NCBI GenBank assembly: GCA_016935555.1
Contig: JAFGQR010000011.1
Span: 21,011-85,010, forward strand
From: Verrucomicrobiota bacterium
GTDB lineage: Bacteria > Verrucomicrobiota > Verrucomicrobiia > Limisphaerales > JAFGQR01
Direction: 5' to 3'
DNA: 64,000 nucleotides
The translations under genes and the position numbers were made by a program. The notes beneath the pieces are model-generated. The model ran no database searches, had not been told where the DNA came from, and saw only the letters and a list, made by a program, of their open reading frames with translations. This document shows, one piece after another, positions 1-64,000 of this stretch. The stretch's first letter is position 1. Each line of letters begins with the position of its first letter.

Positions 1-523
1 CGTCGCGGAGGGGGAGGTGAGTGGTGACGAGGGCGACGCGCAGCCAGCGTCCGCGGTCGTCGGTGCCGAGCAGCATCATGACGGGGTTGGGGGAGCCGGC
101 GAGGCCGGAGAGGAATTCGGTTTGGCCGACGAAGGGCTGGCCGCTGCGGATGATGGCGTGTTTGTTGACGGGGGCGGTGACGAGAGCGGCGGCTTGGCCC
201 TCGAGGCAGCGGCGGGTGCCTTCGCGCAGGGCGGCCACGGCGGACTGTGCGGCCTGGGGGGCGCCCGGGGGCAGGGAGGCGGGGTCGGGCAGGGGTGGGC
301 CGGGCGAGGCGATCGTCAGGCGGGCGTCGGGGGGGGCGTTCGATTCGGGATGGAGCGGCAGGTGAAGGCCGAGGCGGCGATTGAGGTTGAGGAGGGTGGG
401 AGCGTCGCCGAGCAGCACGTAACGGCTGGAGTCGGCCGGCCATTCGCGGGCCAGCGCTTTCAAGGCGACTTCGGGGCCGATGCCGGTGGGGTCGCCGATG
501 GTGATGGCGAAGGGTTTGGGCAC
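1..523 (-). CDS. pdxA: 4-hydroxythreonine-4-phosphate dehydrogenase PdxA (5' part; continues past left edge)
   Basis: This gene is not in the ORF track because it runs off the window. My reverse-complement translation from GTG at 523 reads VPKPFAITIGDPTGIGPEVALKAL...AALVTAPVNKHAI...FVGQTEFLSGL. That matches PdxA hallmarks (ITxGDPxGIGPE, TAPxNK, GxTEFL). It lies directly downstream of a SurA-like gene, as in the classical surA-pdxA arrangement. Confidence 0.8.
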   Translation of the reverse strand, partial: MPKPFAITIGDPTGIGPEVALKALAREWPADSSRYVLLGDAPTLLNLNRRLGLHLPLHPESNAPPDARLTIASPGPPLPDPASLPPGAPQAAQSAVAALREGTRRCLEGQAAALVTAPVNKHAIIRSGQPFVGQTEFLSGLAGSPNPVMMLLGTDDRGRWLRVALVTTHLPLRD

Positions 524-531
524 GGTCGGGG

Positions 532-1653
532 TTAGAAGTAGCGCACGAAAGCCTTGCCCCGGAGGCGCTCGATCCACTTGTCGCGGAGCCGCTGGGTCTC
601 GCGGCGCAACAACTCCTTCTCGATGTCGTCCTGGACCTCGGCCAGCGGCCGGGTGCGCGCGGGCCGTTTGTCCTCGACATAAATCAAGTAATAGTCGTCC
701 GGTTCGGCCAGGGCGAGTGCCTCTTGCGGGCTGACCGCGGTTTCCCGGATCATCTCTTCCTTGCCGGTGTCGGGGTTCCGGCGGTAATGGCGGACGGTGT
801 GCGGCTTGCCGGAGTCCGAGTAGAGGTGGACGGCGTAGGCATCGTCGCCGTCGCGCAGGATCCCGATCAGCGGGCCGTGGTGCTTGGGTTCAAGCCGGAC
901 GGCGACGTCCGCGATCCCTTTCGCCCAGAACGTCAGGGCCTGCCAGCCCCAGTCGCCACCGCCCTGGCCGGACGCGCCCTCGGAATAAATGGCGGTCATC
1001 TCGGCGAACGGCGCGCCCTGGGCGAGTTTGCGGGCGAGTTCGAGCATCAGGCGGCGGGTTTCGCCGGAGTCGTCGAGCCCGGCGGCGCTGCGCATAAGGG
1101 TGCGCATGTTGAGTTGATCGCCGACGGCGTAATTGGTGATGTGATCGCGGTAATAGCGCTCGATTTTGGCCGGGGAAACAAGGACGGCGGTGCCCTCATT
1201 GCGCTGGAGCATGGCCATGGTGATGAAATCCTCCCGGAGCCGCTGCCGGTAATCCTCATACGTCATGCCCTGGCCCTGCAGATCCTTCGTCAGATTCGCC
1301 CGGTCCCCGTAGCGCTCGCGAATCCGGCGCTTGATTTCGTCCTCGATCAGCGCTTCAGGGAACTGGAGGCCGGAGGTTTTGTAGTCGTTGAGGATGAGGT
1401 GCTGGGCGACGAGGTTGGTGAGGCTTTCCTGCATGACCGCCACGGCTTCGCGTTCGAGCTTGTCGGGGCGGTTCTTGTAAAGGCGGTCGATGCTTTCCAG
1501 CGCGCGGCGCGCGTTGAGCAGGACCTCGCCCTGGGTGATGACCGCGTCGTTCACCACCGCCAAGATCATGTTGGCCAGCGAGGGCTCGGCCCCCACAGGG
1601 CCCGTTCCCAGCCATCCAATCATCGCCGTCACAACCATCCATCTCATAGCCAT
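532..1653 (-). CDS. SurA-like periplasmic chaperone / parvulin-type peptidyl-prolyl isomerase
   Basis: The 373-aa ORF has an N-terminal signal peptide and a SurA_N-like helical region (VVNDAVITQGEV...). It also has a parvulin-like segment (FAEMTAIYSEGASGQGGGDWGW). Synteny with pdxA supports the call. Confidence 0.75.
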   Translation of the reverse strand: MAMRWMVVTAMIGWLGTGPVGAEPSLANMILAVVNDAVITQGEVLLNARRALESIDRLYKNRPDKLEREAVAVMQESLTNLVAQHLILNDYKTSGLQFPEALIEDEIKRRIRERYGDRANLTKDLQGQGMTYEDYRQRLREDFITMAMLQRNEGTAVLVSPAKIERYYRDHITNYAVGDQLNMRTLMRSAAGLDDSGETRRLMLELARKLAQGAPFAEMTAIYSEGASGQGGGDWGWQALTFWAKGIADVAVRLEPKHHGPLIGILRDGDDAYAVHLYSDSGKPHTVRHYRRNPDTGKEEMIRETAVSPQEALALAEPDDYYLIYVEDKRPARTRPLAEVQDDIEKELLRRETQRLRDKWIERLRGKAFVRYF

Positions 1654-1725
1654 GCCACCTCATACTAGGCGGGCGGGCTGCGACGGGTCAAGGGGGCAAG
1701 GGGCAAGGGCGCGGCGCGGCGGTGC

Positions 1726-1753
1726 TTGACACTCGGGAAGCGACGGCTAACCT
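1726..1753 (+). promoter_or_regulatory. Possible sigma70-type promoter for rpmH operon (-35 TTGACA 1726-1731, 16-nt spacer, -10-like TAACCT 1748-1753)
   Basis: The hexamers were read directly from the 190-bp surA-like/rpmH divergent intergenic region. There is no experimental support. Confidence 0.3.
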
Positions 1754-1842
1754 CTCGGCTTCCTGTTGTCGGGAGAGGCGACCGCTTTCCCGCGGGAGCG
1801 CGCGCGGGTTCAGCCCGGCGCGATGGACATCGAAAGCATGAC

Positions 1843-1980
1843 ATGAAACGAACATATCAACCGTCGAGAATCAGCCGGAAACGCCAGCACGGATTCCGCG
1901 GCCGCAATGCGAGCAAGTCGGGTCGCGGCATCCTGTCGAACCGGCGCCGCGTGGGCCGCAAGCGTTTGACGCCGGTGTGA
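1843..1980 (+). CDS. rpmH: 50S ribosomal protein L34
   Basis: The sequence [45 protein letters not shown] is near-canonical L34. The start was chosen at an internal ATG of track ORF 1726..1980. Confidence 0.95.
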
Positions 1981-1992
1981 GGCGCCCGCCCC

Positions 1993-2370
1993 ATGGCCTC
2001 AGCCCCGTCAGCCCCCCGCACGCTTCGACGCCGCCAACGGCTCAAGAGCGGCCGCGATTTTCTCCGGGTCAAGGCGCAGGGCCGGCGGATGGCGCACGGT
2101 TGCCTGATTGCCAACTGGCTTGTGCTGCCGCCGGGCAGCGCGTCGCGTTTGGGCGTGGTGACCGGCCGGGCCCTGGGCGGCGCGGTCGTGCGCAACCGGG
2201 CGCGGCGGCTGTTGCGGGAGACTTACCGGCGGCACCGGCATGAACTGCGTCAGCCCGTGGACCTCGTCCTGGTGGCGCGCTCCTCGATCGTCGGCCGCAA
2301 ACTGGCGGAGGTCGAAAAGGACTACCTGGAGGTGCTGCAGCGTGCCCGGCTGGGGGCGGAGGCGGCATAG
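1993..2370 (+). CDS. rnpA: Ribonuclease P protein component
   Basis: This 125-aa basic protein sits immediately after rpmH. It carries an RNase P protein-like motif (LKSGRDFLRV..., VVRNRARRLLRE). Confidence 0.9.
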   Translation: MASAPSAPRTLRRRQRLKSGRDFLRVKAQGRRMAHGCLIANWLVLPPGSASRLGVVTGRALGGAVVRNRARRLLRETYRRHRHELRQPVDLVLVARSSIVGRKLAEVEKDYLEVLQRARLGAEAA

Positions 2371-2412
2371 GCGGCCGGCGCTCGCCAGACTTCCCAATCC
2401 GCGAAACGTCCC

Positions 2413-2787
2413 ATGAACCCCTCGAGCGTCACCGAAGGCCGGACTGCGTCCTTGTCGCGTCGTTTGAATCCGGCCCAGGCTGTTTTGGTGCTGCTGTTGC
2501 GAGGCTACCGGCTGGCGGTGTCGCCGCTGCTGGCCACCCTGGCGGCGTCGCCGGGGATGGGCTGCCGGTTCACGCCCACCTGCTCTCAATACGCGATTGA
2601 GGCGATCCAACGCCAGGGCGCCGCGCGGGGCGCGTGGCTCGCCCTGCGCCGCCTTCTGCGCTGCCATCCGTGGGGCGGCTTCGGGCCGGACCCGGTCCCG
2701 GGGGTGAGGGGTGCGCCGCCGCCGCCTGCGGACGGCGGAGCGGCGGCTGCGATATCGGCGAGCAAAGACTGCGAGCATGGATCGTAA
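2413..2787 (+). CDS. yidD: Membrane protein insertion efficiency factor YidD
   Basis: The core sequence YRLAVSPLL...[38 protein letters not shown] is the YidD signature. It overlaps the yidC start by 11 nt. Confidence 0.85.
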
Positions 2788-4960
2788 GGGCGTTCTCATC
2801 CTGGTTATCTCCTTCGTGGCGCTGTTGATGTGGCCGGCGCTCATGCGGCAGCTTTATCCTCCCAAGCCCGTGCCGCTCGCGCAGCGCGCCCGCACCAACG
2901 ATCTTGCCGCCGCCACGAATGTGCCTGCGCCTGCCGCCCATGTCCCCCAGCCCAGCCCGCCCTCCGTGCCGGCGGCGGAGGCCGCCCCGGCCGCGTCGAA
3001 GGCTGCCGACGTTCCGGCGGAGCAGGTGCTGGTGCTGACCAACCAGGAGACGCGCTATCTGTTCACCACCCACGGAGGCGGCCTGAAGCGCATCGAGCTG
3101 ATGGATTACCCGGCACAGGTCTCCAAACGATCCAGGCGCTTCCCCGCGGCGGCCGCCTGGGCCAGCCTCAACACGTCCGCCCTCGCCCCGGTCATGGGAG
3201 GCGGAAGCGCCGCGCTGCAGGGCGACGGGGTGTTTGCGCTGAGCCGGCACGGCGCAGGGGTTCGGGCGGAGAAGACGCTGACGAACGGGCTGGCGGTGAT
3301 CAAGGATTTCGAGCTGCTGAGCAACCGGTTGTTCCAGGTGACCCTCCGGCTTGAAAACCGGTCGTCCCAGCCGCTCGCCCTGCCCGTCCAGGAGTGGATC
3401 GCCGGCACGGCAACGCCCGCCGGCGCGGCCGACGACGCGAACATGCTCGGAGTCTTCTGGTATGATGGCCGGGGGGCGGACCATGTGCAAGCCGGCTGGT
3501 TTGCCAATCGGACCCTGGGCTGCTTCCCGGGCACGCCGCGCGAAGTCTTCACGGGCGGCGAGAACAACGTCGGCTGGGTGGCGGTGCACAACCAGTTTTT
3601 TGCCCTCGCGGTGATCGCGCCCACCCAGGACCCAGCCAGCCAGGTGATCGCGCGGGAAATCCCCCTGCCGCCCCTGGTGGAACCCGCCGATGCCGCCGGT
3701 CCCGGCGGATTGGAGGCGCAAGGCCAGGGCTGGTTGTTTGGGCCGGACGACTTTCGCGACCTGGGCGGGCTGGCGCTGAAGCTGGGCAGTTCGGCGGATG
3801 CGTTGTCGCTGCATCTGAGCCGGCAGCTCTCGGAACCCACGCGCGCGCAACTGCCGTCCGCAGGCCAAAGCCGGGTGGTGAGCGAGGCCTTCCGCGAGGT
3901 GTTCATCGCCGATCTGAATCGCATCCTCCAGGGGCCCTCCCTCTACGAGGCAAACCGCGATCATTTCTCCCGGACGCCCCTTCCGGAGAAGGTGCGGCGC
4001 TGGGTGGAGCAGGTGAGGTGGCCGGAGGAGGTGGTGCGGGGGAACCGGCTGGCGCTGCAGCACGCTTACAGCCGGGAGCTGGTGCCGCACGAGGTGGGTT
4101 TTGAGGCCAGCCTGGTCTATCCCGCATCCCAGCTGGCGCCGGGTGCGGCCAGCGAGCGCACGTTCATGGTTTATGCCGGGCCGAAGGAATACAGAACCCT
4201 GTCGCGCCTGGGCGGCCGGTGGAAGAACGACCTGGATGCCATCATGGATTTCGGTGTGTTCGGCTGGTTTGCGCAGCTGCTCCTGCTGTCCATGAACGGT
4301 CTCAACTCGCTGGGCTTTTCCTACGGCTGGGCCATCATCGTCATCACGATTGTCATCAAGATCCTTTTCTGGCCGCTGACGAACGTCAGCACCCGCTCCA
4401 TGAAGCGGATGGCGGCGCTGCAGCCGCAGATGAAGGCGCTGCAGGACAAATACAAGGAGGATCCCCAGAAGCTGCAGCACAAGATGTGGGAGTTTTACAA
4501 GGAGCACAAGATCAACCCCGCCGCCGGCTGCCTGCCCGTCCTGGTCCAAATGCCGATCTTCTTCGGGTTTTTCACCATGATCCGCACGGCGATCGAACTG
4601 CGCGGCGCGCGTTTTCTGTGGATCACCGACCTCTCCCAGCCCGACACGCTCTTCATGGTGCCCGGCCTGAATGTGCCGTTCAACCTGCTCCCCTTGATCA
4701 TGGGGGCCACGATGCTCTGGCAAGCCCGACTCACCCCCGCCTCCCCCGGCATGGATCCCATGCAGCAGAAGCTGATGAAATACATGCCGCTGATCTTTCT
4801 GGCGATGCTTTACAACTTCTCCGCGGGCTTGACGCTCTACTGGACTGTGCAAAACTTGCTGAGCATTGTGCAGACCAAACTGACACGAACCGCGGAAGCC
4901 CGCCCCGGTCCGCCTCCAACCCCGGTGTCTGTGCCCCTTCAAAAACGCAAACGCAAATGA
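2777..4960 (+). CDS. yidC: Membrane protein insertase YidC
   Basis: The start is set at the internal ATG ([22 protein letters not shown]) of track ORF 2711..4960. The C-terminal 60-kDa inner-membrane-protein core is present ([18 protein letters not shown]...[33 protein letters not shown]...[15 protein letters not shown]). Confidence 0.95.
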
Positions 4961-5460
4961 ATCCGCAGCCGGGGTCCGATCCCGCACGGAACAACCGTCC
5001 GCCACACCTTATGCCAGCCAACCCTAAAGAAACCCTCGAAGAAATCCTCAAGCTCATGGGCTTCGACGCCACGGTCCAGGAACAGCACCTGCCGGACGGC
5101 ATCCTGCTGGATGTCCAGATGCCGGACGCGGGCCGCCTGATCGGCCGCCAGGGCCAGACCCTGTCGGACCTTCAATACCTGGTCAATCGCATCTCGTTCG
5201 AAGGCGACCCCAGTGTGCCGAAAGTCAGCGTCGACATCGGGAGCTATCGTTCGCAGGCCCGTGAAGCCATCATCAAGAAGGCCAAAGACGCCGCCGACAA
5301 AGTGCGCCGCTGGGGCGACGTGGTCGAGCTGGAACCCATGAACGCCTTCGACCGGCGCATCGTTCACAACGCCCTCAAAGACGACCCCGGCGTCGAAACC
5401 AAAAGCGTCGAGGTCGAAGGCACCGACAAAAAGGCCATTCTCCTCCGGCCCAAGCATTGA
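4957..5460 (+). CDS. jag: Jag/KhpB-type RNA-binding protein (KH + R3H domains)
   Basis: The start shares an ATGA overlap with the yidC stop. It has a KH-like segment (GRLIGRQGQTLSDLQYLV) and an R3H motif (MNAFDRRIVHNALKDDPGVETKSVE). Its position after yidC is conserved. Confidence 0.85.
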   Translation: MNPQPGSDPARNNRPPHLMPANPKETLEEILKLMGFDATVQEQHLPDGILLDVQMPDAGRLIGRQGQTLSDLQYLVNRISFEGDPSVPKVSVDIGSYRSQAREAIIKKAKDAADKVRRWGDVVELEPMNAFDRRIVHNALKDDPGVETKSVEVEGTDKKAILLRPKH

Positions 5461-5473
5461 ACCCCCGGCCGGC

Positions 5474-5902
5474 TCAATACACCGGCGCCGGCAGGGTCCG
5501 CCACTCCGCGACCTTGTTGTCCTGAAAGATCACCTCGGCACTGACATATTCCATCGGATAATACGACGTCGCCAGATACGGATGGCTCCAGACGTAGCCG
5601 CCGCCCACGTAGCTCTGATGCGTCCAATACCGATACGACTTCAGCCGGTTCCCCTGATACAGCCACGTCACCCACCTGCCTTGCGACGTCTCGTTGGTCA
5701 ATGCCTGCGCGGGCTTCCCCCACGCCATATACACCGCCTCCGGACTCATCCCGAGCTGCACCTCGCCCCGGTCCACCGCCGCCCGCAATTCGGGCGTCAG
5801 CCCGGCATAAACCGCCGCGTGCTCCCGCCGGCGTTTCTCGAGGGTGGAGGCACACCCGGCGGCGAATACCGCCAATGCCATGACCCATGCCACACGTTTC
5901 AT
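5474..5902 (-). CDS. Lipoprotein, function unknown (BamE/SmpA-like motif possible)
   Basis: An internal ATG gives MKRVAWVMALAVFAAGC, which is a signal peptide with a lipobox. The segment GMSPEAVYMAWGKP resembles SmpA/OmlA-type lipoproteins. The upstream part of track ORF 5474..6016 looks non-coding. Confidence 0.6.
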   Translation of the reverse strand: MKRVAWVMALAVFAAGCASTLEKRRREHAAVYAGLTPELRAAVDRGEVQLGMSPEAVYMAWGKPAQALTNETSQGRWVTWLYQGNRLKSYRYWTHQSYVGGGYVWSHPYLATSYYPMEYVSAEVIFQDNKVAEWRTLPAPVY

Positions 5903-6077
5903 GGCCCCATCCTCGCATGCCCCGGGCGCCGTGGAAAACCCAAAATCGCGCCCCGCCCTCCCTGGCCCCCCGGCGGCCCTGCCGCCGGCCCGGCACCGCG
6001 CACGGCCCGGGGGCACAAACCATTTGAACCGGGCAGCGGGCGGATTTAGACTGGCGCCCGCGATTGAACTTTCGAGT

Positions 6078-9549
<3,472 letters not shown>

Positions 9550-9666
9550 GGAGCAACTTGTTTGAACGCCAGGTCGTGCCCCATGGGCCCAGTCGGCGGG
9601 CGCCCTCGCCCCCAACCGGTCGAATATACCAGCGGGCCCAGAGGGGGGGGGCGCGGGGGGCAAAAT

Positions 9667-9799
9667 TTAGTTCAGAGCGTGAACGCGAGCAGGATAGTCA
9701 TAGCCCACGGCCGTATGCGGCCGTTGGTTGTTGTAGAGCCACACCGCCTGGTCGACAACCTGGCGGAGCTGGCGCTTGATCGCAAACTCCTGGATGTTG
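9667..9799 (-). pseudogene. Remnant of a transposase (C-terminal end of an rve/integrase-core domain)
   Basis: Only the last ~43 codons of track ORF 9667..10089 look genuine: NIQEFAIKRQLRQVVDQAVWLYNNQRPHTAVGYDYPARVHALN. This is the typical '...YNxxRPHxAxGY' transposase tail. There is no upstream catalytic region and no inverted repeats were seen. Confidence 0.5.
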
Positions 9800-9842
9800 G
9801 GCGTTGGCTGTTGGCCGTTGGCCGTTGACGGTTCGATGCCGC

Positions 9843-11024
9843 CTAACGCTGGTAGAGAGGCACGTAGTGATAGGGCATGGCCAGGATCATCGTGTAGACC
9901 GCAGTGCAGTAGACTTGCCCGACCCCGCCGCGGCCCTGGTCCAGACTGGGTTCCCAGTGGCAGGCCTGGCCTTTCCTGGACACGGCGCCGAGCAGGATCT
10001 CCTTGATCTTGCCATACCACCGGCTCCACGTCTCGCCGCCGATCATGTATTGGGCGGGAGCGGCGTAGAAATTGCCATACGTGAACCATTCCTGGCGCGC
10101 CTTTTGGTTTTTGAGCAAATACTCGGAGCCGGCTTTCACCATGCGATCTTCATACAGGCCGCACACCTGCAGCGAATAAATCGCCGCCGCGGTCCGGGCA
10201 AAGCCGGGTTCGCGTCCGGGCTGGTAGGCGAAGCCGCCGCTGGAGGCGTGGTGGCAGGCCTTGACGTATTTGACGGCGTTATCGATGGTTTTTTGGGGCA
10301 CGTTGAGCCCCGCGTTCTTGGCCGCACGCAACGCCACCACCTGCAGCACCGTCACCGAAATGTCGGCGTCGCTCGCCACGGGCCGGTAGCGCCAGCCGCC
10401 TTCGCGGTTTTGCGACGTGAGGATCACGCGGATGATTTTTTCCAGCTTGGAGCGCATGGTTGGCAACCGCATTTGCCCATACAGCTCGGCCAGGGCGATC
10501 GCCGCCACGCCGTGCCCATACATGTACTGGCCGCTGTTGCGATCGCTGAACAGCCCGTCCGGACCCGTCGAGTCCAGGAGGAACTTCACGCCGGCGCTGA
10601 CATGCTTGCCGTACTCGCCTTCGCCGGGCAACTGGCCCGCCGCCTGGAAGGCCATCAGCGTGTAACCCGTCATGGCAATCGGATGCCGTTTCTCCTCGCC
10701 CGAGCTGCCCCACGCCCCGTTGGGTTGCTGCTCCGCCGCCAGCCACTTCAACGCCCCCTTGATCACCCCCTCGGTCTTCTCGTCGACCACCACCGGATCG
10801 CCCGAAGGCGGCGCCGGCTGCGCCGCGGGCACGGGCGACCCCAGCAGCAGGACCAGCAGCGCCCAGCCGAACCAGCAACCGGCCGGGAACCCCCAACCTC
10901 GAACGCCAAGCGCCGACTGCCGAAGAACCCGCGCACGCGTCGTTCGGGGTTGGATGGCGGACGTTGAACGCTCGGTGGCGGCGGTGTCCCGGTTTCTGGA
11001 TTGGCCCCGTTCGCATTGGCGCAT
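9843..11024 (-). CDS. Secreted prenyltransferase/squalene-oxidase-repeat (terpenoid-cyclase-fold) protein
   Basis: It has repeated 'GGW/GAWG' alpha-alpha-toroid-type motifs (QQPNGAWGSS; SQNREGGWRYRP; ASSGGFAYQPG). A hydrophobic signal region (GCWFGWALLVLLLGSPVPAAQ) is present. The start is uncertain; I used the internal ATG MRQCERG. Confidence 0.65.
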   Translation of the reverse strand: MRQCERGQSRNRDTAATERSTSAIQPRTTRARVLRQSALGVRGWGFPAGCWFGWALLVLLLGSPVPAAQPAPPSGDPVVVDEKTEGVIKGALKWLAAEQQPNGAWGSSGEEKRHPIAMTGYTLMAFQAAGQLPGEGEYGKHVSAGVKFLLDSTGPDGLFSDRNSGQYMYGHGVAAIALAELYGQMRLPTMRSKLEKIIRVILTSQNREGGWRYRPVASDADISVTVLQVVALRAAKNAGLNVPQKTIDNAVKYVKACHHASSGGFAYQPGREPGFARTAAAIYSLQVCGLYEDRMVKAGSEYLLKNQKARQEWFTYGNFYAAPAQYMIGGETWSRWYGKIKEILLGAVSRKGQACHWEPSLDQGRGGVGQVYCTAVYTMILAMPYHYVPLYQR

Positions 11025-11183
11025 GGATCGGGCCCGTGAACGATCGCGGGCTGAAGCGCGCTGAAGCCCGCGCCCCGGGAGCGGGGTGCGGCATTGGGCC
11101 CGCTCCGCGTCTCGTCGAAGCGCGCGGGCTGGAAGGTTCTTGCGGTTCATGAATCTGCGGAGGCCCGGGGCGGCAGTCGGATC

Positions 11184-14100
11184 CTATCGTTGCTGCGTCG
11201 CTTGGTCGGACAGGTTCTTGAGATACTGTTCGACCATCGGCCCGTATTCGCGGGGGTATTTCTCGCCCTGGGATTGCCGGATGGCCGCCCGGTCGCGCGC
11301 TGGCAGGCCCGTGTATGCGCCGAGACCCGTGCCGGCCTGGTGGGGACCGTTGGCGCCGCCTGACCCCGCCCAGTTGCCTTGGCGGCCTGTGCCTTGGGGA
11401 GAGGGTTGTCCCTGGCCCTGGCCCTGGCCTTGACCTTGGCCTTGACCTTGGCCTTGACCTTGGCCTTGACCTTTCCCCTGGCCTTGCCCTTGCCCTTGCC
11501 CTTGGCCTTCTCCCTGACCCTGGCCCTGGCCTTCGCCTCGCAGGGCCATATCCGCCCCGAGTCCCGCCTGCGCCAGCGCCAGCGCCGCTTGCGCCTGGGA
11601 AAGCGCCTGCGCCGCCGCCGCGGCGCTGGTTTGGGCCGGTTCTTTCTGGCGTGCCGACGATTGGGCTGCCCCGTCAATCAGGGAGCCTTCGGCCGATTGC
11701 AGCGCCCCTTGAGCGGCTGCCGGCATGGCACCCATGGCGCCGGCGGTCAGCGGGCTGATGTTGCCTGCGGCGTTCTCCAGCAATTCGGAGGCGGCCTGCA
11801 TGGATTGGGCGGGCGCGGCGCGTTGTGACGCAAGCAGCGCCTCGGCCATCGACCGCACCTCATGTTGTCGCTGCGCGAGGTCGGACATGGCGGGAGCCCC
11901 GGGACGGCCGGCGGGGGTGGGGGGACGGGGCGGATGGGGGGAGCCCTGTTGAGCGGGCGGGGGTTCGGATGTCATGGCCTGCTGCAGGGCGTTTTCGGTG
12001 TTCTTCATGGAGCCGATCGCGGCAGTCAGGTTGGCTTGATCCAACTGCCGCGCGGCCTGACCGGCCGCCTCGTGGGCGCGCTGCACCGGCGCTGCGGCCG
12101 GCGCGTTGCGACTGTGCGGCGCGAGGACATCGGCAATTTCCTGTTGTTGTTGGGCGAGCGACTCGAGCAGGCCGGGATCGGCTTGGAGCAATTCGGCTTC
12201 GGCCTGGTGGACATTCTGCAAGGCATGGTCGATGAGAGCCGACGCTTCGGCGAGGGATTGGAGGTCGCCGGCTGGCGGCAGTCCCAAAAGCGCGCGCAGT
12301 TCGTCCATCTTCGCGTCCATCGCGTGTTTGGCCTGGTAGAGTTCGGAGAGGGCCTGGGTTTGGCTGGGCTTGGCGGCCTCGGGGGCGTGGCGGGTGAGCT
12401 GGGACTTCGCGGCGTCCATGCCGGAGGTTGCCTTGCCGAGATGGCCGGCGGCTTGGGGGACCGGGGCGGAGGCGTCCTGTTGCAACGCGCGCGTTTCCCC
12501 CGCAATCTCGTTCTGGCGAGCGGCCAGGGCATGGTCGTTGGGGTCGTTGGGCCGGGGTTGCACGGCCGCCTTGGCGGTGTCCATTTGAACGTGGTGCTCC
12601 TCCTCAATGATGCCGACCAGGCGCTCGCGCATCTTCTCCAGGCTTGCCAAATCCCGCTCAGCCTGCTCGAGGCGGGCGATGTCCTGCGCCAGTTGCACGT
12701 CGGCGCGCCGCAACGCGTCGACCGCGGCCTGTTGAGCGGTTTCGTTGTTCTTGCCCTCGGCGAGTGAGGTTTGGGAATTCTGCATTTGGGTGGCGGCTTC
12801 GCCGAGCGATTCGGCGGCGGCGGGGGAGGGGGAGGCGGCCCGGGCCTGAATGGCCTGGGCGCGGTCTTTGAGTTCGCCCTGGGCGGCGGCCCGGGTGGGC
12901 AGGTCCTTGCGGTTTTTGAGGGCGAGTTCGCGCGTGTGGTTTTGGAGTTTCTCCTCCTGGGCGGCCAGGTTGCGGACCTGCTCCTGCAGATCCTTCAGGG
13001 TCTGGAGGCGGTTTTCGGGCTGGAGGGCAAGCTGTTCGGCCTTGGCCAGCTGCTCCTGGAGGGCCTGTCGGGCCTGCTGCATGTGCGTGAGGGCAGCGCT
13101 TTGAAGCGGCGGCGCCTTGTCCCGTTTCTGGCGGGGATCCTCGTGGCTGTTGAGCACGCTGCGGGCTTCCTGCAACTTGTCCGTGGCGGTTTTCAAGGAC
13201 TCGGCGGCAACCGGCGCGATGCTGTCAACGTCGCGCCGGATCAGGTCGGTGGCGTCGACAACGGCGGCCTGCTGGGTTTCGGTCTCTTCGGCGGTGTCTT
13301 TGTCGACTTGGGCGGTGGCGGCGATGACGTTGCGCTGGTCGTCCATGGCACGTTCCAGTTCCAGGATGGCTTGCTTCAGCACGTCCATGGCGTCGGGCGT
13401 CATGAGAAGCGTGCGCGCAAGGTCGCGCAGCTGGTCGCGGATCTTCTTTTCGCTGCCGGTGGCGCTCAGGAGTTTGCCCGCCGCCAGTTCCTCGACGGCG
13501 GCGGCGAGAGCGGGTCGAAGGCCGCCGTGCTCGGCCTGGTCCAGCGCCGCCTTGGGCCGTTCGGCTGTGGGGGCGTCTCCCATCTCCGCCACGAGCTTCT
13601 CGAGCCGCGAGAGGATGAACCGGGATTCGTCCCGGATGGTTTCCTGCTCGGTCTGCTGGAATTTCCAGTTGATTTTCTGGCCGTCGTCATAGGCGTTCGG
13701 CGTGCGGTTCTTGGTTTTTCTGGCGAGCCACACGCCGAGCCACATGTTGTCGGTCTGCTTGCGGGCCAGTTCCTTGAGGCGCAGGGAGATTTCGTAGATG
13801 GCCTGCTGGCGCCGGTATTCGAGCACGAGTTGTTTGAGCTGGGTGACGATGATCTTCTGGCTGGAATAGGCGTCCGAGGCGCTCCGGGTGGAGGTCTGCA
13901 TGTCTTCGGACTGTCGCGCCATCTCCAACAGTTCGATGACCCGCCCCATGTCCTTGTCCGTCAGACGCGCTAGCACGCTCCGAATCGCCTCGAGCATCCG
14001 CGCCGATTCGCCGCCGATATCGTTGATCTCCAGCTCCTGAACGATCGCGTCCAGATGCTCGCCCACGCGGCGCGTCGTGTGGCGGATCTGCTCCTGCTTG

Positions 14101-14252
14101 AGTTCCTGCTGCAGCAGGCGGTCCGGCTCCGGTGCCGCGGCCGCCGTCGCCAGCCCGGACCCGGAGCCCGTCGGCGCCAGCCCCAGCCCCAGCCCCAATA
14201 CCAGTCCCGGACAAAAGCGAATCCACATCTTCATAAACACATCAAAAACCAC
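11184..14252 (-). CDS. Large secreted coiled-coil protein with C-terminal (GQ)n tract and conserved tail, function unknown
   Basis: The 1022-aa ORF has an N-terminal signal-like segment (MKMWIRFCPGLVLGLGLGLA). About 850 aa are A/Q/E/L-rich with heptad-like character. A roughly 45-aa G-Q/G-E/G-K dipeptide run follows, then the tail LPARDRAAIRQSQGEKYPREYGPMVEQYLKNLSD. Confidence 0.75.
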   Translation of the reverse strand: MVFDVFMKMWIRFCPGLVLGLGLGLAPTGSGSGLATAAAAPEPDRLLQQELKQEQIRHTTRRVGEHLDAIVQELEINDIGGESARMLEAIRSVLARLTDKDMGRVIELLEMARQSEDMQTSTRSASDAYSSQKIIVTQLKQLVLEYRRQQAIYEISLRLKELARKQTDNMWLGVWLARKTKNRTPNAYDDGQKINWKFQQTEQETIRDESRFILSRLEKLVAEMGDAPTAERPKAALDQAEHGGLRPALAAAVEELAAGKLLSATGSEKKIRDQLRDLARTLLMTPDAMDVLKQAILELERAMDDQRNVIAATAQVDKDTAEETETQQAAVVDATDLIRRDVDSIAPVAAESLKTATDKLQEARSVLNSHEDPRQKRDKAPPLQSAALTHMQQARQALQEQLAKAEQLALQPENRLQTLKDLQEQVRNLAAQEEKLQNHTRELALKNRKDLPTRAAAQGELKDRAQAIQARAASPSPAAAESLGEAATQMQNSQTSLAEGKNNETAQQAAVDALRRADVQLAQDIARLEQAERDLASLEKMRERLVGIIEEEHHVQMDTAKAAVQPRPNDPNDHALAARQNEIAGETRALQQDASAPVPQAAGHLGKATSGMDAAKSQLTRHAPEAAKPSQTQALSELYQAKHAMDAKMDELRALLGLPPAGDLQSLAEASALIDHALQNVHQAEAELLQADPGLLESLAQQQQEIADVLAPHSRNAPAAAPVQRAHEAAGQAARQLDQANLTAAIGSMKNTENALQQAMTSEPPPAQQGSPHPPRPPTPAGRPGAPAMSDLAQRQHEVRSMAEALLASQRAAPAQSMQAASELLENAAGNISPLTAGAMGAMPAAAQGALQSAEGSLIDGAAQSSARQKEPAQTSAAAAAQALSQAQAALALAQAGLGADMALRGEGQGQGQGEGQGQGQGQGQGKGQGQGQGQGQGQGQGQGQGQGQPSPQGTGRQGNWAGSGGANGPHQAGTGLGAYTGLPARDRAAIRQSQGEKYPREYGPMVEQYLKNLSDQATQQR
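11406..11536 (-). repeat. In-frame hexanucleotide tandem repeat (ccttgg/ccctgg units) encoding (GQ)n
   Basis: The direct reading is cctggccctggccctggccttgaccttggccttgaccttggccttgacc... It lies inside the CDS 11184..14252. Confidence 0.9.
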
Positions 14253-14520
14253 ACGTTTCGACGCCGGCCGACTCCAAATGTTTCATGCCATTCAGAATCG
14301 GGAAAGCCATTTCGGACTTGCAACCCAACCTCCGCCACCGCATCGCCCCTGGCCAGCAACTGAGCAATCCGGCTCGCTTCCTTCCGTGCGGCTTGGTCAT
14401 CGGCAAAGCTGCGCACTTTGCACTCGCCGCGTGGGGGGGCTGCATTCCAAGTTTGACCTGCGGGCCTGCCGGCATAAGCATGCCGCCGTTGAGCCTCACG
14501 TGAAACAAAACGATCATGCC

Positions 14521-15855
14521 ATGAACAAGAACTTGTCCTCTCGCCGGAGTTTCCTGAAAGCCGCTTCCGCCGCCGCCACGGCGTTCACCATTGTCCCGCG
14601 TCACGTGCTGGGGCAGGGTCAAACCCCGCCCTCGCAAAAGCTCCATGTCGCCGCGATCGGGGTTGGCGGCATGGGCCGGGGCGACGTGGCCTCCTGCGCC
14701 CAGGCGGGCGAAAACATCGTCGCCCTTTGCGATCCCGACCGCAGCCATCTCGACGCCCTCGCCAAGAAATACCCCGGCGCCAGGCTCTACGCCGACTTCC
14801 GGAAAATGCTGGAGACGCAGAAGGACATCGACGCGGTGGTCATCGCCACTCCGGACCACGCCCATGCGGTGGCCACGGCCATGGCCATGAGCCTGGGCAA
14901 GCATGTCCACTGTCAGAAGCCGCTCACCCACAGCGTCCACGAGGCCCGCATGATCGGCCAGCTCGCCCGCGAGACCAAGGTGGCCACCCAGATGGGCAAT
15001 TTCGGCCAGGCCGGCGAAGAACCCCGGCGGGTCGCCGAAATGATCTGGGCAGGCGCGATCGGCACCCTCAAGGAGGTGCATGCGTGGTCCAATCGCAATC
15101 CGGATATCTCCCCGCGCGGCATCGCGCGTCCCAAGGACACGCCGCCCTGCCCGGCGCACCTCGATTGGGATCTCTGGGTCGGCCCCGCGCCCATGCGACC
15201 GTATCATCCCTGCTATCACCCGTTTGCCTGGCGGGGCTGGTGGGATTTCGGCACCGGGGTGCTCGGCGACATCGGCTGCCATGAGTTCTCGGCCGTTTTC
15301 AAGACCATGAAGATCGGCCACCCTGTCAGCGTCGAGGCCTGCTCCACCAACTGGCAACGGCCCAGGGAAATCAGCACCGAAACCGCCCCCCTGGCCTCGA
15401 TCACCCATTACAAGTTCGCCGCCAGCGACACCCACGGGCCCCTGAGCATCTTCTGGTACGACGGCGGCATGCGCCCGCCCCGGCCCGAAGCGCTCGATCC
15501 CGATGCCGACTTTGCGGTCAATGACGGCACCATGTACGTCGGCGACAAGGGAATCATGCTGCGCTCCCGCCTGATCCCGGAGAGCAAACGAAGAGAATTC
15601 GGCCGCCCGCCCGAAAAGCTGGCGCGGTCTCCCGGGCATTGGAAGGAGTTCTTCGACGCCTGCCGGGGCGGCAAACCCGCAGGGTCCAACTTCGCCGACC
15701 ACGCCGCCCACCTGACCGAAGTCGTCCTGCTGGGCAACATCGCCATCCGCATGAACCAGAAGCTGGAATGGGATCCGGTCAACATGAAGTTCCCGAACTG
15801 TCCCGAAGCCGACCGATGGGTGAAGGAGCCGTATCGGCCCGGCTACGCGCTGTGA
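14521..15855 (+). CDS. TAT-signal Gfo/Idh/MocA family oxidoreductase
   Basis: The start is set at MNKNLSSRRSFLKAASAAATA (twin-arginine motif). A Rossmann segment is present (HVAAIGVGGMGRGD...DAVVIATPDHAHA...HVHCQKPL). Confidence 0.85.
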   Translation: MNKNLSSRRSFLKAASAAATAFTIVPRHVLGQGQTPPSQKLHVAAIGVGGMGRGDVASCAQAGENIVALCDPDRSHLDALAKKYPGARLYADFRKMLETQKDIDAVVIATPDHAHAVATAMAMSLGKHVHCQKPLTHSVHEARMIGQLARETKVATQMGNFGQAGEEPRRVAEMIWAGAIGTLKEVHAWSNRNPDISPRGIARPKDTPPCPAHLDWDLWVGPAPMRPYHPCYHPFAWRGWWDFGTGVLGDIGCHEFSAVFKTMKIGHPVSVEACSTNWQRPREISTETAPLASITHYKFAASDTHGPLSIFWYDGGMRPPRPEALDPDADFAVNDGTMYVGDKGIMLRSRLIPESKRREFGRPPEKLARSPGHWKEFFDACRGGKPAGSNFADHAAHLTEVVLLGNIAIRMNQKLEWDPVNMKFPNCPEADRWVKEPYRPGYAL

Positions 15856-16158
15856 CACGCCGGACAACGCGAGGGGTTTCGTCTCCCGATACGCTTGCGC
15901 TTCCATGTGCCGTGATGCCCAAAGCCGCTCGGTTTGGGGTTGAGATCCCGCGCCGGACGGCAGTAGGGTGGCGGCGTGACGCAAGACAACACATGGCGAG
16001 GAATGGCACACGACCTCGGCTGCGGGGGGGGCCGACAAGCGCTGGTCAAAGGACGCCATGGTGTCGGAGGCCGGGTGGGCATGTACGCCGAGGGGCCATG
16101 ATGCCCAACCCGTCGTCGCAACTCAGACTCGTTCTCGCGGTGTTATGAAAGGTGCACT

Positions 16159-16413
16159 ATGGGAATTCTATCATGGATCGTCATGGGCCTGATCGTGGGC
16201 GCCCTTGCCAAACTCATCATGCCCGGCAAAGACCCCGGCGGCCTCATCGTCACCACGCTGATCGGCATCGCCGGCGCCTTCGTCGGAGGATTCCTCGGAT
16301 CCTGGGCCGGACTGGGCACGATCACCGGATTCAATCTGGCGAGCATGTTGCTGGCCGTTGGGGGCGCGGTGCTGCTGCTCATCGCCTACCGCCTCATCAG
16401 GAAAAAATCCTGA
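16159..16413 (+). CDS. GlsB/YeaQ/YmgE family (transglycosylase-associated) stress membrane protein
   Basis: The 84-aa sequence MGILSWIVMGLIVGALAKLIMPGKDPGGLIVTTLIGIAGAFVGGFLG is typical of the family. Confidence 0.9.
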   Translation: MGILSWIVMGLIVGALAKLIMPGKDPGGLIVTTLIGIAGAFVGGFLGSWAGLGTITGFNLASMLLAVGGAVLLLIAYRLIRKKS

Positions 16414-16500
16414 ACGGGCCGCGGCCTCAGGCCGCCGGTCAGGCTGCGACGCCTCGAGGCGGCGGCGCTTGGAGACGGGGGGCGGGATTCGCGACGCGCC

Positions 16501-17664
16501 TCACGGCGCGCGGAGGCGGTAATACCGCGCGGCGCAGTTGGTCCACTCGGGATCGCCGAAGTAAAGCGGGTCGGCGCCGAGGATGTTTGTTTGGAGGGGC
16601 GACCACGCGGGATGGGTCAGATTGGTGCAGGCTTCCACCACGACGATCCTGCCGCTGGCCCACGTGATCGCAAAACCGAATTGGTTCGCGCGCACCCCGA
16701 AACGCGCATCGCGCACCAGCACCTCCGGCATCCATGGCGCAGTCGGACGATCCCCAAACGTCGTCCCCCAGCCCGTCGTTTCCGGCAGGTAATAAACGGT
16801 GGCGTGTTCATCGCCCGCAAACGCACCCCACCCGACACTGCAGGCGTTGCCCATGAAATACACCCCCGTCAGCCCGGTGCAGCTCCGGAACCCCTCCTGC
16901 CCGATGTTCAGGAGGGTGGCGGGCAGGGTGACGCGGGTCAGGCCGGAGCAATAGACAAACGCGTAGCTGTCGATGTTGGTGACGCTGTTGCCCAGGGTCA
17001 CATTGGTCAGGCCGGAGCAATAAGCGAACCCCTGCCACCCAATGCTACGAACACTGTCGGGGATGGTGACCCAAGTCAGCCCGGCACAGGACGCGAACGC
17101 GGAATTGTCGATGGTGGTGACGGCGCCGGGGATCGCGTAACCACCGGATCTGCCTCCCGGGAATTGGATGAGGGTGGTTTGGCCATGGTTGAAAAGGACG
17201 CCGTCCACGCTGCGGTAAAACGGATTCAGAGCATCCACCTCAATCCCCGCCAGCTGCGTGCAGTAGGCGAACGCCCAACCCGAGATATTGGTCACGCTGG
17301 CGGGGAGGGTGACGCGGGTCAGGCGGGTGCTGTGGGCGAATGCCTGCCACCCGATGCTGGCGATGCCGTCGGCGATCGTGACGTCAGTCAGGTTGGTGTT
17401 GTCGGCAAACGCCGAGCTTCCGATCCCGGTGACCGGCAGGCCGTCGATCGTCCCGGGAATCTCCACCACGCCGCCGGCTCCGGTGTATCCGGTGATGGTG
17501 AGGGTGCCGTTATTGGTGGTGCAATTGAACTGGGCGTGCCCCATGCCTGCCAGCATCACCAGCAGCGCCACACCCATCCCAAACGGTCCGGTGCCGGCCC
17601 TTCGCAAAGGACAGGCTCTCGTCGGCCCGCCCGTGGCCGTCCCGGCAATCATGGTCTGCTTCAT
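16501..17664 (-). CDS. Secreted BspA-type leucine-rich-repeat protein
   Basis: The start is set at MKQTMIAG. LRR_5-like units recur about every 23 aa (IGSSAFADNTNLTDVTI, IGWQAFAHSTRLTRVTL, ISGWAFAYCTQLAGIEV, IDNSAFASCAGLTWVTI...). The C-terminal beta-domain ends in ARYYRLRAP. Confidence 0.8.
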   Translation of the reverse strand: MKQTMIAGTATGGPTRACPLRRAGTGPFGMGVALLVMLAGMGHAQFNCTTNNGTLTITGYTGAGGVVEIPGTIDGLPVTGIGSSAFADNTNLTDVTIADGIASIGWQAFAHSTRLTRVTLPASVTNISGWAFAYCTQLAGIEVDALNPFYRSVDGVLFNHGQTTLIQFPGGRSGGYAIPGAVTTIDNSAFASCAGLTWVTIPDSVRSIGWQGFAYCSGLTNVTLGNSVTNIDSYAFVYCSGLTRVTLPATLLNIGQEGFRSCTGLTGVYFMGNACSVGWGAFAGDEHATVYYLPETTGWGTTFGDRPTAPWMPEVLVRDARFGVRANQFGFAITWASGRIVVVEACTNLTHPAWSPLQTNILGADPLYFGDPEWTNCAARYYRLRAP

Positions 17665-17761
17665 GAGGGATTCACTCTTCGCGTCGATCAGGATTTCTGC
17701 CTGACATGTAGCAGGCAATGCCCTTCCGTGCAAACGCAATTCTTCCCCCGCCCCAAGCACT

Positions 17762-19342
17762 TTGCGCAGCGCGGTGCTTGCGGCATTGCCGGAAGCGTGC
17801 AAGAGTCCGGCCATGGCAATTCAGTCCGGCAACCAATCCGCACCCCGCCGCCTCGCTTGGCTCCGTTCTGGCTTCCGACACTGGCCCGCGTTCGCGGCCG
17901 CGACGGCTCTCTTGTGCAGCGCATTCCCCGGTGTCCGCGCGGCGGAGGGCCGGCCGCCGAACATCGTCTTCATCTTGTGCGATGATCTGGGCATCAACGA
18001 TCTCGCCTGCTACGGCCGGCGCGACCACCGCACACCGCATCTGGACCGGCTCGCGGCGCAGGGCGCGCGCTTCACGTCGGCGTACTGCGCCCAGCCGATT
18101 TGCTCACCCTCGCGCGCCGCCATTCTCACCGGCAAGACGCCCGCGCGCCTGCATCTGACAACTTACCTGCCGGGGCGGCCGGACCGCCTTTCCCAGAAGG
18201 TGCTCCATCCGGAGATCCGGATGCAGGTCGGGCTTGAGGAAAAGATGTTGCCGCGCTACTTCAAGCCGGCGGGCTACGTGACTGCCGCCATCGGCAAGTG
18301 GCACGTGGGCGGGGCCGGGTTCGGGCCGAGGGAGCACGGGTTCGACGTCGTCCACGCCGGCCGTGCGAGGACGACGCCTTCGGCCGAGGAGGGCAGCAAG
18401 GGAGAATATGACCTGACGGCGGCGGCGATCCGGTTCATGGAGGCCAACAAAGACCGTCCGTTCCTCGTTTACCTTGCCCACAACACGCCGCACATTCCCT
18501 ACGCAGCCCTGCCGGAGCAGGTCGCGAAGAACGCCGGGGCGTTCGAGCCGGTCTACGCGTCGGTGATCGAGACGCTTGACGACACGGTCGGCCGGCTGCT
18601 GGCCCGGCTCGACGCGCTGAAGCTTGCCGACCACACGATCGTCGTCTTCACCTCGGACAACGGCGGGCTGCACGTGCCCGAAGGACCGCATCCGCGGGTC
18701 ACGCACAACACGCCGTTCCGCGCCGGCAAGGGGTTCGGCTACGAGGGCGGCCTGCGCATTCCCCTGATCGTGCGATGGCCGGGCCACGTGCCGGCGGGCA
18801 CGACCCTCGGGGCGCCGGTCGTCAACACGGACTGGATCCCGACGCTGCTTGAACTGGCCGGGCTGCCTGCCCCCGCCGGTCTCGACGGGGTCAGCTTCGC
18901 GGCCGTGCTGACGGGCCGCGGCCCGGCGCCGCAGCGCCGATTGCTCTGGCACTTCCCGCACTACACGAATCAAGGCAGCCGCCCCCACGGAGCGGTGCGG
19001 GACGGCGATTGGGCGCTGGTCGAGTATTACGACGCGGACGCGTGCGAGCTTTACGATCTGGCCTCGGACGTCGGGGAGGCGCGCAACTTGGCGGCAGCCC
19101 ATCCGGATCGTGTCGCGACGCTGCGCGCCGCCCTCGCCGCGTGGCGGACCGCCGTCGCCGCCCAGACCAACGCGCCGAATCCGGCGGTGGACTTGGCGCT
19201 TTACAGGCAGTTGTACGTGGACATCGACGCGGGCCGGTTTGATCCGCTGCGCGCCGACGACGCCGTGTGGGGGCGCATGCAGGCATGGCGCAAGGGCATG
19301 AATGCGGCGCCTGCGGTCAAACGCAAGGCCGGGCGGCGGTGA
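17762..19342 (+). CDS. Arylsulfatase A-family sulfatase (Cys-type)
   Basis: It carries PNIVFILCDDLG and the formylglycine motif CSPSRAAILTGK. The start could instead be the ATG at 17813. Confidence 0.9.
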   Translation: MRSAVLAALPEACKSPAMAIQSGNQSAPRRLAWLRSGFRHWPAFAAATALLCSAFPGVRAAEGRPPNIVFILCDDLGINDLACYGRRDHRTPHLDRLAAQGARFTSAYCAQPICSPSRAAILTGKTPARLHLTTYLPGRPDRLSQKVLHPEIRMQVGLEEKMLPRYFKPAGYVTAAIGKWHVGGAGFGPREHGFDVVHAGRARTTPSAEEGSKGEYDLTAAAIRFMEANKDRPFLVYLAHNTPHIPYAALPEQVAKNAGAFEPVYASVIETLDDTVGRLLARLDALKLADHTIVVFTSDNGGLHVPEGPHPRVTHNTPFRAGKGFGYEGGLRIPLIVRWPGHVPAGTTLGAPVVNTDWIPTLLELAGLPAPAGLDGVSFAAVLTGRGPAPQRRLLWHFPHYTNQGSRPHGAVRDGDWALVEYYDADACELYDLASDVGEARNLAAAHPDRVATLRAALAAWRTAVAAQTNAPNPAVDLALYRQLYVDIDAGRFDPLRADDAVWGRMQAWRKGMNAAPAVKRKAGRR

Positions 19343-19359
19343 TTCCTTGCAGGTAAAGA

Positions 19360-20574
19360 CTACGCTCCTCGCCGCCACAAGCCGGCGAAGTATTTGCCGC
19401 TTTCGCTCAGGGTGCCATCGGGTTTGACCAGCCAAAACCCGCGCAGGTGGCTCGGATCCTTGACGGGGGGTTTGGGGGGCGGCTGGATTTTGGGGTTCAA
19501 CTCGTTGCAATAGAGTTCCCAATGCACGATGTACTTGACGCCGGCAGCCAGCATCACGCCCATGAACTCATCCCAACGCTCCGTGATCCGGCGCGGCGCG
19601 TCGTTCTCCGGGATGCCCATTTCCCCCACGCACAGCGCCTGGTTGCCGAAGAGCGGCCCGGTGCGGGCACGGCTGCGGATTTCCTGGAGGCAGCGCCACA
19701 AGGTGAGCGGGTTTTTCATGCCGTCGTAGGAGCTGTACGACACGAGGTCCAGTTCCACGTGCGGCAGGACATGCTCGGTCATCGTGGGGATCCTGCTCCA
19801 CAGATCCGCCACGCGGTTGACTTCGGCGGCGTGGGCCACCACGCACCGGGCGCCGGCGGCGTGAGCCGCGCGCGCCCGGCTCACCCCTTTCTGCCGCGCC
19901 TCGAGCCAGCGGATCATCGCGTCACAACGCTTCTTCCAGTCGTCCGGTGGCGGATTCCACAGCGCCCCGCCCCGTCCGCGCAGGAGCCAGTCGCCTTCCC
20001 AATGCTGGAGGACAAACGTCACGTCGCGGTGGCGGTAGGTTTGATAGAGATGCGCCGTGAGCTGCTCGAACTCCACGGTGATCCGGTCGTAGAATGCGGC
20101 CGACCGGATGCCGTCACGCCAGCCGTCTTCCGTCGGCGTGTGCGCCTCCAGGAGGATGGTGCGGAACGGCATCGCGAAGACGGCCTGGAAATACTCGGCT
20201 CGGGCCAGGTCCGCCAGGTTCGAGTAATGGCCCCAGCGGCTGTTGAAAGGATAATCGTTGCCCGGATGGCGGGGCATGAACCAGAACTTGCCGAGCCGCG
20301 TGCCCATCGCCAGCAGCCGTTCTGCGCCCTCCAGCAGGAAGGGTTTTTGGGTGAGATGATACTTGCCGGCGACGTGGGTTGCGCCGACGCGTGCGTTGAA
20401 GTCCGCCGGCAGTGTGGCCAAGCGGCTGGGCTGCTGAGCGCGGATGCGCTCCAGCACTTCCTCATCTGCGGCAGCCTGAGCTGCCGGCGCATGGCGCGAG
20501 CCCATGAGTGTCCAGGCGCCGGCCGCCGCGGCGGCCGAGGTGCTCAAGAAGGTGCGGCGAGTAAGCATTGTCAT
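19360..20574 (-). CDS. TAT-signal protein, TIM-barrel glycoside-hydrolase-like (tentative)
   Basis: The start is set at MTMLTRRTFLSTSAAAAAGA (twin-arginine). The rest has a hydrolase-like alternation (VLQHWEGDW..., CVGEMGIPEN...). No firm family assignment is possible by eye. Confidence 0.55.
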   Translation of the reverse strand: MTMLTRRTFLSTSAAAAAGAWTLMGSRHAPAAQAAADEEVLERIRAQQPSRLATLPADFNARVGATHVAGKYHLTQKPFLLEGAERLLAMGTRLGKFWFMPRHPGNDYPFNSRWGHYSNLADLARAEYFQAVFAMPFRTILLEAHTPTEDGWRDGIRSAAFYDRITVEFEQLTAHLYQTYRHRDVTFVLQHWEGDWLLRGRGGALWNPPPDDWKKRCDAMIRWLEARQKGVSRARAAHAAGARCVVAHAAEVNRVADLWSRIPTMTEHVLPHVELDLVSYSSYDGMKNPLTLWRCLQEIRSRARTGPLFGNQALCVGEMGIPENDAPRRITERWDEFMGVMLAAGVKYIVHWELYCNELNPKIQPPPKPPVKDPSHLRGFWLVKPDGTLSESGKYFAGLWRRGA

Positions 20575-20706
20575 GAAGCCAGCATGGCGGATGGCGGGCG
20601 AACATTCAATCGGCGCATTTTTTTCGCTCCTGCGTCGCGAAAAAATCTGGAACCCTCGACTTTTCAGAGGCTCTCCAGAAACTCGAGGGTTCAATGGCTG
20701 AGGATT

Positions 20707-22173
20707 CTAGTTGTGGTCTGATCCCTGCCAGCCTCCGCCCAGCGCCTTGATGAGCGCGACGGCGGCCGCGTATTGCTGGCCGCGCAATCGCGCCGCGGCC
20801 CGCTCGCGGTCCATCACCGCCGTTTGAGCCGCCGCCACCTGCAGGTAGGTCACCAGGCCGGAACGATAGCGGTGGGTGGCGATGTCCAGTTGGCGGCGCG
20901 CCGCTTGCAGGGCGGAGGTCTCTTGCGCGTATCCCTCCGCCAGCAGGCGCTGGGCCGCGAGTTGATTCTCGACCTCAGTGAACGCGGTCAGCACGAGATC
21001 GCGGTAACGGGCGACTGTTTCCTCGTAGCTTGCCTGCGCCTGGCGGACCGCGGCGCGGCGCTTGCCGCCTTCGAACACCGGCAAGGAAAGGGACGGTCCG
21101 ACCGCCCACAGGCGGCTCGGCCAATCGAACAACGTGCCGGTGTCCAGACTCTGAAAGCCGGCCAGGCCGTTGATCCGAATCACCGGGTAATACGCGGCCC
21201 GGGCCACGCCAAGGCTTGCGTTGGCCGCCGCCATGCGGCGTTCGGCGGCGGCGATGTCCGGGCGGCGCTCCAGCAGTTCGGAGGGCAGTTCGGGGGGGAT
21301 GATCACCGGGTCGCGCTGGAGCGGCTGCTCGGGCAGGCGGAAGCCCGAGGCGGGTTGGCCGGTCAACGCAGCGAGGGCGTGCTCGAATTTAGTCCGGGCC
21401 AGGACGAGGGTGGCGGATTGGGCTTGGGAGGTCTTGAGCACGGTCTGGGCTTGGGCGACGTCCAGGTCGGAAACCAGGCCTCCGGCCCGGCGGTTGCGCG
21501 TCAACTCCAGCGATCTGCGGTTGGCTTCGATGGTCGAACCCAGGGCGGCGATTTCCGCGTCGAGGGCGCGCAGGGCGAAGTAATCGGCGGCGACTTCGGC
21601 GGCGATGGCGAGCCGCACGCCTTCGAGGTCGGCGGCGTTCGCCTGGGCTTTGGCCCGCGTGGATTCGACCTCGCGGCGCACGCGTCCCCAGAGGTCCGCT
21701 TCGTAGCTCAGATCGAACGGCAAGACGAACGTATTGTAGGTCGGTCCGATGCCGACTGCCTCTCCGGTTTGGTTGTTGGGGCGGTTGGCCGAGGCGCGCT
21801 GGCGGGTTGCGGTGAATCCCACGCCCATGTGGGGGAACAACCCGGAGCGGGCGACATCCACCGCCGCCCGCGCCTGTGCGAAACGGGCCGCCGCGGCCTT
21901 GAGTTCCTGGTTGGCCTCGGCGGCCTGGGATTCCAGCCGGTTCAATGCGGGGTCCTCGAAGACTTCCCACCATGCGCCCTTTGGAAGGTGCGCCTGGGGC
22001 GTGGCGATTTTCCAGTCTTGGGTGGCGCCCCTGAACGTGTCGGGCATGGCGGTGACGGCCACGGGCCTTGTGTAGTCCGGCCCCACGGCGCATCCCGTCA
22101 GCAACGCCAGCGCGGGCGGGACGAGCCACTCCCGGAAGGCGGTCCATCGGGTGTGATGCCCCACGGCGCTCAT
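20707..22173 (-). CDS. RND efflux outer-membrane factor lipoprotein (NodT family)
   Basis: The start MSAVGHH shares an ATGA overlap with the MFP stop. It has a lipobox (LALLTGC), the GPDY motif and two OEP repeats. It is only the C-terminal 488 codons of track ORF 20707..23874. Confidence 0.9.
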   Translation of the reverse strand: MSAVGHHTRWTAFREWLVPPALALLTGCAVGPDYTRPVAVTAMPDTFRGATQDWKIATPQAHLPKGAWWEVFEDPALNRLESQAAEANQELKAAAARFAQARAAVDVARSGLFPHMGVGFTATRQRASANRPNNQTGEAVGIGPTYNTFVLPFDLSYEADLWGRVRREVESTRAKAQANAADLEGVRLAIAAEVAADYFALRALDAEIAALGSTIEANRRSLELTRNRRAGGLVSDLDVAQAQTVLKTSQAQSATLVLARTKFEHALAALTGQPASGFRLPEQPLQRDPVIIPPELPSELLERRPDIAAAERRMAAANASLGVARAAYYPVIRINGLAGFQSLDTGTLFDWPSRLWAVGPSLSLPVFEGGKRRAAVRQAQASYEETVARYRDLVLTAFTEVENQLAAQRLLAEGYAQETSALQAARRQLDIATHRYRSGLVTYLQVAAAQTAVMDRERAAARLRGQQYAAAVALIKALGGGWQGSDHN

Positions 22174-23453
22174 GGTGTGCCCTTGGACTTGCCGGGTTGC
22201 GCTTTGGCCCCGCCCAACTTGCCTTGGCCCGGCGTGTCCTTCGCCGGCGCGCCTTGACCCGGCATGGGGGGGGGCATCGTGACCACTTCGGCCACGCGCA
22301 CGGTCATCCCGCTTTCCAGAAAGTTTGGCGGGTTGAGGATGATCTGGTGGGTCGGGTTGACGCCGCCGAGGATTTCCACAGCCTGCCCAAAGTCCCGGCC
22401 CAACTTGACGGTCCGCAATTCGACCTTGCCGCCGGGCTGCACCAGGGCCACTTGCGGGCCCGCGGCGCCGAACACCAGCGCATTGGCCGGGACCGCCAGG
22501 CGCTCCTCCTGCCTGCCGCCGACGAATCGCGCCTGGGCAAAACTGCCCACCAGGATTCGGCCGTCCGCGTTGGGCACCTCCACCTCGGTCAACAGAGTGC
22601 GTGAATCCGGGGAAATCTCGCCGGAGGTTCGCGCCACGCGGCCCGTGTAGACGCGGTTCGGTTGCTCGGGAATCGTCAGCTCCACGGCGAGCCCCGGCGC
22701 GATCCGCGCCGCTTCCGTCTGGGGCACGCGCACCTGCACCCGGAGCTTGTCGGTCTGCGCCAGGCGGAACAGTTCGCGCCCGCCGCTCGCGGACACCAAC
22801 ATGCCCACGTCCGCCTCGCGGGCAGTGATCGTGCCGGCGAAAGGCGCCGCGACGCGCCCGAACGACTGCAACTGCTCCAGGCGGGCCACGTTGGCCCGTC
22901 CCGCCGCCACACTGGCCGTCTTGACTTTCACGTCCGCCTGCTTTTCGGCGTTCTCCTGTTCGCTGACGCTGGCGGTGGCCACCAGCTGCGCGTAGCGGTC
23001 CGCGGTGATTCTCGAGAGTGCCAGGGCGGCTTCCGCCTGCGCCAGTTCGTGCCGCGCGCGTTGCAGTTCCTGGTCGAGTTCGGGAGTTTCGATTTCCGCC
23101 AGCAATTGTCCGGCTTGGACATGGGTTCCGAGGTCCGCCAGCCAGCGTTTGAGGTAGCCGCTGGCGCGGGCATAAATGGGGGCTTCGGTCCAGGGTTTGA
23201 TTTCCGCCGGCAGCAGCAATCCTTCTCCGCTGCGGTGCGGAGCGGGCGACACGACCGCCACGCTCGTCACGGTCAGCTCGCTGTGCTCGGCGGCAAGCGC
23301 CGCGCGCTGTCGCCAACGGGGCAGGAGGCCGGCCAGGATTCCGAGGAGGATGACAAGCAGGGCGACGATGCCCGCGCGCAGGAGCCTGGCGGGGGGCGGG
23401 CCGGTGTGGGCAGCCGCATTTTTCGGGGTGGGTTTCGGGGTGTTCATAACCAC
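22170..23453 (-). CDS. RND efflux membrane-fusion (periplasmic adaptor) protein
   Basis: The 427-aa protein has an N-terminal TM segment, a lipoyl/hairpin region (VQAGQLLAEIETPELDQELQRARHELAQAEAAL) and beta-barrel motifs (APFAGTIT). Confidence 0.9.
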   Translation of the reverse strand: MVMNTPKPTPKNAAAHTGPPPARLLRAGIVALLVILLGILAGLLPRWRQRAALAAEHSELTVTSVAVVSPAPHRSGEGLLLPAEIKPWTEAPIYARASGYLKRWLADLGTHVQAGQLLAEIETPELDQELQRARHELAQAEAALALSRITADRYAQLVATASVSEQENAEKQADVKVKTASVAAGRANVARLEQLQSFGRVAAPFAGTITAREADVGMLVSASGGRELFRLAQTDKLRVQVRVPQTEAARIAPGLAVELTIPEQPNRVYTGRVARTSGEISPDSRTLLTEVEVPNADGRILVGSFAQARFVGGRQEERLAVPANALVFGAAGPQVALVQPGGKVELRTVKLGRDFGQAVEILGGVNPTHQIILNPPNFLESGMTVRVAEVVTMPPPMPGQGAPAKDTPGQGKLGGAKAQPGKSKGTP

Positions 23454-23459
23454 AAATCG

Positions 23460-26400
23460 TCAGGGCGTCGTCCGGGGGGGAACGACCGCGTCGTCGTCCG
23501 TCACACCTTTGAGGCCTGCGCGCGCGTGCATCAGCCGGAACACGACCGGCACGAAGAACAGGGTTGCGAACGTGGCGAGCGTCAGACCGCCGATGACGGC
23601 CCGGCCCAGCGGGGCGTTTTGCTCTCCGCCCTCGCCCAGGCCCAGGGCCAGGGGCAACATGCCGATGATCATCGCCAGCGCCGTCATCAGGACGGGCCGG
23701 AGCCGGCCCGTGCCGGCGTCCCAGGCGGCCTTCAGGGGGTCGGCGCCCTGGCGCAGGTGGTTGCGGGCGAAGGTGACGACGAGCACGGAATTGGCGGTGG
23801 CGACGCCCAGGCTCATGATGGCGCCCATCAAGGCGGGCACGCTCAAGGTGGTGAACGTCATATAAAGCCCCCACACCACGCCCGCCAGCGCGCCGGGCAG
23901 GGCCATGATGATGATGAAGGGATCGAGCCAGCTCTGGTAGTTGACGACCAGCAGCAGATAAACCAGGGCCATCGCCATCACCAGGCCGATGCCCAGGCCC
24001 AGAAAGCTCGAGTCCATCGTCTGCGCCTGGCCGCGCAACATGATGAAACTGCCGCGCGGCAGCGCCTTTTCCGCCTCCGCGACCAGCGGCCGGATGGCGC
24101 GCAGCACGGCGCCGAGGTCGCGTCCGCTGACGCTTCCGTAGACGTCAATGACGGGCTGCACGTTGTAATGCGAGCAGATGGGCGCGCTGTTGGTGCGCTG
24201 CAGGGAGGCCACATTGGCGAGCACCTGGCTGTCGTGCTCGCCCGGCCGGCTGGCGCTCACGGGGATCGAGTTCAGCGCCCCCAACGACGCCATCGCGTGC
24301 TCCGGCACCCGCACGTTGACGCGATACTGCACGCCCGCGCGCGGGTTGATCCAGAAGTTCGGCTGCACCTGGGCGCTGCCGCTGAGGCTGACCATGACCG
24401 CGGTGGCCACGTCGCGTTCCGAGAGCCCCACCTGGGAGGCCTTGGTGCGGTCGACGGTGTAGTGCAATTCGGGCTGGTCGGCGGGCTGCTGGATGCGCAC
24501 ATCGACCGCGCCCGGGATGCGGCGGATTTTCTCGGCGAGGCTCACGGCCACGGCGCGGTTGCGCGGGCGGTCGCGGCCGACGATCTGGATGTCAAAGGGG
24601 GAGGGCACGCCAAAGTTGATTGTTTGGTTGACGATGTCGGCGGGCAGGAAATAGAACGCCGTCCCGGGGAACTCGCGGTTGAGGCGGAGGCGCAGGCGGC
24701 GCACATAAGCGGCGGTCGGCCGGTGGCCGTGTTGCAGCGCCACCAGGATGTCCGCGTCGCCCGTGCCGGTCGTGCCGTTGTCCAGGTAGGTGAGGGGGAT
24801 GCCGCCACTGGGGATGCCGATGTTATCGAGGATGCCTGCGAGTTCCGCGGCGGGGATTTCCTCGCAAATCGCGGCTTCCACCCGGTCCACCAGCCGCACG
24901 GTTTCCTCGATGCGCAGGCCTCCGGGGGCGCGCAGGTGCAGCCGGAACTGGCCGGCATCGACGGCGGGAAAGAAATCCCGGCCCAGTTGGGGGACGAGCA
25001 AGACCGTGCCCGCGCAGAACAGCACGACCACGGCGGCAAAGGCCCTGGGACGATGCAAGACCGCCCCGAGCCAGCGGCGGTAGCCGTCGCGAGCACGGGC
25101 GAAGCCGCGCTCGAACGCGTCCTGAAGCGCCACGAAGGGGCGCAGCCAGGCCGGGGCCGGGCCGGCCCCGGCCAGGTGCCCGCGGTACTCGACGTGCCGG
25201 TAAAACCACATGACCAGCGTAGGCACCAGGGTGCGCGACAGGGCGTAGCTGGCCAGGATCGCGAACACGACCGCCTCGGCCAGCGGCAGAAACAAATAGC
25301 GCGCCACGCCGGTGAGAAAGAACATGGGCACGAACACAATGCAGATGCACAGGGTCGAAACAAACGCCGGCAGGGCGATTTCCTGCGCGCCGTCCAAGAT
25401 CGCCTGCACGGTGGGCTTGCCCATCGCCATGTGCCGATGGACGTTTTCGATTTCGACGGTGGCGTCATCCACGAGGATGCCCACGGACAGCGCCAGCCCG
25501 CCCAAGGTCATCAGGTTGATCGTCTCTCCCAGCGCGCTCAGCGCGGCCATGGAGGCCAGCACGGAGAGGGGGATGGACATGGCGATGACAAACGTGCCCC
25601 GCCACGTCCCGAGGAACAGCAGGATCATCAAGGCCGTCAGCGAGGCCGCAATCACGCCTTCCTTCACCACGCCGTCCACCGCCGCCCGGACGAACAGCGA
25701 TTGGTCCGCAAACTCCTTGATGTCCAGTTCGGGCGGCAGACCCGCCGCGATGCCTTTCATGGCCTGCTTCACCGCAGTCACCACGCGCAGCGTCGAGGCC
25801 GACCCGCTGCGCAGAATCGTCAACAGCACGCCGGGCGTGCCATCCAGCCGCACCATGTTCTGCTGCGGCTCGTAACCGTCGTGCACATGGGCCACGTCCC
25901 GGATTCGGATGACCGCGCCTTGGACCGTTTTGATGGGCAGGTCGTTCAGCGCTGCCAGCAGTACCGGGCTGCTGTCCAGCGACACGTTGTATTCCGTCTG
26001 GCCAATCTTGGCCGTGCCGCTGGGCAACACGAAGTTCTGCGCCGTGAACGCGTTCACCACGTCCTGCGGCACCAGGTTCTTCGCCTGCAGGGCCGCCAGA
26101 TCCAGATCCACCGCCACCAACCGCTGCCTCCCGCCCGCCGGCAGCGGCACCGACGCGCCGCGCACCGTCGAAAGACCCACGCGCACCTGGTTATGGGCGG
26201 TGTCCTGCAGTTCCTGTTCGGACAGCTTGCGGCTGGCGAGGCTGTATTGAAGGATGGGGACGGAGGACGCGTTGTATTGGATGACGATGGGCGGGGTGGC
26301 CCCGGGCGGAAGCAGGCGAAGAATGGCCTGGCCGCTTGCGGTGATTTGCGCCACTCCCTGGGCCACCGAGGTCCCGGGCTGGAGATAGACTTTGATCACG

Positions 26401-26669
26401 CCGGCGCCGTGGTACGCGGTCGACTCGATATGCTCGATGTCGTTGACGGTCGTGCTGATCATCCGTTCGTGGTTGTAAATCAGCCGCTGCTCCACCTCCT
26501 GCGCGCTCAGGCCCTTGTAGAGCCACACCACGCTCACAACCGGGATGTTGATCGAGGGAAAAATGTCCGTCGGCGTCCGCAGCAGCACCCAGGGCGTCAG
26601 CAGCAGCAGAAGCAACGCCGCCACCACGAAGGTGTAGGGGCGACGCAACGCGAGACGGACAATCCACAT
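23460..26669 (-). CDS. RND family efflux permease (AcrB/HAE1-like)
   Basis: The 1069-aa protein begins MWIVRLALRRPYTFVVAALLLLLL...DIFPSINIPVV. It has the 12-TM architecture with two large loops. Confidence 0.95.
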   Translation of the reverse strand: MWIVRLALRRPYTFVVAALLLLLLTPWVLLRTPTDIFPSINIPVVSVVWLYKGLSAQEVEQRLIYNHERMISTTVNDIEHIESTAYHGAGVIKVYLQPGTSVAQGVAQITASGQAILRLLPPGATPPIVIQYNASSVPILQYSLASRKLSEQELQDTAHNQVRVGLSTVRGASVPLPAGGRQRLVAVDLDLAALQAKNLVPQDVVNAFTAQNFVLPSGTAKIGQTEYNVSLDSSPVLLAALNDLPIKTVQGAVIRIRDVAHVHDGYEPQQNMVRLDGTPGVLLTILRSGSASTLRVVTAVKQAMKGIAAGLPPELDIKEFADQSLFVRAAVDGVVKEGVIAASLTALMILLFLGTWRGTFVIAMSIPLSVLASMAALSALGETINLMTLGGLALSVGILVDDATVEIENVHRHMAMGKPTVQAILDGAQEIALPAFVSTLCICIVFVPMFFLTGVARYLFLPLAEAVVFAILASYALSRTLVPTLVMWFYRHVEYRGHLAGAGPAPAWLRPFVALQDAFERGFARARDGYRRWLGAVLHRPRAFAAVVVLFCAGTVLLVPQLGRDFFPAVDAGQFRLHLRAPGGLRIEETVRLVDRVEAAICEEIPAAELAGILDNIGIPSGGIPLTYLDNGTTGTGDADILVALQHGHRPTAAYVRRLRLRLNREFPGTAFYFLPADIVNQTINFGVPSPFDIQIVGRDRPRNRAVAVSLAEKIRRIPGAVDVRIQQPADQPELHYTVDRTKASQVGLSERDVATAVMVSLSGSAQVQPNFWINPRAGVQYRVNVRVPEHAMASLGALNSIPVSASRPGEHDSQVLANVASLQRTNSAPICSHYNVQPVIDVYGSVSGRDLGAVLRAIRPLVAEAEKALPRGSFIMLRGQAQTMDSSFLGLGIGLVMAMALVYLLLVVNYQSWLDPFIIIMALPGALAGVVWGLYMTFTTLSVPALMGAIMSLGVATANSVLVVTFARNHLRQGADPLKAAWDAGTGRLRPVLMTALAMIIGMLPLALGLGEGGEQNAPLGRAVIGGLTLATFATLFFVPVVFRLMHARAGLKGVTDDDAVVPPRTTP

Positions 26670-26914
26670 GGTTCAGTGCGGGATCACTTCGGCTTCCATC
26701 CACCCCCGGCGGCCCGCCCTTGCAGGACGGTGGCTCCCGGGCCGTGCAGTTCGACCCCCACGGTTGCAGACATCGAAAAGAGTGGCACAGCCGTTCCGGC
26801 GCGGACTCCCCCGGGAGCGGGGTGATGCTTGGCGTGAAGTCATAGAAAGCCGCCCCCATCGAGTCAAGGTTTCTGTGCGGTTCTTGTCGCACGCGCACTG
26901 CGGCGAAGTGATGT

Positions 26915-26949
26915 CCCTCTCCCCCGTTGGAAAGCAACGGGGGAGAGGG
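26915..26949. repeat. Perfect 15-bp-stem inverted repeat (CCCTCTCCCCCGTTG-gaaag-CAACGGGGGAGAGGG)
   Basis: It was read directly and lies in the divergent intergenic region between the RND operon and the metal-uptake cluster. Its function is unknown. Confidence 0.6.
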
Positions 26950-27072
26950 TGCCCGAGAGGGCGGGTGAGGGGGATCGAGTCCCCGTCCGCACAATGGTGT
27001 CGCACGCCTGCGGCTGCTTTATTGCTGCCTTATTGCTTGACGGGTGCGGAGGGGCATGGCGAAATAGGACTT

Positions 27073-27393
27073 GTGTTGAAGCTTTTGCTCCATCGCCGGG
27101 GCCGTGCCGCGGCCCGGGTTGCCGGAGTGACGGTTGCCCTTGGAGTGCTTCTGGGACTGGGCATCGCCAGCTGTTCGCCCCAAGTGCATGCCTTGATCTG
27201 CACGGAGGCCGGACACCCCGACGACTACTGCCCCGTCAAGCAGTTCCAAAGCGGGTTGATCGAAGCGCCCATGGTGTTGGCAGTCGTCCAATCCTGCCGT
27301 TTGGTGGAGCAGGTCACCCCCTGCCGGCGCCAGGAACTGCGCCTCGTTCCCCTGTTGTTCCGCCTTTCGCTGTCACGCGCCCCGCCGCTCTGA
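27073..27393 (+). CDS. Small Cys-rich putative lipoprotein (hypothetical)
   Basis: A GTG start inside track ORF 26668..27393 gives VLKLLLHRRGRAAARVAGVTVALGVLLGLGIASC. This has a positively charged n-region, a hydrophobic h-region and an IASC lipobox. The mature part is ~73 aa with 5 Cys and 2 His. No recognisable family. Confidence 0.35.
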   Translation: MLKLLLHRRGRAAARVAGVTVALGVLLGLGIASCSPQVHALICTEAGHPDDYCPVKQFQSGLIEAPMVLAVVQSCRLVEQVTPCRRQELRLVPLLFRLSLSRAPPL

Positions 27394-27527
27394 ACCGGCG
27401 TTCCTTCGATTCCCCTTCGCTGCCCCGGATACATCGCCGGGAATTCGTCGCCGGGATGGTGGGTGGTCCTCCAACGCCACGCCGGCTGCGGCGGAAGATG
27501 GCCGTGAACGGTTAAACTTTGTCGGGC

Positions 27528-29048
27528 ATGAAACACAGGTTGATGTTCAGCGTGTTGCCAGTCTTGTGGCTGGCCGCGGCTCTGCTGAGAGCCGCAGAGT
27601 CTCAGGGCACAACACCCTTGCAGCGCGAGCTGAGTGCTTTGCAGGAACAATTGAAGCAGGCCCAGGAACAGAACCGGCAGATGATGCTCCGCCTGCAGGC
27701 CTTGCAGAAACGGGTCGACGAACTGGAGCAGTCCCGGACCGGCCCCCCGCCGGCGTCCCCTCCGGCTCCTGCCCAACCGCCGGGCCGCGAGCTGTCGATG
27801 GACGACATCTTCAAGGAGGTGGGCGTCAAGCCACCCGCGCCTGCAGCCCCGGCGCCATCCACCGTGCCATCCATCGCGCCCGAGGCGGCTCAGCCCCAGA
27901 CCTCCGACCAGATCACCCAAAGCGTGGGCCAGTATGAGGGCGCCAAACTCCCGTGGTTCCGCGCCCTGAGCAATCCCTCGATTGGCGTGGTGGCCGATGT
28001 GTTGGCCGGTTTTTCCGACGAGGCCGAGGCGTATGACCGGCGGGATCGGATTGATTTGCGCGAGTTGGAGTTGGTGGCCTACGGCTCCATCGATCCCTTT
28101 GCCCAGTTGTCGGGCCTCATCTCAGGCGCCCACGACGTCAGCGTCGAAGAAGGCGCCCTGACGTTGACCGCGCTGCCCGCCGACCTGCAGCTTCGGGGCG
28201 GGAAGTTCTTTGCCAACGTCAGCCGCCTGAACAAGACGCACACCCACGACCTGCCGTTTGTCGAGCAACCGCTCACCATGCAGAACTTCCTGGGCAGCGT
28301 GGAACCCATGGACGGACATGCGTGGTGGTCGGCCGAGCCCCAGTTCAACACCATGGGGGCGGAATTGAGCTGGATGGTGCCCACGCCGTTTTACTGGCAA
28401 TGGCAACTGTCGGCCTACAACGAGTTCTCGGACCGCTCGCCGGGCAGTTTCTGGGAACAATACGTGGGCGGACCGGGCGTGGAGCGCTCCCATCGCGGGT
28501 TGCGCGATTTCACGTTCCACCTCGGCACCAAGACGTTTCTGGAATTGTCCCCCGACCACAGCCTTCGCCTTTTCGCCAACGCGCTGATCGACGCGCCCAC
28601 CAGCGATATGCGGCGCCTGACCGAGAGCGGCGGGATCACGTATCTGTGGCTCCCGTTGGACCGCGGATTGTACAAGCGTTTCGAATGGACGACGGAAGCG
28701 TTTGCCAACCAGGAGCGCTTTCTCCACCGCATCGAGGACCAGCACAGCTGGGGCCTCTACAGCTACATCAAACAACAGTGGGGACGGAAATTCGAGGGGG
28801 GCCTTCTGGGCGAGTGGTCCGCGTTTCGATTCGACGATGCGGCGGGGGCCTGGCATGCCGGCGCCTGGCTGACCTACCACTTGAGCGAACGCCACCTGTT
28901 CCGCTTCCAAATCGATCGTTTCGGCATCCAGGACTGGCTCGATTCGATCGCTCTCAGAACAGGGTTCCCGGCTGGAGACGGCGACCATTGGCTGTTCAGC
29001 ATCCAGTGGAGCGCCGTGCTGGGGAGCCACGAACACACCTATGAATAG
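27528..29048 (+). CDS. Putative outer-membrane beta-barrel (porin-like) protein with N-terminal coiled coil and Pro-rich linker
   Basis: It has a signal peptide (MKHRLMFSVLPVLWLAAALLRAAES) and a coiled coil (LQRELSALQEQLKQAQEQNRQMMLRLQALQKRVDELEQ). A PAPA-rich linker follows, then aromatic-rich alternating strands. The protein sequence ends ...WSAVLGSHEHTYE. Confidence 0.55.
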   Translation: MKHRLMFSVLPVLWLAAALLRAAESQGTTPLQRELSALQEQLKQAQEQNRQMMLRLQALQKRVDELEQSRTGPPPASPPAPAQPPGRELSMDDIFKEVGVKPPAPAAPAPSTVPSIAPEAAQPQTSDQITQSVGQYEGAKLPWFRALSNPSIGVVADVLAGFSDEAEAYDRRDRIDLRELELVAYGSIDPFAQLSGLISGAHDVSVEEGALTLTALPADLQLRGGKFFANVSRLNKTHTHDLPFVEQPLTMQNFLGSVEPMDGHAWWSAEPQFNTMGAELSWMVPTPFYWQWQLSAYNEFSDRSPGSFWEQYVGGPGVERSHRGLRDFTFHLGTKTFLELSPDHSLRLFANALIDAPTSDMRRLTESGGITYLWLPLDRGLYKRFEWTTEAFANQERFLHRIEDQHSWGLYSYIKQQWGRKFEGGLLGEWSAFRFDDAAGAWHAGAWLTYHLSERHLFRFQIDRFGIQDWLDSIALRTGFPAGDGDHWLFSIQWSAVLGSHEHTYE

Positions 29049-29094
29049 TCCCCATGCCCGATCGCCCCGATCCCCCCCGTCGAAGCGTCACACA

Positions 29095-30084
29095 ATGAAA
29101 AAGCCCACCCTATTCAGAATCGGCGCGGCCACCGCCGCCTTGTCCCTGTCCGGCTTGCTTGCCGGCGCCGCCCCCATCAAAGTGGTGACCAGCACCCCGG
29201 ACCTCAAAGACATGGTCGAGAACATCTGTGGGGACGACGTGCGGGTGGAAAGCCTGATGACAGGCACGGAAAACCATCATGCCGTGCCATTGAAACCCAC
29301 GTTCCTGGTCGCGCTGGCCCGATGCGACGTGCTGGTGGTCAACGGCCTGGAATACGAACATGCCTTCCTGCCCGGCGCGCTCATGAGCGTCAATCAACAG
29401 GCCATCCAGCGCGGCGCCTCCCATTACATCGATGCCAGCCAATACATCAAACCCTGCGAGATTCCCAGCAAGATCGACCTCAGCCTGGGGGATCTCCATC
29501 CCCTGGGCGCATCCCACATCCACATCGAACCCGGCAATGGCATCCTGATGTGCAAGGCCATCTATGAGAAGATGTCCGCGTTGTATGCGGACCACGCCGC
29601 CGTGTGGAAGCCCCGCTACGAGGCGTATGTGCGAACCCTCTACGCCACCTTGCAGGAGCTGCGCGCTTATTGCCAAGGCACCGAAGGCCTCAAGGTGGTG
29701 TTTTATCACCCCGGGTGGTGTTACCTCACAGACCGCCTGGGCTGGGACCTGGTCGGTTATGTGGAAGTCCGCGCCGGCATCGAGCCCACCCCCACCCACC
29801 TCCGGCAACTCATCGAGACCATCAAGGGCCGGGGCGCCAAACTGCTCGCGATTGAGGCGTGTTATTCCACCAGGATTCCCCAGTATGTCGCCCGCGAAAC
29901 GGGCGCCAAAGTCATCAAAATCCCCCACCACGTCAACGCGCTGCCAGGCTGCAGCACCTACGTCGACTTCTGCAAGACGCTCACTCAAAGCATCGCGGAC
30001 GCCGGACGCGAGGTTTATGGGTTTCCTCCGCCGCCAGCCGCGCCTTCGGCGGAAGCGGCGTCCCAGGCAGCTCCTTCGGAGTAA
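29095..30084 (+). CDS. Metal (Zn/Mn-type) ABC transporter substrate-binding protein, ZnuA/TroA family
   Basis: The start is set at MKKPTLFRIG. Family-like motifs are present (IKVVTSTPDLKDMVENI; NHHAVPLKP; DLHPLGASHIHIEP; ATLQELR...VVFYHPGWCYL). Confidence 0.8.
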   Translation: MKKPTLFRIGAATAALSLSGLLAGAAPIKVVTSTPDLKDMVENICGDDVRVESLMTGTENHHAVPLKPTFLVALARCDVLVVNGLEYEHAFLPGALMSVNQQAIQRGASHYIDASQYIKPCEIPSKIDLSLGDLHPLGASHIHIEPGNGILMCKAIYEKMSALYADHAAVWKPRYEAYVRTLYATLQELRAYCQGTEGLKVVFYHPGWCYLTDRLGWDLVGYVEVRAGIEPTPTHLRQLIETIKGRGAKLLAIEACYSTRIPQYVARETGAKVIKIPHHVNALPGCSTYVDFCKTLTQSIADAGREVYGFPPPPAAPSAEAASQAAPSE

Positions 30085-30096
30085 CTCGCAAGGCCC

Positions 30097-30858
30097 ATGG
30101 ACACTTCCCAGGCAGCCGCGTCTCTCACCTCCGCCCCAAACGGGGAGGCACACTCTTCGGTTCTCACGATTGAGGGATTGGAACTGGGCTACGGCTCGAG
30201 CCCGGTGCTGAGCAATGTCAACCTCGTGGTGGAACGGGGCGTTTGCCTGGGGCTGCTGGGACCCAACGGCGCGGGCAAAACCACTCTGTTGCGCGGCCTG
30301 CTGGGCATCCTCAAGCCGCGCCACGGCAGGATTGCGTGGGGCAGCCCGAACGGCGCGCCCGTGCGGATCGGCTATGTGCCCCAAAAAGAGCGGCTCGATC
30401 CGTCTTATCCGCTGACGGTCAAGGAGGTGGTGCGCATGGGCGTCTACGGGGATCGCCCGTGGTCCCCGTGGCTGGCCCCGGGCCAGCGCCAACGCATCGC
30501 CGACGCCCTCGCGCGCGTCGGCGTGACCCCCCTGGCGGAACGCCTCTTCTCGGAGTGCTCCGGGGGCCAGCGCCAGCGCGTGCTGATCGCGCGGGCCCTG
30601 GCCGCTGAGCCCAACGTGTTCATCTTCGACGAACCGACGACGGGCATCGATCCGGCGTCGCAGCAGGAAGTGGTCGGGCTGCTTCAACATCTGCGCGAAA
30701 CCCAGCACATCACCATGCTGCTGGTCACCCAGCACTTCGGCCACCTGGAACAGCTTTTCGACCAGGTGGCATGGGTGCAAAACCGCCAAGTCTTGTCGGG
30801 ACCCGCCAGGGAGTTTCTGACCAGTGAGTTCATCTCGAAAGCCTTTGGCAAAGCTTGA
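30097..30858 (+). CDS. Metal ABC transporter ATP-binding protein (ZnuC-like)
   Basis: It has Walker A (GPNGAGKTTL), the signature motif (CSGGQRQRVLIARAL) and Walker B (IFIFDEP). Confidence 0.85.
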   Translation: MDTSQAAASLTSAPNGEAHSSVLTIEGLELGYGSSPVLSNVNLVVERGVCLGLLGPNGAGKTTLLRGLLGILKPRHGRIAWGSPNGAPVRIGYVPQKERLDPSYPLTVKEVVRMGVYGDRPWSPWLAPGQRQRIADALARVGVTPLAERLFSECSGGQRQRVLIARALAAEPNVFIFDEPTTGIDPASQQEVVGLLQHLRETQHITMLLVTQHFGHLEQLFDQVAWVQNRQVLSGPAREFLTSEFISKAFGKA

Positions 30859-32066
30859 ACGCCCCCCCGCCCGCCATCGTCGCCGATTGTCACCCCATGA
30901 ACCCCCTCCGCCTCGTGTCCTGCCGCCTCCTGCCCATCGTCGCCGGCTTGTGCCTCGTCGCCTCCGCCGTGGAAAGCGCGGCCGCCCCCGGTTCCGGACG
31001 CGGCCTGCACCGCCACCGGCGGGGGGAGGAGACGCTTGACGAGATACTGCGGGATGTCGAGCGCGCTCCCAGCCGTGCTCCCGAGACGGTCCCATCCCCC
31101 AAAGGCAGGCGACTGCGTTCTGCCAGGGGTGCCGGCGACAGCGCGGTTCCTCATGTGTTCCGCCTTCTGGGGCAGTTCCGGTGGGCGGTCTTGGGCAGTG
31201 TGGCGGCGGGTTTTCTGTGTTCGTTCATGGGAACGATCGTGCTGGCACGCCGGATGATGCTGCTGGGGATTGCGCTTCCCCAGGCGGCGTCGGCCGGGAT
31301 TGCGCTGGTATTGCTTCTGGCGCAATGGGCCAAACACTGGTCCCTGAAGCCCGGCGAATCTCCCTTCCTGGAGGAAACCACCGCTGTCATGCTGGCGCCT
31401 TTTGGCTCGTTGGGAACGGTGCTGGTGGTGCTGACCCTGCTGGCGTGGGCGGAGAGAAGGACGCTGTTCCATGAAGCCCAATGGGCCACCGTCTACATCA
31501 CGGGCTTGGCGCTGGTCGTCATTCTGCTCGTGCTCAATCCCTACGGCGAAGCGCACATGGCGACCATGTTGGAGGGGAACATCATCACCGTGAGCCGGGT
31601 CCAGTTCGTCATCCTGGCGGCGGTGGCCGTCGCGGTCGGCGCGTTCATGGTGCTCTTGCGCAAGGAATTCCTGCTGGTGTCGTTCGACCCGGAAATGGCG
31701 TGGAGCCTGCGCTTCAATCTTCCCGCATGGAACGCCTTTCTCTATGTGCTGCTGGGGGTGACCGTCAGCACCACGGTGATGATCACCGGGCCGATGTTTG
31801 CGTTTGGGTATTTGTTGCTGCCGCCCTTCGCCGCCCGTCCTTGGGCCAAAGGGATGAGAGCCTTCTATATCCTCGCCACCGTGCTCGGCGTGGTCTCGTC
31901 CCTGGTCGGCTGCCTGGTCAGCTTCGAACTCAATTGGCCCCTGGGCCCCTCCCAGGTGCTGACGGCAGCGGCGGTCTTGTTGCTTTCCCGGCTGTTGCTG
32001 CTGTGCCGCCACCGGGCTGCGCACACTCAGGCACTCCAGGAGCAGGCCCCGGCCGAGGCCGCCTGA
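30855..32066 (+). CDS. Metal ABC transporter permease (ABC-3/ZnuB-like) with ~110-aa N-terminal extension
   Basis: The TTG start overlaps the znuC-like stop; an alternative ATG lies at 30897. The permease core runs from FRWAVLGSVAAGFLCSFMGTIVLARRMMLLG onward. Confidence 0.8.
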   Translation: MNAPPPAIVADCHPMNPLRLVSCRLLPIVAGLCLVASAVESAAAPGSGRGLHRHRRGEETLDEILRDVERAPSRAPETVPSPKGRRLRSARGAGDSAVPHVFRLLGQFRWAVLGSVAAGFLCSFMGTIVLARRMMLLGIALPQAASAGIALVLLLAQWAKHWSLKPGESPFLEETTAVMLAPFGSLGTVLVVLTLLAWAERRTLFHEAQWATVYITGLALVVILLVLNPYGEAHMATMLEGNIITVSRVQFVILAAVAVAVGAFMVLLRKEFLLVSFDPEMAWSLRFNLPAWNAFLYVLLGVTVSTTVMITGPMFAFGYLLLPPFAARPWAKGMRAFYILATVLGVVSSLVGCLVSFELNWPLGPSQVLTAAAVLLLSRLLLLCRHRAAHTQALQEQAPAEAA

Positions 32067-32068
32067 CC

Positions 32069-32563
32069 ATGCCAGCACATCGGTTGCCCCCCCCCACGCC
32101 TTCTCGACGGCTCGCCGCCGTCACCGCCGCCGCCGCCTTGCTGTCGGTTCTCCTCGCCGGCTGTCACACGGCGCGCCACCATGCTCGAAGGCTCTTCCAC
32201 TTCAGCCCCCAGACCCAATACCTCGCCTCGTGGGCCATCACCCCGGACCAGCTCTTCCCGCAGTTGATCGCCGCCGCGCACGCCGCCTTTCCCGATGCCC
32301 GAATCCACGCGGTGCCCGGCCAATACCGACTCCGCGTGTGGCTGCGGGGGGCGCGCCATGAGGTCGCCTGCGCCACCCTCGTGTTGAGAGCATGCAAAGG
32401 CCCCGGAGGCCAATCCGCGGCCGAACTCCTGGCCTTGCCGCTCCACTCAGCCGCCGGCGCAGTCGACCTGCCCCCGCGCTTTCCCCCGCGCCAGAGGCTT
32501 CTCGCGGAACTGGAGAAACGATGCGGCCCTGCCATCCCGGCGGGCTCGTTGGTCTTGTTTTGA
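32069..32563 (+). CDS. Hypothetical lipoprotein
   Basis: The sequence MPAHRLPPPTPSRRLAAVTAAAALLSVLLAGC carries a lipobox. The gene starts 3 nt after the permease stop. No recognisable family. Confidence 0.5.
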   Translation: MPAHRLPPPTPSRRLAAVTAAAALLSVLLAGCHTARHHARRLFHFSPQTQYLASWAITPDQLFPQLIAAAHAAFPDARIHAVPGQYRLRVWLRGARHEVACATLVLRACKGPGGQSAAELLALPLHSAAGAVDLPPRFPPRQRLLAELEKRCGPAIPAGSLVLF

Positions 32564-32596
32564 CAAGCGCCCCGTGAGCCTTTAAGGAAGAAGGGC

Positions 32597-33325
32597 ATGC
32601 GAAACTCGCACTCGATCTGGCCGGCGGCCCGGCTTCTTGTCGTCCTGCCGTTGCTGGCGCTGACGCAGCCGACGCACGCGTCGGCGCAGCCTGCAACGCC
32701 CCGGTTCCCAACCGCCGAGGAAATCTCACGCAAGTTCCTCTCTGTCCACCCCAAGCCGAGGAATGACGCGGAGCGGAAGATCATCCTCGTCATGGAAGAC
32801 ATGTTCGCCACGCAAGCTCGCGGGATGGGCAACATTCTGCCCGAGGATGGCCGGATGCTGCGCATGCTTGCGGAGTCGCTTGGAGCCAGGCGCATCGTCG
32901 AGGTCGGCACGGCCAACGGCTACTCTGCCATGTGGTTCTGCCTGGCGCTGCGGTCCACGGGCGGCAAGCTCATCACCCACGAGATCGATCCGAAGCGCAT
33001 CGCCCTGGCGCGAGACAACTTCAAACGGGCGGACGTCGAAGACCTCGTCACCTTGGTCGAGGGCGACGCCCACAGAACCGTTCAGCGCCTTGAGGACTCC
33101 GTGGACCTCGTGCTGCTCGACGCCGAAAAGCAAGGCTTCACCGACTACCTGGAGAAGCTGCTGCCGCGGGTCCGCATTGGCGGGCTGATCATTGCCCACG
33201 ACTCCTCGGGGCAGGCGGCACAAATGCACGGTTATTTTCGGGCCCTCGTTGCCAACTCCGACTTGGAAACCGTGTTCGTGGACGCCTCGCGTTGGGGCAT
33301 GTGCATCACCCGCAAAATGCGTTGA
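32597..33325 (+). CDS. Class I SAM-dependent O-methyltransferase (catechol-OMT-like) with N-terminal signal peptide
   Basis: It has an SAM-binding motif (IVEVGTANGYSAMWF), the segment VLLDAEKQGFTDY and a predicted signal peptide (AARLLVVLPLLALTQPTHASA). Confidence 0.8.
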   Translation: MRNSHSIWPAARLLVVLPLLALTQPTHASAQPATPRFPTAEEISRKFLSVHPKPRNDAERKIILVMEDMFATQARGMGNILPEDGRMLRMLAESLGARRIVEVGTANGYSAMWFCLALRSTGGKLITHEIDPKRIALARDNFKRADVEDLVTLVEGDAHRTVQRLEDSVDLVLLDAEKQGFTDYLEKLLPRVRIGGLIIAHDSSGQAAQMHGYFRALVANSDLETVFVDASRWGMCITRKMR

Positions 33326-33499
33326 AGCGTCGGCCTTCACGTCGCGCGCGCACGACGGGCGCCCCGTGGCCGCGGCGTCGGTGAGCGCAGGCCGCACCAA
33401 TGCCGCCAGCACCGCCAGGATAGCCACCACCACCAGGAGTTCGAGCCGCGTGAACGCTTGGCCGTTCCGGCCAAAGAATCGTGATGAATGAGCCAACAA
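33326..33499 (-). pseudogene. Fragment encoding only a prepilin-type N-terminal cleavage/methylation helix
   Basis: GQAFTRLELLVVVAILAVLAAL is the classical G/FT(L/R)xELLVV motif. The remainder of track ORF 32726..33499 is antisense to the well-supported methyltransferase and has no pilin-like features. Confidence 0.35.
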
Positions 33500-35058
33500 C
33501 TTCAGCCCTGGCGCTCGCCAGGAAGGATTTCGACACGGTGGTGTTTGACCTCGACGGCGTCGTCACCCGCACCGCCACGGTCCACGCGGCCGCCTGGAAA
33601 CAACTGTTCGACGCCTACCGTGAGGACCGCCTGCGGCGCAACCTGCCGGCGTATGAGCCGTTCGACATCGGCCACGACTATCGGCTCTACGTGGACGGCA
33701 AACCGCGCTACGACGGCATCCGGAGCTTCCTGGAGGCGCGCGGCATCGACCTCCCTTACGGCCATCGACAGGACCCGCCGGAGGCGGAAACCGTCTGCGG
33801 CCTTGGCAACCGCAAGAACATTCTGTTTCAGCAGCAGCTGGAACGGACAGGCGTCCAGGTTTACGACTCCACCCTCCGGCTGATCCGGGCATTGCGCGCC
33901 CGCGGCTTCAAGGTGGCCATCATCTCCGCAAGCGAGAACTGCTCGGCAATCCTCGAGGCGGTGCAGGCCCGGGACCTGTTTCATGCGCAGGTCGACGGCA
34001 AGGTGGCTGCCGCACTCGGCTTGAATGGCAAGCCGGCCCCGGACGTGTTCCTCGAGGCAGCCCGGCGGCTCGGAAGCGACCCCGCCCGCACCGTGGTGGT
34101 CGAGGACGCCCTGGCAGGGGTGGAAGCGGGGCGGCGGGGCGGATTTGGGCTGGTGATTGGCGTCGATCGCACCGGGAAACCGGAACGCCTCAAGGAACAT
34201 GGCGCGCATGTCGTGGTGTCCGATCTCGCCGCCGTCACCGTCGACGCCACCCACCCCGCCACCACCGTCACCACTGCCAACCTGCCCTCGGCCCTCCAGC
34301 ACGTGGAAGAACTGACCGGATCCACACCCCGAAAACTGGCCGTCTTTTTGGATTACGACGGAACCTTGACGCCCATCGTCGCCCATCCCGAAGACGCCCT
34401 CCTGAGCAGCCCCATGCGCGACACCGTGCGGCGGCTCGCCCACGCGCACCCCGTCGCCGTCGTCAGCGGGCGGGACCTGGCCGACGTGCGCGGGCGGGTG
34501 GGCCTGGACGAAATCATCTACGCCGGCAGCCACGGGTTCGACATCGCCGGGCCGGGCGGGTTGCGCAGGGAACACCCTGAGGCCCAGGCGAGCCTCGCGG
34601 CGCTCGACGAGGCCGAAACCGTGCTGCGGGAAAGGACGGCTGCGATTCCCGGCGCGCAGATCGAGCGCAAAAAGTACTCCGTTGCCATTCACTTCCGCAA
34701 CGTGGAGCCGACCCGGGTGCCCGAGGTGGAACCGGTTGTCGACGCCGTGGCGGCCCGGCACTCGATTCTTCGCAAGGGGCACGGGAAAAAAGTGTTCGAG
34801 CTTCAGCCCAACCTGGACTGGCACAAGGGCCGCGCCGTGGCCTGGCTGCTGCAGACGCTGGACCTGGACTCGCCGGGGGTGCTCCCGATTTACCTGGGCG
34901 ACGATCTCACCGACGAAGACGCCTTCGAGGCCTTGCGCCGTCGCGGCGTCGGCATCGTCGTGCGCGATGAGCCGCGTCCCACGGCCGCGCGCTACGCCCT
35001 TGAGAATGTCGCTGAAGTGCAGGCGTTCCTCAACCGGCTCCTCACCCACTCCCGATAA
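33484..35058 (+). CDS. Fusion protein: beta-phosphoglucomutase-like HAD domain + trehalose-6-phosphate phosphatase (OtsB-like) domain
   Basis: The N-terminal half has VVFDLDGVVT...GKPAPDVFLEAARRLG...VVEDALAGVEAG (HAD-IA, beta-PGM-like). The C-terminal half has LAVFLDYDGTLTPIV...VVSGR...IYLGDDLTDEDAF (T6PP motifs). Confidence 0.85.
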   Translation: MNEPTTSALALARKDFDTVVFDLDGVVTRTATVHAAAWKQLFDAYREDRLRRNLPAYEPFDIGHDYRLYVDGKPRYDGIRSFLEARGIDLPYGHRQDPPEAETVCGLGNRKNILFQQQLERTGVQVYDSTLRLIRALRARGFKVAIISASENCSAILEAVQARDLFHAQVDGKVAAALGLNGKPAPDVFLEAARRLGSDPARTVVVEDALAGVEAGRRGGFGLVIGVDRTGKPERLKEHGAHVVVSDLAAVTVDATHPATTVTTANLPSALQHVEELTGSTPRKLAVFLDYDGTLTPIVAHPEDALLSSPMRDTVRRLAHAHPVAVVSGRDLADVRGRVGLDEIIYAGSHGFDIAGPGGLRREHPEAQASLAALDEAETVLRERTAAIPGAQIERKKYSVAIHFRNVEPTRVPEVEPVVDAVAARHSILRKGHGKKVFELQPNLDWHKGRAVAWLLQTLDLDSPGVLPIYLGDDLTDEDAFEALRRRGVGIVVRDEPRPTAARYALENVAEVQAFLNRLLTHSR

Positions 35059-35065
35059 CCCGCCC

Positions 35066-37480
35066 ATGACCCACTGGAATCTGGTTTACGAAGGATTTGA
35101 CCCCGCCCGTGAAGGCCTCCGCGAGGCGCTCTGCACCCTGGGCAATGGCTACTTCGCCACCCGCGGCGCCGCGCCGGAGTCGGCGGCCGACGGCGTGCAT
35201 TACCCCGGCACCTACCTGGCGGGCGGCTACAACCGGCTCAGCACCGAGATCGCCGGCCGCGTGGTCGAGAATGAGGACCTGGTCAACCTGCCGAATTGGC
35301 TGTCCCTCGGCTTCCGCATAGGCGAGGACGAATGGTTCGATCTTCGCAAAGTCGAAACCCTCGCCTGCCGCCAGGAACTGGACCTGAAGGCCGGCCTGCT
35401 CTCCCGAACCGTCCGCTTCCGCGACGCCCGGGGCCGGCGCACCACCCTCGTCCAACGGCGCCTCGTGTCCATGGCCCACCCGCACCTGGCCGCCCTGGAA
35501 ACCACCTGGCTGGCCGAGAATTGGTCGGGCCCGATGGATATCCGGTCCGCCTTGGACGGCCGCGTCGTCAATGGCGGCGTGCCCCGCTACCGCAACCTCA
35601 ACGGCACCCACCTCGTCCCCGTCGCCACCGGCCGCGTGGGCCAAAACGGCATCTGCCTCAAGGTGCAAACGTCGCAGTCCGAACTGCGCATCGCCGAAGC
35701 CGCGCGGCTGCGGCTGTTTGTGGCCGAGCAAGGCGTCGAACCGCCGCTGCGCGTCGTCGAGGAACCGGGCTTCATCGCCCACCATGCCCGCGTGGAAGTC
35801 GCCCAAGGCCAGCCGCTGCGCGCCGAGAAGGTGATCGCCCTGTTCACGTCGCGCGACCGCGCCATCGCCGACTGCGCCCTGGCCGCCTGCGATGCCATCG
35901 GAACCGCGGGCGACGTGGATGTCTTGCGGCACGGCCAGGCGCTGGCGTGGCAGCGGTTGTGGGACCGGTTCGACGTGGAACTGGAACTGGCCAGTCCGGC
36001 CACCACCCCCAATCACACCAGCCTGATCCTCCACCTGCATGTCTTCCACCTGCTCCAAACCACGTCGCCCCATACCATCGACCTCGACGTCGGCGTGCCG
36101 TCGCGAGGCTGGCACGGCGAAGCCTACCGCGGTCACATCTTCTGGGACGAATTGTTCATCTTCCCCCTCCTCAACCTCCGCATCCCCGACATCACCCGGT
36201 CCCTGCTCAAATACCGGCAACGCCGCCTGGACGCCGCCCGGCGCGCCGCGCGGGCGGCGGGTTGCCAGGGCGCCATGTTCCCCTGGCAAAGCGGCAGCGA
36301 CGGGCGCGAGGAGACGCAGGTGGTCCACCTCAATCCGCAATCCGGCCGGTGGCTTCCCGATCATTCGCACCTCCAGCGCCACGTGAACGCGGCCATCGTC
36401 TACAACCTCTGGCAGTTCTACCAGGTCAGCGGCGACTTGGAGTTCCTCTGCTACCATGGCTCGGAAATCATCCTCGAAATCGCCCGCTTCTGGGCCAGCC
36501 TCGCCACCTTCAACAAACCCCTCGGCCGCTACGAAATCCGCGGCGTCATGGGACCCGATGAATACCACGACGCCTACCCCGGCGCGGACGAGCCCGGGCT
36601 GAACAACAACGCCTACACCAACCTCATGGTTGTCTGGGGACTCTGGCGGGCCCTGGACCTGCTCCAGATCCTGCCGGCCGAACACGGCGCGCGCCTCCGC
36701 CAAAAGCTGGCCCTCGAGGACGACGAAATCCGGCGCTGGGAAGACATCAGCCGCAAGATGCGGCTCGTGTTCCACGACGACGGCATCCTCAGCCAGTTCG
36801 AGGGCTACGCGGACTTGAAGGAATTCGACTGGGACACCTACCGCGCCCGGCATGGCTTGGCGATGCGACTCGACCGCATCCTCGAAGCCGAAGGCGACAC
36901 CCCCAACCGCTACAGGGCGTCCAAACAGGCCGACGTCCTCATGCTCTTCTACCTCTTCACCGCGGAGGAACTGCGCCAGCTCTTCGAACGCCTCGGCTAT
37001 CCGTTCGACCCGGCAATGATCCCCCGAAACGTCGAATACTACCTCCGCCGCACCTCCAACGGCTCCACCCTCAGCCAGGTGGTCAACGCCTGGGTGCTCG
37101 CCCGGTCGGACCGCGCCCGCTCCTGGGACTTGTTCACCCAGGCCCTGCAGAGCGACGTCGCCGACCTGCAAGGCGGCACCACGCCCGAAGGCATCCACCT
37201 CGGCGCCATGGCGGGCACCGTCGACCTCATCCAGCGCTGCTACCTGGGCCTCGAGCTGCGCCACGAAATCCTCTGGGTCAACCCCCAACTCCCCCACGAA
37301 CTCAAACGCCTCCGCCTCCGCCTGCGCTATCGCCAAGCCTCCATCTGCCTCGACGCCACCCACGACTCCCTCAGAATCCGCGCCGTCCATTGCCCCGCAG
37401 GACCGGTCCGGATCGGCTTCGGCGAACGCATCAGCGAGCTTCACGAGACTGACGAGATCGAACTGCAATCGCACGCTTAA
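35066..37480 (+). CDS. Glycoside hydrolase family 65 phosphorylase (trehalose/maltose/kojibiose-phosphorylase type)
   Basis: The start is set at MTHWNLVYEGFDP. GH65 signatures are present (EALCTLGNGYFATRG; GWHGEAYRGHIFWDELFIFP; MFPWQSGSDGREETQ; the segment IHLGAMAGT). Confidence 0.9.
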   Translation: MTHWNLVYEGFDPAREGLREALCTLGNGYFATRGAAPESAADGVHYPGTYLAGGYNRLSTEIAGRVVENEDLVNLPNWLSLGFRIGEDEWFDLRKVETLACRQELDLKAGLLSRTVRFRDARGRRTTLVQRRLVSMAHPHLAALETTWLAENWSGPMDIRSALDGRVVNGGVPRYRNLNGTHLVPVATGRVGQNGICLKVQTSQSELRIAEAARLRLFVAEQGVEPPLRVVEEPGFIAHHARVEVAQGQPLRAEKVIALFTSRDRAIADCALAACDAIGTAGDVDVLRHGQALAWQRLWDRFDVELELASPATTPNHTSLILHLHVFHLLQTTSPHTIDLDVGVPSRGWHGEAYRGHIFWDELFIFPLLNLRIPDITRSLLKYRQRRLDAARRAARAAGCQGAMFPWQSGSDGREETQVVHLNPQSGRWLPDHSHLQRHVNAAIVYNLWQFYQVSGDLEFLCYHGSEIILEIARFWASLATFNKPLGRYEIRGVMGPDEYHDAYPGADEPGLNNNAYTNLMVVWGLWRALDLLQILPAEHGARLRQKLALEDDEIRRWEDISRKMRLVFHDDGILSQFEGYADLKEFDWDTYRARHGLAMRLDRILEAEGDTPNRYRASKQADVLMLFYLFTAEELRQLFERLGYPFDPAMIPRNVEYYLRRTSNGSTLSQVVNAWVLARSDRARSWDLFTQALQSDVADLQGGTTPEGIHLGAMAGTVDLIQRCYLGLELRHEILWVNPQLPHELKRLRLRLRYRQASICLDATHDSLRIRAVHCPAGPVRIGFGERISELHETDEIELQSHA

Positions 37481-37880
37481 CGGTCGCCCATGGCAAGCCG
37501 CAGACTCCGACGTCTCGGGGCGCGGGGGCTTGCCCCCCGCGCTCCAGCGCCGCAAAAAGCTTTCCTCGGGCTCGTTGCGTGCTTAGGCTGCCTCCCATGG
37601 GAACGCGATGGCCTTCCGAGACCGCGGAACGGTGCGGCGGCCGCAACGGGTCACGCAGAATGGACCGGATGGCCGGTTGGGGAGTGCTGACACAGGCAAG
37701 GAAAGGCCCCGGCCCCGCGCGCAGGTTGGTCCCAGGCCTGATAAGGGTCGAACGGCCTCGTCGGCGGCGTGGACGTCTGGATGGTCCGCAGCATGGGACA
37801 GACTGCGGAGCCGGCCAGCCCGGCCATCGTTGCTCGACGCATCTGTCTGATCCTCACGGCCGCCATCCAAGCGTATCGTC

Positions 37881-40800
37881 ATGAGCCGACTGCTCTCAGG
37901 CCATAGCATCGCCCGCAGGCTGCCCATAGGTGTCGGACTCGCCGCGGGACTGGTGCTCGGATTGACCGTGTGGTTCAACGACCGTGTCAGCCGCGACGAA
38001 CTGGAACGGCAGACGAACGCCAAGGCGGTCGCCGAGATCGCCGCCGCCGCGCGACAGCTCGATGAATTCCTCATGCGCATCGGCACGTTGCCCCGTGCCA
38101 TTGCCGTTCGACAACGGGCGTTCGGACACGATCCTGATCCGGGGATGGTTCCCTTTCTGCGCGGCCTCCTGCATCACATGCCGGAGGAGGAGGTCTATGG
38201 GTTGTATATCGCCTACGACGAGAAGGACTGGCGGGATCCGACGGCGTGCCTGGCGATCCACCGCAGGTTTTGGCCGGAGCTGACCCCGGTGGATTACGAT
38301 TTCCACGATCCGCGGCAGGAGTGGTATCACGGCCCGAAGCGGACCCGCAGGTTCTATGTCACCGAGCCGTACTTCGACGAAGGGGCGGGCAATGTCAGCA
38401 TGGTCAGCCTGACCACCCCGGTTTTCGATCAAGCCACGAACTTCCTCGGCGTGGCGGGAGCGGACCTGGCGCTGGACCGAATTCGGGCAATGGTGCGAAC
38501 GATCCGCTTGTCCGAAGGCCGGCGTGGCCGCACCAGTGAATTCGCCTGCCTGGTCAGCCGCTCGGGAAAAATCATCGCGCATCCGCGGGCGGAACTCATG
38601 CTCCGCAAAGGTTTTGCCGGCGCCGATCTGGCGAGTCGCCCGGGTGGAGAAGTCGCGGCGGCAAAGCCCGAGGGATTTGCGGCGACGCTGGACAATAACG
38701 AACGCCGAAGGATCTACTGGGCAACGTCCCCGTTGACCGGCTGGAAAATTCTCCTCAACATTCCCGAAGACGCGATTCTCGATCCGGTGCGCCAACTGAC
38801 CCTGCGCTCCGCGGTGGCCGGTCTGCTGGGGTTGCTCGTGCTGGTATTCGTGGTTGCCACCGTCGCACGACGCTTCACCCGGCCCCTCGCAAGCCTGACC
38901 CGCGCGGCGGCCGCGATCGAACAGGGCGCGTTTCGCGAGGAAATGTTGGGCGATCTCCCGGCCCATCGCGACGAAATTGGCGAACTGGCGCACAGCCTCC
39001 GGAAAATGGCCCGCGAAATCCAGGCTCGCGAGCAAAGTCTGGCCGACCTGAATCAGAATCTGGAACGGACGGTCACCCAGCGCACCGCGGAACTGACCGC
39101 GCGCGCCGGCGAATTGGAACGACTGACACGCCAGTCGGAGGAGCGGGCCGTTTTGGAATCAAGCCTGTCGGCGCTTAACACGAGTCTGCGTGGAAATCTG
39201 ACGTCCGCTCAAGTCGCGGAAAAGGGTCTGGCCGGCGCGGTCGAATTCCTCGGCGCGCCTGCCGGCGCGTTGTTTGTGGCGGGCGCAGACGGGGCCTTGC
39301 ATCGTGTGGCGGCGCACGCCTATCCGGCCAGTGCCGGCCTTCCGGAGTCCTTTGCCCCCGGCAGCGGCGTCGTGGGGCAAGCCGCGCAGTCCCGTCATCC
39401 TCTTGGCACCGCCCCGGGGGACGAGCGGCTCCGCGTGCATTTCGGCTTCGGGGCCGTGGCGCCCGCACACGTTGTGGCTTATCCGCTGCTTGCCGACGAC
39501 GCTGCGGTCGGAGTGCTGGAGCTTTGTTTGTTCAAGCCGCTCACCGAAAGCCAAACCCGCTGGTTGGAGAAGGCAGCCGGAACGGTGGCCAACGCCCTGC
39601 GCTTCGCGCTCGAAAGCGACGAACGCAAGGAAGCCGAGGAACGCGTCAACGCTTACTTCACCAGTTCGAGCGATGGACTGCTTATCCTGTCTGCCGAGCA
39701 CCAGTTCATCCATGCAAACGAGGCGGCTCTGGCACTGTTCGGTTTTCAGCGGATGGCGGACTTGGCCCATTGCGGCCCGGGAATGCTTTCCCCGGAACGC
39801 CAGCCCAATGGCGAGCTCTCGCGGGAGGCGGCCCTCGATCGCATCAAGACCGCCATGCGCATGGACAAGCCTTATCGTTTCGATTGGGTTCACAAGCGCC
39901 GGGACGGCACGGAATTTCCCTGCGAGATCACCCTGATCCGGATTATGCTGCGCGGCAACCCGGCCCAGCTCACCATCATCCGCGATATCACGGAGCGCAA
40001 ACGCAACGAGCAAGCCCTCGCCGAGAGCGAACGCAGGGTGCGCCGAATCCTCGAAACCTCCACCGAAGGGTTTTGCCGCGTGGATAACGAGGGCCGCTTG
40101 ATCGAAGTCAACGACAGCATGTGCCAGATCCTCGGCCGCGTCCGCGACCAGGTCCTTGGCCGCCATATCTACGACTTCGCGGACGCCGAAAACGCGGGCA
40201 TTTTCCGGGAGAACATTGCGCGCCGGGCGAAAGGCGAGTTTGGCTCCTATGAAGTGTCGTTTCTTCGGCCTGACGCCACGCTGGTGCCCTGCCGGGTCAA
40301 CGCCAGTCCGCTCGTGGATGAGCACGGCGTGAAACAGGGGTCGTTCGGAATGTTCACGGACATCACGCAGCAGAAGCGTGCTGCGGACGAATTGCACGAG
40401 GCGAAAGCCAGGGCCGAAGAAGCCACCCGGCTCAAATCCATGTTCCTGGCAAACATGAGCCACGAAATTCGCACGCCGATGAACGCGATCATCGGCCTGT
40501 CGCACCTCGCCCTCAAAACACAACTGTCCCCCAAGCAGCGCGATTACGTCTCCAAGGTCCACAACGCGGGCACATCCCTCCTGGCTGTCATTAACGACAT
40601 CCTCGACTTCTCCAAAATCGAGGCCGGCAAGCTCGACCTCGAAACCACCAGCTTCAAGCTGGATGACGTCCTCAGTTCGGTCATCACCCTCACCGCGCAG
40701 AAGGCGCACGAGAAAGGGATCGAGTTTCTCGCGCACGTCGCGCAGGGCATCCCCGACGTGCTCCTCGGGGACCCGCTCCGCCTCGGCCAGATCCTCACGA

Positions 40801-42716
40801 ACTTCGTCAACAACGCCGTCAAGTTCACCGAGCACGGTGAAATCCGACTCGAAATCCAAAAGCTCGAACGCACCGGCGACAAGGTGCAACTTAAGTTCTC
40901 CGTCCGGGATACCGGCATCGGCGTGACGCGGGAGCAGGCGGCGAAACTGTTCCAGCCGTTCACGCAAGCCGACATGTCCACCACCCGCAAACACGGCGGC
41001 ACCGGCCTCGGTCTCACCATTTGCCGGCGGCTGGTCGAGTTGATGGGGGGGCGCATCTGGCTGGAAAGCGAGCCCGGCACCGGCAGCACGTTCTTCTTCA
41101 CGGTCTGGCTCGGCGTCGGCAGGTCCCAGGGCGCGGGCAAGGCCATTCCTGAGCGGCTCGCGAAGCTCCGCGTGCTCGTGGTGGATGACAACCCCGCCGC
41201 ACGCGAAATCCTGCAGGAAGCGTTGAGCACCGTCACAAGTCGCGTCGATGCGGTGGCATCGGGACGCGAGGCCATCGCCGCCATTGAGCAACAGGACGCC
41301 GGCGACCCCTACGACATCGTGTTCATGGACTGGCGGATGCCGGGCTTGGACGGCGTGCAAACCAGCCGCCACCTCAAGCGCGCCGAGACCTTGAAGCATC
41401 CGCCTCACATCGTGCTCGTCACAGCCTTCGACTGCGAGGAGGCCCGCGAAGAAGCCGAGCGCCTCCAGCTCGAGGCTTATCTCGTCAAGCCCGTCACCCC
41501 GTCCATGCTCGTGGACACACTCGTCAACCTGTTCGCCAATGCCGGGGAAACCGCCGTCGCCCCCCAACCCAGCGGGCACACGATGCGTTTGGACCGGGTC
41601 CGTGTCCTTCTGGTGGAAGACAACGACCTCAATCAGCAAATCGCCGTCGAGCTTCTGGAAGGCGCCGGCGCAAGCGTGCGTGTCGCCAACCACGGACGCG
41701 ACGCGGTCGGGATTCTGGAGTCCGGCCCGCAGCCGCCACCGTTCGACGTGGTGTTGATGGACCTGCAAATGCCCGAAATGGACGGCTACCAGGCGACGGC
41801 CAGGCTCCGGACCGACCCGCGTTTCCGCACCCTGCCGATCGTGGCGATGACGGCCCACGCCACGCTTGAGGAACGCCAGCGCTGTCTCGCCAGCGGGATG
41901 AACGATCATGTCGCCAAACCCATTGACCCGGAACACCTTGTGGAAACGGTGAAGCGCTGCTCCAAACCCCCGCCCGCCGGCGCCCCCGCCAATCCACTTC
42001 CAAACTCAAATCCGTTTGAAGGCCAGATGAACAAGGAACGCGAAAACCGCCCAAAGGCCCCGGGCACGGCCCAAGCAAGCCGCCCCGAAACTCGCGCTCC
42101 GGAACACGACCAGCTTCCCACCATCGCCGGCCTCGACACGAACGACGGTCTGAGCCGCGTCGCCGGCAACCGACCCCTGTACGTGCGCTTGCTTCGCCAG
42201 TTCATGGAACAACAGGCGAACGCGCCGGCGCAAATTCGCGAACAACTTCAAGCCGGCGATGGGGCCGCTGCCGAGCGAACGGCACACACGGTCCAAGGCG
42301 TCGCCGGCAATCTCGGCGCGAACACGGTCCACGCGGCGGCTGCGGCACTGGAAAAGGCGCTCCGCGACCGCCTTTCCTCCGATGAGGTCGAAACCCTCCG
42401 GCAACGCTTCGCGACGGCGCTCGGCGCCCTGCTTGAGCCGCTGCGCGCCATGCTGGGTGAGCCGCCCCCGGCCCCCGCCACGGTTCCTGCCGCAACGGTT
42501 GACCCGGAGCGGGCGGCACCGGTCGTCACGCTCATGCTCAAACAACTCTCGGATTTCGATGCGGCCGCAGCCGAGACGTTGGACGCTCACCGCGCGTTGT
42601 TTGCCGCGCTCCTCCCCGCCGGGCAGTTCGGGCAGTTCGAGCAGCACCTTCAGGGTTATGCCTTCGCCGAGGCCCACGCGCTGCTGGAGGCCGCCGCGCA
42701 GGCGTGGAGGCGGTGA
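37881..42716 (+). CDS. Hybrid sensor histidine kinase: TM-Cache-TM-HAMP-GAF-PAS-PAS-HisKA-HATPase-REC-REC-HPt
   Basis: The 1611-aa protein has a Cache-like periplasmic region between two TM segments and a HAMP domain (RPLASLTRAAAAIEQG). It has a GAF domain, two PAS domains (IIRDITERKRNEQAL; FTDITQQKRAADEL) and an H-box (MSHEIRTPMNAIIG). The G-boxes are DTGIG and GGTGLGL. Two receiver domains (VLVVDDNP...FMDWRMPGLDG; VLLVEDND...LMDLQMPEMDG) are followed by a C-terminal HPt (AHTVQGVAGNLGA). Confidence 0.95.
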   Translation: MSRLLSGHSIARRLPIGVGLAAGLVLGLTVWFNDRVSRDELERQTNAKAVAEIAAAARQLDEFLMRIGTLPRAIAVRQRAFGHDPDPGMVPFLRGLLHHMPEEEVYGLYIAYDEKDWRDPTACLAIHRRFWPELTPVDYDFHDPRQEWYHGPKRTRRFYVTEPYFDEGAGNVSMVSLTTPVFDQATNFLGVAGADLALDRIRAMVRTIRLSEGRRGRTSEFACLVSRSGKIIAHPRAELMLRKGFAGADLASRPGGEVAAAKPEGFAATLDNNERRRIYWATSPLTGWKILLNIPEDAILDPVRQLTLRSAVAGLLGLLVLVFVVATVARRFTRPLASLTRAAAAIEQGAFREEMLGDLPAHRDEIGELAHSLRKMAREIQAREQSLADLNQNLERTVTQRTAELTARAGELERLTRQSEERAVLESSLSALNTSLRGNLTSAQVAEKGLAGAVEFLGAPAGALFVAGADGALHRVAAHAYPASAGLPESFAPGSGVVGQAAQSRHPLGTAPGDERLRVHFGFGAVAPAHVVAYPLLADDAAVGVLELCLFKPLTESQTRWLEKAAGTVANALRFALESDERKEAEERVNAYFTSSSDGLLILSAEHQFIHANEAALALFGFQRMADLAHCGPGMLSPERQPNGELSREAALDRIKTAMRMDKPYRFDWVHKRRDGTEFPCEITLIRIMLRGNPAQLTIIRDITERKRNEQALAESERRVRRILETSTEGFCRVDNEGRLIEVNDSMCQILGRVRDQVLGRHIYDFADAENAGIFRENIARRAKGEFGSYEVSFLRPDATLVPCRVNASPLVDEHGVKQGSFGMFTDITQQKRAADELHEAKARAEEATRLKSMFLANMSHEIRTPMNAIIGLSHLALKTQLSPKQRDYVSKVHNAGTSLLAVINDILDFSKIEAGKLDLETTSFKLDDVLSSVITLTAQKAHEKGIEFLAHVAQGIPDVLLGDPLRLGQILTNFVNNAVKFTEHGEIRLEIQKLERTGDKVQLKFSVRDTGIGVTREQAAKLFQPFTQADMSTTRKHGGTGLGLTICRRLVELMGGRIWLESEPGTGSTFFFTVWLGVGRSQGAGKAIPERLAKLRVLVVDDNPAAREILQEALSTVTSRVDAVASGREAIAAIEQQDAGDPYDIVFMDWRMPGLDGVQTSRHLKRAETLKHPPHIVLVTAFDCEEAREEAERLQLEAYLVKPVTPSMLVDTLVNLFANAGETAVAPQPSGHTMRLDRVRVLLVEDNDLNQQIAVELLEGAGASVRVANHGRDAVGILESGPQPPPFDVVLMDLQMPEMDGYQATARLRTDPRFRTLPIVAMTAHATLEERQRCLASGMNDHVAKPIDPEHLVETVKRCSKPPPAGAPANPLPNSNPFEGQMNKERENRPKAPGTAQASRPETRAPEHDQLPTIAGLDTNDGLSRVAGNRPLYVRLLRQFMEQQANAPAQIREQLQAGDGAAAERTAHTVQGVAGNLGANTVHAAAAALEKALRDRLSSDEVETLRQRFATALGALLEPLRAMLGEPPPAPATVPAATVDPERAAPVVTLMLKQLSDFDAAAAETLDAHRALFAALLPAGQFGQFEQHLQGYAFAEAHALLEAAAQAWRR

Positions 42717-42740
42717 CGTGTTTGTTGTCGTGCCCCACCC

Positions 42741-43919
42741 ATGAAAAAGCTCTCCGACTGCCGTGTCCTGCTGGTGGACGACACCAAGGTGAACCTGGAC
42801 ATTCTCGTCGAGGGCCTGAAAAGCGATCACAAGCTGAGCCTGGCGCTGAATGGCGAAACCGCCTTGCAGATCGCCGCGCGAACCCCCCCCGATCTGGTGT
42901 TGCTGGATATCGTCATGCCGGGTCTGGACGGCTACGAAGTCTGCCGCCGCCTGCGCCAGATGCCGGAGACCGCCGACGTGCCGATCATGTTTCTGTCGTC
43001 GCTCGAAGAGGTGCAGAATAAGACGCGCGGGTTCGAGGTGGGAGCAAACGATTATCTCACCAAGCCGTTCGAAATGCTCGAGGTGAAGGCGCGCGTGCGT
43101 TCCCTGCTCAAGGCCAAGGCTTACAACGACGCGGTCAAGGAACACATGGCCGGCGAATTGCGTGTCGCCAGGGAAATCCAGATGGGAATGGTGCCCCGCG
43201 ATTTCGCGGCGGTGGAGGCGGCTTATCGGGTCGGCTTCGGTGCCGTGCTCGAGCCGGCTCGGGAAGTGGGCGGCGACCTTTATGGCATTTGCACGGCCGA
43301 CCCCGAGCGCCTGGTCATCTTCCTGGGCGATGTTTCCGGCAAGGGCATCCCGGCTTCGATGTTCATGGTGCGCGCCATCACCCTCGCCCGCCTGCTGGCG
43401 CGACAGACTGTGGAGCCGGAACGCATCCTGGCGCGGCTGAACGACGAACTCGCGGCCGACAACCCCTCATGCATGTTCGTGACGTTCCTCTGCGCCGTGT
43501 TTGAACCCCGGTCGCGCCGGTTCATCCTGGCCAACGCCGGCCATTGCTGGCCGGCGCTCCTTCCCGCACACGGCGCGCCGCGCTGGGTCGGCAAGAATCT
43601 CGGCACCGCCCTGGGTCTGGAACCCGGCCTCACGTTTCAGCGCGCCGAGCTGGCGCTGGGTGAAGGCGACGCTGTGATCTTCTACACCGACGGCGTGACC
43701 GAGGCCTTCAATCCCCAGGAGGCATTGTACGGCAGCGAACGCTTGCTGGCAGACGTCACGGCATTTGCCGGCCAACCCGCGCCGGCCATCACGGCTGGAA
43801 TCCTGCGGCAGGTTCGTGGGTTCGCCGCGGGCGCACCGCAATCCGATGACATCGCCATTCTCACCTTGAAAGTCGGCGGCGGGCGCGCAGACCCTTCCGG
43901 ACAGGAACCCCGCGCATGA
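42741..43919 (+). CDS. Response regulator with PP2C/SpoIIE-type Ser phosphatase output (RsbU-like)
   Basis: The REC domain reads VLLVDDTKVNLDIL...LLDIVMPGLDGYEV...DYLTKPF. The PP2C domain reads REIQMGMVPRDF...GGDLYG...FLGDVSGKGIPASMFM...FYTDGVTEA...DDIAILTLK. Confidence 0.9.
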   Translation: MKKLSDCRVLLVDDTKVNLDILVEGLKSDHKLSLALNGETALQIAARTPPDLVLLDIVMPGLDGYEVCRRLRQMPETADVPIMFLSSLEEVQNKTRGFEVGANDYLTKPFEMLEVKARVRSLLKAKAYNDAVKEHMAGELRVAREIQMGMVPRDFAAVEAAYRVGFGAVLEPAREVGGDLYGICTADPERLVIFLGDVSGKGIPASMFMVRAITLARLLARQTVEPERILARLNDELAADNPSCMFVTFLCAVFEPRSRRFILANAGHCWPALLPAHGAPRWVGKNLGTALGLEPGLTFQRAELALGEGDAVIFYTDGVTEAFNPQEALYGSERLLADVTAFAGQPAPAITAGILRQVRGFAAGAPQSDDIAILTLKVGGGRADPSGQEPRA

Positions 43920-44335
43920 AGCTGGAGTTGCGTGCCACGTTGGAGGAGGTCATGCGCGCCGTCGAAGCCCTGCGGGAATTCGCCAGCGCCCAGGGCGTTC
44001 CGGAAAAGACCACCCTCGGCCTGGCCCTGGCGCTCGAAGAGTGCGCCGCCAATATCGTCAATCACGCTTATCAACGCAGCGCCCAACAGCGCTTTCAAGT
44101 CCTCCTCGAACGGCATGACGACTCCCTGCTCATCGAACTGCGCGACCGCGGGCCGGAATTTGATCCCACCGCCGTGCCGCCACGCGACCAGCGAGCGATC
44201 GACCAAGACGGGCCGGGCGGCTGGGGCATCGACCTGGCGCGGCGTCACGTGGACGAGATTCGCTACCGGCGCGAAGCCGGGGAGAACATTCTGCGCCTGC
44301 ACAAGCGGCTTGTCGCGCCCGCCGGCCGGGCGTAA
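43916..44335 (+). CDS. RsbW/SpoIIAB-like anti-sigma-type serine protein kinase (HATPase_c_2)
   Basis: The start shares an ATGA overlap with the PP2C gene. It has an N-box (LEECAANIVNHAY), DRGPEFDP and a G-box (GGWGIDLARRHVDEI). Confidence 0.85.
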   Translation: MKLELRATLEEVMRAVEALREFASAQGVPEKTTLGLALALEECAANIVNHAYQRSAQQRFQVLLERHDDSLLIELRDRGPEFDPTAVPPRDQRAIDQDGPGGWGIDLARRHVDEIRYRREAGENILRLHKRLVAPAGRA

Positions 44336-44391
44336 CCTCCAACTCCAGTGTCAACCAAGTCCGACTGCCAAACCAAAGAGTCCAAACCCCC

Positions 44392-44778
44392 ATGCCACTC
44401 GACATTCAAATCCAAAAGAATCCCACCGGCGAGAACGCTGCCGCTCTGACCGTCACACTGATCGGCAGCCTCGACACCGTCACTGCGCCCGACCTGGAGC
44501 GCCAGCTTGCCCCCTGGCTGGGCGGTCCCGTCGCGGACATCGTCTTTGACCTGGCCCAGCTGAAATTCATCAGCAGCGCAGGCCTGCGCGTGTTCTCCGT
44601 CACGCGCAAGACGCTCAAGGAACGCGGGGGGCAGGCGTCGTTCCTGAACTTGCAGCCGCAGATCAGGGAAGTGTTTGACATCATCAAGGCCTTGCCCGGC
44701 GTGGCCATTTTCAAGGATGTCGCCGAACTGGACCGTTACCTGGCAGCGCGTCAACGCTCGCATCGGGAGGCGACCTAG
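44392..44778 (+). CDS. STAS-domain anti-sigma-factor antagonist (RsbV/SpoIIAA-like)
   Basis: The 128-aa protein carries DLAQLKFISSAGLRVF, with the conserved phosphorylatable Ser position. Confidence 0.9.
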   Translation: MPLDIQIQKNPTGENAAALTVTLIGSLDTVTAPDLERQLAPWLGGPVADIVFDLAQLKFISSAGLRVFSVTRKTLKERGGQASFLNLQPQIREVFDIIKALPGVAIFKDVAELDRYLAARQRSHREAT

Positions 44779-44787
44779 CCTGCATGG

Positions 44788-44807
44788 CTCACCAGGTTCC
44801 TGGTGAG
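44788..44807 (+). terminator. Possible stem-loop after STAS gene (CTCACCAGG-tt-CCTGGTGAG)
   Basis: A perfect 9-bp inverted repeat lies 10 nt after the stop codon. There is no U-tract, so its terminator function is uncertain. Confidence 0.25.
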
Positions 44808-44951
44808 AGGACATTTGCTCGCGCGCTTCGAGGACCTGCGGCGACGGGAGATGCTGGACGAGAGCCCCGCTGCGTTGGTGGCGAAGACCTGCATCTGATC
44901 GTCATCGCTGCCGCAACTGGCGGTTGCCCGCAGCTCTCCGGTGCCGGCTCC

Positions 44952-46619
44952 TCAGGATCCGGGCATGCCGCCGGTGAACCGGGCGTCCTGCTGTGCCGCC
45001 CAGAGGTATTGCTGGGACGCCACAAAGAGCGTCCCGTTGGCCGCCACCGGGGTTCCATACGCCGGCGCGCCCAGGCTGATCCGCGCCAGTTCCCTGGGCT
45101 CCGGCCCCGCGGCCAGCACCATGAGCCGGCTCTTGGTGCCCACGTAGATCTTGCCGTCGGCCACCAGCGGCGTCGCCCACGTCTCGGCCTTCAAGTCATG
45201 CGTCCACAAGGGTCGCCCGGTCGCCACGTCCAGACAATGCACGCGCCCGGACAGGTCCGCCGCATAAAGGCGTCCGTCGGCAATGGCCACGCTGGCCATG
45301 GTGCGCTCGATCCCGTCATAGCTCCACACCCGGCCGGTGCGGGTGATGTCGCCGGTCTTGGACGGATCGATGCAATGCAGCAGGCCCCGGCCCCGGCCAT
45401 GCATGGGATCCTGGCCAATCGCCACGTAGAGGCGGCCGTCGTGAAATACCGGGGTGGCAATGATCTGGCTGGGGCCAAGATACAAGCCGTCGTTTTTGTT
45501 GGCCGAATTGGCTTTGCGCTTGTCCCCCGCGTAATAAGGAATGGGTTTGCCGTCCCGCAGCCGGTACTCCGGCGGGTTGCAGTCGTAATGCCACACCTTC
45601 TTCAACAACACCGGCTCGCGCGGCACATCCGTCAGCGCCTCGAAAGCATAACACACGCCGTCTCCTCCGCCGAAAAACACGAGTCTCCGGCCGTTGACAG
45701 TGCCCAGCGACGGCGGCGCCCACAGACAATGCCACAACCGCCGGCCCATCCCCTCCGCGTCCGTCGCCAGCACGCGGCCGGTCTCGGCGTCCAGCGCGAC
45801 GAAGCTGGGGGCGTCGGGCCGCGGACACTTCGCGTGGGGGCCGTCGACGCCGTTGGAGGTGACGGTGTAGACGAACCGCCCATCGACCAGCACCGAGCAG
45901 CTCGCCACATCGTGCGGGCAGACGCCCAAGGCGTCCACCAGGTCGCACACCCACACGATGTCCGCGTCGCCGGGTTGCACGGGCACCGGCCTCTTCCCGG
46001 GCCCCACCAGGTATCGGCCTTCGTCGCGGAAGGGACCGTCGTTGCCGTTCGCCAACCCGTCCACATCCAAACACACCACCTCGCACGCGCTCGACAGCAC
46101 ATACGCGCGGCGGCCCGCTACCGCCGGCGACGAGCAGGTCCCGCAATGCTGCTGGCCGTAATGCGCCCCGGGCGGCAGCCGGTCCTCACCCCGGTTTGGC
46201 GTGCGCAGGCGCCACCGCACTTCACCCGTGGCTTCGTCCAGACATTGCACCATCCCGCCCTTGGTCGGCCGCAGACGGGTGTCGCCGCGGAGAATCGAGT
46301 CGTCGGTCCCCACAAACACCCGGCCGGCCGACACGGTGGGATTGCCGTAGAGGTAACTGCCCAGACGCACCGCCCAACGCACATGCTCCGTGCTTCCAGA
46401 AACAATGCCGCTGCCCTGCGCCGATTTCACCCCGGGTCGAAAGAAAACCGGCAATCCCGTTTCGCCCGACACCATGTTGCGGCCCGGATCGGGCCCGCCC
46501 CATTGCGGCCAGTCGCCAGCCCTGCTGCCCACCCCCGCTGCGATCACCATGAAAACGACGGCCCAACCCGCGTGCGGCCGCAGCGAAAACCTCCCGACCT
46601 CTTTGAATGGAAACTGCAT
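44952..46619 (-). CDS. Secreted PQQ-like (BamB-type) beta-propeller repeat protein
   Basis: The start is set at MQFPFKE. It has a signal/TM segment (AVVFMVIAAGVGS) and recurring propeller blades (WPQWGG...; GRVFVGTDD; GRRAYVLSS; GRFVYTVTS; DGRLYVAIG; DGRLYAADLSGRVHCLDVATGRPLWTH; DGKIYVGT; NGTLFVAS). Confidence 0.8.
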   Translation of the reverse strand: MQFPFKEVGRFSLRPHAGWAVVFMVIAAGVGSRAGDWPQWGGPDPGRNMVSGETGLPVFFRPGVKSAQGSGIVSGSTEHVRWAVRLGSYLYGNPTVSAGRVFVGTDDSILRGDTRLRPTKGGMVQCLDEATGEVRWRLRTPNRGEDRLPPGAHYGQQHCGTCSSPAVAGRRAYVLSSACEVVCLDVDGLANGNDGPFRDEGRYLVGPGKRPVPVQPGDADIVWVCDLVDALGVCPHDVASCSVLVDGRFVYTVTSNGVDGPHAKCPRPDAPSFVALDAETGRVLATDAEGMGRRLWHCLWAPPSLGTVNGRRLVFFGGGDGVCYAFEALTDVPREPVLLKKVWHYDCNPPEYRLRDGKPIPYYAGDKRKANSANKNDGLYLGPSQIIATPVFHDGRLYVAIGQDPMHGRGRGLLHCIDPSKTGDITRTGRVWSYDGIERTMASVAIADGRLYAADLSGRVHCLDVATGRPLWTHDLKAETWATPLVADGKIYVGTKSRLMVLAAGPEPRELARISLGAPAYGTPVAANGTLFVASQQYLWAAQQDARFTGGMPGS

Positions 46620-47061
46620 CGCCTTGAAATACCCGACTTGGTTATCCCCTCCCAGGCACGCAGCCAGGGCCGGAACGAGTCGAAGCGCTTGGAGTGGCAT
46701 CGATGGATGGACGCCCAACGCACGCGCTTATTCAGCCCCGCCGAAACACCCAATCCATTCGCGCCGGCTGAGCATCTGCGCGGCGCGCTCGGCAAAGGGC
46801 CTGTTGCCGGGCGCGTCCGGTCCGGGCGCGCCCAGGCGGGCCGCGCGTTGTCCGTCCCGGTGGGAGAGGGTGTCTTGTTTGGACAGGCGGCCCGCTGGCG
46901 CCCGAGGAACAGGGGCATGTGCAACTCGCAATCGATGTTGGTGGCGGCCCGGATCATTTGAAAGTCCAGATCCGCCGACGTGGTCAACCGCCGTGGGTCG
47001 AAGGCCCTGCAGGAAATAACCTTGATCCAAGCCGCCCCTCGTTCTATAACGTCCCCTGATC

Positions 47062-48033
47062 ATGGCCCTATGCGACCCGAACCGCAACAGCGAGGCTCCC
47101 AGTCAGAGGCCCGCAACTCAAAGGGCCAAGACGCGGGCACGACTCGCCGCACCGCTGGCGCTCCTGGCGTGGCTCGCCACGGCATGCGCCCCCGGACTCA
47201 GATCGATGAATCCCCAAGCGACATTCCCCGATGAAGCCAACGGCTGGCGTGCCGCAGACCGCATACGCGCGTTCGACCGGAGCACCATCTTCGAATACAT
47301 GGACGGCGCCGGTGAACTCTATCTGGCCTACGACTTCCGGCGCGTCCTCGTCCGGGAATACACCAGGCCCGGCGCCCGGCGGATCATCGCCGAGGTCTAC
47401 GACATGTCCAGCAGTCAGGATGCCTACGGCGTGTTCACGCACGATCCCGAGGGCGAAGACGTGGGCGTGGGCCAGGATAACGCCTACGCCGCCGGGCTTC
47501 TGTGCTTTTGGAAAGGACCGCGCTTCGTTCGCATCCTGGCCGAACAGGAAACCCCGCAGGCCAGGCAGGCCGTCATCACCCTGGGCCGGTCGCTCGCGGA
47601 AGGGGTTGCCGAGGGGCCGCGGCCCGCGCTCCTCAACCGCCTGCCCCCGGACCACCTGGCCGCCGGCAGCGCCCGCTATTTCCACACTCAAGTGTCGCTC
47701 AATTATTTCTATTACCTGGCCGATGCCAATGTGTTGCGCCTTTCGCCGCAGACCGAAGTGGTGATGGCCGTCTACCGGCCCAAGGGCGAGAAGATCACGC
47801 TGCTGATCGTTTCCTACGAAAGCCGGCGGCAGGCGCAGCAGGCCTATCGCCAGTTCGGCCGGCTTTACCTGGAGGACACGGCGGAAGCGGACCGGTCGCC
47901 CCGAATCGAGGCGCTTGAAGGCGGGCGCCACGTGGGCGCGCTTCTCAAGGGCCAGTGTGTCGCGCTGGTCTTTGACGCCGTCTCACGGGCCGCCTGCGAG
48001 CGGTTGCTGGCCGGCGCGGCGGCGGCTTTATAA
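47062..48033 (+). CDS. Hypothetical lipoprotein (unknown family)
   Basis: The 323-aa protein has a lipobox-like LAWLATAC. Codon usage and composition are coherent. It is followed 17 nt later by the DUF362-like gene. Confidence 0.6.
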   Translation: MALCDPNRNSEAPSQRPATQRAKTRARLAAPLALLAWLATACAPGLRSMNPQATFPDEANGWRAADRIRAFDRSTIFEYMDGAGELYLAYDFRRVLVREYTRPGARRIIAEVYDMSSSQDAYGVFTHDPEGEDVGVGQDNAYAAGLLCFWKGPRFVRILAEQETPQARQAVITLGRSLAEGVAEGPRPALLNRLPPDHLAAGSARYFHTQVSLNYFYYLADANVLRLSPQTEVVMAVYRPKGEKITLLIVSYESRRQAQQAYRQFGRLYLEDTAEADRSPRIEALEGGRHVGALLKGQCVALVFDAVSRAACERLLAGAAAAL

Positions 48034-48050
48034 GAAAGGCAACTATAACC

Positions 48051-48932
48051 ATGAAACACTACACCCGACGGGATTTTTTGAGAGGAACCGCAGCAGGCGC
48101 CCTCGGCGCCTCGATGGGGCTTTGCCCGCGTGACGTGGCGTTTGCCGCGGAGCCGGGCGAGGCAAAAAGCAGGGTGATTCTGATCCGGGACGAACGCGCG
48201 ATGCGGGCGGACAACACGCCCGACGCCCGGGTGGTCGAGACGATGCTGAACAAGGCGGTATGCCGCCTGGCGGGAAAGGATGATCCCGCGGCCGCGTGGA
48301 AGACCTACCTGCACCCCGACGACACGGTCGGCATCAAGGTCACCCTCTACATGATCTCAACCCACAAGGAAGTCATCGACGCGGTTCGCGCGGGGGCCCA
48401 AAAGGCCGGCGTCCCGGACGGGAAGATCCTGGTCGGCGACCGCGGGAATTCGCCCGGGAAAGACACCCCCGTCACCGCCCTGGTCAACGTGCCAAGTCTC
48501 AAGGCCCATCACATGTCCGGCATCGGCTGCGTCATCAAGAACTACATCGTCTACCATCCCCAACCCGCGTCGCTGCACCCCGATTCCTGCGCCGAGTTGG
48601 GCGCCGCGTGGGAGGTTCCGGCCATCAAGGGCAAGACGCGCCTGGTGGTCGTCGACGGGTTGTTCCCCCTCTTCGACAAAGGCCCCCAGGTCACCCCGAA
48701 ATACCGCTGGCCCTACGGCGGCATCCTCGTCGGCACCGACCCCGTGGCCGTCGATGCCGTCTGCCTCCGCATCCTGCAGGCCAAGCGCGATGCCTTCCGG
48801 GGCGAACCGTGGCCCCTGAACCCGCCGCCCAAGAGCCTTGCCGTCGCCGACACGAAATATCACCTGGGCACGAGCGCTCCCGAGAAAATCCACCTCCTCA
48901 AGCTCGGCTGGGACCGCGACGCCTTCGTGTGA
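48051..48932 (+). CDS. TAT-signal DUF362-like protein
   Basis: It begins MKHYTRRDFLRGTAAGALGA (twin-arginine). It has DUF362-like stretches (VGIKV...; NVPSLKAHHMSGIGCVIKN; GTDPVAVDAVCLRIL). The family was recalled from memory. Confidence 0.7.
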   Translation: MKHYTRRDFLRGTAAGALGASMGLCPRDVAFAAEPGEAKSRVILIRDERAMRADNTPDARVVETMLNKAVCRLAGKDDPAAAWKTYLHPDDTVGIKVTLYMISTHKEVIDAVRAGAQKAGVPDGKILVGDRGNSPGKDTPVTALVNVPSLKAHHMSGIGCVIKNYIVYHPQPASLHPDSCAELGAAWEVPAIKGKTRLVVVDGLFPLFDKGPQVTPKYRWPYGGILVGTDPVAVDAVCLRILQAKRDAFRGEPWPLNPPPKSLAVADTKYHLGTSAPEKIHLLKLGWDRDAFV

Positions 48933-49129
48933 CGCGGCCGGTGCCGTGCCCGCGGCAAATGCGTGTCCGCGGCGCACTTGGGCGGCGGCGTGGGCTGTCC
49001 TGCCGCGCCGCCCGAACGCAGGGCGGCGCCGACGGGGGGCCCATCTCGACGTGGCACATGTGGGCCCCGACTGAGGCGCCGGCGCGCATCAGGCTTGCAT
49101 GGCCCGGCGTCATGCGGTAACCGCATCGC

Positions 49130-50902
49130 ATGCAACCTGCCCATTGGGTGTTCATCATTCTGGGGCTGACGCTGGCAGCGTTCATTTGGGGCCGGATTCG
49201 GTACGACTTGGTCGCTCTGCTGGCGCTGTTCTCGGCTGTGGTGGCGGGGGTGGTGCCGGCGGCGGACGCCTTTGCCGGGTTCGGCCATCCGGCCGTGATC
49301 ACCGTGGCGGCGGTGCTGGTGTTGAGCAAGGCGTTCCAGCAGTCGGGCTTGGTGGACCTGATCGCCGGCCAGACGCTCAAGGCGGGCGGAGCCGTCATGG
49401 CGCAGTTGGCGGTGTTGACGGGCGCGGTGGCGGTCCTCTCGGCGTTCATGAACAACGTGGGTGCGCTGGCGCTTCTCTTGCCGGTGGCGCTGCGCATGGG
49501 CCGCGAACACGGGCATCCCCCCTCGCTGCTGCTCATGCCGCTGGCGTTCGGTTCCCTGCTCGGAGGCCTGATGACGCTCATCGGCACGCCGTCCAACATC
49601 ATCCTCTCCGCCTATCGCGCAGAACATGCCGGCGCGGGCTTTGGCATGTTTGCCTTCCTGCCGGTGGGCGGGGGCGTGATGCTGGCCGGGTTGCTGTTCC
49701 TGGTGCTGCTTGGCTGGCGGCTCACGCCAAGGCGCAAGGGCCAAAGCTCGCCCGACGAGCTGTTCGAAACCGCCAATTACCTGAGCGAACTCGAGGTCGC
49801 CCAGGGTTCCAAAGGCGCCGGCTGGACGCTGCGGGAATTGCAACAAGCGTGCGGCGAACCCATCCCCGTCGTGGCGGTGTTGCGCGGGGAGAAGCGCCAT
49901 CCAGCCTATGCGTTTCGCAGCGCGCTGCGCCCGGCCGACGTGCTGGTGGTGGAGGCCGAGCCGGAGGAGTTGCAACTCATCGAGGACAAGAGCGGGTTCA
50001 AGCTGGCCGGCGGCGCGAAGTTCGCCGACAAGCTCGGCGAAGCCCGGGATCTGCAGTTGGTGGAAGCAGTGGTGCGGACCGATTCCCCGATGATCAAGCG
50101 GACCGTGGCGCAGTTGCGTCTCCTGGACCATCACGGGCTGCACCTGCTGGCAGTGGCGCGGGCGGGCGGACGCTTGAAACAGCGGCTGAACGCGGTGCGT
50201 TTTGAGCCGGGTGACGTGTTGTTGGTGCAGGGCGACGAGAGGGACATGGCCGAGAGCCTGGCCGAGCTGGGCTGCCTGCCCTTGGCCAGCCGCAATCTCG
50301 CGCTGGGCAAGCCGCGGCGCCTGGTCACCTCGGTGACACTGTTTGGGGCGGCCGTGGGCTTGATGCTTGCGGGATGGTTGCCGGCCTCGGTGGCGTTGAG
50401 CATGGCGGCGGCGGGTTCGGTGCTCGCCCGCGTGCTGCCGCTGCGCGAGGCCTACAAGGGCATCGATTGGCCAATCATCGTGTTGCTGGCGGCCATGATT
50501 CCCGTGGGAGAAGCCCTGGAAACCAGCGGCGGCGCTCAAAAAGTGGCCGACGGCCTGTTCACCCTGGGACGCACCTGGCCGCCGGCGGCCACCCTGACGC
50601 TGTTGTTTGTCATCACGATGCTGTTGTCCAATGTCATCAACAATGCCGCCGCTGCGCTGCTCATGGCCCCGATCGCCTCCAAGCTGGCGGCCGGGCTGGG
50701 CACGGCCGCGGATCCGTTTCTGATGGCGGTGGCCGTCAGCGCGTCGTGTGCGTTTCTCACGCCGATCGGCCATCAATCCAACACATTGGTCATGGGGCCG
50801 GGCGGCTACCAATTCCAGGATTACTGGAAGGTTGGCCTGCCGCTTACACTGGTGGTGGTGGCGACCGCCGTGCCGCTGATCTTGCTGGTCTGGCCCCTGT
50901 GA
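49130..50902 (+). CDS. SLC13/DASS-family permease with two central TrkA-C (RCK_C) domains
   Basis: The 590-aa protein has an N-terminal half with FGHPAVITVAAVLVLS and two RCK_C-like segments (LRPADVLVVEAEPEEL; FEPGDVLLVQGDERDM). The C-terminal transporter half contains SNVINNAAAALLMAPI. Confidence 0.9.
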   Translation: MQPAHWVFIILGLTLAAFIWGRIRYDLVALLALFSAVVAGVVPAADAFAGFGHPAVITVAAVLVLSKAFQQSGLVDLIAGQTLKAGGAVMAQLAVLTGAVAVLSAFMNNVGALALLLPVALRMGREHGHPPSLLLMPLAFGSLLGGLMTLIGTPSNIILSAYRAEHAGAGFGMFAFLPVGGGVMLAGLLFLVLLGWRLTPRRKGQSSPDELFETANYLSELEVAQGSKGAGWTLRELQQACGEPIPVVAVLRGEKRHPAYAFRSALRPADVLVVEAEPEELQLIEDKSGFKLAGGAKFADKLGEARDLQLVEAVVRTDSPMIKRTVAQLRLLDHHGLHLLAVARAGGRLKQRLNAVRFEPGDVLLVQGDERDMAESLAELGCLPLASRNLALGKPRRLVTSVTLFGAAVGLMLAGWLPASVALSMAAAGSVLARVLPLREAYKGIDWPIIVLLAAMIPVGEALETSGGAQKVADGLFTLGRTWPPAATLTLLFVITMLLSNVINNAAAALLMAPIASKLAAGLGTAADPFLMAVAVSASCAFLTPIGHQSNTLVMGPGGYQFQDYWKVGLPLTLVVVATAVPLILLVWPL

Positions 50903-51121
50903 ACGTCCCGGCGGAGAAGGCGATTCGCACCAGCTCGGGCACCAAGCCAATCGCGCGATCAATTCGCGGCACACTACCCTGATGACCCGCTACGTTGCCC
51001 GGATCTCCAGCCGTGGGTCGTTGCCAGTGTCTTGTATGCGCGCGCTCCGCTGGGCGGCGCTCGCGCCATGGGACCAGCGTGGCTCCTGGCTCGCCGCTTG
51101 CGCTCCGCGTAACGCTTCAAG

Positions 51122-51583
51122 TCACAGTTTCCTGAGCACGGCAAAGAACTGCAGGGCCTCCTGATCTTGAGGATCAGCCAGAAGCCTTTGCTTCATGCGC
51201 AAGGACTCGATCTCGGTCACATCCTCCTGCTCGGCGATGTAGTAGATTGGTTTCGGGCGCTCACCGTAAATGGCATAGCAATACCAGTTCATCAGAAAGG
51301 GCTCGCCATTCTTGCGGTAGTTCCAGGTTTGGCCGTGAAAAACCTCGCGTCGGAGGAGCTTTTTCTTCAGCAGGGTCAACACAGCCCGGTCGGTGTGCTT
51401 GCCCTGCAGCATGCGAGGCGTCTTGCCGGCCAGCTCCTCCCGGCCGTAACCGGTCATCCTCAGCCAGGCCTGGTTTACATAAATGATGCGCGGGCCGGAC
51501 GGAGCTTCAAGGTTCGTGTCCGTGACCATGATGCCTCGTCGCAAGTTCTCCAATACGATCAGCCAGTCAAATTTCAGTTGCAT
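51122..51583 (-). CDS. Short LOV-like PAS protein lacking the adduct-forming cysteine
   Basis: The sequence RIIYVNQAWLRMTGYGREELAGKTPRMLQGKHTD aligns with the LOV core (as recalled for YtvA: [33 protein letters not shown]). The downstream flavin-contact-type N/N/Q positions appear conserved (NYRKNGEPF, MNW, AEQEDVT). Confidence 0.8.
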   Translation of the reverse strand: MQLKFDWLIVLENLRRGIMVTDTNLEAPSGPRIIYVNQAWLRMTGYGREELAGKTPRMLQGKHTDRAVLTLLKKKLLRREVFHGQTWNYRKNGEPFLMNWYCYAIYGERPKPIYYIAEQEDVTEIESLRMKQRLLADPQDQEALQFFAVLRKL

Positions 51584-51709
51584 GGTGTCTGTGCGTTGTC
51601 AGCCATCGCCTTCATGGGCTCAGGCATTTCTGTGGAATTTGACACGACGCTTCGCAAATGGCAACGCGATCCGCTTGTGCCACGGGCGTTAGGTTCTTGC
51701 AGGGGCTTT

Positions 51710-52114
51710 TCATCTTGCAGGTCGGCCAAGGATGCATTGGTGACCCGAATGTCTCGCCAGCCTCCCGATCAGGGCTGCGTGACCCGGAGCCGCAGAAACC
51801 TCTGCAAGACCGCGCTCAACGGCAGGTTCGCGCGCACCGTGCTGGTCTTTCGACTGGGATAAGCCGTGGCCGAGCAGAATCACCGGACACCGACCGGCGC
51901 CCGGGCTGACCACGGCGTTGGTGCCGGGGAAGCAAACGTCCGTGGTCAGTGTGGCTCCCTGCGTGCCGGGGACGCTGATCGTCTGCCGCGTGGCGGGAAA
52001 TGGCCCGTTCGCCGCGGGATCGGTTGCGCCAAGGAGCCGAAGCGCAGCCAAGCTCAAGTAAAGCCCCAGAAGCGCGTTCGGAGAAAAGCGCAGATCACCA
52101 CCCTCGGGTGACAA
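51710..52114 (-). pseudogene. Probable truncated alpha/beta-hydrolase (dienelactone-hydrolase/PAF-AH-like) fragment
   Basis: A signal-like segment (LLGLYLSLAALRLLGA) is followed by GPFPATRQTISVPGTQGATLTTDVCFP...CPVILLGHGLSQSKDQ. After ~95 aa the similarity ends, and neither alternative frame restores it. Confidence 0.3.
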
Positions 52115-52151
52115 GAGGCAACGACGCGGCTCTCTGATTGTTTGCCGCTGT

Positions 52152-53645
52152 TCAGCTTTTCCCGGTCAGGTCCGTGGCCTTCATCCCGGCGAGTTGAGCA
52201 TAGTTTCGGAATTCGCGCTCCACGTCCCCCAGAATGAAGAGCTGGTGAAATCCGAGCACATCGCGCGTGTCTTTCACTCCGTCAAGGGCAACTTCGACGG
52301 AGGTGCGGCAGCCTCCGGCTTCCTCGTACGGGTCATGGCCCTGGGGATCGGGCTCGATGTTGCTCACGATCTTTCCCGCCCCGACGCGAATCGTGTCGTA
52401 GTGGCCGCTGGGTATCTCCATCACCGTCATGCGTTCACCCACCGGCCAGAGCACCTGGGTCGCAACGCCGCGGTCCGGTTCCTGGTGGCTTCGCAGGATA
52501 AATGGCATCGGCGGTTTGTCGAATCCCGCCAGTCTCGTGGCGCACGCGCAGTGGGCGCCCCCGAGGGTATTGTTGACCGTCAGAGGAAAGGGATCCTGTT
52601 GAAAACCGGGCCGTTGCACCAGCAAGTGGGTGAGCCGCGAACTGAGTGCCGCGTGTTCATCCGCTTCACACGCCGCCACGATCCCTTCGTCGCGCAACCG
52701 TGAAAAGGCAAGGCAGGGCTCCCACAGATGACCTTTGGAACCGATCGGCCGTGAGACCAACGGCAGGCAGTTTATCGAAATCCCATCGCACTTCTCCTCC
52801 TCCATCAGTGCACGCAGCACCACGTAGATGTTGGCCGCGTTCAGCACGTCTTCCCCGGTCGGTTCGATGATCGCCTTGGCGTTCTTCTGATAGTAATCGG
52901 CTATGGCCCGGACCTTCTCCGTGACGACGCTTTTATGCGCCATGTCGCACAGGGCCTGTTCCGGGTAGTCAAGCAGTTTCGTGCCCAGATGCTCCACGGT
53001 CTTCTCAGCCTTCTTATTGCCCTTTACGATCAGCAAACGCGTCTGCTTCATCCGCCACACGCTGTTCAGCATCCGCAAGCCGTGGGCCAGCCAGTTTTCG
53101 TGTTGGAAGGCACTCACAAAGACGCCGGCAATGCCGCGCGTTGCTTGGAGGTGGCCCGTGAACGAAGTGCCGACAGGACTGAAGAGAATGGTGGGTATGT
53201 TGCCACGTTCCTTTGCGATGCGGTTGAGGTGGGGCCACGCTTGATTGAGGCTCATTGCGGTGACAATGAGGCCGTCGGGATTCTCCTCTTGGACGGTCTT
53301 CAGGAACGCGGTAACGGCGTTTTCATCCTTCAGCGGCTCCTGCGTAAGACGCAGATCCACCCCCAGGTCTTTCGCCGCGCCCCGCAATATCCGGGTGTAG
53401 TGCTCTTGATGGACCGCGTTGTCCCAATCGGCTCCCGGCCACCCCATGAAGTAGCGGTTCTGATCCGGCCGGGCAAATCCGGCCCGCACCACGGGTTTGC
53501 CGCCCGGCGGAGACGCGGCAAACATCGACGAAGCAACCTCAAACAAGTCCAAGTGCGCCGCGGTGGCCGCCGCACCGGCCGTGGTCAGGAACTTCCGCCG
53601 GCTCATCGGACATCCCAAACATTTCATTCCGTTTCGCGTTTTCAT
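52152..53645 (-). CDS. TAT-signal protein with sugar-isomerase (FucI/AraA)-like features (tentative)
   Basis: It carries a twin-arginine motif (MSRRKFLTTAGAAATAAHL). The C-terminal half has isomerase-like segments (CDGISINCLP...GIVAACEADEHAAL). Start options are 53684, 53645, 53627 and 53606. Confidence 0.55.
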   Translation of the reverse strand: MKTRNGMKCLGCPMSRRKFLTTAGAAATAAHLDLFEVASSMFAASPPGGKPVVRAGFARPDQNRYFMGWPGADWDNAVHQEHYTRILRGAAKDLGVDLRLTQEPLKDENAVTAFLKTVQEENPDGLIVTAMSLNQAWPHLNRIAKERGNIPTILFSPVGTSFTGHLQATRGIAGVFVSAFQHENWLAHGLRMLNSVWRMKQTRLLIVKGNKKAEKTVEHLGTKLLDYPEQALCDMAHKSVVTEKVRAIADYYQKNAKAIIEPTGEDVLNAANIYVVLRALMEEEKCDGISINCLPLVSRPIGSKGHLWEPCLAFSRLRDEGIVAACEADEHAALSSRLTHLLVQRPGFQQDPFPLTVNNTLGGAHCACATRLAGFDKPPMPFILRSHQEPDRGVATQVLWPVGERMTVMEIPSGHYDTIRVGAGKIVSNIEPDPQGHDPYEEAGGCRTSVEVALDGVKDTRDVLGFHQLFILGDVEREFRNYAQLAGMKATDLTGKS

Positions 53646-54002
53646 GATGATCCCTTTCGCTGATGGAAAGTCTGATTCCCGCACACGAAACCGAGCCTAA
53701 CATTGGCCGAATGGTAAATCAAGAGGCTAACGACCCACCCCTGTTCAAGGGGCGCATCGCAGTGTTTGGCGTAGTGCGCCCCGGTTGTGAAGGGCATCGC
53801 ATGCCACTGCGAACCAAGCAGGTTGCGCGAGAATGGGTGGTTCCTCACGCCGTATGGCCCCGTTCTCAGGCCCGAAAGGCGAACCACGGTCAAGCCACAG
53901 GGGAATTGGTTCGCTTCGGCCAGGCTTATGCTAATCTGCAGTTGCATCTTGCAGTTGCCGTCTTTGGACCATGGTCGCCATCTGCAGCCGGCGGGGGGGG
54001 GA

Positions 54003-54815
54003 TTAGACGTAGGTCTTCTCCAACAACGCAGCTGCACTTTCGTCGAGCATTTCCCGCCGGCGCATTTCCTCAAAGCGCGCAAGCAAATCCGGCACACGAA
54101 GGCGCTGTTTGTCGGCTCCTTCGAACCGACAGGCCACGGCGCCGCGATGCACCATTACGATGCGGTCGCCAAGGTTGACGGCTTGCTGCATGGAGTGGGT
54201 GACCATGAGCGTGGTGAGCTTGTGCCGGCTGACGATGTCTGCAGTGGCACGAATAAGCAGATCGGCGCTCTTGGGATCCAGCGCGGCAGTGTGTTCGTCC
54301 AAGAGCAGCAATGCTGGCTTGAGCCATGTGGCCATCAGTAGCGTGAGCGCCTGGCGCTGACCGCCGGAGAGACTGCCGATGGCGTTGCCGAGCCGGTCTT
54401 CCAAACCCATTCGCAATTCTCGGACGCGGTCGCGGAGTTCGTCCATGAGTCTTCTGGAGAGCGCCCAGCCCAGGCCGCGTCCCTGGCCGCGACGGGCGGC
54501 GAGGGCGAAGTTCTCGGCGATGGACATGTTCGGTGCGGTGCCGGTGAAAGGGTTCTGGAACACGCGACCGATCAGCCGCGCCCGCCGATGTTCCGGCCAG
54601 CGCGTGATGTTCTCTCCGGCCAGTTCGATCTTGCCTTGGTCGAGTTGAAACGTGCCGGCGACGGCGTTCAACAAAGTGGATTTGCCAGAACCGTTGCCAC
54701 CGAGGATGATCAGGAACGCGCCTTCCGGAATGGTGAGGCTGACTCCGCGCAGCGCGCGGACCTCGTTCACAGTACCCGCGTTGAAAGTTTTGCAGATGTT
54801 GGAGACAGTAAGCAT
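54003..54815 (-). CDS. ABC transporter ATP-binding protein (COG1101-type, partner of COG4120/COG2984 systems)
   Basis: It has Walker A (GGNGSGKSTLL), the signature motif (LSGGQRQALTLLMA), Walker B (LLLLDEHTAALD) and an H-loop (MVTHS). Confidence 0.9.
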   Translation of the reverse strand: MLTVSNICKTFNAGTVNEVRALRGVSLTIPEGAFLIILGGNGSGKSTLLNAVAGTFQLDQGKIELAGENITRWPEHRRARLIGRVFQNPFTGTAPNMSIAENFALAARRGQGRGLGWALSRRLMDELRDRVRELRMGLEDRLGNAIGSLSGGQRQALTLLMATWLKPALLLLDEHTAALDPKSADLLIRATADIVSRHKLTTLMVTHSMQQAVNLGDRIVMVHRGAVACRFEGADKQRLRVPDLLARFEEMRRREMLDESAAALLEKTYV

Positions 54816-54824
54816 GGCGTCCCT

Positions 54825-55769
54825 TTACGACTGACTCTGTGGTTTGGCGAGCGTCGCGGCCCTTTTCCGGCGTTGCAGCAACTGCGGCAACACCAGCGCG
54901 GCAAACACAAACAAGGCCGTGACCAGTTTGAGATCGTTGGGGTTCAATCCCCAGCGCAATGCGATGGCCACGAGCAGACGGAACAGAACCGAGCCGGCGA
55001 CTGCTCCGTAAATCGCCAGCCCCAGACTGCGCGAGCCGGTGAGCGACTCGCCGATGATGACGCTGGCCAGTCCCCAGACGACCATGCCGATTCCCATCTG
55101 TGCGTCGGCGAAGCCTTGGTACTGGGCCAACAAGCCGCCGGCCAGTGCGACGAGGCCGTTGGACAGCGCCAAACCCATGATGCAATAACGTTGAACGTTG
55201 ACGCCAAGCGCGCGGATCATCTGCGGATTGTCACCCGACGCACGCATCGCAGTGCCGAGTTCTGTTCGGAAGAACCAATACAACACCAGGCAGGCTGCGA
55301 CGATCAGGCTGATTACGATCAGCAGCATGGCCAGATCGCGCGCACCGACCAGCCAACCCATCACGTTCACCTCTGGCGCGCGGAACCATGAGTGGCCCAG
55401 CCGCTCCGCCCATTTGGTGGAACTGTCCGCCCCCAGCAACGGCACGTTGCTCTTGCCCATGACGTGCAGGTTCACCGAGTAAAGGCCGGTCATGACCAAA
55501 ATGCCCGCCAGCAGGGAATTGATGTTGAACTTCGTATGCAACACACCAGTCACCGCGCCCGCCACGAGTCCGCCGCCAAATCCGGCGAGTGTGGCGAACA
55601 ACGGATTGACATGCTTGATCAACAACACCGCGCAGATGGCAGCGCCCAACGTGATCGAGCCGTCCACGGTGATGTCAGCGATGCCAAAGACGCGGTAACT
55701 GATGTAGATCCCCAGCGCCAGGAGCGACAGGATCAATCCGATGGTTAATGCTCCGAGCAACAAAGTCAT
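54825..55769 (-). CDS. ABC transporter permease (COG4120-type)
   Basis: The 314-aa polytopic protein begins MTLLLGALTIGLILSLLALGIYISYRVFGIADITVDGSITLGAA, which is typical of this permease family. Confidence 0.9.
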   Translation of the reverse strand: MTLLLGALTIGLILSLLALGIYISYRVFGIADITVDGSITLGAAICAVLLIKHVNPLFATLAGFGGGLVAGAVTGVLHTKFNINSLLAGILVMTGLYSVNLHVMGKSNVPLLGADSSTKWAERLGHSWFRAPEVNVMGWLVGARDLAMLLIVISLIVAACLVLYWFFRTELGTAMRASGDNPQMIRALGVNVQRYCIMGLALSNGLVALAGGLLAQYQGFADAQMGIGMVVWGLASVIIGESLTGSRSLGLAIYGAVAGSVLFRLLVAIALRWGLNPNDLKLVTALFVFAALVLPQLLQRRKRAATLAKPQSQS

Positions 55770-55781
55770 AAGCGGATTGGG

Positions 55782-57032
55782 TCACGTCACCAGCGGCGCG
55801 CACCAGCAGGCGCCGCGAAAGAAACAACTCTCGCCAGCGCCGTTGGGGTCGCGCCAATCGTTCAGCAGATGCAGCACGCCCAGCACGTGCTCGCTTTCAA
55901 ACAGCGGCTCGAGTGATTCCGCCAAGCTCACCTTGCCTTTGCGGAGCGGACGATACGGGAAGGCCGCCGCGTGGAAGTGGCCGCAGATGTCGCCCGTGAG
56001 GACCAGCGGTTTAAGCAATCGCGGATGCAACGCACGTGAGCCGGTGGCTGCGAGGCCGACGATGAGGCTGACGGAATTGGCGAACGCCGCTTCAGCGGTG
56101 AAGCTCAACCAGTCACGCACCTCCGGGAAGGCAAAAAGGTTTCGCGCACCGGTGACTACTGGCGGGCTGGCAGGCGTCTTTTGCAGCGACGCGCCCACCA
56201 GTGAAGCCGTCTCCGCCAACATGACGATGCCTGCCGCGTCGGTGTTTGCAGCGTCGAGACAGGCTTTGATCACGGCGCTCAAGGTCAGACTGGATTGCTC
56301 CGGGCCTTTGTCGAATCGCAGCAGCCGCGCAAAACCACCACGGCAAACAACGCCGTAGGCGACCTTCACCGTCGGCGTCAGCGCGCCTTGAAGCAGCATG
56401 TAATCCGGCTTGTTGGCACCGTCAGCTGGCTGGCAAACGACGGCACCGCCTGCGCCGAGAAATTCACCGAATGCCGCGCCTTCCAGGTCGCTGGTCGAAG
56501 CGAAAGCGCCAAGGCCGAGACCGATTGTATCCGCAGCAAACGCGACGTTTTCACAGTCGGCGTCCTTCGCGGTGCCTTCAAGCCACGCTGCTGAATCTCC
56601 GGGCCATTGAACGCGGAGCGTCGCGCCGGGGTTCAACTCGAACAGTTGCGCTGTTGCGCCCGCTGGCGGCAGCGCGACGTGCTGGGTGGGTCGTTCGGGC
56701 GCTGCCGTTGCCATTACTCTTGCCGTGTCTTCGCCAACGTGAAGCCGCGTCTCCAGGCCCACCAGCTTCAAGACACTGCGCACAGCGCTCGACGCCCTGG
56801 CGATGATGAGCCGCCCTTGAATGGCGTTGAGCTGACGCGAGTGCAGCACGAGAATCCGGATGCCGGCGGAGCTGAGGTAGTCCACGTCCATCATGTCAAG
56901 CGCGATGACGTGGTAGCCGGCGCGCACCGATTCGGTCAGGGCATTGGCGACGTGGTCGCTCCAGACGGCGTCCATGCGGCCTTTGAGCTTCAGGTCGAGT
57001 TGATCGTCGCGTGCTGTGCGAGTGATTTCCAT
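55782..57032 (-). CDS. STAS-domain protein fused to a ~300-aa C-terminal domain of unknown function, encoded inside the ABC operon
   Basis: The N-terminal ~105 aa are STAS (LDLKLKGRMDAVWSDHV...ALDMMDVDYLSSAGIRILVLHSRQL...SAVRSVLKLVGL). I cannot assign the remainder (...GAFASTSDLEGAAFGEFLGAGGAVVCQPADG...GHFHAAAFPYRPL...) to any family. Confidence 0.8.
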   Translation of the reverse strand: MEITRTARDDQLDLKLKGRMDAVWSDHVANALTESVRAGYHVIALDMMDVDYLSSAGIRILVLHSRQLNAIQGRLIIARASSAVRSVLKLVGLETRLHVGEDTARVMATAAPERPTQHVALPPAGATAQLFELNPGATLRVQWPGDSAAWLEGTAKDADCENVAFAADTIGLGLGAFASTSDLEGAAFGEFLGAGGAVVCQPADGANKPDYMLLQGALTPTVKVAYGVVCRGGFARLLRFDKGPEQSSLTLSAVIKACLDAANTDAAGIVMLAETASLVGASLQKTPASPPVVTGARNLFAFPEVRDWLSFTAEAAFANSVSLIVGLAATGSRALHPRLLKPLVLTGDICGHFHAAAFPYRPLRKGKVSLAESLEPLFESEHVLGVLHLLNDWRDPNGAGESCFFRGACWCAPLVT

Positions 57033-57043
57033 GAGCAGCGTGG

Positions 57044-60001
57044 TTAGGGTTTGGTCGGGTCGGAGATTTCTTGCGCCTGCCGCAACAGCTCATCCGGGAT
57101 GGTGATGCGAACCGCTTGGGCGTTCCTCGCGTTCACCAGCGTCTGCACCTTACGCGGTGGAGAGAACGGAATTCGCGCCGGACTCTCTCCGCGTATCAGG
57201 GCAGCGACTTTAAACGCAGTCTCTCGTCCGGCGTCGTAATAGTCGCGGGCCAGTGCCACGGCGGCGCCCTGTTTGACGCCGGCCCCGTGGCAACTGAACA
57301 GCGGCAACCGCGCTTGTTCCGTGGCGCGCGCGATGATGGGGAAGCCAGCGACCGAAAGGTTGTCAATGATCTGAACCACGGCATCCAGCCGGCGGCCGCA
57401 CAGTGACAGCGCCGCGTCGGCCAACTCCCCCGCGCAGTTGGCCGCGACGGTTTCCACCGTTAATCCGCAACGAACGGCTTCGCGGACGAACATTTCCTTG
57501 TTCGCCACGGAGTTTGCCTCCGCCGGACAAAACAGCGTTCCGACGTGCTTGAACTGAGGGAAATATGTTCGCAACAACTCCGCCATTTCCCGGTACGGCC
57601 CGAGTGTGTAAACGCCCGTGATGTTCGGCAGATGGTCCTGATCCGATTGGCCCGCGCCCGCGACGAACGGGTCGGCCACGACCGTGAACACGATGGGCGT
57701 GTCACGAACCTTCTGTATACCGGCTTGGAGTGCCGGCGTGCCATAGACGACATAGAGGTCCACACCTGCCGTCTTGGCGGAATCATAAAGCGAGCTGATT
57801 GCCGCCATGTCACCTTGGGCTGACAACGTTTTCATCGTGAAGTTCACCCCGTCCTTCAAACCCGCCTCCTTCAAACCGTCCGTCAGCCCGCGCATGGCGT
57901 CCTCGACCATGACGGATTCGATGTAGGAAAGCTGCTGGATCCGCCACTTTCTTGCCGGTGGTTGCGCGACGGGTGGGGCCGGCGGCTTTTCGAGCGTTTG
58001 CATGGCCAGCACCGCAGGCGGGAAGGTGACGCCCAGTTTGCGTGCGACGTCCATGTTCAGGATCACCTTCTCGTCGCTCACGTTTCGCATCGGAATTCTC
58101 GCGGGCTCCTCGCCTTGAAGCACGCGAGCGAGCGGTTCGGCAGCGGCGAAACCAGCCGCGTAGTAGCCAACACCCACCACGGCCAGCGCGCCGCGATTGC
58201 AAAAGTCCGGCGAGTCAATGACCACCGGAATGCGCGTGGTGGCGAGTTGGCCGGCGAGGCCGTCGAACGCCTGGTAAGCCGTGTTGTCGCCGGGGATATA
58301 CACCGCTTCCACACGCCGGGCAGCGAGCGATTGCGCAGCTTGCACCACCTCGCTCGTATTGTTCGCAATGGCCTCGACCAGTTCGACGCCGTGCTTCGGG
58401 CACAACTCCCGCAGCACCGTGACCACCTTCACCGAGTTGGCCTCGGCGTTGTTGTAGAGCGTCCCGAGCCGTCGGAATGTCGGGAACGTGAGCTTTAACA
58501 TCGTGACCGCTTTCTCAATGGGCGGGAACGAGCCGATCCCGGTGACGAACGGCAGGTGATCCTCGAAGCTCTTGCCCGCGCCGGCGGCAATCGGATCCGT
58601 GCAGTAAGTGAAAACGACGGGTTTGTGGCGCACGCCAGCGCAAGCGGCCGTCAGCACGGGCGTCGAAAACGTGGAGATCACGTCCGCGTCGCTTGCGTCG
58701 AGTGACTGCAGCATCGCCGGGATGCTGCCAATCTCGCCGTTGGCATGCATCTTCTGAACCTCAAGATTTTGTCCTTCGACAACACCGAGCTTTCGCAGTC
58801 CATCCATCAGTCCAGCAATGGTGCTGTCCGTGCCTTCGTCAGGACCAAAGTAAGCGATGCCGATTTTGAACGGGCGGCCGGATTTGGAAACAACCGGACG
58901 CGGCTTGCTCTGGGTGGCGACGGACGCGGTTTGGTGGACATCTTTTTCCACGTTGCCGTCTTCTCCGAGGATGAGTGCAGCGCGGGCACGCAGATCGTCG
59001 GTAAACCGCCACGGGTCGCGAAGGTTCTTGAGAACTTGTTTGTTCAACATCAGGTGCTCGGGCATGAAGTTGGTGATGACCAGCGTGGCGGAGTCGACGC
59101 CGCCAAGGATCCCGGCGGCAATGTCGCCCACCACTTCGCCAACTTCAAAGTAGTTTGCGCCGAGATCGAAAAGTGAGCCGTCGCGTACGTTGCCCGAAGT
59201 GTTGGAAAAGACGGGAATCCTGGCCCGGCTCGCCGAGCCGGTGAGCGCAGTGATCGCGTTGAGCACCGTCACATCCGCGCCCGCCCAGAAGGCCTGCGCG
59301 CCGCGCGCCACCAGCGAATCCGCGGCTTCGCGCACGTCCTTGCTCTGGTCCACGTTGGCTTCGAGCAACTGGATGCCCAGTTCCTTGCAGACCTTCCGGG
59401 CTTTGGCGGTGCAGACCTCGGAATTGGCTTCAGCGGGGTTCCAAACGACTCCGACGACTTTCAGGTCGGGCCACTGCCGCCTGGCTTCGCGCAAAATCGA
59501 TTCCACCGGTTGGAACGTGCCGACGCCGGCCAGCCACGGCGGTTTGTTGGTGGAATTCATTTGCCGGATGCCGACGCCCGCGGCGGCGGGATCCGTCACG
59601 CCGCCGAAAACATGAATGGCGCGGCCATCCTTGTTGGCGTTGGCCACGCATTGGAGCGAAAGAGTGCTGATGGAGATCACCATCTTGAAACTGCCGTCGG
59701 TAACGCGCTTGGCTATGGTGTTGGCCGTCGGCAGATCGCCCTCGGCGCTGAACCGTTGCAGGGCGATGCGTCCACCGTCCTCGTAACCGGCGGCGGCGAG
59801 CCGAGCCAGAATGCCGCGCTCCACTTCATCCAGCAACGCGATTGAAGCGTGCTTGAGAATGGCGACGGGAATCTTCGCCTGCGCCGACAACGCGCCATTG
59901 CGCGCCCTTTCACGCGAATGGAGGTCCGACAATAGCAGCGTCAACGCCGCCGCCACGAGCAGGACCAGCGACAGGAAAACACGGCTAAAAACTTGTTTCA
60001 T
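57044..60001 (-). CDS. Membrane-anchored ABC substrate-binding protein with three tandem COG2984/PF04392-type domains
   Basis: The start is set at MKQVFSRVFLSLVLLVAAALTLLL (TM anchor). Three homologous modules each contain a TDP-AAG-G box and a PAEANS box. Module 1: VFGGVTDPAAAGVG...VWNPAEANSEV. Module 2: VVFTYCTDPIAAGAG...LYNNAEANSVK. Module 3: IVFTVVADPFVAGAG...LFCPAEANSVA. Confidence 0.85.
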   Translation of the reverse strand: MKQVFSRVFLSLVLLVAAALTLLLSDLHSRERARNGALSAQAKIPVAILKHASIALLDEVERGILARLAAAGYEDGGRIALQRFSAEGDLPTANTIAKRVTDGSFKMVISISTLSLQCVANANKDGRAIHVFGGVTDPAAAGVGIRQMNSTNKPPWLAGVGTFQPVESILREARRQWPDLKVVGVVWNPAEANSEVCTAKARKVCKELGIQLLEANVDQSKDVREAADSLVARGAQAFWAGADVTVLNAITALTGSASRARIPVFSNTSGNVRDGSLFDLGANYFEVGEVVGDIAAGILGGVDSATLVITNFMPEHLMLNKQVLKNLRDPWRFTDDLRARAALILGEDGNVEKDVHQTASVATQSKPRPVVSKSGRPFKIGIAYFGPDEGTDSTIAGLMDGLRKLGVVEGQNLEVQKMHANGEIGSIPAMLQSLDASDADVISTFSTPVLTAACAGVRHKPVVFTYCTDPIAAGAGKSFEDHLPFVTGIGSFPPIEKAVTMLKLTFPTFRRLGTLYNNAEANSVKVVTVLRELCPKHGVELVEAIANNTSEVVQAAQSLAARRVEAVYIPGDNTAYQAFDGLAGQLATTRIPVVIDSPDFCNRGALAVVGVGYYAAGFAAAEPLARVLQGEEPARIPMRNVSDEKVILNMDVARKLGVTFPPAVLAMQTLEKPPAPPVAQPPARKWRIQQLSYIESVMVEDAMRGLTDGLKEAGLKDGVNFTMKTLSAQGDMAAISSLYDSAKTAGVDLYVVYGTPALQAGIQKVRDTPIVFTVVADPFVAGAGQSDQDHLPNITGVYTLGPYREMAELLRTYFPQFKHVGTLFCPAEANSVANKEMFVREAVRCGLTVETVAANCAGELADAALSLCGRRLDAVVQIIDNLSVAGFPIIARATEQARLPLFSCHGAGVKQGAAVALARDYYDAGRETAFKVAALIRGESPARIPFSPPRKVQTLVNARNAQAVRITIPDELLRQAQEISDPTKP

Positions 60002-60030
60002 GATGGGAAAGGCCGCGCGCTTCTGAGCTT

Positions 60031-60072
60031 TTGACCAGTTGCAGGTTCCATTGGGTTGTCGCGTTGACCAGT
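60031..60072. promoter_or_regulatory. Direct repeat TTGACCAGT (60031-60039 and 60064-60072) in the divergent ABC-operon/STAS intergenic region
   Basis: The repeat was read directly, with 33 nt start-to-start spacing. It may be an operator or a pair of -35-like elements. This is speculative. Confidence 0.2.
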
Positions 60073-60198
60073 GCCGTATTTTGAATCTCGTCGCCCGGAC
60101 CGGCAAGCCTGAATTGTCATTTGGCGCCGGTAAACTTCCCTTGTCGTTTTCTGCTGCGAAGTGCAGACTGGCCCGTGTGCGGCAATGGCAGGTGAACC

Positions 60199-60531
60199 AT
60201 GGAAACTCAGAACTTGGCTAACGCAACTGTCGTAAAACTGATCGAACGAATTGATTCGGTCTCGTCCCGGGAGGTTGAAGCCACTCTCCAAAACATCATT
60301 GTCGGCGGAGCACGCAATGTCATCTGCGACTTCGCGGCGGCCAAATACATCTCCAGCGCGGGACTGCGCGTGTTGTTGGTCGTGGCCAAGACGCTCAAAA
60401 AGGGCGGGGGGCAGTTGCTCATCGTGTGCGCCAGGACCGGATATGTTTATGAGGTCTTGGAAACGGCCGGTTTCACCAGCATGATCCCGGTGTTCGCATC
60501 CGTCGCCGAAGCCACTCAGGCGGCCAAGTGA
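60199..60531 (+). CDS. Single-domain STAS anti-sigma-factor-antagonist-like protein
   Basis: The 110-aa protein carries DFAAAKYISSAGLRVLLVVAKTLKKGGGQ. This closely parallels the STAS protein at 44392 (DLAQLKFISSAGLRVFSVTRKTLKERGGQ). Confidence 0.85.
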   Translation: METQNLANATVVKLIERIDSVSSREVEATLQNIIVGGARNVICDFAAAKYISSAGLRVLLVVAKTLKKGGGQLLIVCARTGYVYEVLETAGFTSMIPVFASVAEATQAAK

Positions 60532-60550
60532 CGCACAATCCTCGCTTCGC

Positions 60551-61015
60551 ATGAAAACCACCGTCGCTGATGTCATTTTGAAGTTCCTGGAAGCCGAGGG
60601 TGTGGAGTACTTGTTCGGGATTCCGGGCACAACCATAGTGCCGTTGCTGGACGCCACGAACCGCAATAAAGCCGTCCGGCCCATCCTGACCAAGCATGAG
60701 GAAGGCGCGGCTTTCATGGCGGACGGCTACGCGCGGGTCAAATGTGGGATCGGGGCTTGTTTCGCGACCTCCGGTCCCGGCGCCACCAATCTGGTGAGCG
60801 GCGTGGCCAATGCTTACATGGACAATGTGCCGATTCTCGTCATGACCGGCCAAGTCGAGACATCCCTCTATGGCAAGGGCGCGTTCCAGGATTCGTCCAA
60901 AGCCGGCGTTGATGCGGTCAAAATGTTTGATCGTCAGACTATTGATCGAATACTCAAAGGAGACTTGACCAGACATCGGACTTCAATCCATATGCGCATC
61001 CACAAGACACCGTGA
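60551..61015 (+). pseudogene. Truncated thiamine-diphosphate enzyme (acetolactate-synthase-like), N-terminal TPP_enzyme_N domain only
   Basis: The sequence VADVILKFLEAEGVEYLFGIPGTTIVPLLDA...HEEGAAFMADGYARV...ATSGPGATNLVSGVANAYMDNVPILVMTGQV is the N-terminal Pyr domain. Similarity stops near 60930, where GC drops, and a stop codon follows at 61013-61015. Confidence 0.6.
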
Positions 61016-61130
61016 AATGGGAAGCTAGGCCACCATCATGGCGTGTGGAAGAATGGCACAACCAGTCGTGGGAGCTAACTGCGTTTCGCTCCGCTCCACA
61101 GAGTCGCTCCACTGGAGGTTCGATGACAAA

Positions 61131-61448
61131 ATGGTGAAAAGAATCCTGACGCAATATTTCAGTACTTGGTGGTTACCTGCATTTGTGTACACCTGCTTTT
61201 TTAGCGGCTACACGATCACAGCGATTCTGCGATGGAAGCCGCTAGGCTTTGTTGCCAATGTGCTGTTCTGCATGGCAGTGGCAGGGTTTTTGGGACTGAT
61301 TGCCGCATGCACATGGAACCTGACGAAGAAAGGATCGGGTAAAGGTATCATCAATCTCTTTCTCATCCTGGGCTGTGGTGCGGCCACGTTCTTCACCTTT
61401 GGCCTTCTGATGTTTGCCTGCACGGGTTCCGGTTCGCGCCCTTTTTGA
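61131..61448 (+). CDS. Hypothetical small membrane protein
   Basis: Starting at MVKRILTQYFSTWW, it has 3 predicted hydrophobic helices. It sits in low-GC context with no recognisable family. Confidence 0.35.
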   Translation: MVKRILTQYFSTWWLPAFVYTCFFSGYTITAILRWKPLGFVANVLFCMAVAGFLGLIAACTWNLTKKGSGKGIINLFLILGCGAATFFTFGLLMFACTGSGSRPF

Positions 61449-61572
61449 CAATCTCGAAGATGGCGCGACTGTGGGCGAGTTTCTGGAGTGGTTCCCAGGC
61501 GTCACTCGGGCTCAGGTGGAGGCCGTGCTCGAACACGCCTCGGCGAGCCTTGCCACCGAAGCGCTTGGATGA
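61414..61572 (+). pseudogene. 5'-truncated DUF433-like antitoxin fragment
   Basis: My translation gives ...ARVPVRALFDNLEDGATVGEFLEWFPGVTRAQVEAVLEHASASL. It resembles the C-terminal two-thirds of DUF433 proteins. The frame opens only at 61411 and overlaps the preceding membrane ORF. Confidence 0.4.
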
Positions 61573-61886
61573 AGATCTTTTTTGACCAAGGCACGCCCCT
61601 CCCGTTGCGGCGGCATCTCCATCCCCATGAGGTGGATAGTGCTGCAGAGCGTGGCTGGTCAACACTGCAAAATGGGGAGCTGCTGGACCAGGCCGAGGGT
61701 GCCGGATATGAGGCGTTTATCACGCCCGACCAGCATCTCCGACACCAACAGCATCTGGTGGGACGGCGGATTCGAGTGATGGTGTTGATGACGACTTCAT
61801 GGCCTCGAATGCAGCGGAGGGTGGGAGAGATGCGCACCATGCTCGAGAGGCTCGCGGAGGGAGGTTATGTGGAAGGCACCTTTTAG
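61569..61886 (+). CDS. PIN-like (DUF5615-type) putative toxin
   Basis: MKIFFDQGTPLPLRRHL...LQNGELLDQAEGAGYEAFITPDQHL resembles DUF5615/Mut7-C-like partners of DUF433. It shares an ATGA overlap with the upstream fragment. The family was recalled from memory. Confidence 0.45.
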   Translation: MKIFFDQGTPLPLRRHLHPHEVDSAAERGWSTLQNGELLDQAEGAGYEAFITPDQHLRHQQHLVGRRIRVMVLMTTSWPRMQRRVGEMRTMLERLAEGGYVEGTF

Positions 61887-62611
61887 AGGCTGATCTGCTT
61901 CGCTGGGCCCAATGTTGAAGAGTTCGATCGTGCTTCGGGTGTATACGGGACGTTGTTCGCGCGATTCTCGCGATTGGTCAGCTTGCCACCGAACTGCGCT
62001 CACCAGCGGGGCGGATTATCAGGACTCCTCCGAGCTGTCGCGGGTGACGGGGTGAAAGTTGCGCGCACAAATTGGGGTCACGTCTGGACAATAGATTCTG
62101 ATGAAATGCCTTAGGTTTTTCATCAGAATCAACATTCAACATTCTGGTCGTATGCTGCGCTGGCGTCGGCTCTGCTGCTGGTGGGCGGTCTGGGATTGGG
62201 CGGGGTGCTGTGGCAGCGGCGGCAGTCCGTGCGCAAGGAGCAGCGGGCATTGGCCATGGTCCAGCAGATGCGGATGCAGCAAGCCGAGGCGCGATACCAG
62301 ATTGAGCCTTCGGATCCGCTGGACCCGGAGACGTTCTACGAACAGCGCCGTGCGCTAACGCTTCTGCACAGCGTGTTGGACCGGCTGCAGGCGGAATTCG
62401 CCGCCGCGGGTCGCCGCTAATGCGCCGCGACAGCGGACAGTGCTCGACGGCACGCGCCTGCCTCTTCCATCCTCCGAGCCTCCACAGGTGCCACCGGAGT
62501 TGCTGTTCAGTGACGACTCGGGGGCGCGCCTCGTGTCGGCCCGCCTGTGCAAAAACTCTGTACCAACAGTTCTTTGGCGAATTGGGTATTTATATAAGTT
62601 CTTGTGGGAGC

Positions 62612-62688
62612 TGGTCGGGGCGGTGCGATTCGAACGCACGACCTTCTGAACCCCATTCAGACGCGCTACCAGGCTACGCTACGCCCCG
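62612..62688 (-). tRNA. tRNA-Pro (anticodon GGG), CCA encoded
   Basis: The manual cloverleaf has an acceptor stem CGGGGCG/CGCCCCG, a D-arm GCGT/GCGC with AGCCTGGTA and an anticodon stem TCTGA/TCAGA. The anticodon loop is A-U-GGG-G-U. The T-arm is GTGCG-TTCGAAT-CGCAC, followed by discriminator A and CCA. Total length is 77 nt. Confidence 0.9.
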
Positions 62689-62749
62689 ACCGAAAACGCC
62701 CGGTGAAACGCCGGGCACGACCCCACCGTATCGCGCCGGCGGGGGAAGT

Positions 62750-64000
62750 TCAACCCTTTTCGTTGAGGACCTTGACGAAAACCGCGGTGAGGTCGTCCTC
62801 CTGGGGGCAATCCCCGGCAAACTCGCGCACGGCCTGATAGAGCAGCTTGACGAGGGTTTGGGCGGGCTCGTGGCGTTTGGCGCGGACGAGGTCGAGCATG
62901 CGTTCGGTGCCGAACAACTCGTCGCGGGCATTGACGCTTTCCTCGATGCCGTCGGTGGACAGCAGGAGGATATCGCCCGGTTTGAGGGGCAGTTCGGGGG
63001 AGGAGCGGTAGGTGGTGTCGGGGTGGAGTCCGAGCGGCATGCCGCTGGGGGCCAGCCGGTGCTTGACGTGACCGTCGCTGCCGATGAGGTGGGCTGGCGG
63101 GTGGCCGGCGCTGGCGTAAATCAGGGTGCGGTTTTTGGGGTCGAGAGCGGCCCAGAAGAGGGTGATGTAGCGTTCGCGGCCGACGTCTTCGGCGAGGACG
63201 GCGTTGGCCACGCTGAGGATTTCGCCGGGATCATCGCGGCGTTTGCTCACCAGCCGCAGGTAAGCCCGCGTCTCCGCCATCAGCATCGCCGGTCCCACCC
63301 CGTGGCCGGTCACGTCGCCGACGACGATGCCGAGGCGTCCGCGGAGCATGGGCAGGTAATCGAAGTAATCGCCCCCGGTGGCTTCGGTGGGGTAGGAGGT
63401 GCCGCTGATGTCGAAGCCTTTGAGTGCGGGAGCGCTTTTGGGAAAGAGATGCTGCTGGATTTCGCGGGCGACACGGAACTGTTCCTGGTGGTCGCGCAGT
63501 TCCCGTTCGGCGCGTTTGCGTTCGGTGATGTCGCGGACGAACCCGACGAAGCGGCGTTCGCCATCGAGGATCATGTCGCTGTAGCTGACCTCGATGGGGA
63601 TTTGGGCGCCGTCCTTGCGCAAGCCGACGGTTTCGGTGGCGCGCCAGTTCATGCGTTTGATGCCGGTTTGGAGGTAGCGGGTGATGCCGGTGCGGTGGCT
63701 GCCGCGCAGCCGTTCGGGCTGGAGCATGGTCAGGTCGCTGCCAATGAGTTCCTCCGGCGCGTAGCCGAACACGTCGCGCACCGCCGGGTTCACGAACAGG
63801 ATCCGGCCCTCCGGGTTCATGAGGATGACGGCGTCCGGGCAGGTTTCCCACAGCAGGCGGTAGCGCTGTTCGCTTTCGCGCAGGGCTTTCTTGGCGTCGC
63901 GCTGGCTGGCGCGGATGGAGGCTTCGCGCAGTTCGCGTTCCACGGCGGGGACCAGCCGGTTCAAGTTGCCTTTCATCAGGTAATCGTGGGCGCCGGCCTT
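62750..64000 (-). CDS. REC-PAS-PP2C (SpoIIE-type) phosphatase response regulator (N-terminus beyond right edge)
   Basis: It has a PAS domain (YRLLWETCPDAVILMNPEGRILFVNPAV...VRDITERKRAE) and a PP2C domain (REIQQHLFP...GGDYFDY...VGDVTGHGVGPAMLM...STDGIEES...DDLTAVFVKV). The reverse complement of 63961-64000 reads KAGAHDYLMKGNLN, which is the end of a receiver domain. Confidence 0.85.
   Translation of the reverse strand, partial: KAGAHDYLMKGNLNRLVPAVERELREASIRASQRDAKKALRESEQRYRLLWETCPDAVILMNPEGRILFVNPAVRDVFGYAPEELIGSDLTMLQPERLRGSHRTGITRYLQTGIKRMNWRATETVGLRKDGAQIPIEVSYSDMILDGERRFVGFVRDITERKRAERELRDHQEQFRVAREIQQHLFPKSAPALKGFDISGTSYPTEATGGDYFDYLPMLRGRLGIVVGDVTGHGVGPAMLMAETRAYLRLVSKRRDDPGEILSVANAVLAEDVGRERYITLFWAALDPKNRTLIYASAGHPPAHLIGSDGHVKHRLAPSGMPLGLHPDTTYRSSPELPLKPGDILLLSTDGIEESVNARDELFGTERMLDLVRAKRHEPAQTLVKLLYQAVREFAGDCPQEDDLTAVFVKVLNEKG

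Follow-up and report, generated by a model that had tools for sequence, protein, structure and literature searches.

ABC importers of the TrpXYZ/CD0873 type, which combine a binding protein of the PF04392 family with a BPD_transp_2 permease and one ATPase, are among the closest described counterparts of the system reported here. Their binding proteins are single-domain molecules of about 300 aa and are either lipoproteins or soluble. The solved PF04392 relatives, V. cholerae VC_1101 (3LKV), C. difficile CD0873 (6HNI) and S. pneumoniae SP1069 (3LFT), bind Phe, Tyr and Trp as parts of ABC importers, and S. suis TrpX belongs to the same group. In SP1069, Gln284 leaves space for indole. Work on how one translocator serves many binding domains has centred on GlnPQ, in which different binding domains, of class II (SBP_bac_3), are arranged in series, held at the membrane by fusion to the permease, and serve a single translocator with a broadened substrate range.

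The window, by which we mean the whole stretch of 64,000 nucleotides that was analysed, contains a receptor gene followed by genes for a STAS-domain protein (here called STAS-X), a permease and an ATPase, with the short intergenic gaps given in Table 1. The locus resembles the TrpXYZ/CD0873 importers in the PF04392 family of every binding module, in its BPD_transp_2 permease and single ATPase, and in the family motifs. It differs from them in that three modules stand on one anchored chain, in that the specificity positions of the modules are unlike those of the Phe, Tyr and Trp binders, and in that an extra gene, STAS-X, lies inside the operon. It shares the serial, membrane-held arrangement of GlnPQ, but its modules are of class I, its receptor is a gene product in its own right with its own N-terminal helix, and relatives of the receptor carry up to five modules. 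The permease is encoded separately, two genes downstream of the receptor, in agreement with the free-standing receptor of the original prediction. The Walker A (GGNGSGKST), LSGGQ, Walker B (LLLLDE) and H-loop motifs of the ATPase are intact as read from the translation. A scan of the operon for promoters and terminators returned counts no better than chance. A role in anti-phage defence was considered and rejected, the receptor and STAS-X having no PADLOC match.

Table 1. Features of the receptor operon and its surroundings in the window
Feature	Coordinates	Strand	Basis and remarks
Receptor gene, 985-aa triple solute-binding protein, predicted to be tethered	57044..60001	-	ORF; Pfam PF04392 in three stretches
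Putative N-terminal hydrophobic anchor and juxtamembrane motif, residues about 5-30, ..FSRVFLSLVLLVAAALTLLLSDLHSR	59912..59989	-	Sole hydrophobic segment
Module 1, type A, residues 37-370, including a C-terminal linker of ~45 aa	58892..59893	-	PF04392, 130.5 bits; clade A
Module 2, type B, residues 371-675	57977..58891	-	PF04392, 192.2 bits; clade B
Module 3, type C, residues 676-985	57047..57976	-	PF04392, 168.0 bits; clade C
STAS-X, 416-aa cytoplasmic protein	55782..57032	-	Begins 11 nt after receptor gene; Pfam STAS only, residues 8-99
STAS domain of STAS-X, residues 1-101, invariant S54 and S55	56730..57032	-	Foldseek, SpoIIAA/RsbV
C-terminal domain of STAS-X, residues 112-416, predicted ALDC-like fold	55785..56699	-	AF2 model and Foldseek
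ABC permease, BPD_transp_2, 314 aa	54825..55769	-	PF02653, E 8e-31; begins 12 nt after STAS-X
ABC ATPase, 270 aa	54003..54815	-	PF00005, E 3e-28; begins 9 nt after permease
Single-domain STAS protein, 110 aa	60199..60531	+	PF01740, E 1e-16; divergent from receptor gene
PAS-SpoIIE (PP2C) phosphatase	62750..63976	-	Pfam; tie to cassette by proximity only
REC-SpoIIE phosphatase, HATPase_c_2 serine kinase and STAS genes	42741..44778	+	Pfam

The receptor consists of three genuine PF04392 modules. The whole protein matches PF04392 in three stretches (E 2e-144), and the only other Pfam match is a sub-threshold one to Peripla_BP_4. When the modules were scanned singly, all three gave non-overlapping matches, as had been expected, with the scores listed in Table 1 against a gathering cut-off of 25.9 bits; modules 1, 2 and 3 cover positions 3-277, 1-288 and 12-291 of the 293-position profile, so that each match is near full-length. 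Among solved structures, the best relative of module 2 is 3LKV (E 8e-45), and module 3 matches 3LFT (E 4e-36). BLASTP comparisons between the modules gave identities of 28%, 25% and 32% (E 7e-29, 9e-20 and 1e-47), and comparison of the receptor DNA with itself gave chance-level matches alone, none of them longer than 60 nt. Given this low protein identity and the lack of DNA self-similarity between the modules, the triple repeat is ancient and not an assembly duplication. The three-module observation on which the original prediction was built is confirmed.

Two of the landmark boxes described earlier were located in all three modules: the DP..AG boxes begin at residues 137, 469 and 777, and the AEANS boxes follow about 50 aa later, at residues 188, 517 and 825. 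The third landmark, a single shared 'ARIP' box, did not hold up, since alignment of the modules resolves it into two boxes that are not homologous. ARIPVFS of module 1 (residue 260) aligns with TRIPVVI (589) and ARLPLFS (897), while ARIPMRN (634) and ARIPFSP (942) form a separate, later box whose counterpart in module 1 is SATLVIT.

The receptor is 985 aa long when counted from the ATG; an alternative TTG start at 60106 would give 1020 aa. A database protein from a Verrucomicrobia MAG (P0001) is 100% identical to the receptor and begins MKQ, as do the closest homologues, and we therefore prefer the ATG. The receptor has a single hydrophobic segment, at residues about 8-24, in keeping with the predicted layout of one N-terminal anchor followed by three modules of ~300 aa. 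An N-terminal hydrophobic segment is present in 105 of 113 receptor homologues, a lipobox-like motif in just one of the 113, and the motif L+RLxLGLxLIxxAxxxLLLSD is kept across phyla in single- and multi-module relatives alike. From these sequence features we infer that the segment is an uncleaved membrane anchor; it could still be a cleaved signal peptide instead.

Relatives of the receptor carry from one to five modules. Three modules are found in 75 of the best 120 homologues, four in 23, two in 21 and five in one, so the rarity of the triple form that was implied originally is not borne out: it is the commonest state among the nearest homologues, and it is frequent in metagenomes, where its annotation is merely generic. 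The triple receptor is present in Verrucomicrobiota and Methylococcales, and related receptors with other module numbers are found in Planctomycetota and Hydrogenedentota. At one related locus (L046), separate single-module genes lie next to one another. In the literature covered on PF04392/COG2984 and tandem binding domains, from which most subscription journals were absent so that silence there is not proof, the triple architecture is undescribed; it is thus undescribed rather than rare.

The modules sort into three position-specific clades, A first, B in the middle and C last, which are kept from Verrucomicrobia to Methylococcales. Mean identity within a clade is 59-64%, compared with 23-30% between the modules of one protein. 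Clade A supplies the first module in relatives with two to five modules, clade C supplies the last in nearly all relatives, and both types occur in nearly all two- to five-module proteins. Type B, by contrast, comes and goes between relatives or is present in duplicate. The family motifs xDP, ExNS, DN and STP and the Tyr equivalent to CD0873 Y279 are mostly kept in all three clades and are flanked by clade-specific signature residues; module 1 deviates in having DVT for DNT, and module 3 in having ADP for TDP. Keeping the motifs is no proof that every module binds a ligand or docks. When the pockets were compared by mapping the sequences onto the published CD0873 residues, the E263 specificity position was occupied by T, S and H in modules 1, 2 and 3, and the position of SP1069 Gln284 by Tyr in all three, as in the Phe and Tyr binders. 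The split into clades with differing signature residues fits different ligands for one translocator. A TrpX equivalog name for the receptor was rejected, since the per-module scores are too low and the specificity residue is wrong: modules 1, 2 and 3 scored 142.8, 160.2 and 148.8 bits against NCBIfam model NF041285, whose curated cut-off is 390 bits, and the whole receptor reaches 447 bits because the three module scores add up. Multi-module receptors are for this reason at risk of being misnamed 'tryptophan ABC transporter' through summed scores above the equivalog cut-off.

The original prediction made no mention of the conserved STAS-X gene, the most distinctive feature of the system. The STAS domain of STAS-X matches PF01740 (E 2e-12), and the protein scores 54.9 bits against TIGR00377, whose cut-off is 53.45. 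A first AF2 run on a 32-sequence alignment gave a pLDDT of 68, and Foldseek found the STAS part alone; a more diverse alignment of 81 sequences yielded a good model (pLDDT 92, pTM 0.91). Foldseek comparison of that model places the STAS domain with SpoIIAA/RsbV (TM 0.8-0.89; 1th8_B, 6m36), closer to these than to the ABC-bound MlaB structures that were also matched (6xbd_K and 7ch7_E; E 4e-6 versus 3e-3). S54 and S55 are invariant across 81 diverse STAS-X sequences. In a by-eye line-up (DSSG versus LSSAG), S55 falls at the phospho-Ser of SpoIIAA (S58), which makes it a candidate phosphorylatable serine. MlaB of the MlaFEDB system is likewise a STAS protein encoded with an ABC transporter, of which it is the cytoplasmic accessory subunit. 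However, MlaB has nothing beyond a STAS domain of about 100 aa and serves a lipid transporter without a classical binding protein; STAS-X is 416 aa long with a predicted ALDC-fold domain and, unlike MlaB, keeps a putative SpoIIAA-type serine. With the SpoIIAA/RsbV-RsbW-RsbU systems and their HptB-HsbR-HsbA variants, the clear shared feature is the STAS fold; the serine motif is a putative counterpart, and HATPase_c_2 kinases and SpoIIE/PP2C phosphatases are usually encoded in the neighbourhood. The antagonists of those systems are single-domain proteins of about 110-120 aa that are not encoded between transporter genes, whereas STAS-X has an additional C-terminal domain of ~300 aa, and no sigma factor target has been identified for the cassette.

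The C-terminal domain of STAS-X is predicted from the model to have the alpha-acetolactate decarboxylase (ALDC) fold. Foldseek matched it to ALDC structures (1xv2_C, E 1.9e-6; 6j92_B, target TM 0.66 over about 290 columns), and the likeness is at the level of fold only, with 11-13% identity and an rmsd of 5-6 A. At E<=10, Pfam gave no match to this domain in 24 STAS-X members, PF03306 included, and a PDB profile search with the domain gave no sequence match. In hhalign, the probability of a relationship to ALDC was 1.9%; the match was weak, spanned 31 columns at the Glu motif and aligned E190 weakly with the catalytic Glu62 of ALDC. Forced or extended hhalign alignments were uninformative on the His residues, which could not be equated with the Zn triad of ALDC. 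H352, H354, D210, D392 and W410 are invariant in the domain, and H388, E190, E274, E314, R306 and R394 are nearly so. The domain resembles ALDC and the DUF1907/C11orf54 beta-keto-acid decarboxylases in its predicted fold, and its invariant His-x-His with conserved Glu and Arg is reminiscent of the Zn site; it differs from ALDC in lacking significant sequence similarity, in the spacing of the third conserved His and in its fusion to STAS. STAS-X has about 2000 homologues, each of about 415 aa, and the family of its C-terminal domain comprises 747 representative clusters at 50% identity, nearly all of about 400-430 aa, which indicates a fixed architecture. STAS-X is undescribed in the literature covered on STAS proteins with ABC transporters, on partner switching and on ALDC, where again most subscription journals fell outside and absence is not proof.

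In all 24 well-flanked related loci, STAS-X lies directly after the receptor gene, and in 23 of them the permease and ATPase come next. In the reverse test it stood directly after a receptor gene in 56 of 64 loci, and it followed every one of 23 triple-module genes. At one locus (L004), receptor and STAS-X have no adjoining permease and ATPase. A small STAS gene adjoins the cassette in most related loci, as it does here. The only RsbW-type kinase of the window belongs to the gene set at 42741..44778, about 9 kb from the ATPase end of the operon (54003), and this set corresponds most closely to the partner-switching genes on the flanks of the cassette at locus L001. We infer a functional tie between this gene set and the cassette.

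On balance, we consider it somewhat probable that the locus encodes a tethered multi-ligand receptor of a TrpXYZ/CD0873-type importer that is coupled to partner switching through STAS-X. Domain content, module clades, operon structure, synteny and predicted fold are established here. The conserved N-terminal helix would hold the receptor at the inner membrane, where modules A, B and C in series would probably each capture an amino-acid-like solute of their own and deliver it to one shared translocator. Since there is one permease gene and one ATPase gene, the operon suggests a permease homodimer with an ATPase homodimer. Tethering and chaining would make the receptor locally more concentrated and broaden the range of substrates in the manner of GlnPQ, with no fusion to the permease. 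STAS-X, for its part, would connect the importer with the kinase and phosphatases of the partner-switching genes nearby. Depending on its phosphorylation or on a bound metabolite, STAS-X may gate the ATPase, or it may instead report transporter activity to the switch. In favour of the coupling are the fixed place of STAS-X in the cassette, the nearness of partner-switching genes in most related loci and the kinase gene immediately upstream of STAS-X in L091 and L094. Against it weigh the distance of about 9 kb to the kinase in the window, the seven of 24 loci that lack such genes within reach, the loci L004 and L042 in which STAS-X stands apart from the permease and ATPase, the closer likeness of its STAS domain to SpoIIAA and RsbV than to MlaB, and the restriction of the ALDC likeness to the fold.

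A second reading, which we consider unlikely, is a sensor-first 'transceptor' that is mainly a signalling device. In such a system, module occupancy would drive the ABC cycle and STAS-X would read this out and titrate an RsbW-like kinase; a sigma factor, or some other output, would then answer the external solute mixture, with import secondary or absent. The original prediction also raised the idea of a multivalent sensor, which gains indirect backing from the STAS protein of the operon and its partner-switching neighbours. Partner-switching genes lie near the cassette in most related loci, with an HATPase_c_2 gene no more than about 10 kb away in 17 of 24, but the remaining seven have no partner-switching gene within reach. 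Che-like clusters stand beside the cassette in L001, L002 and L005, a kinase gene lies immediately upstream of STAS-X in L091 and L094, and in L042 STAS-X is embedded in a pure partner-switching operon with no ABC genes. The SpoIIAA/RsbV-type STAS domain with its invariant Ser points the same way, and multiple binding modules would suit the integration of several signals. Against this, the ATPase and permease look fully functional from their sequences, and the characterised PF04392 systems are nutrient importers. The sensing and importing readings are not mutually exclusive.

It is also conceivable, but improbable, that one module alone docks with the translocator, most likely the last (C) or the first (A), while the others serve in accessory capture, storage or hand-off or have lost binding. 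The near-constant retention of A and C beside a variable B would suit such a division, as would the DVT and ADP deviations of modules 1 and 3; yet all three clades are similarly conserved and keep most family motifs, and in GlnPQ the tandem domains both deliver substrate. That the triple repeat is an artefact, whether it arose by duplication in assembly or because neighbouring single-domain genes such as those of L046 were wrongly called as one, has a negligible probability even for a metagenome-assembled genome, for the modules lie in one uninterrupted frame with short in-frame linkers, and duplication in assembly is ruled out by their lack of DNA similarity and by well over 100 contigs, of differing sample and phylum, in which the same architecture was assembled independently.

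The favoured reading, an importer coupled to partner switching, has a parallel in PstSCAB-PhoU-PhoR, where the operon of an ABC importer includes the gene for a cytoplasmic adaptor, which connects the state of the transporter with a signalling kinase. The adaptor fold of PhoU and the two-component chemistry are unrelated to STAS-X, so this is an analogy only. More broadly, and tentatively, the cassette of a receptor with one to five modules, STAS-X, permease and ATPase may represent a new multi-phylum class of ABC 'transceptor', in which STAS-X, as a phospho-STAS protein whose C-terminal domain is a metal-binding, ALDC-fold metabolite sensor or enzyme, would link the occupancy or flux of a multi-ligand importer to partner switching and hence to transcription or Che-like pathways. 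If so, module number would set how many external signals are integrated.

The receptor family provides a natural series of one to five class I modules on a separate tethered chain, which makes competition between modules, docking order and reach directly testable. STAS-X represents an uncharacterised family, the larger domain of which has no Pfam model, and through STAS-X nutrient import and partner-switching signalling may be physically linked. Bacteria that carry the system include Verrucomicrobiota, Planctomycetota, methanotrophs and other lineages from diverse environmental metagenomes, and given this spread the system may matter for the sensing and uptake of dissolved organic nitrogen.

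The receptor, the 985-aa product of a gene in one operon with permease and ATPase genes, had been predicted to carry three tandem binding domains on a membrane anchor, and a Pfam search indeed placed PF04392 (ABC_sub_bind) on three stretches of it (E 2e-144). Scanned separately, modules 1, 2 and 3 score 130.5, 192.2 and 168.0 bits against a cut-off of 25.9 bits, each with near-complete coverage of the 293-position profile, and the receptor is by its sequence a member of the PF04392 family. The landmark boxes said to recur in each module were recovered in part: the DP..AG box starts at residues 137, 469 and 777 and the AEANS box at 188, 517 and 825, but the motifs grouped as the 'ARIP' box come from two positions that are not homologous. 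Since the modules are only 25-32% identical to one another in pairwise protein comparison, and the coding DNA compared with itself has self-similarity at chance level only, the repeat is old, and we ruled out a duplication introduced by assembly. The MKQ start of the receptor is common to a 100%-identical Verrucomicrobia MAG protein and to the closest homologues. The receptor has a single hydrophobic segment, at the N-terminus (residues about 8-24), and a lipobox was sought in the protein and is absent. Because the anchor motif, L+RLxLGLxLIxxAxxxLLLSD, is kept across phyla in single- and multi-module receptors alike, we favour a helix that stays in the protein and matters for its function over a signal peptide that can be discarded.

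We searched 5.8 billion proteins for homologues and obtained 978 relatives of the receptor at E<=1e-10, which span Verrucomicrobiota, Planctomycetota, Methylococcales and others. Among the best 120 of these 978, 75 have three modules, 23 have four, 21 have two (some of them partial) and one, a 1692-aa protein from Rariglobus, has five. The databases name these relatives only 'ABC transporter substrate-binding protein', and a full-text literature search found no paper on PF04392 domains in tandem or on multi-domain receptors that stand free of a permease. The tandem-domain literature that we found, as far as its accessible text goes, mostly concerns GlnPQ, in which the domains are fused to the permease; the receptor is not of the GlnPQ type, as its structural class differs and its permease is a separate protein. 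Thus, the triple form is common, and the multi-module architecture is frequent in nature but, as far as we can see, undescribed.

Clustering of 411 modules from the relatives together with three solved family members resolved three clades that follow position in the chain: A for first modules, B for middle modules and C for last modules. Most doubles read A-C and the triples A-B-C; quadruples for the most part begin with A-B and end with C, and the quintuple is A-A-B-B-C. Within triple proteins, mean identity is 59-64% within a clade versus 23-30% between modules of one protein. The family-wide motifs xDP, E-x-N-S, D-N and S-T-P are present in all clades, with flanking signature residues distinct for each. 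The solved structures 6HNI, 3LKV and 3LFT hold Tyr, Phe and Trp, respectively, and side-chain preference is fixed by two positions, Glu263 and Tyr279 in CD0873 numbering (PMC6816091). Mapped onto the receptor, these positions read T/Y, S/Y and H/Y in modules 1-3; therefore, the predicted pockets differ from one another and from those of the three known binders. Nor is the receptor a TrpX equivalog, which we rejected for every module (143-160 bits versus a cut-off of 390). The whole receptor scores 447 bits and exceeds this cut-off of NCBIfam NF041285 ('tryptophan ABC transporter substrate-binding protein') only because the three module scores sum, so automatic annotation could mis-name multi-module proteins as tryptophan-binding.

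The receptor is probably tethered, and it is accompanied by a single permease gene and a single ATPase gene, whose motifs are intact. Between receptor and permease lies the gene of a 416-aa protein, STAS-X, and the successive gaps are 11 nt (receptor to STAS-X), 12 nt (STAS-X to permease) and 9 nt (permease to ATPase).

Coordinates of features in the window and in related loci (L numbers) from other genomes or metagenome contigs
Feature	Coordinates	Strand	Remarks
Receptor ORF	57044-60001	-	985 aa from ATG; 1020 aa if TTG start used
STAS-X	55782-57032	-	416 aa, directly after receptor gene; Pfam: N-terminal STAS domain only
Permease			After STAS-X; BPD_transp_2
ABC ATPase			After permease; Walker A, LSGGQ, Walker B, H-loop intact
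Single-domain STAS gene	60199-60531		Upstream, divergent from receptor
TPP_enzyme_N ORF	60551-61015	+	154 aa, directly after small STAS gene
PAS-SpoIIE phosphatase	62750-63976
510-aa protein	52152-53684	-	318 nt downstream of ATPase
Stand-alone PAS protein	51122-51583	-	153 aa
CitMHS/TrkA_C anion transporter	49130-50902	+
Hybrid sensor kinase, then REC-SpoIIE, HATPase_c_2 serine kinase, STAS	37881-44778	+	About 9 kb beyond ATPase end of operon
L091	5947-10476	-	HATPase_c_2, STAS-X, permease, ATPase
L094	9062-12631	-	HATPase_c_2, STAS-X, permease, ATPase
L103, L107			STAS-X, permease, ATPase, SBP
L001 (Verrucomicrobia)	16488-22955		Che-like cluster
L002 (Verrucomicrobia)			Che-like cluster
L005 (Verrucomicrobia)	1-3032		Che-like cluster
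L003 (Methylovulum MAG)	1-4768		Single PF04392 gene and kinase genes

The STAS-X family has about 2000 members in 90% clusters. When its C-terminal domain alone was compared with 1.84 billion representatives, we obtained 747 clusters, and since nearly all span 395-435 aa and place the domain at roughly 110-410, the architecture is fixed. Across 81 diverse members, S54, S55, D210, H352, H354, D392 and W410 are invariant and E190, E274, R306, E314, H388, R394 and S402 nearly so; S55 presumably corresponds to the phospho-serine of SpoIIAA, with which we aligned it by eye. A first AF2 model was poor, and a good one (pLDDT 92, pTM 0.91) needed the diverse alignment of these 81 members. In Foldseek searches of the PDB, the N-terminal domain of the model resembles SpoIIAA, RsbV and RsfB (TM 0.8-0.89), with MlaB a weaker match. 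STAS-X shares the fold and probably the serine of the SpoIIAA/RsbV antagonists but is not a single-domain protein. The roughly 300-residue C-terminal domain resembles alpha-acetolactate decarboxylases (ALDC; 1xv2, E 1.9e-6; 6j92, TM 0.66; also 5yho, 6inb, 4bt2 and 5xne). ALDC and the related DUF1907 enzymes hold Zn by a His-x-His and a third His and have a catalytic Glu and Arg (PMC9090609, PMC12337341). The modeled fold is shared with ALDC, but the domain is not a member of that family by sequence: a sequence-level match was sought and none was found, and hhalign gave only a weak alignment of GLGAF..FGE190F with FGIGTF..DGE62L of ALDC in which the His residues of the two are not equated. A literature search found no paper in which ALDC and STAS domains occur together.

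In all six homologous contigs, with receptors of 2, 3, 4 or 5 modules, a 406-416-aa STAS protein directly follows the receptor gene; the permease and ATPase come next in five, and partner-switching genes, sometimes with Che-like clusters, lie beside the cassette. A scan of species-representative genomes that started from STAS-X yielded 52 loci, all MAGs, from Verrucomicrobiota, Planctomycetota, Binatia, Acidobacteriota, Deltaproteobacteria, Methylovulum, Hydrogenedentota, Nitrospira and Wallbacteria. Where flanks were good, a PF04392 gene lies directly upstream of STAS-X in 24 of 24 loci, permease and ATPase genes lie downstream in 23, and a HATPase_c_2 kinase gene is within about 10 kb in 17; these receptors have one (5 loci), two (4), three (12), four (2) or five (1) modules. 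We conducted the reverse test on 80 metagenome loci selected by receptor, and STAS-X directly follows the receptor gene in 23/23 triple, 4/7 double and 25/30 single-module cases. In six of the eight exceptions the cassette is present, but its genes are rearranged or it sits at the end of a contig. In two exceptions, L091 and L094, a kinase gene immediately precedes STAS-X, and a double-module receptor gene converges on the cassette; in L091 the cassette also includes a single-module SBP. A STAS-plus-ALDC-fold protein is thus conserved within the operon, often with partner-switching genes nearby.

In three Verrucomicrobia loci, Che-like clusters containing CheA with a REC domain, CheB, CheW and CheR, together with a REC-SpoIIE phosphatase, adjoin the cassette, which hints that a chemosensory-type pathway feeds the same partner switch. 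In the Methylovulum locus, 5 kb upstream of a triple-receptor cassette, one further PF04392 gene, apart from the cassette, stands immediately before genes for a HisKA-HATPase-REC kinase, a GAF-SpoIIE phosphatase and a HATPase_c_2 kinase; PF04392 proteins may therefore also serve kinases as sensor partners.

The second partner-switching cluster of the window holds its only RsbW-type kinase and begins with a 1611-aa hybrid sensor kinase (dCache-HAMP-GAF-PAS-HisKA-HATPase-REC-REC-Hpt), a layout like HptB/HsbR/HsbA, from phosphorelay to partner switch. The stand-alone PAS protein and the anion transporter sit between this cluster and the ABC operon. The 510-aa protein, on the operon's strand, has a twin-arginine-like signal (SRRKFLTTAGAAATAA), no Pfam family and, in NCBIfam, only a weak match (E 6e-6) to sulfoquinovose isomerase. 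Its gene could be transcribed together with the operon and encode an enzyme of the periplasm. On the other side, the 154-aa ORF has a TPP_enzyme_N domain alone (E 1.7e-39), which in an acetolactate-synthase-like enzyme makes up the N-terminal third. The remainder of such a gene is absent, and the ORFs that follow have no Pfam match. The 154-aa ORF, which may be truncated or a pseudogene, is a curious neighbour of an operon whose STAS-X has a predicted acetolactate-decarboxylase-like fold.

We propose that every type of module would bind an amino-acid-like solute of its own and that all modules would pass solutes to the same homodimeric translocator; tethering and chaining would keep the modules concentrated locally and broaden the range of substrates, as in GlnPQ. 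STAS-X, in the cytoplasm, would serve the system as a dedicated subunit or regulator. Like MlaB with MlaF, it might gate the ATPase, by phosphorylation state or by a metabolite on the ALDC-fold domain. Alternatively, it might signal transporter activity to an RsbW-like kinase, in a way similar to that in which PhoU connects PstSCAB with PhoR. We consider this composite, a multi-ligand tethered receptor for one translocator with STAS-X as its subunit or regulator, somewhat more probable than not. A sensor-first version of the receptor and STAS-X system seems to us rather unlikely. That one module alone docks is more doubtful still. Given the divergence of the modules, an artefactual triple repeat has next to no probability.

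As a common yet undescribed form, the receptor architecture is by itself moderately interesting, and the conserved STAS-X cassette adds to that interest.
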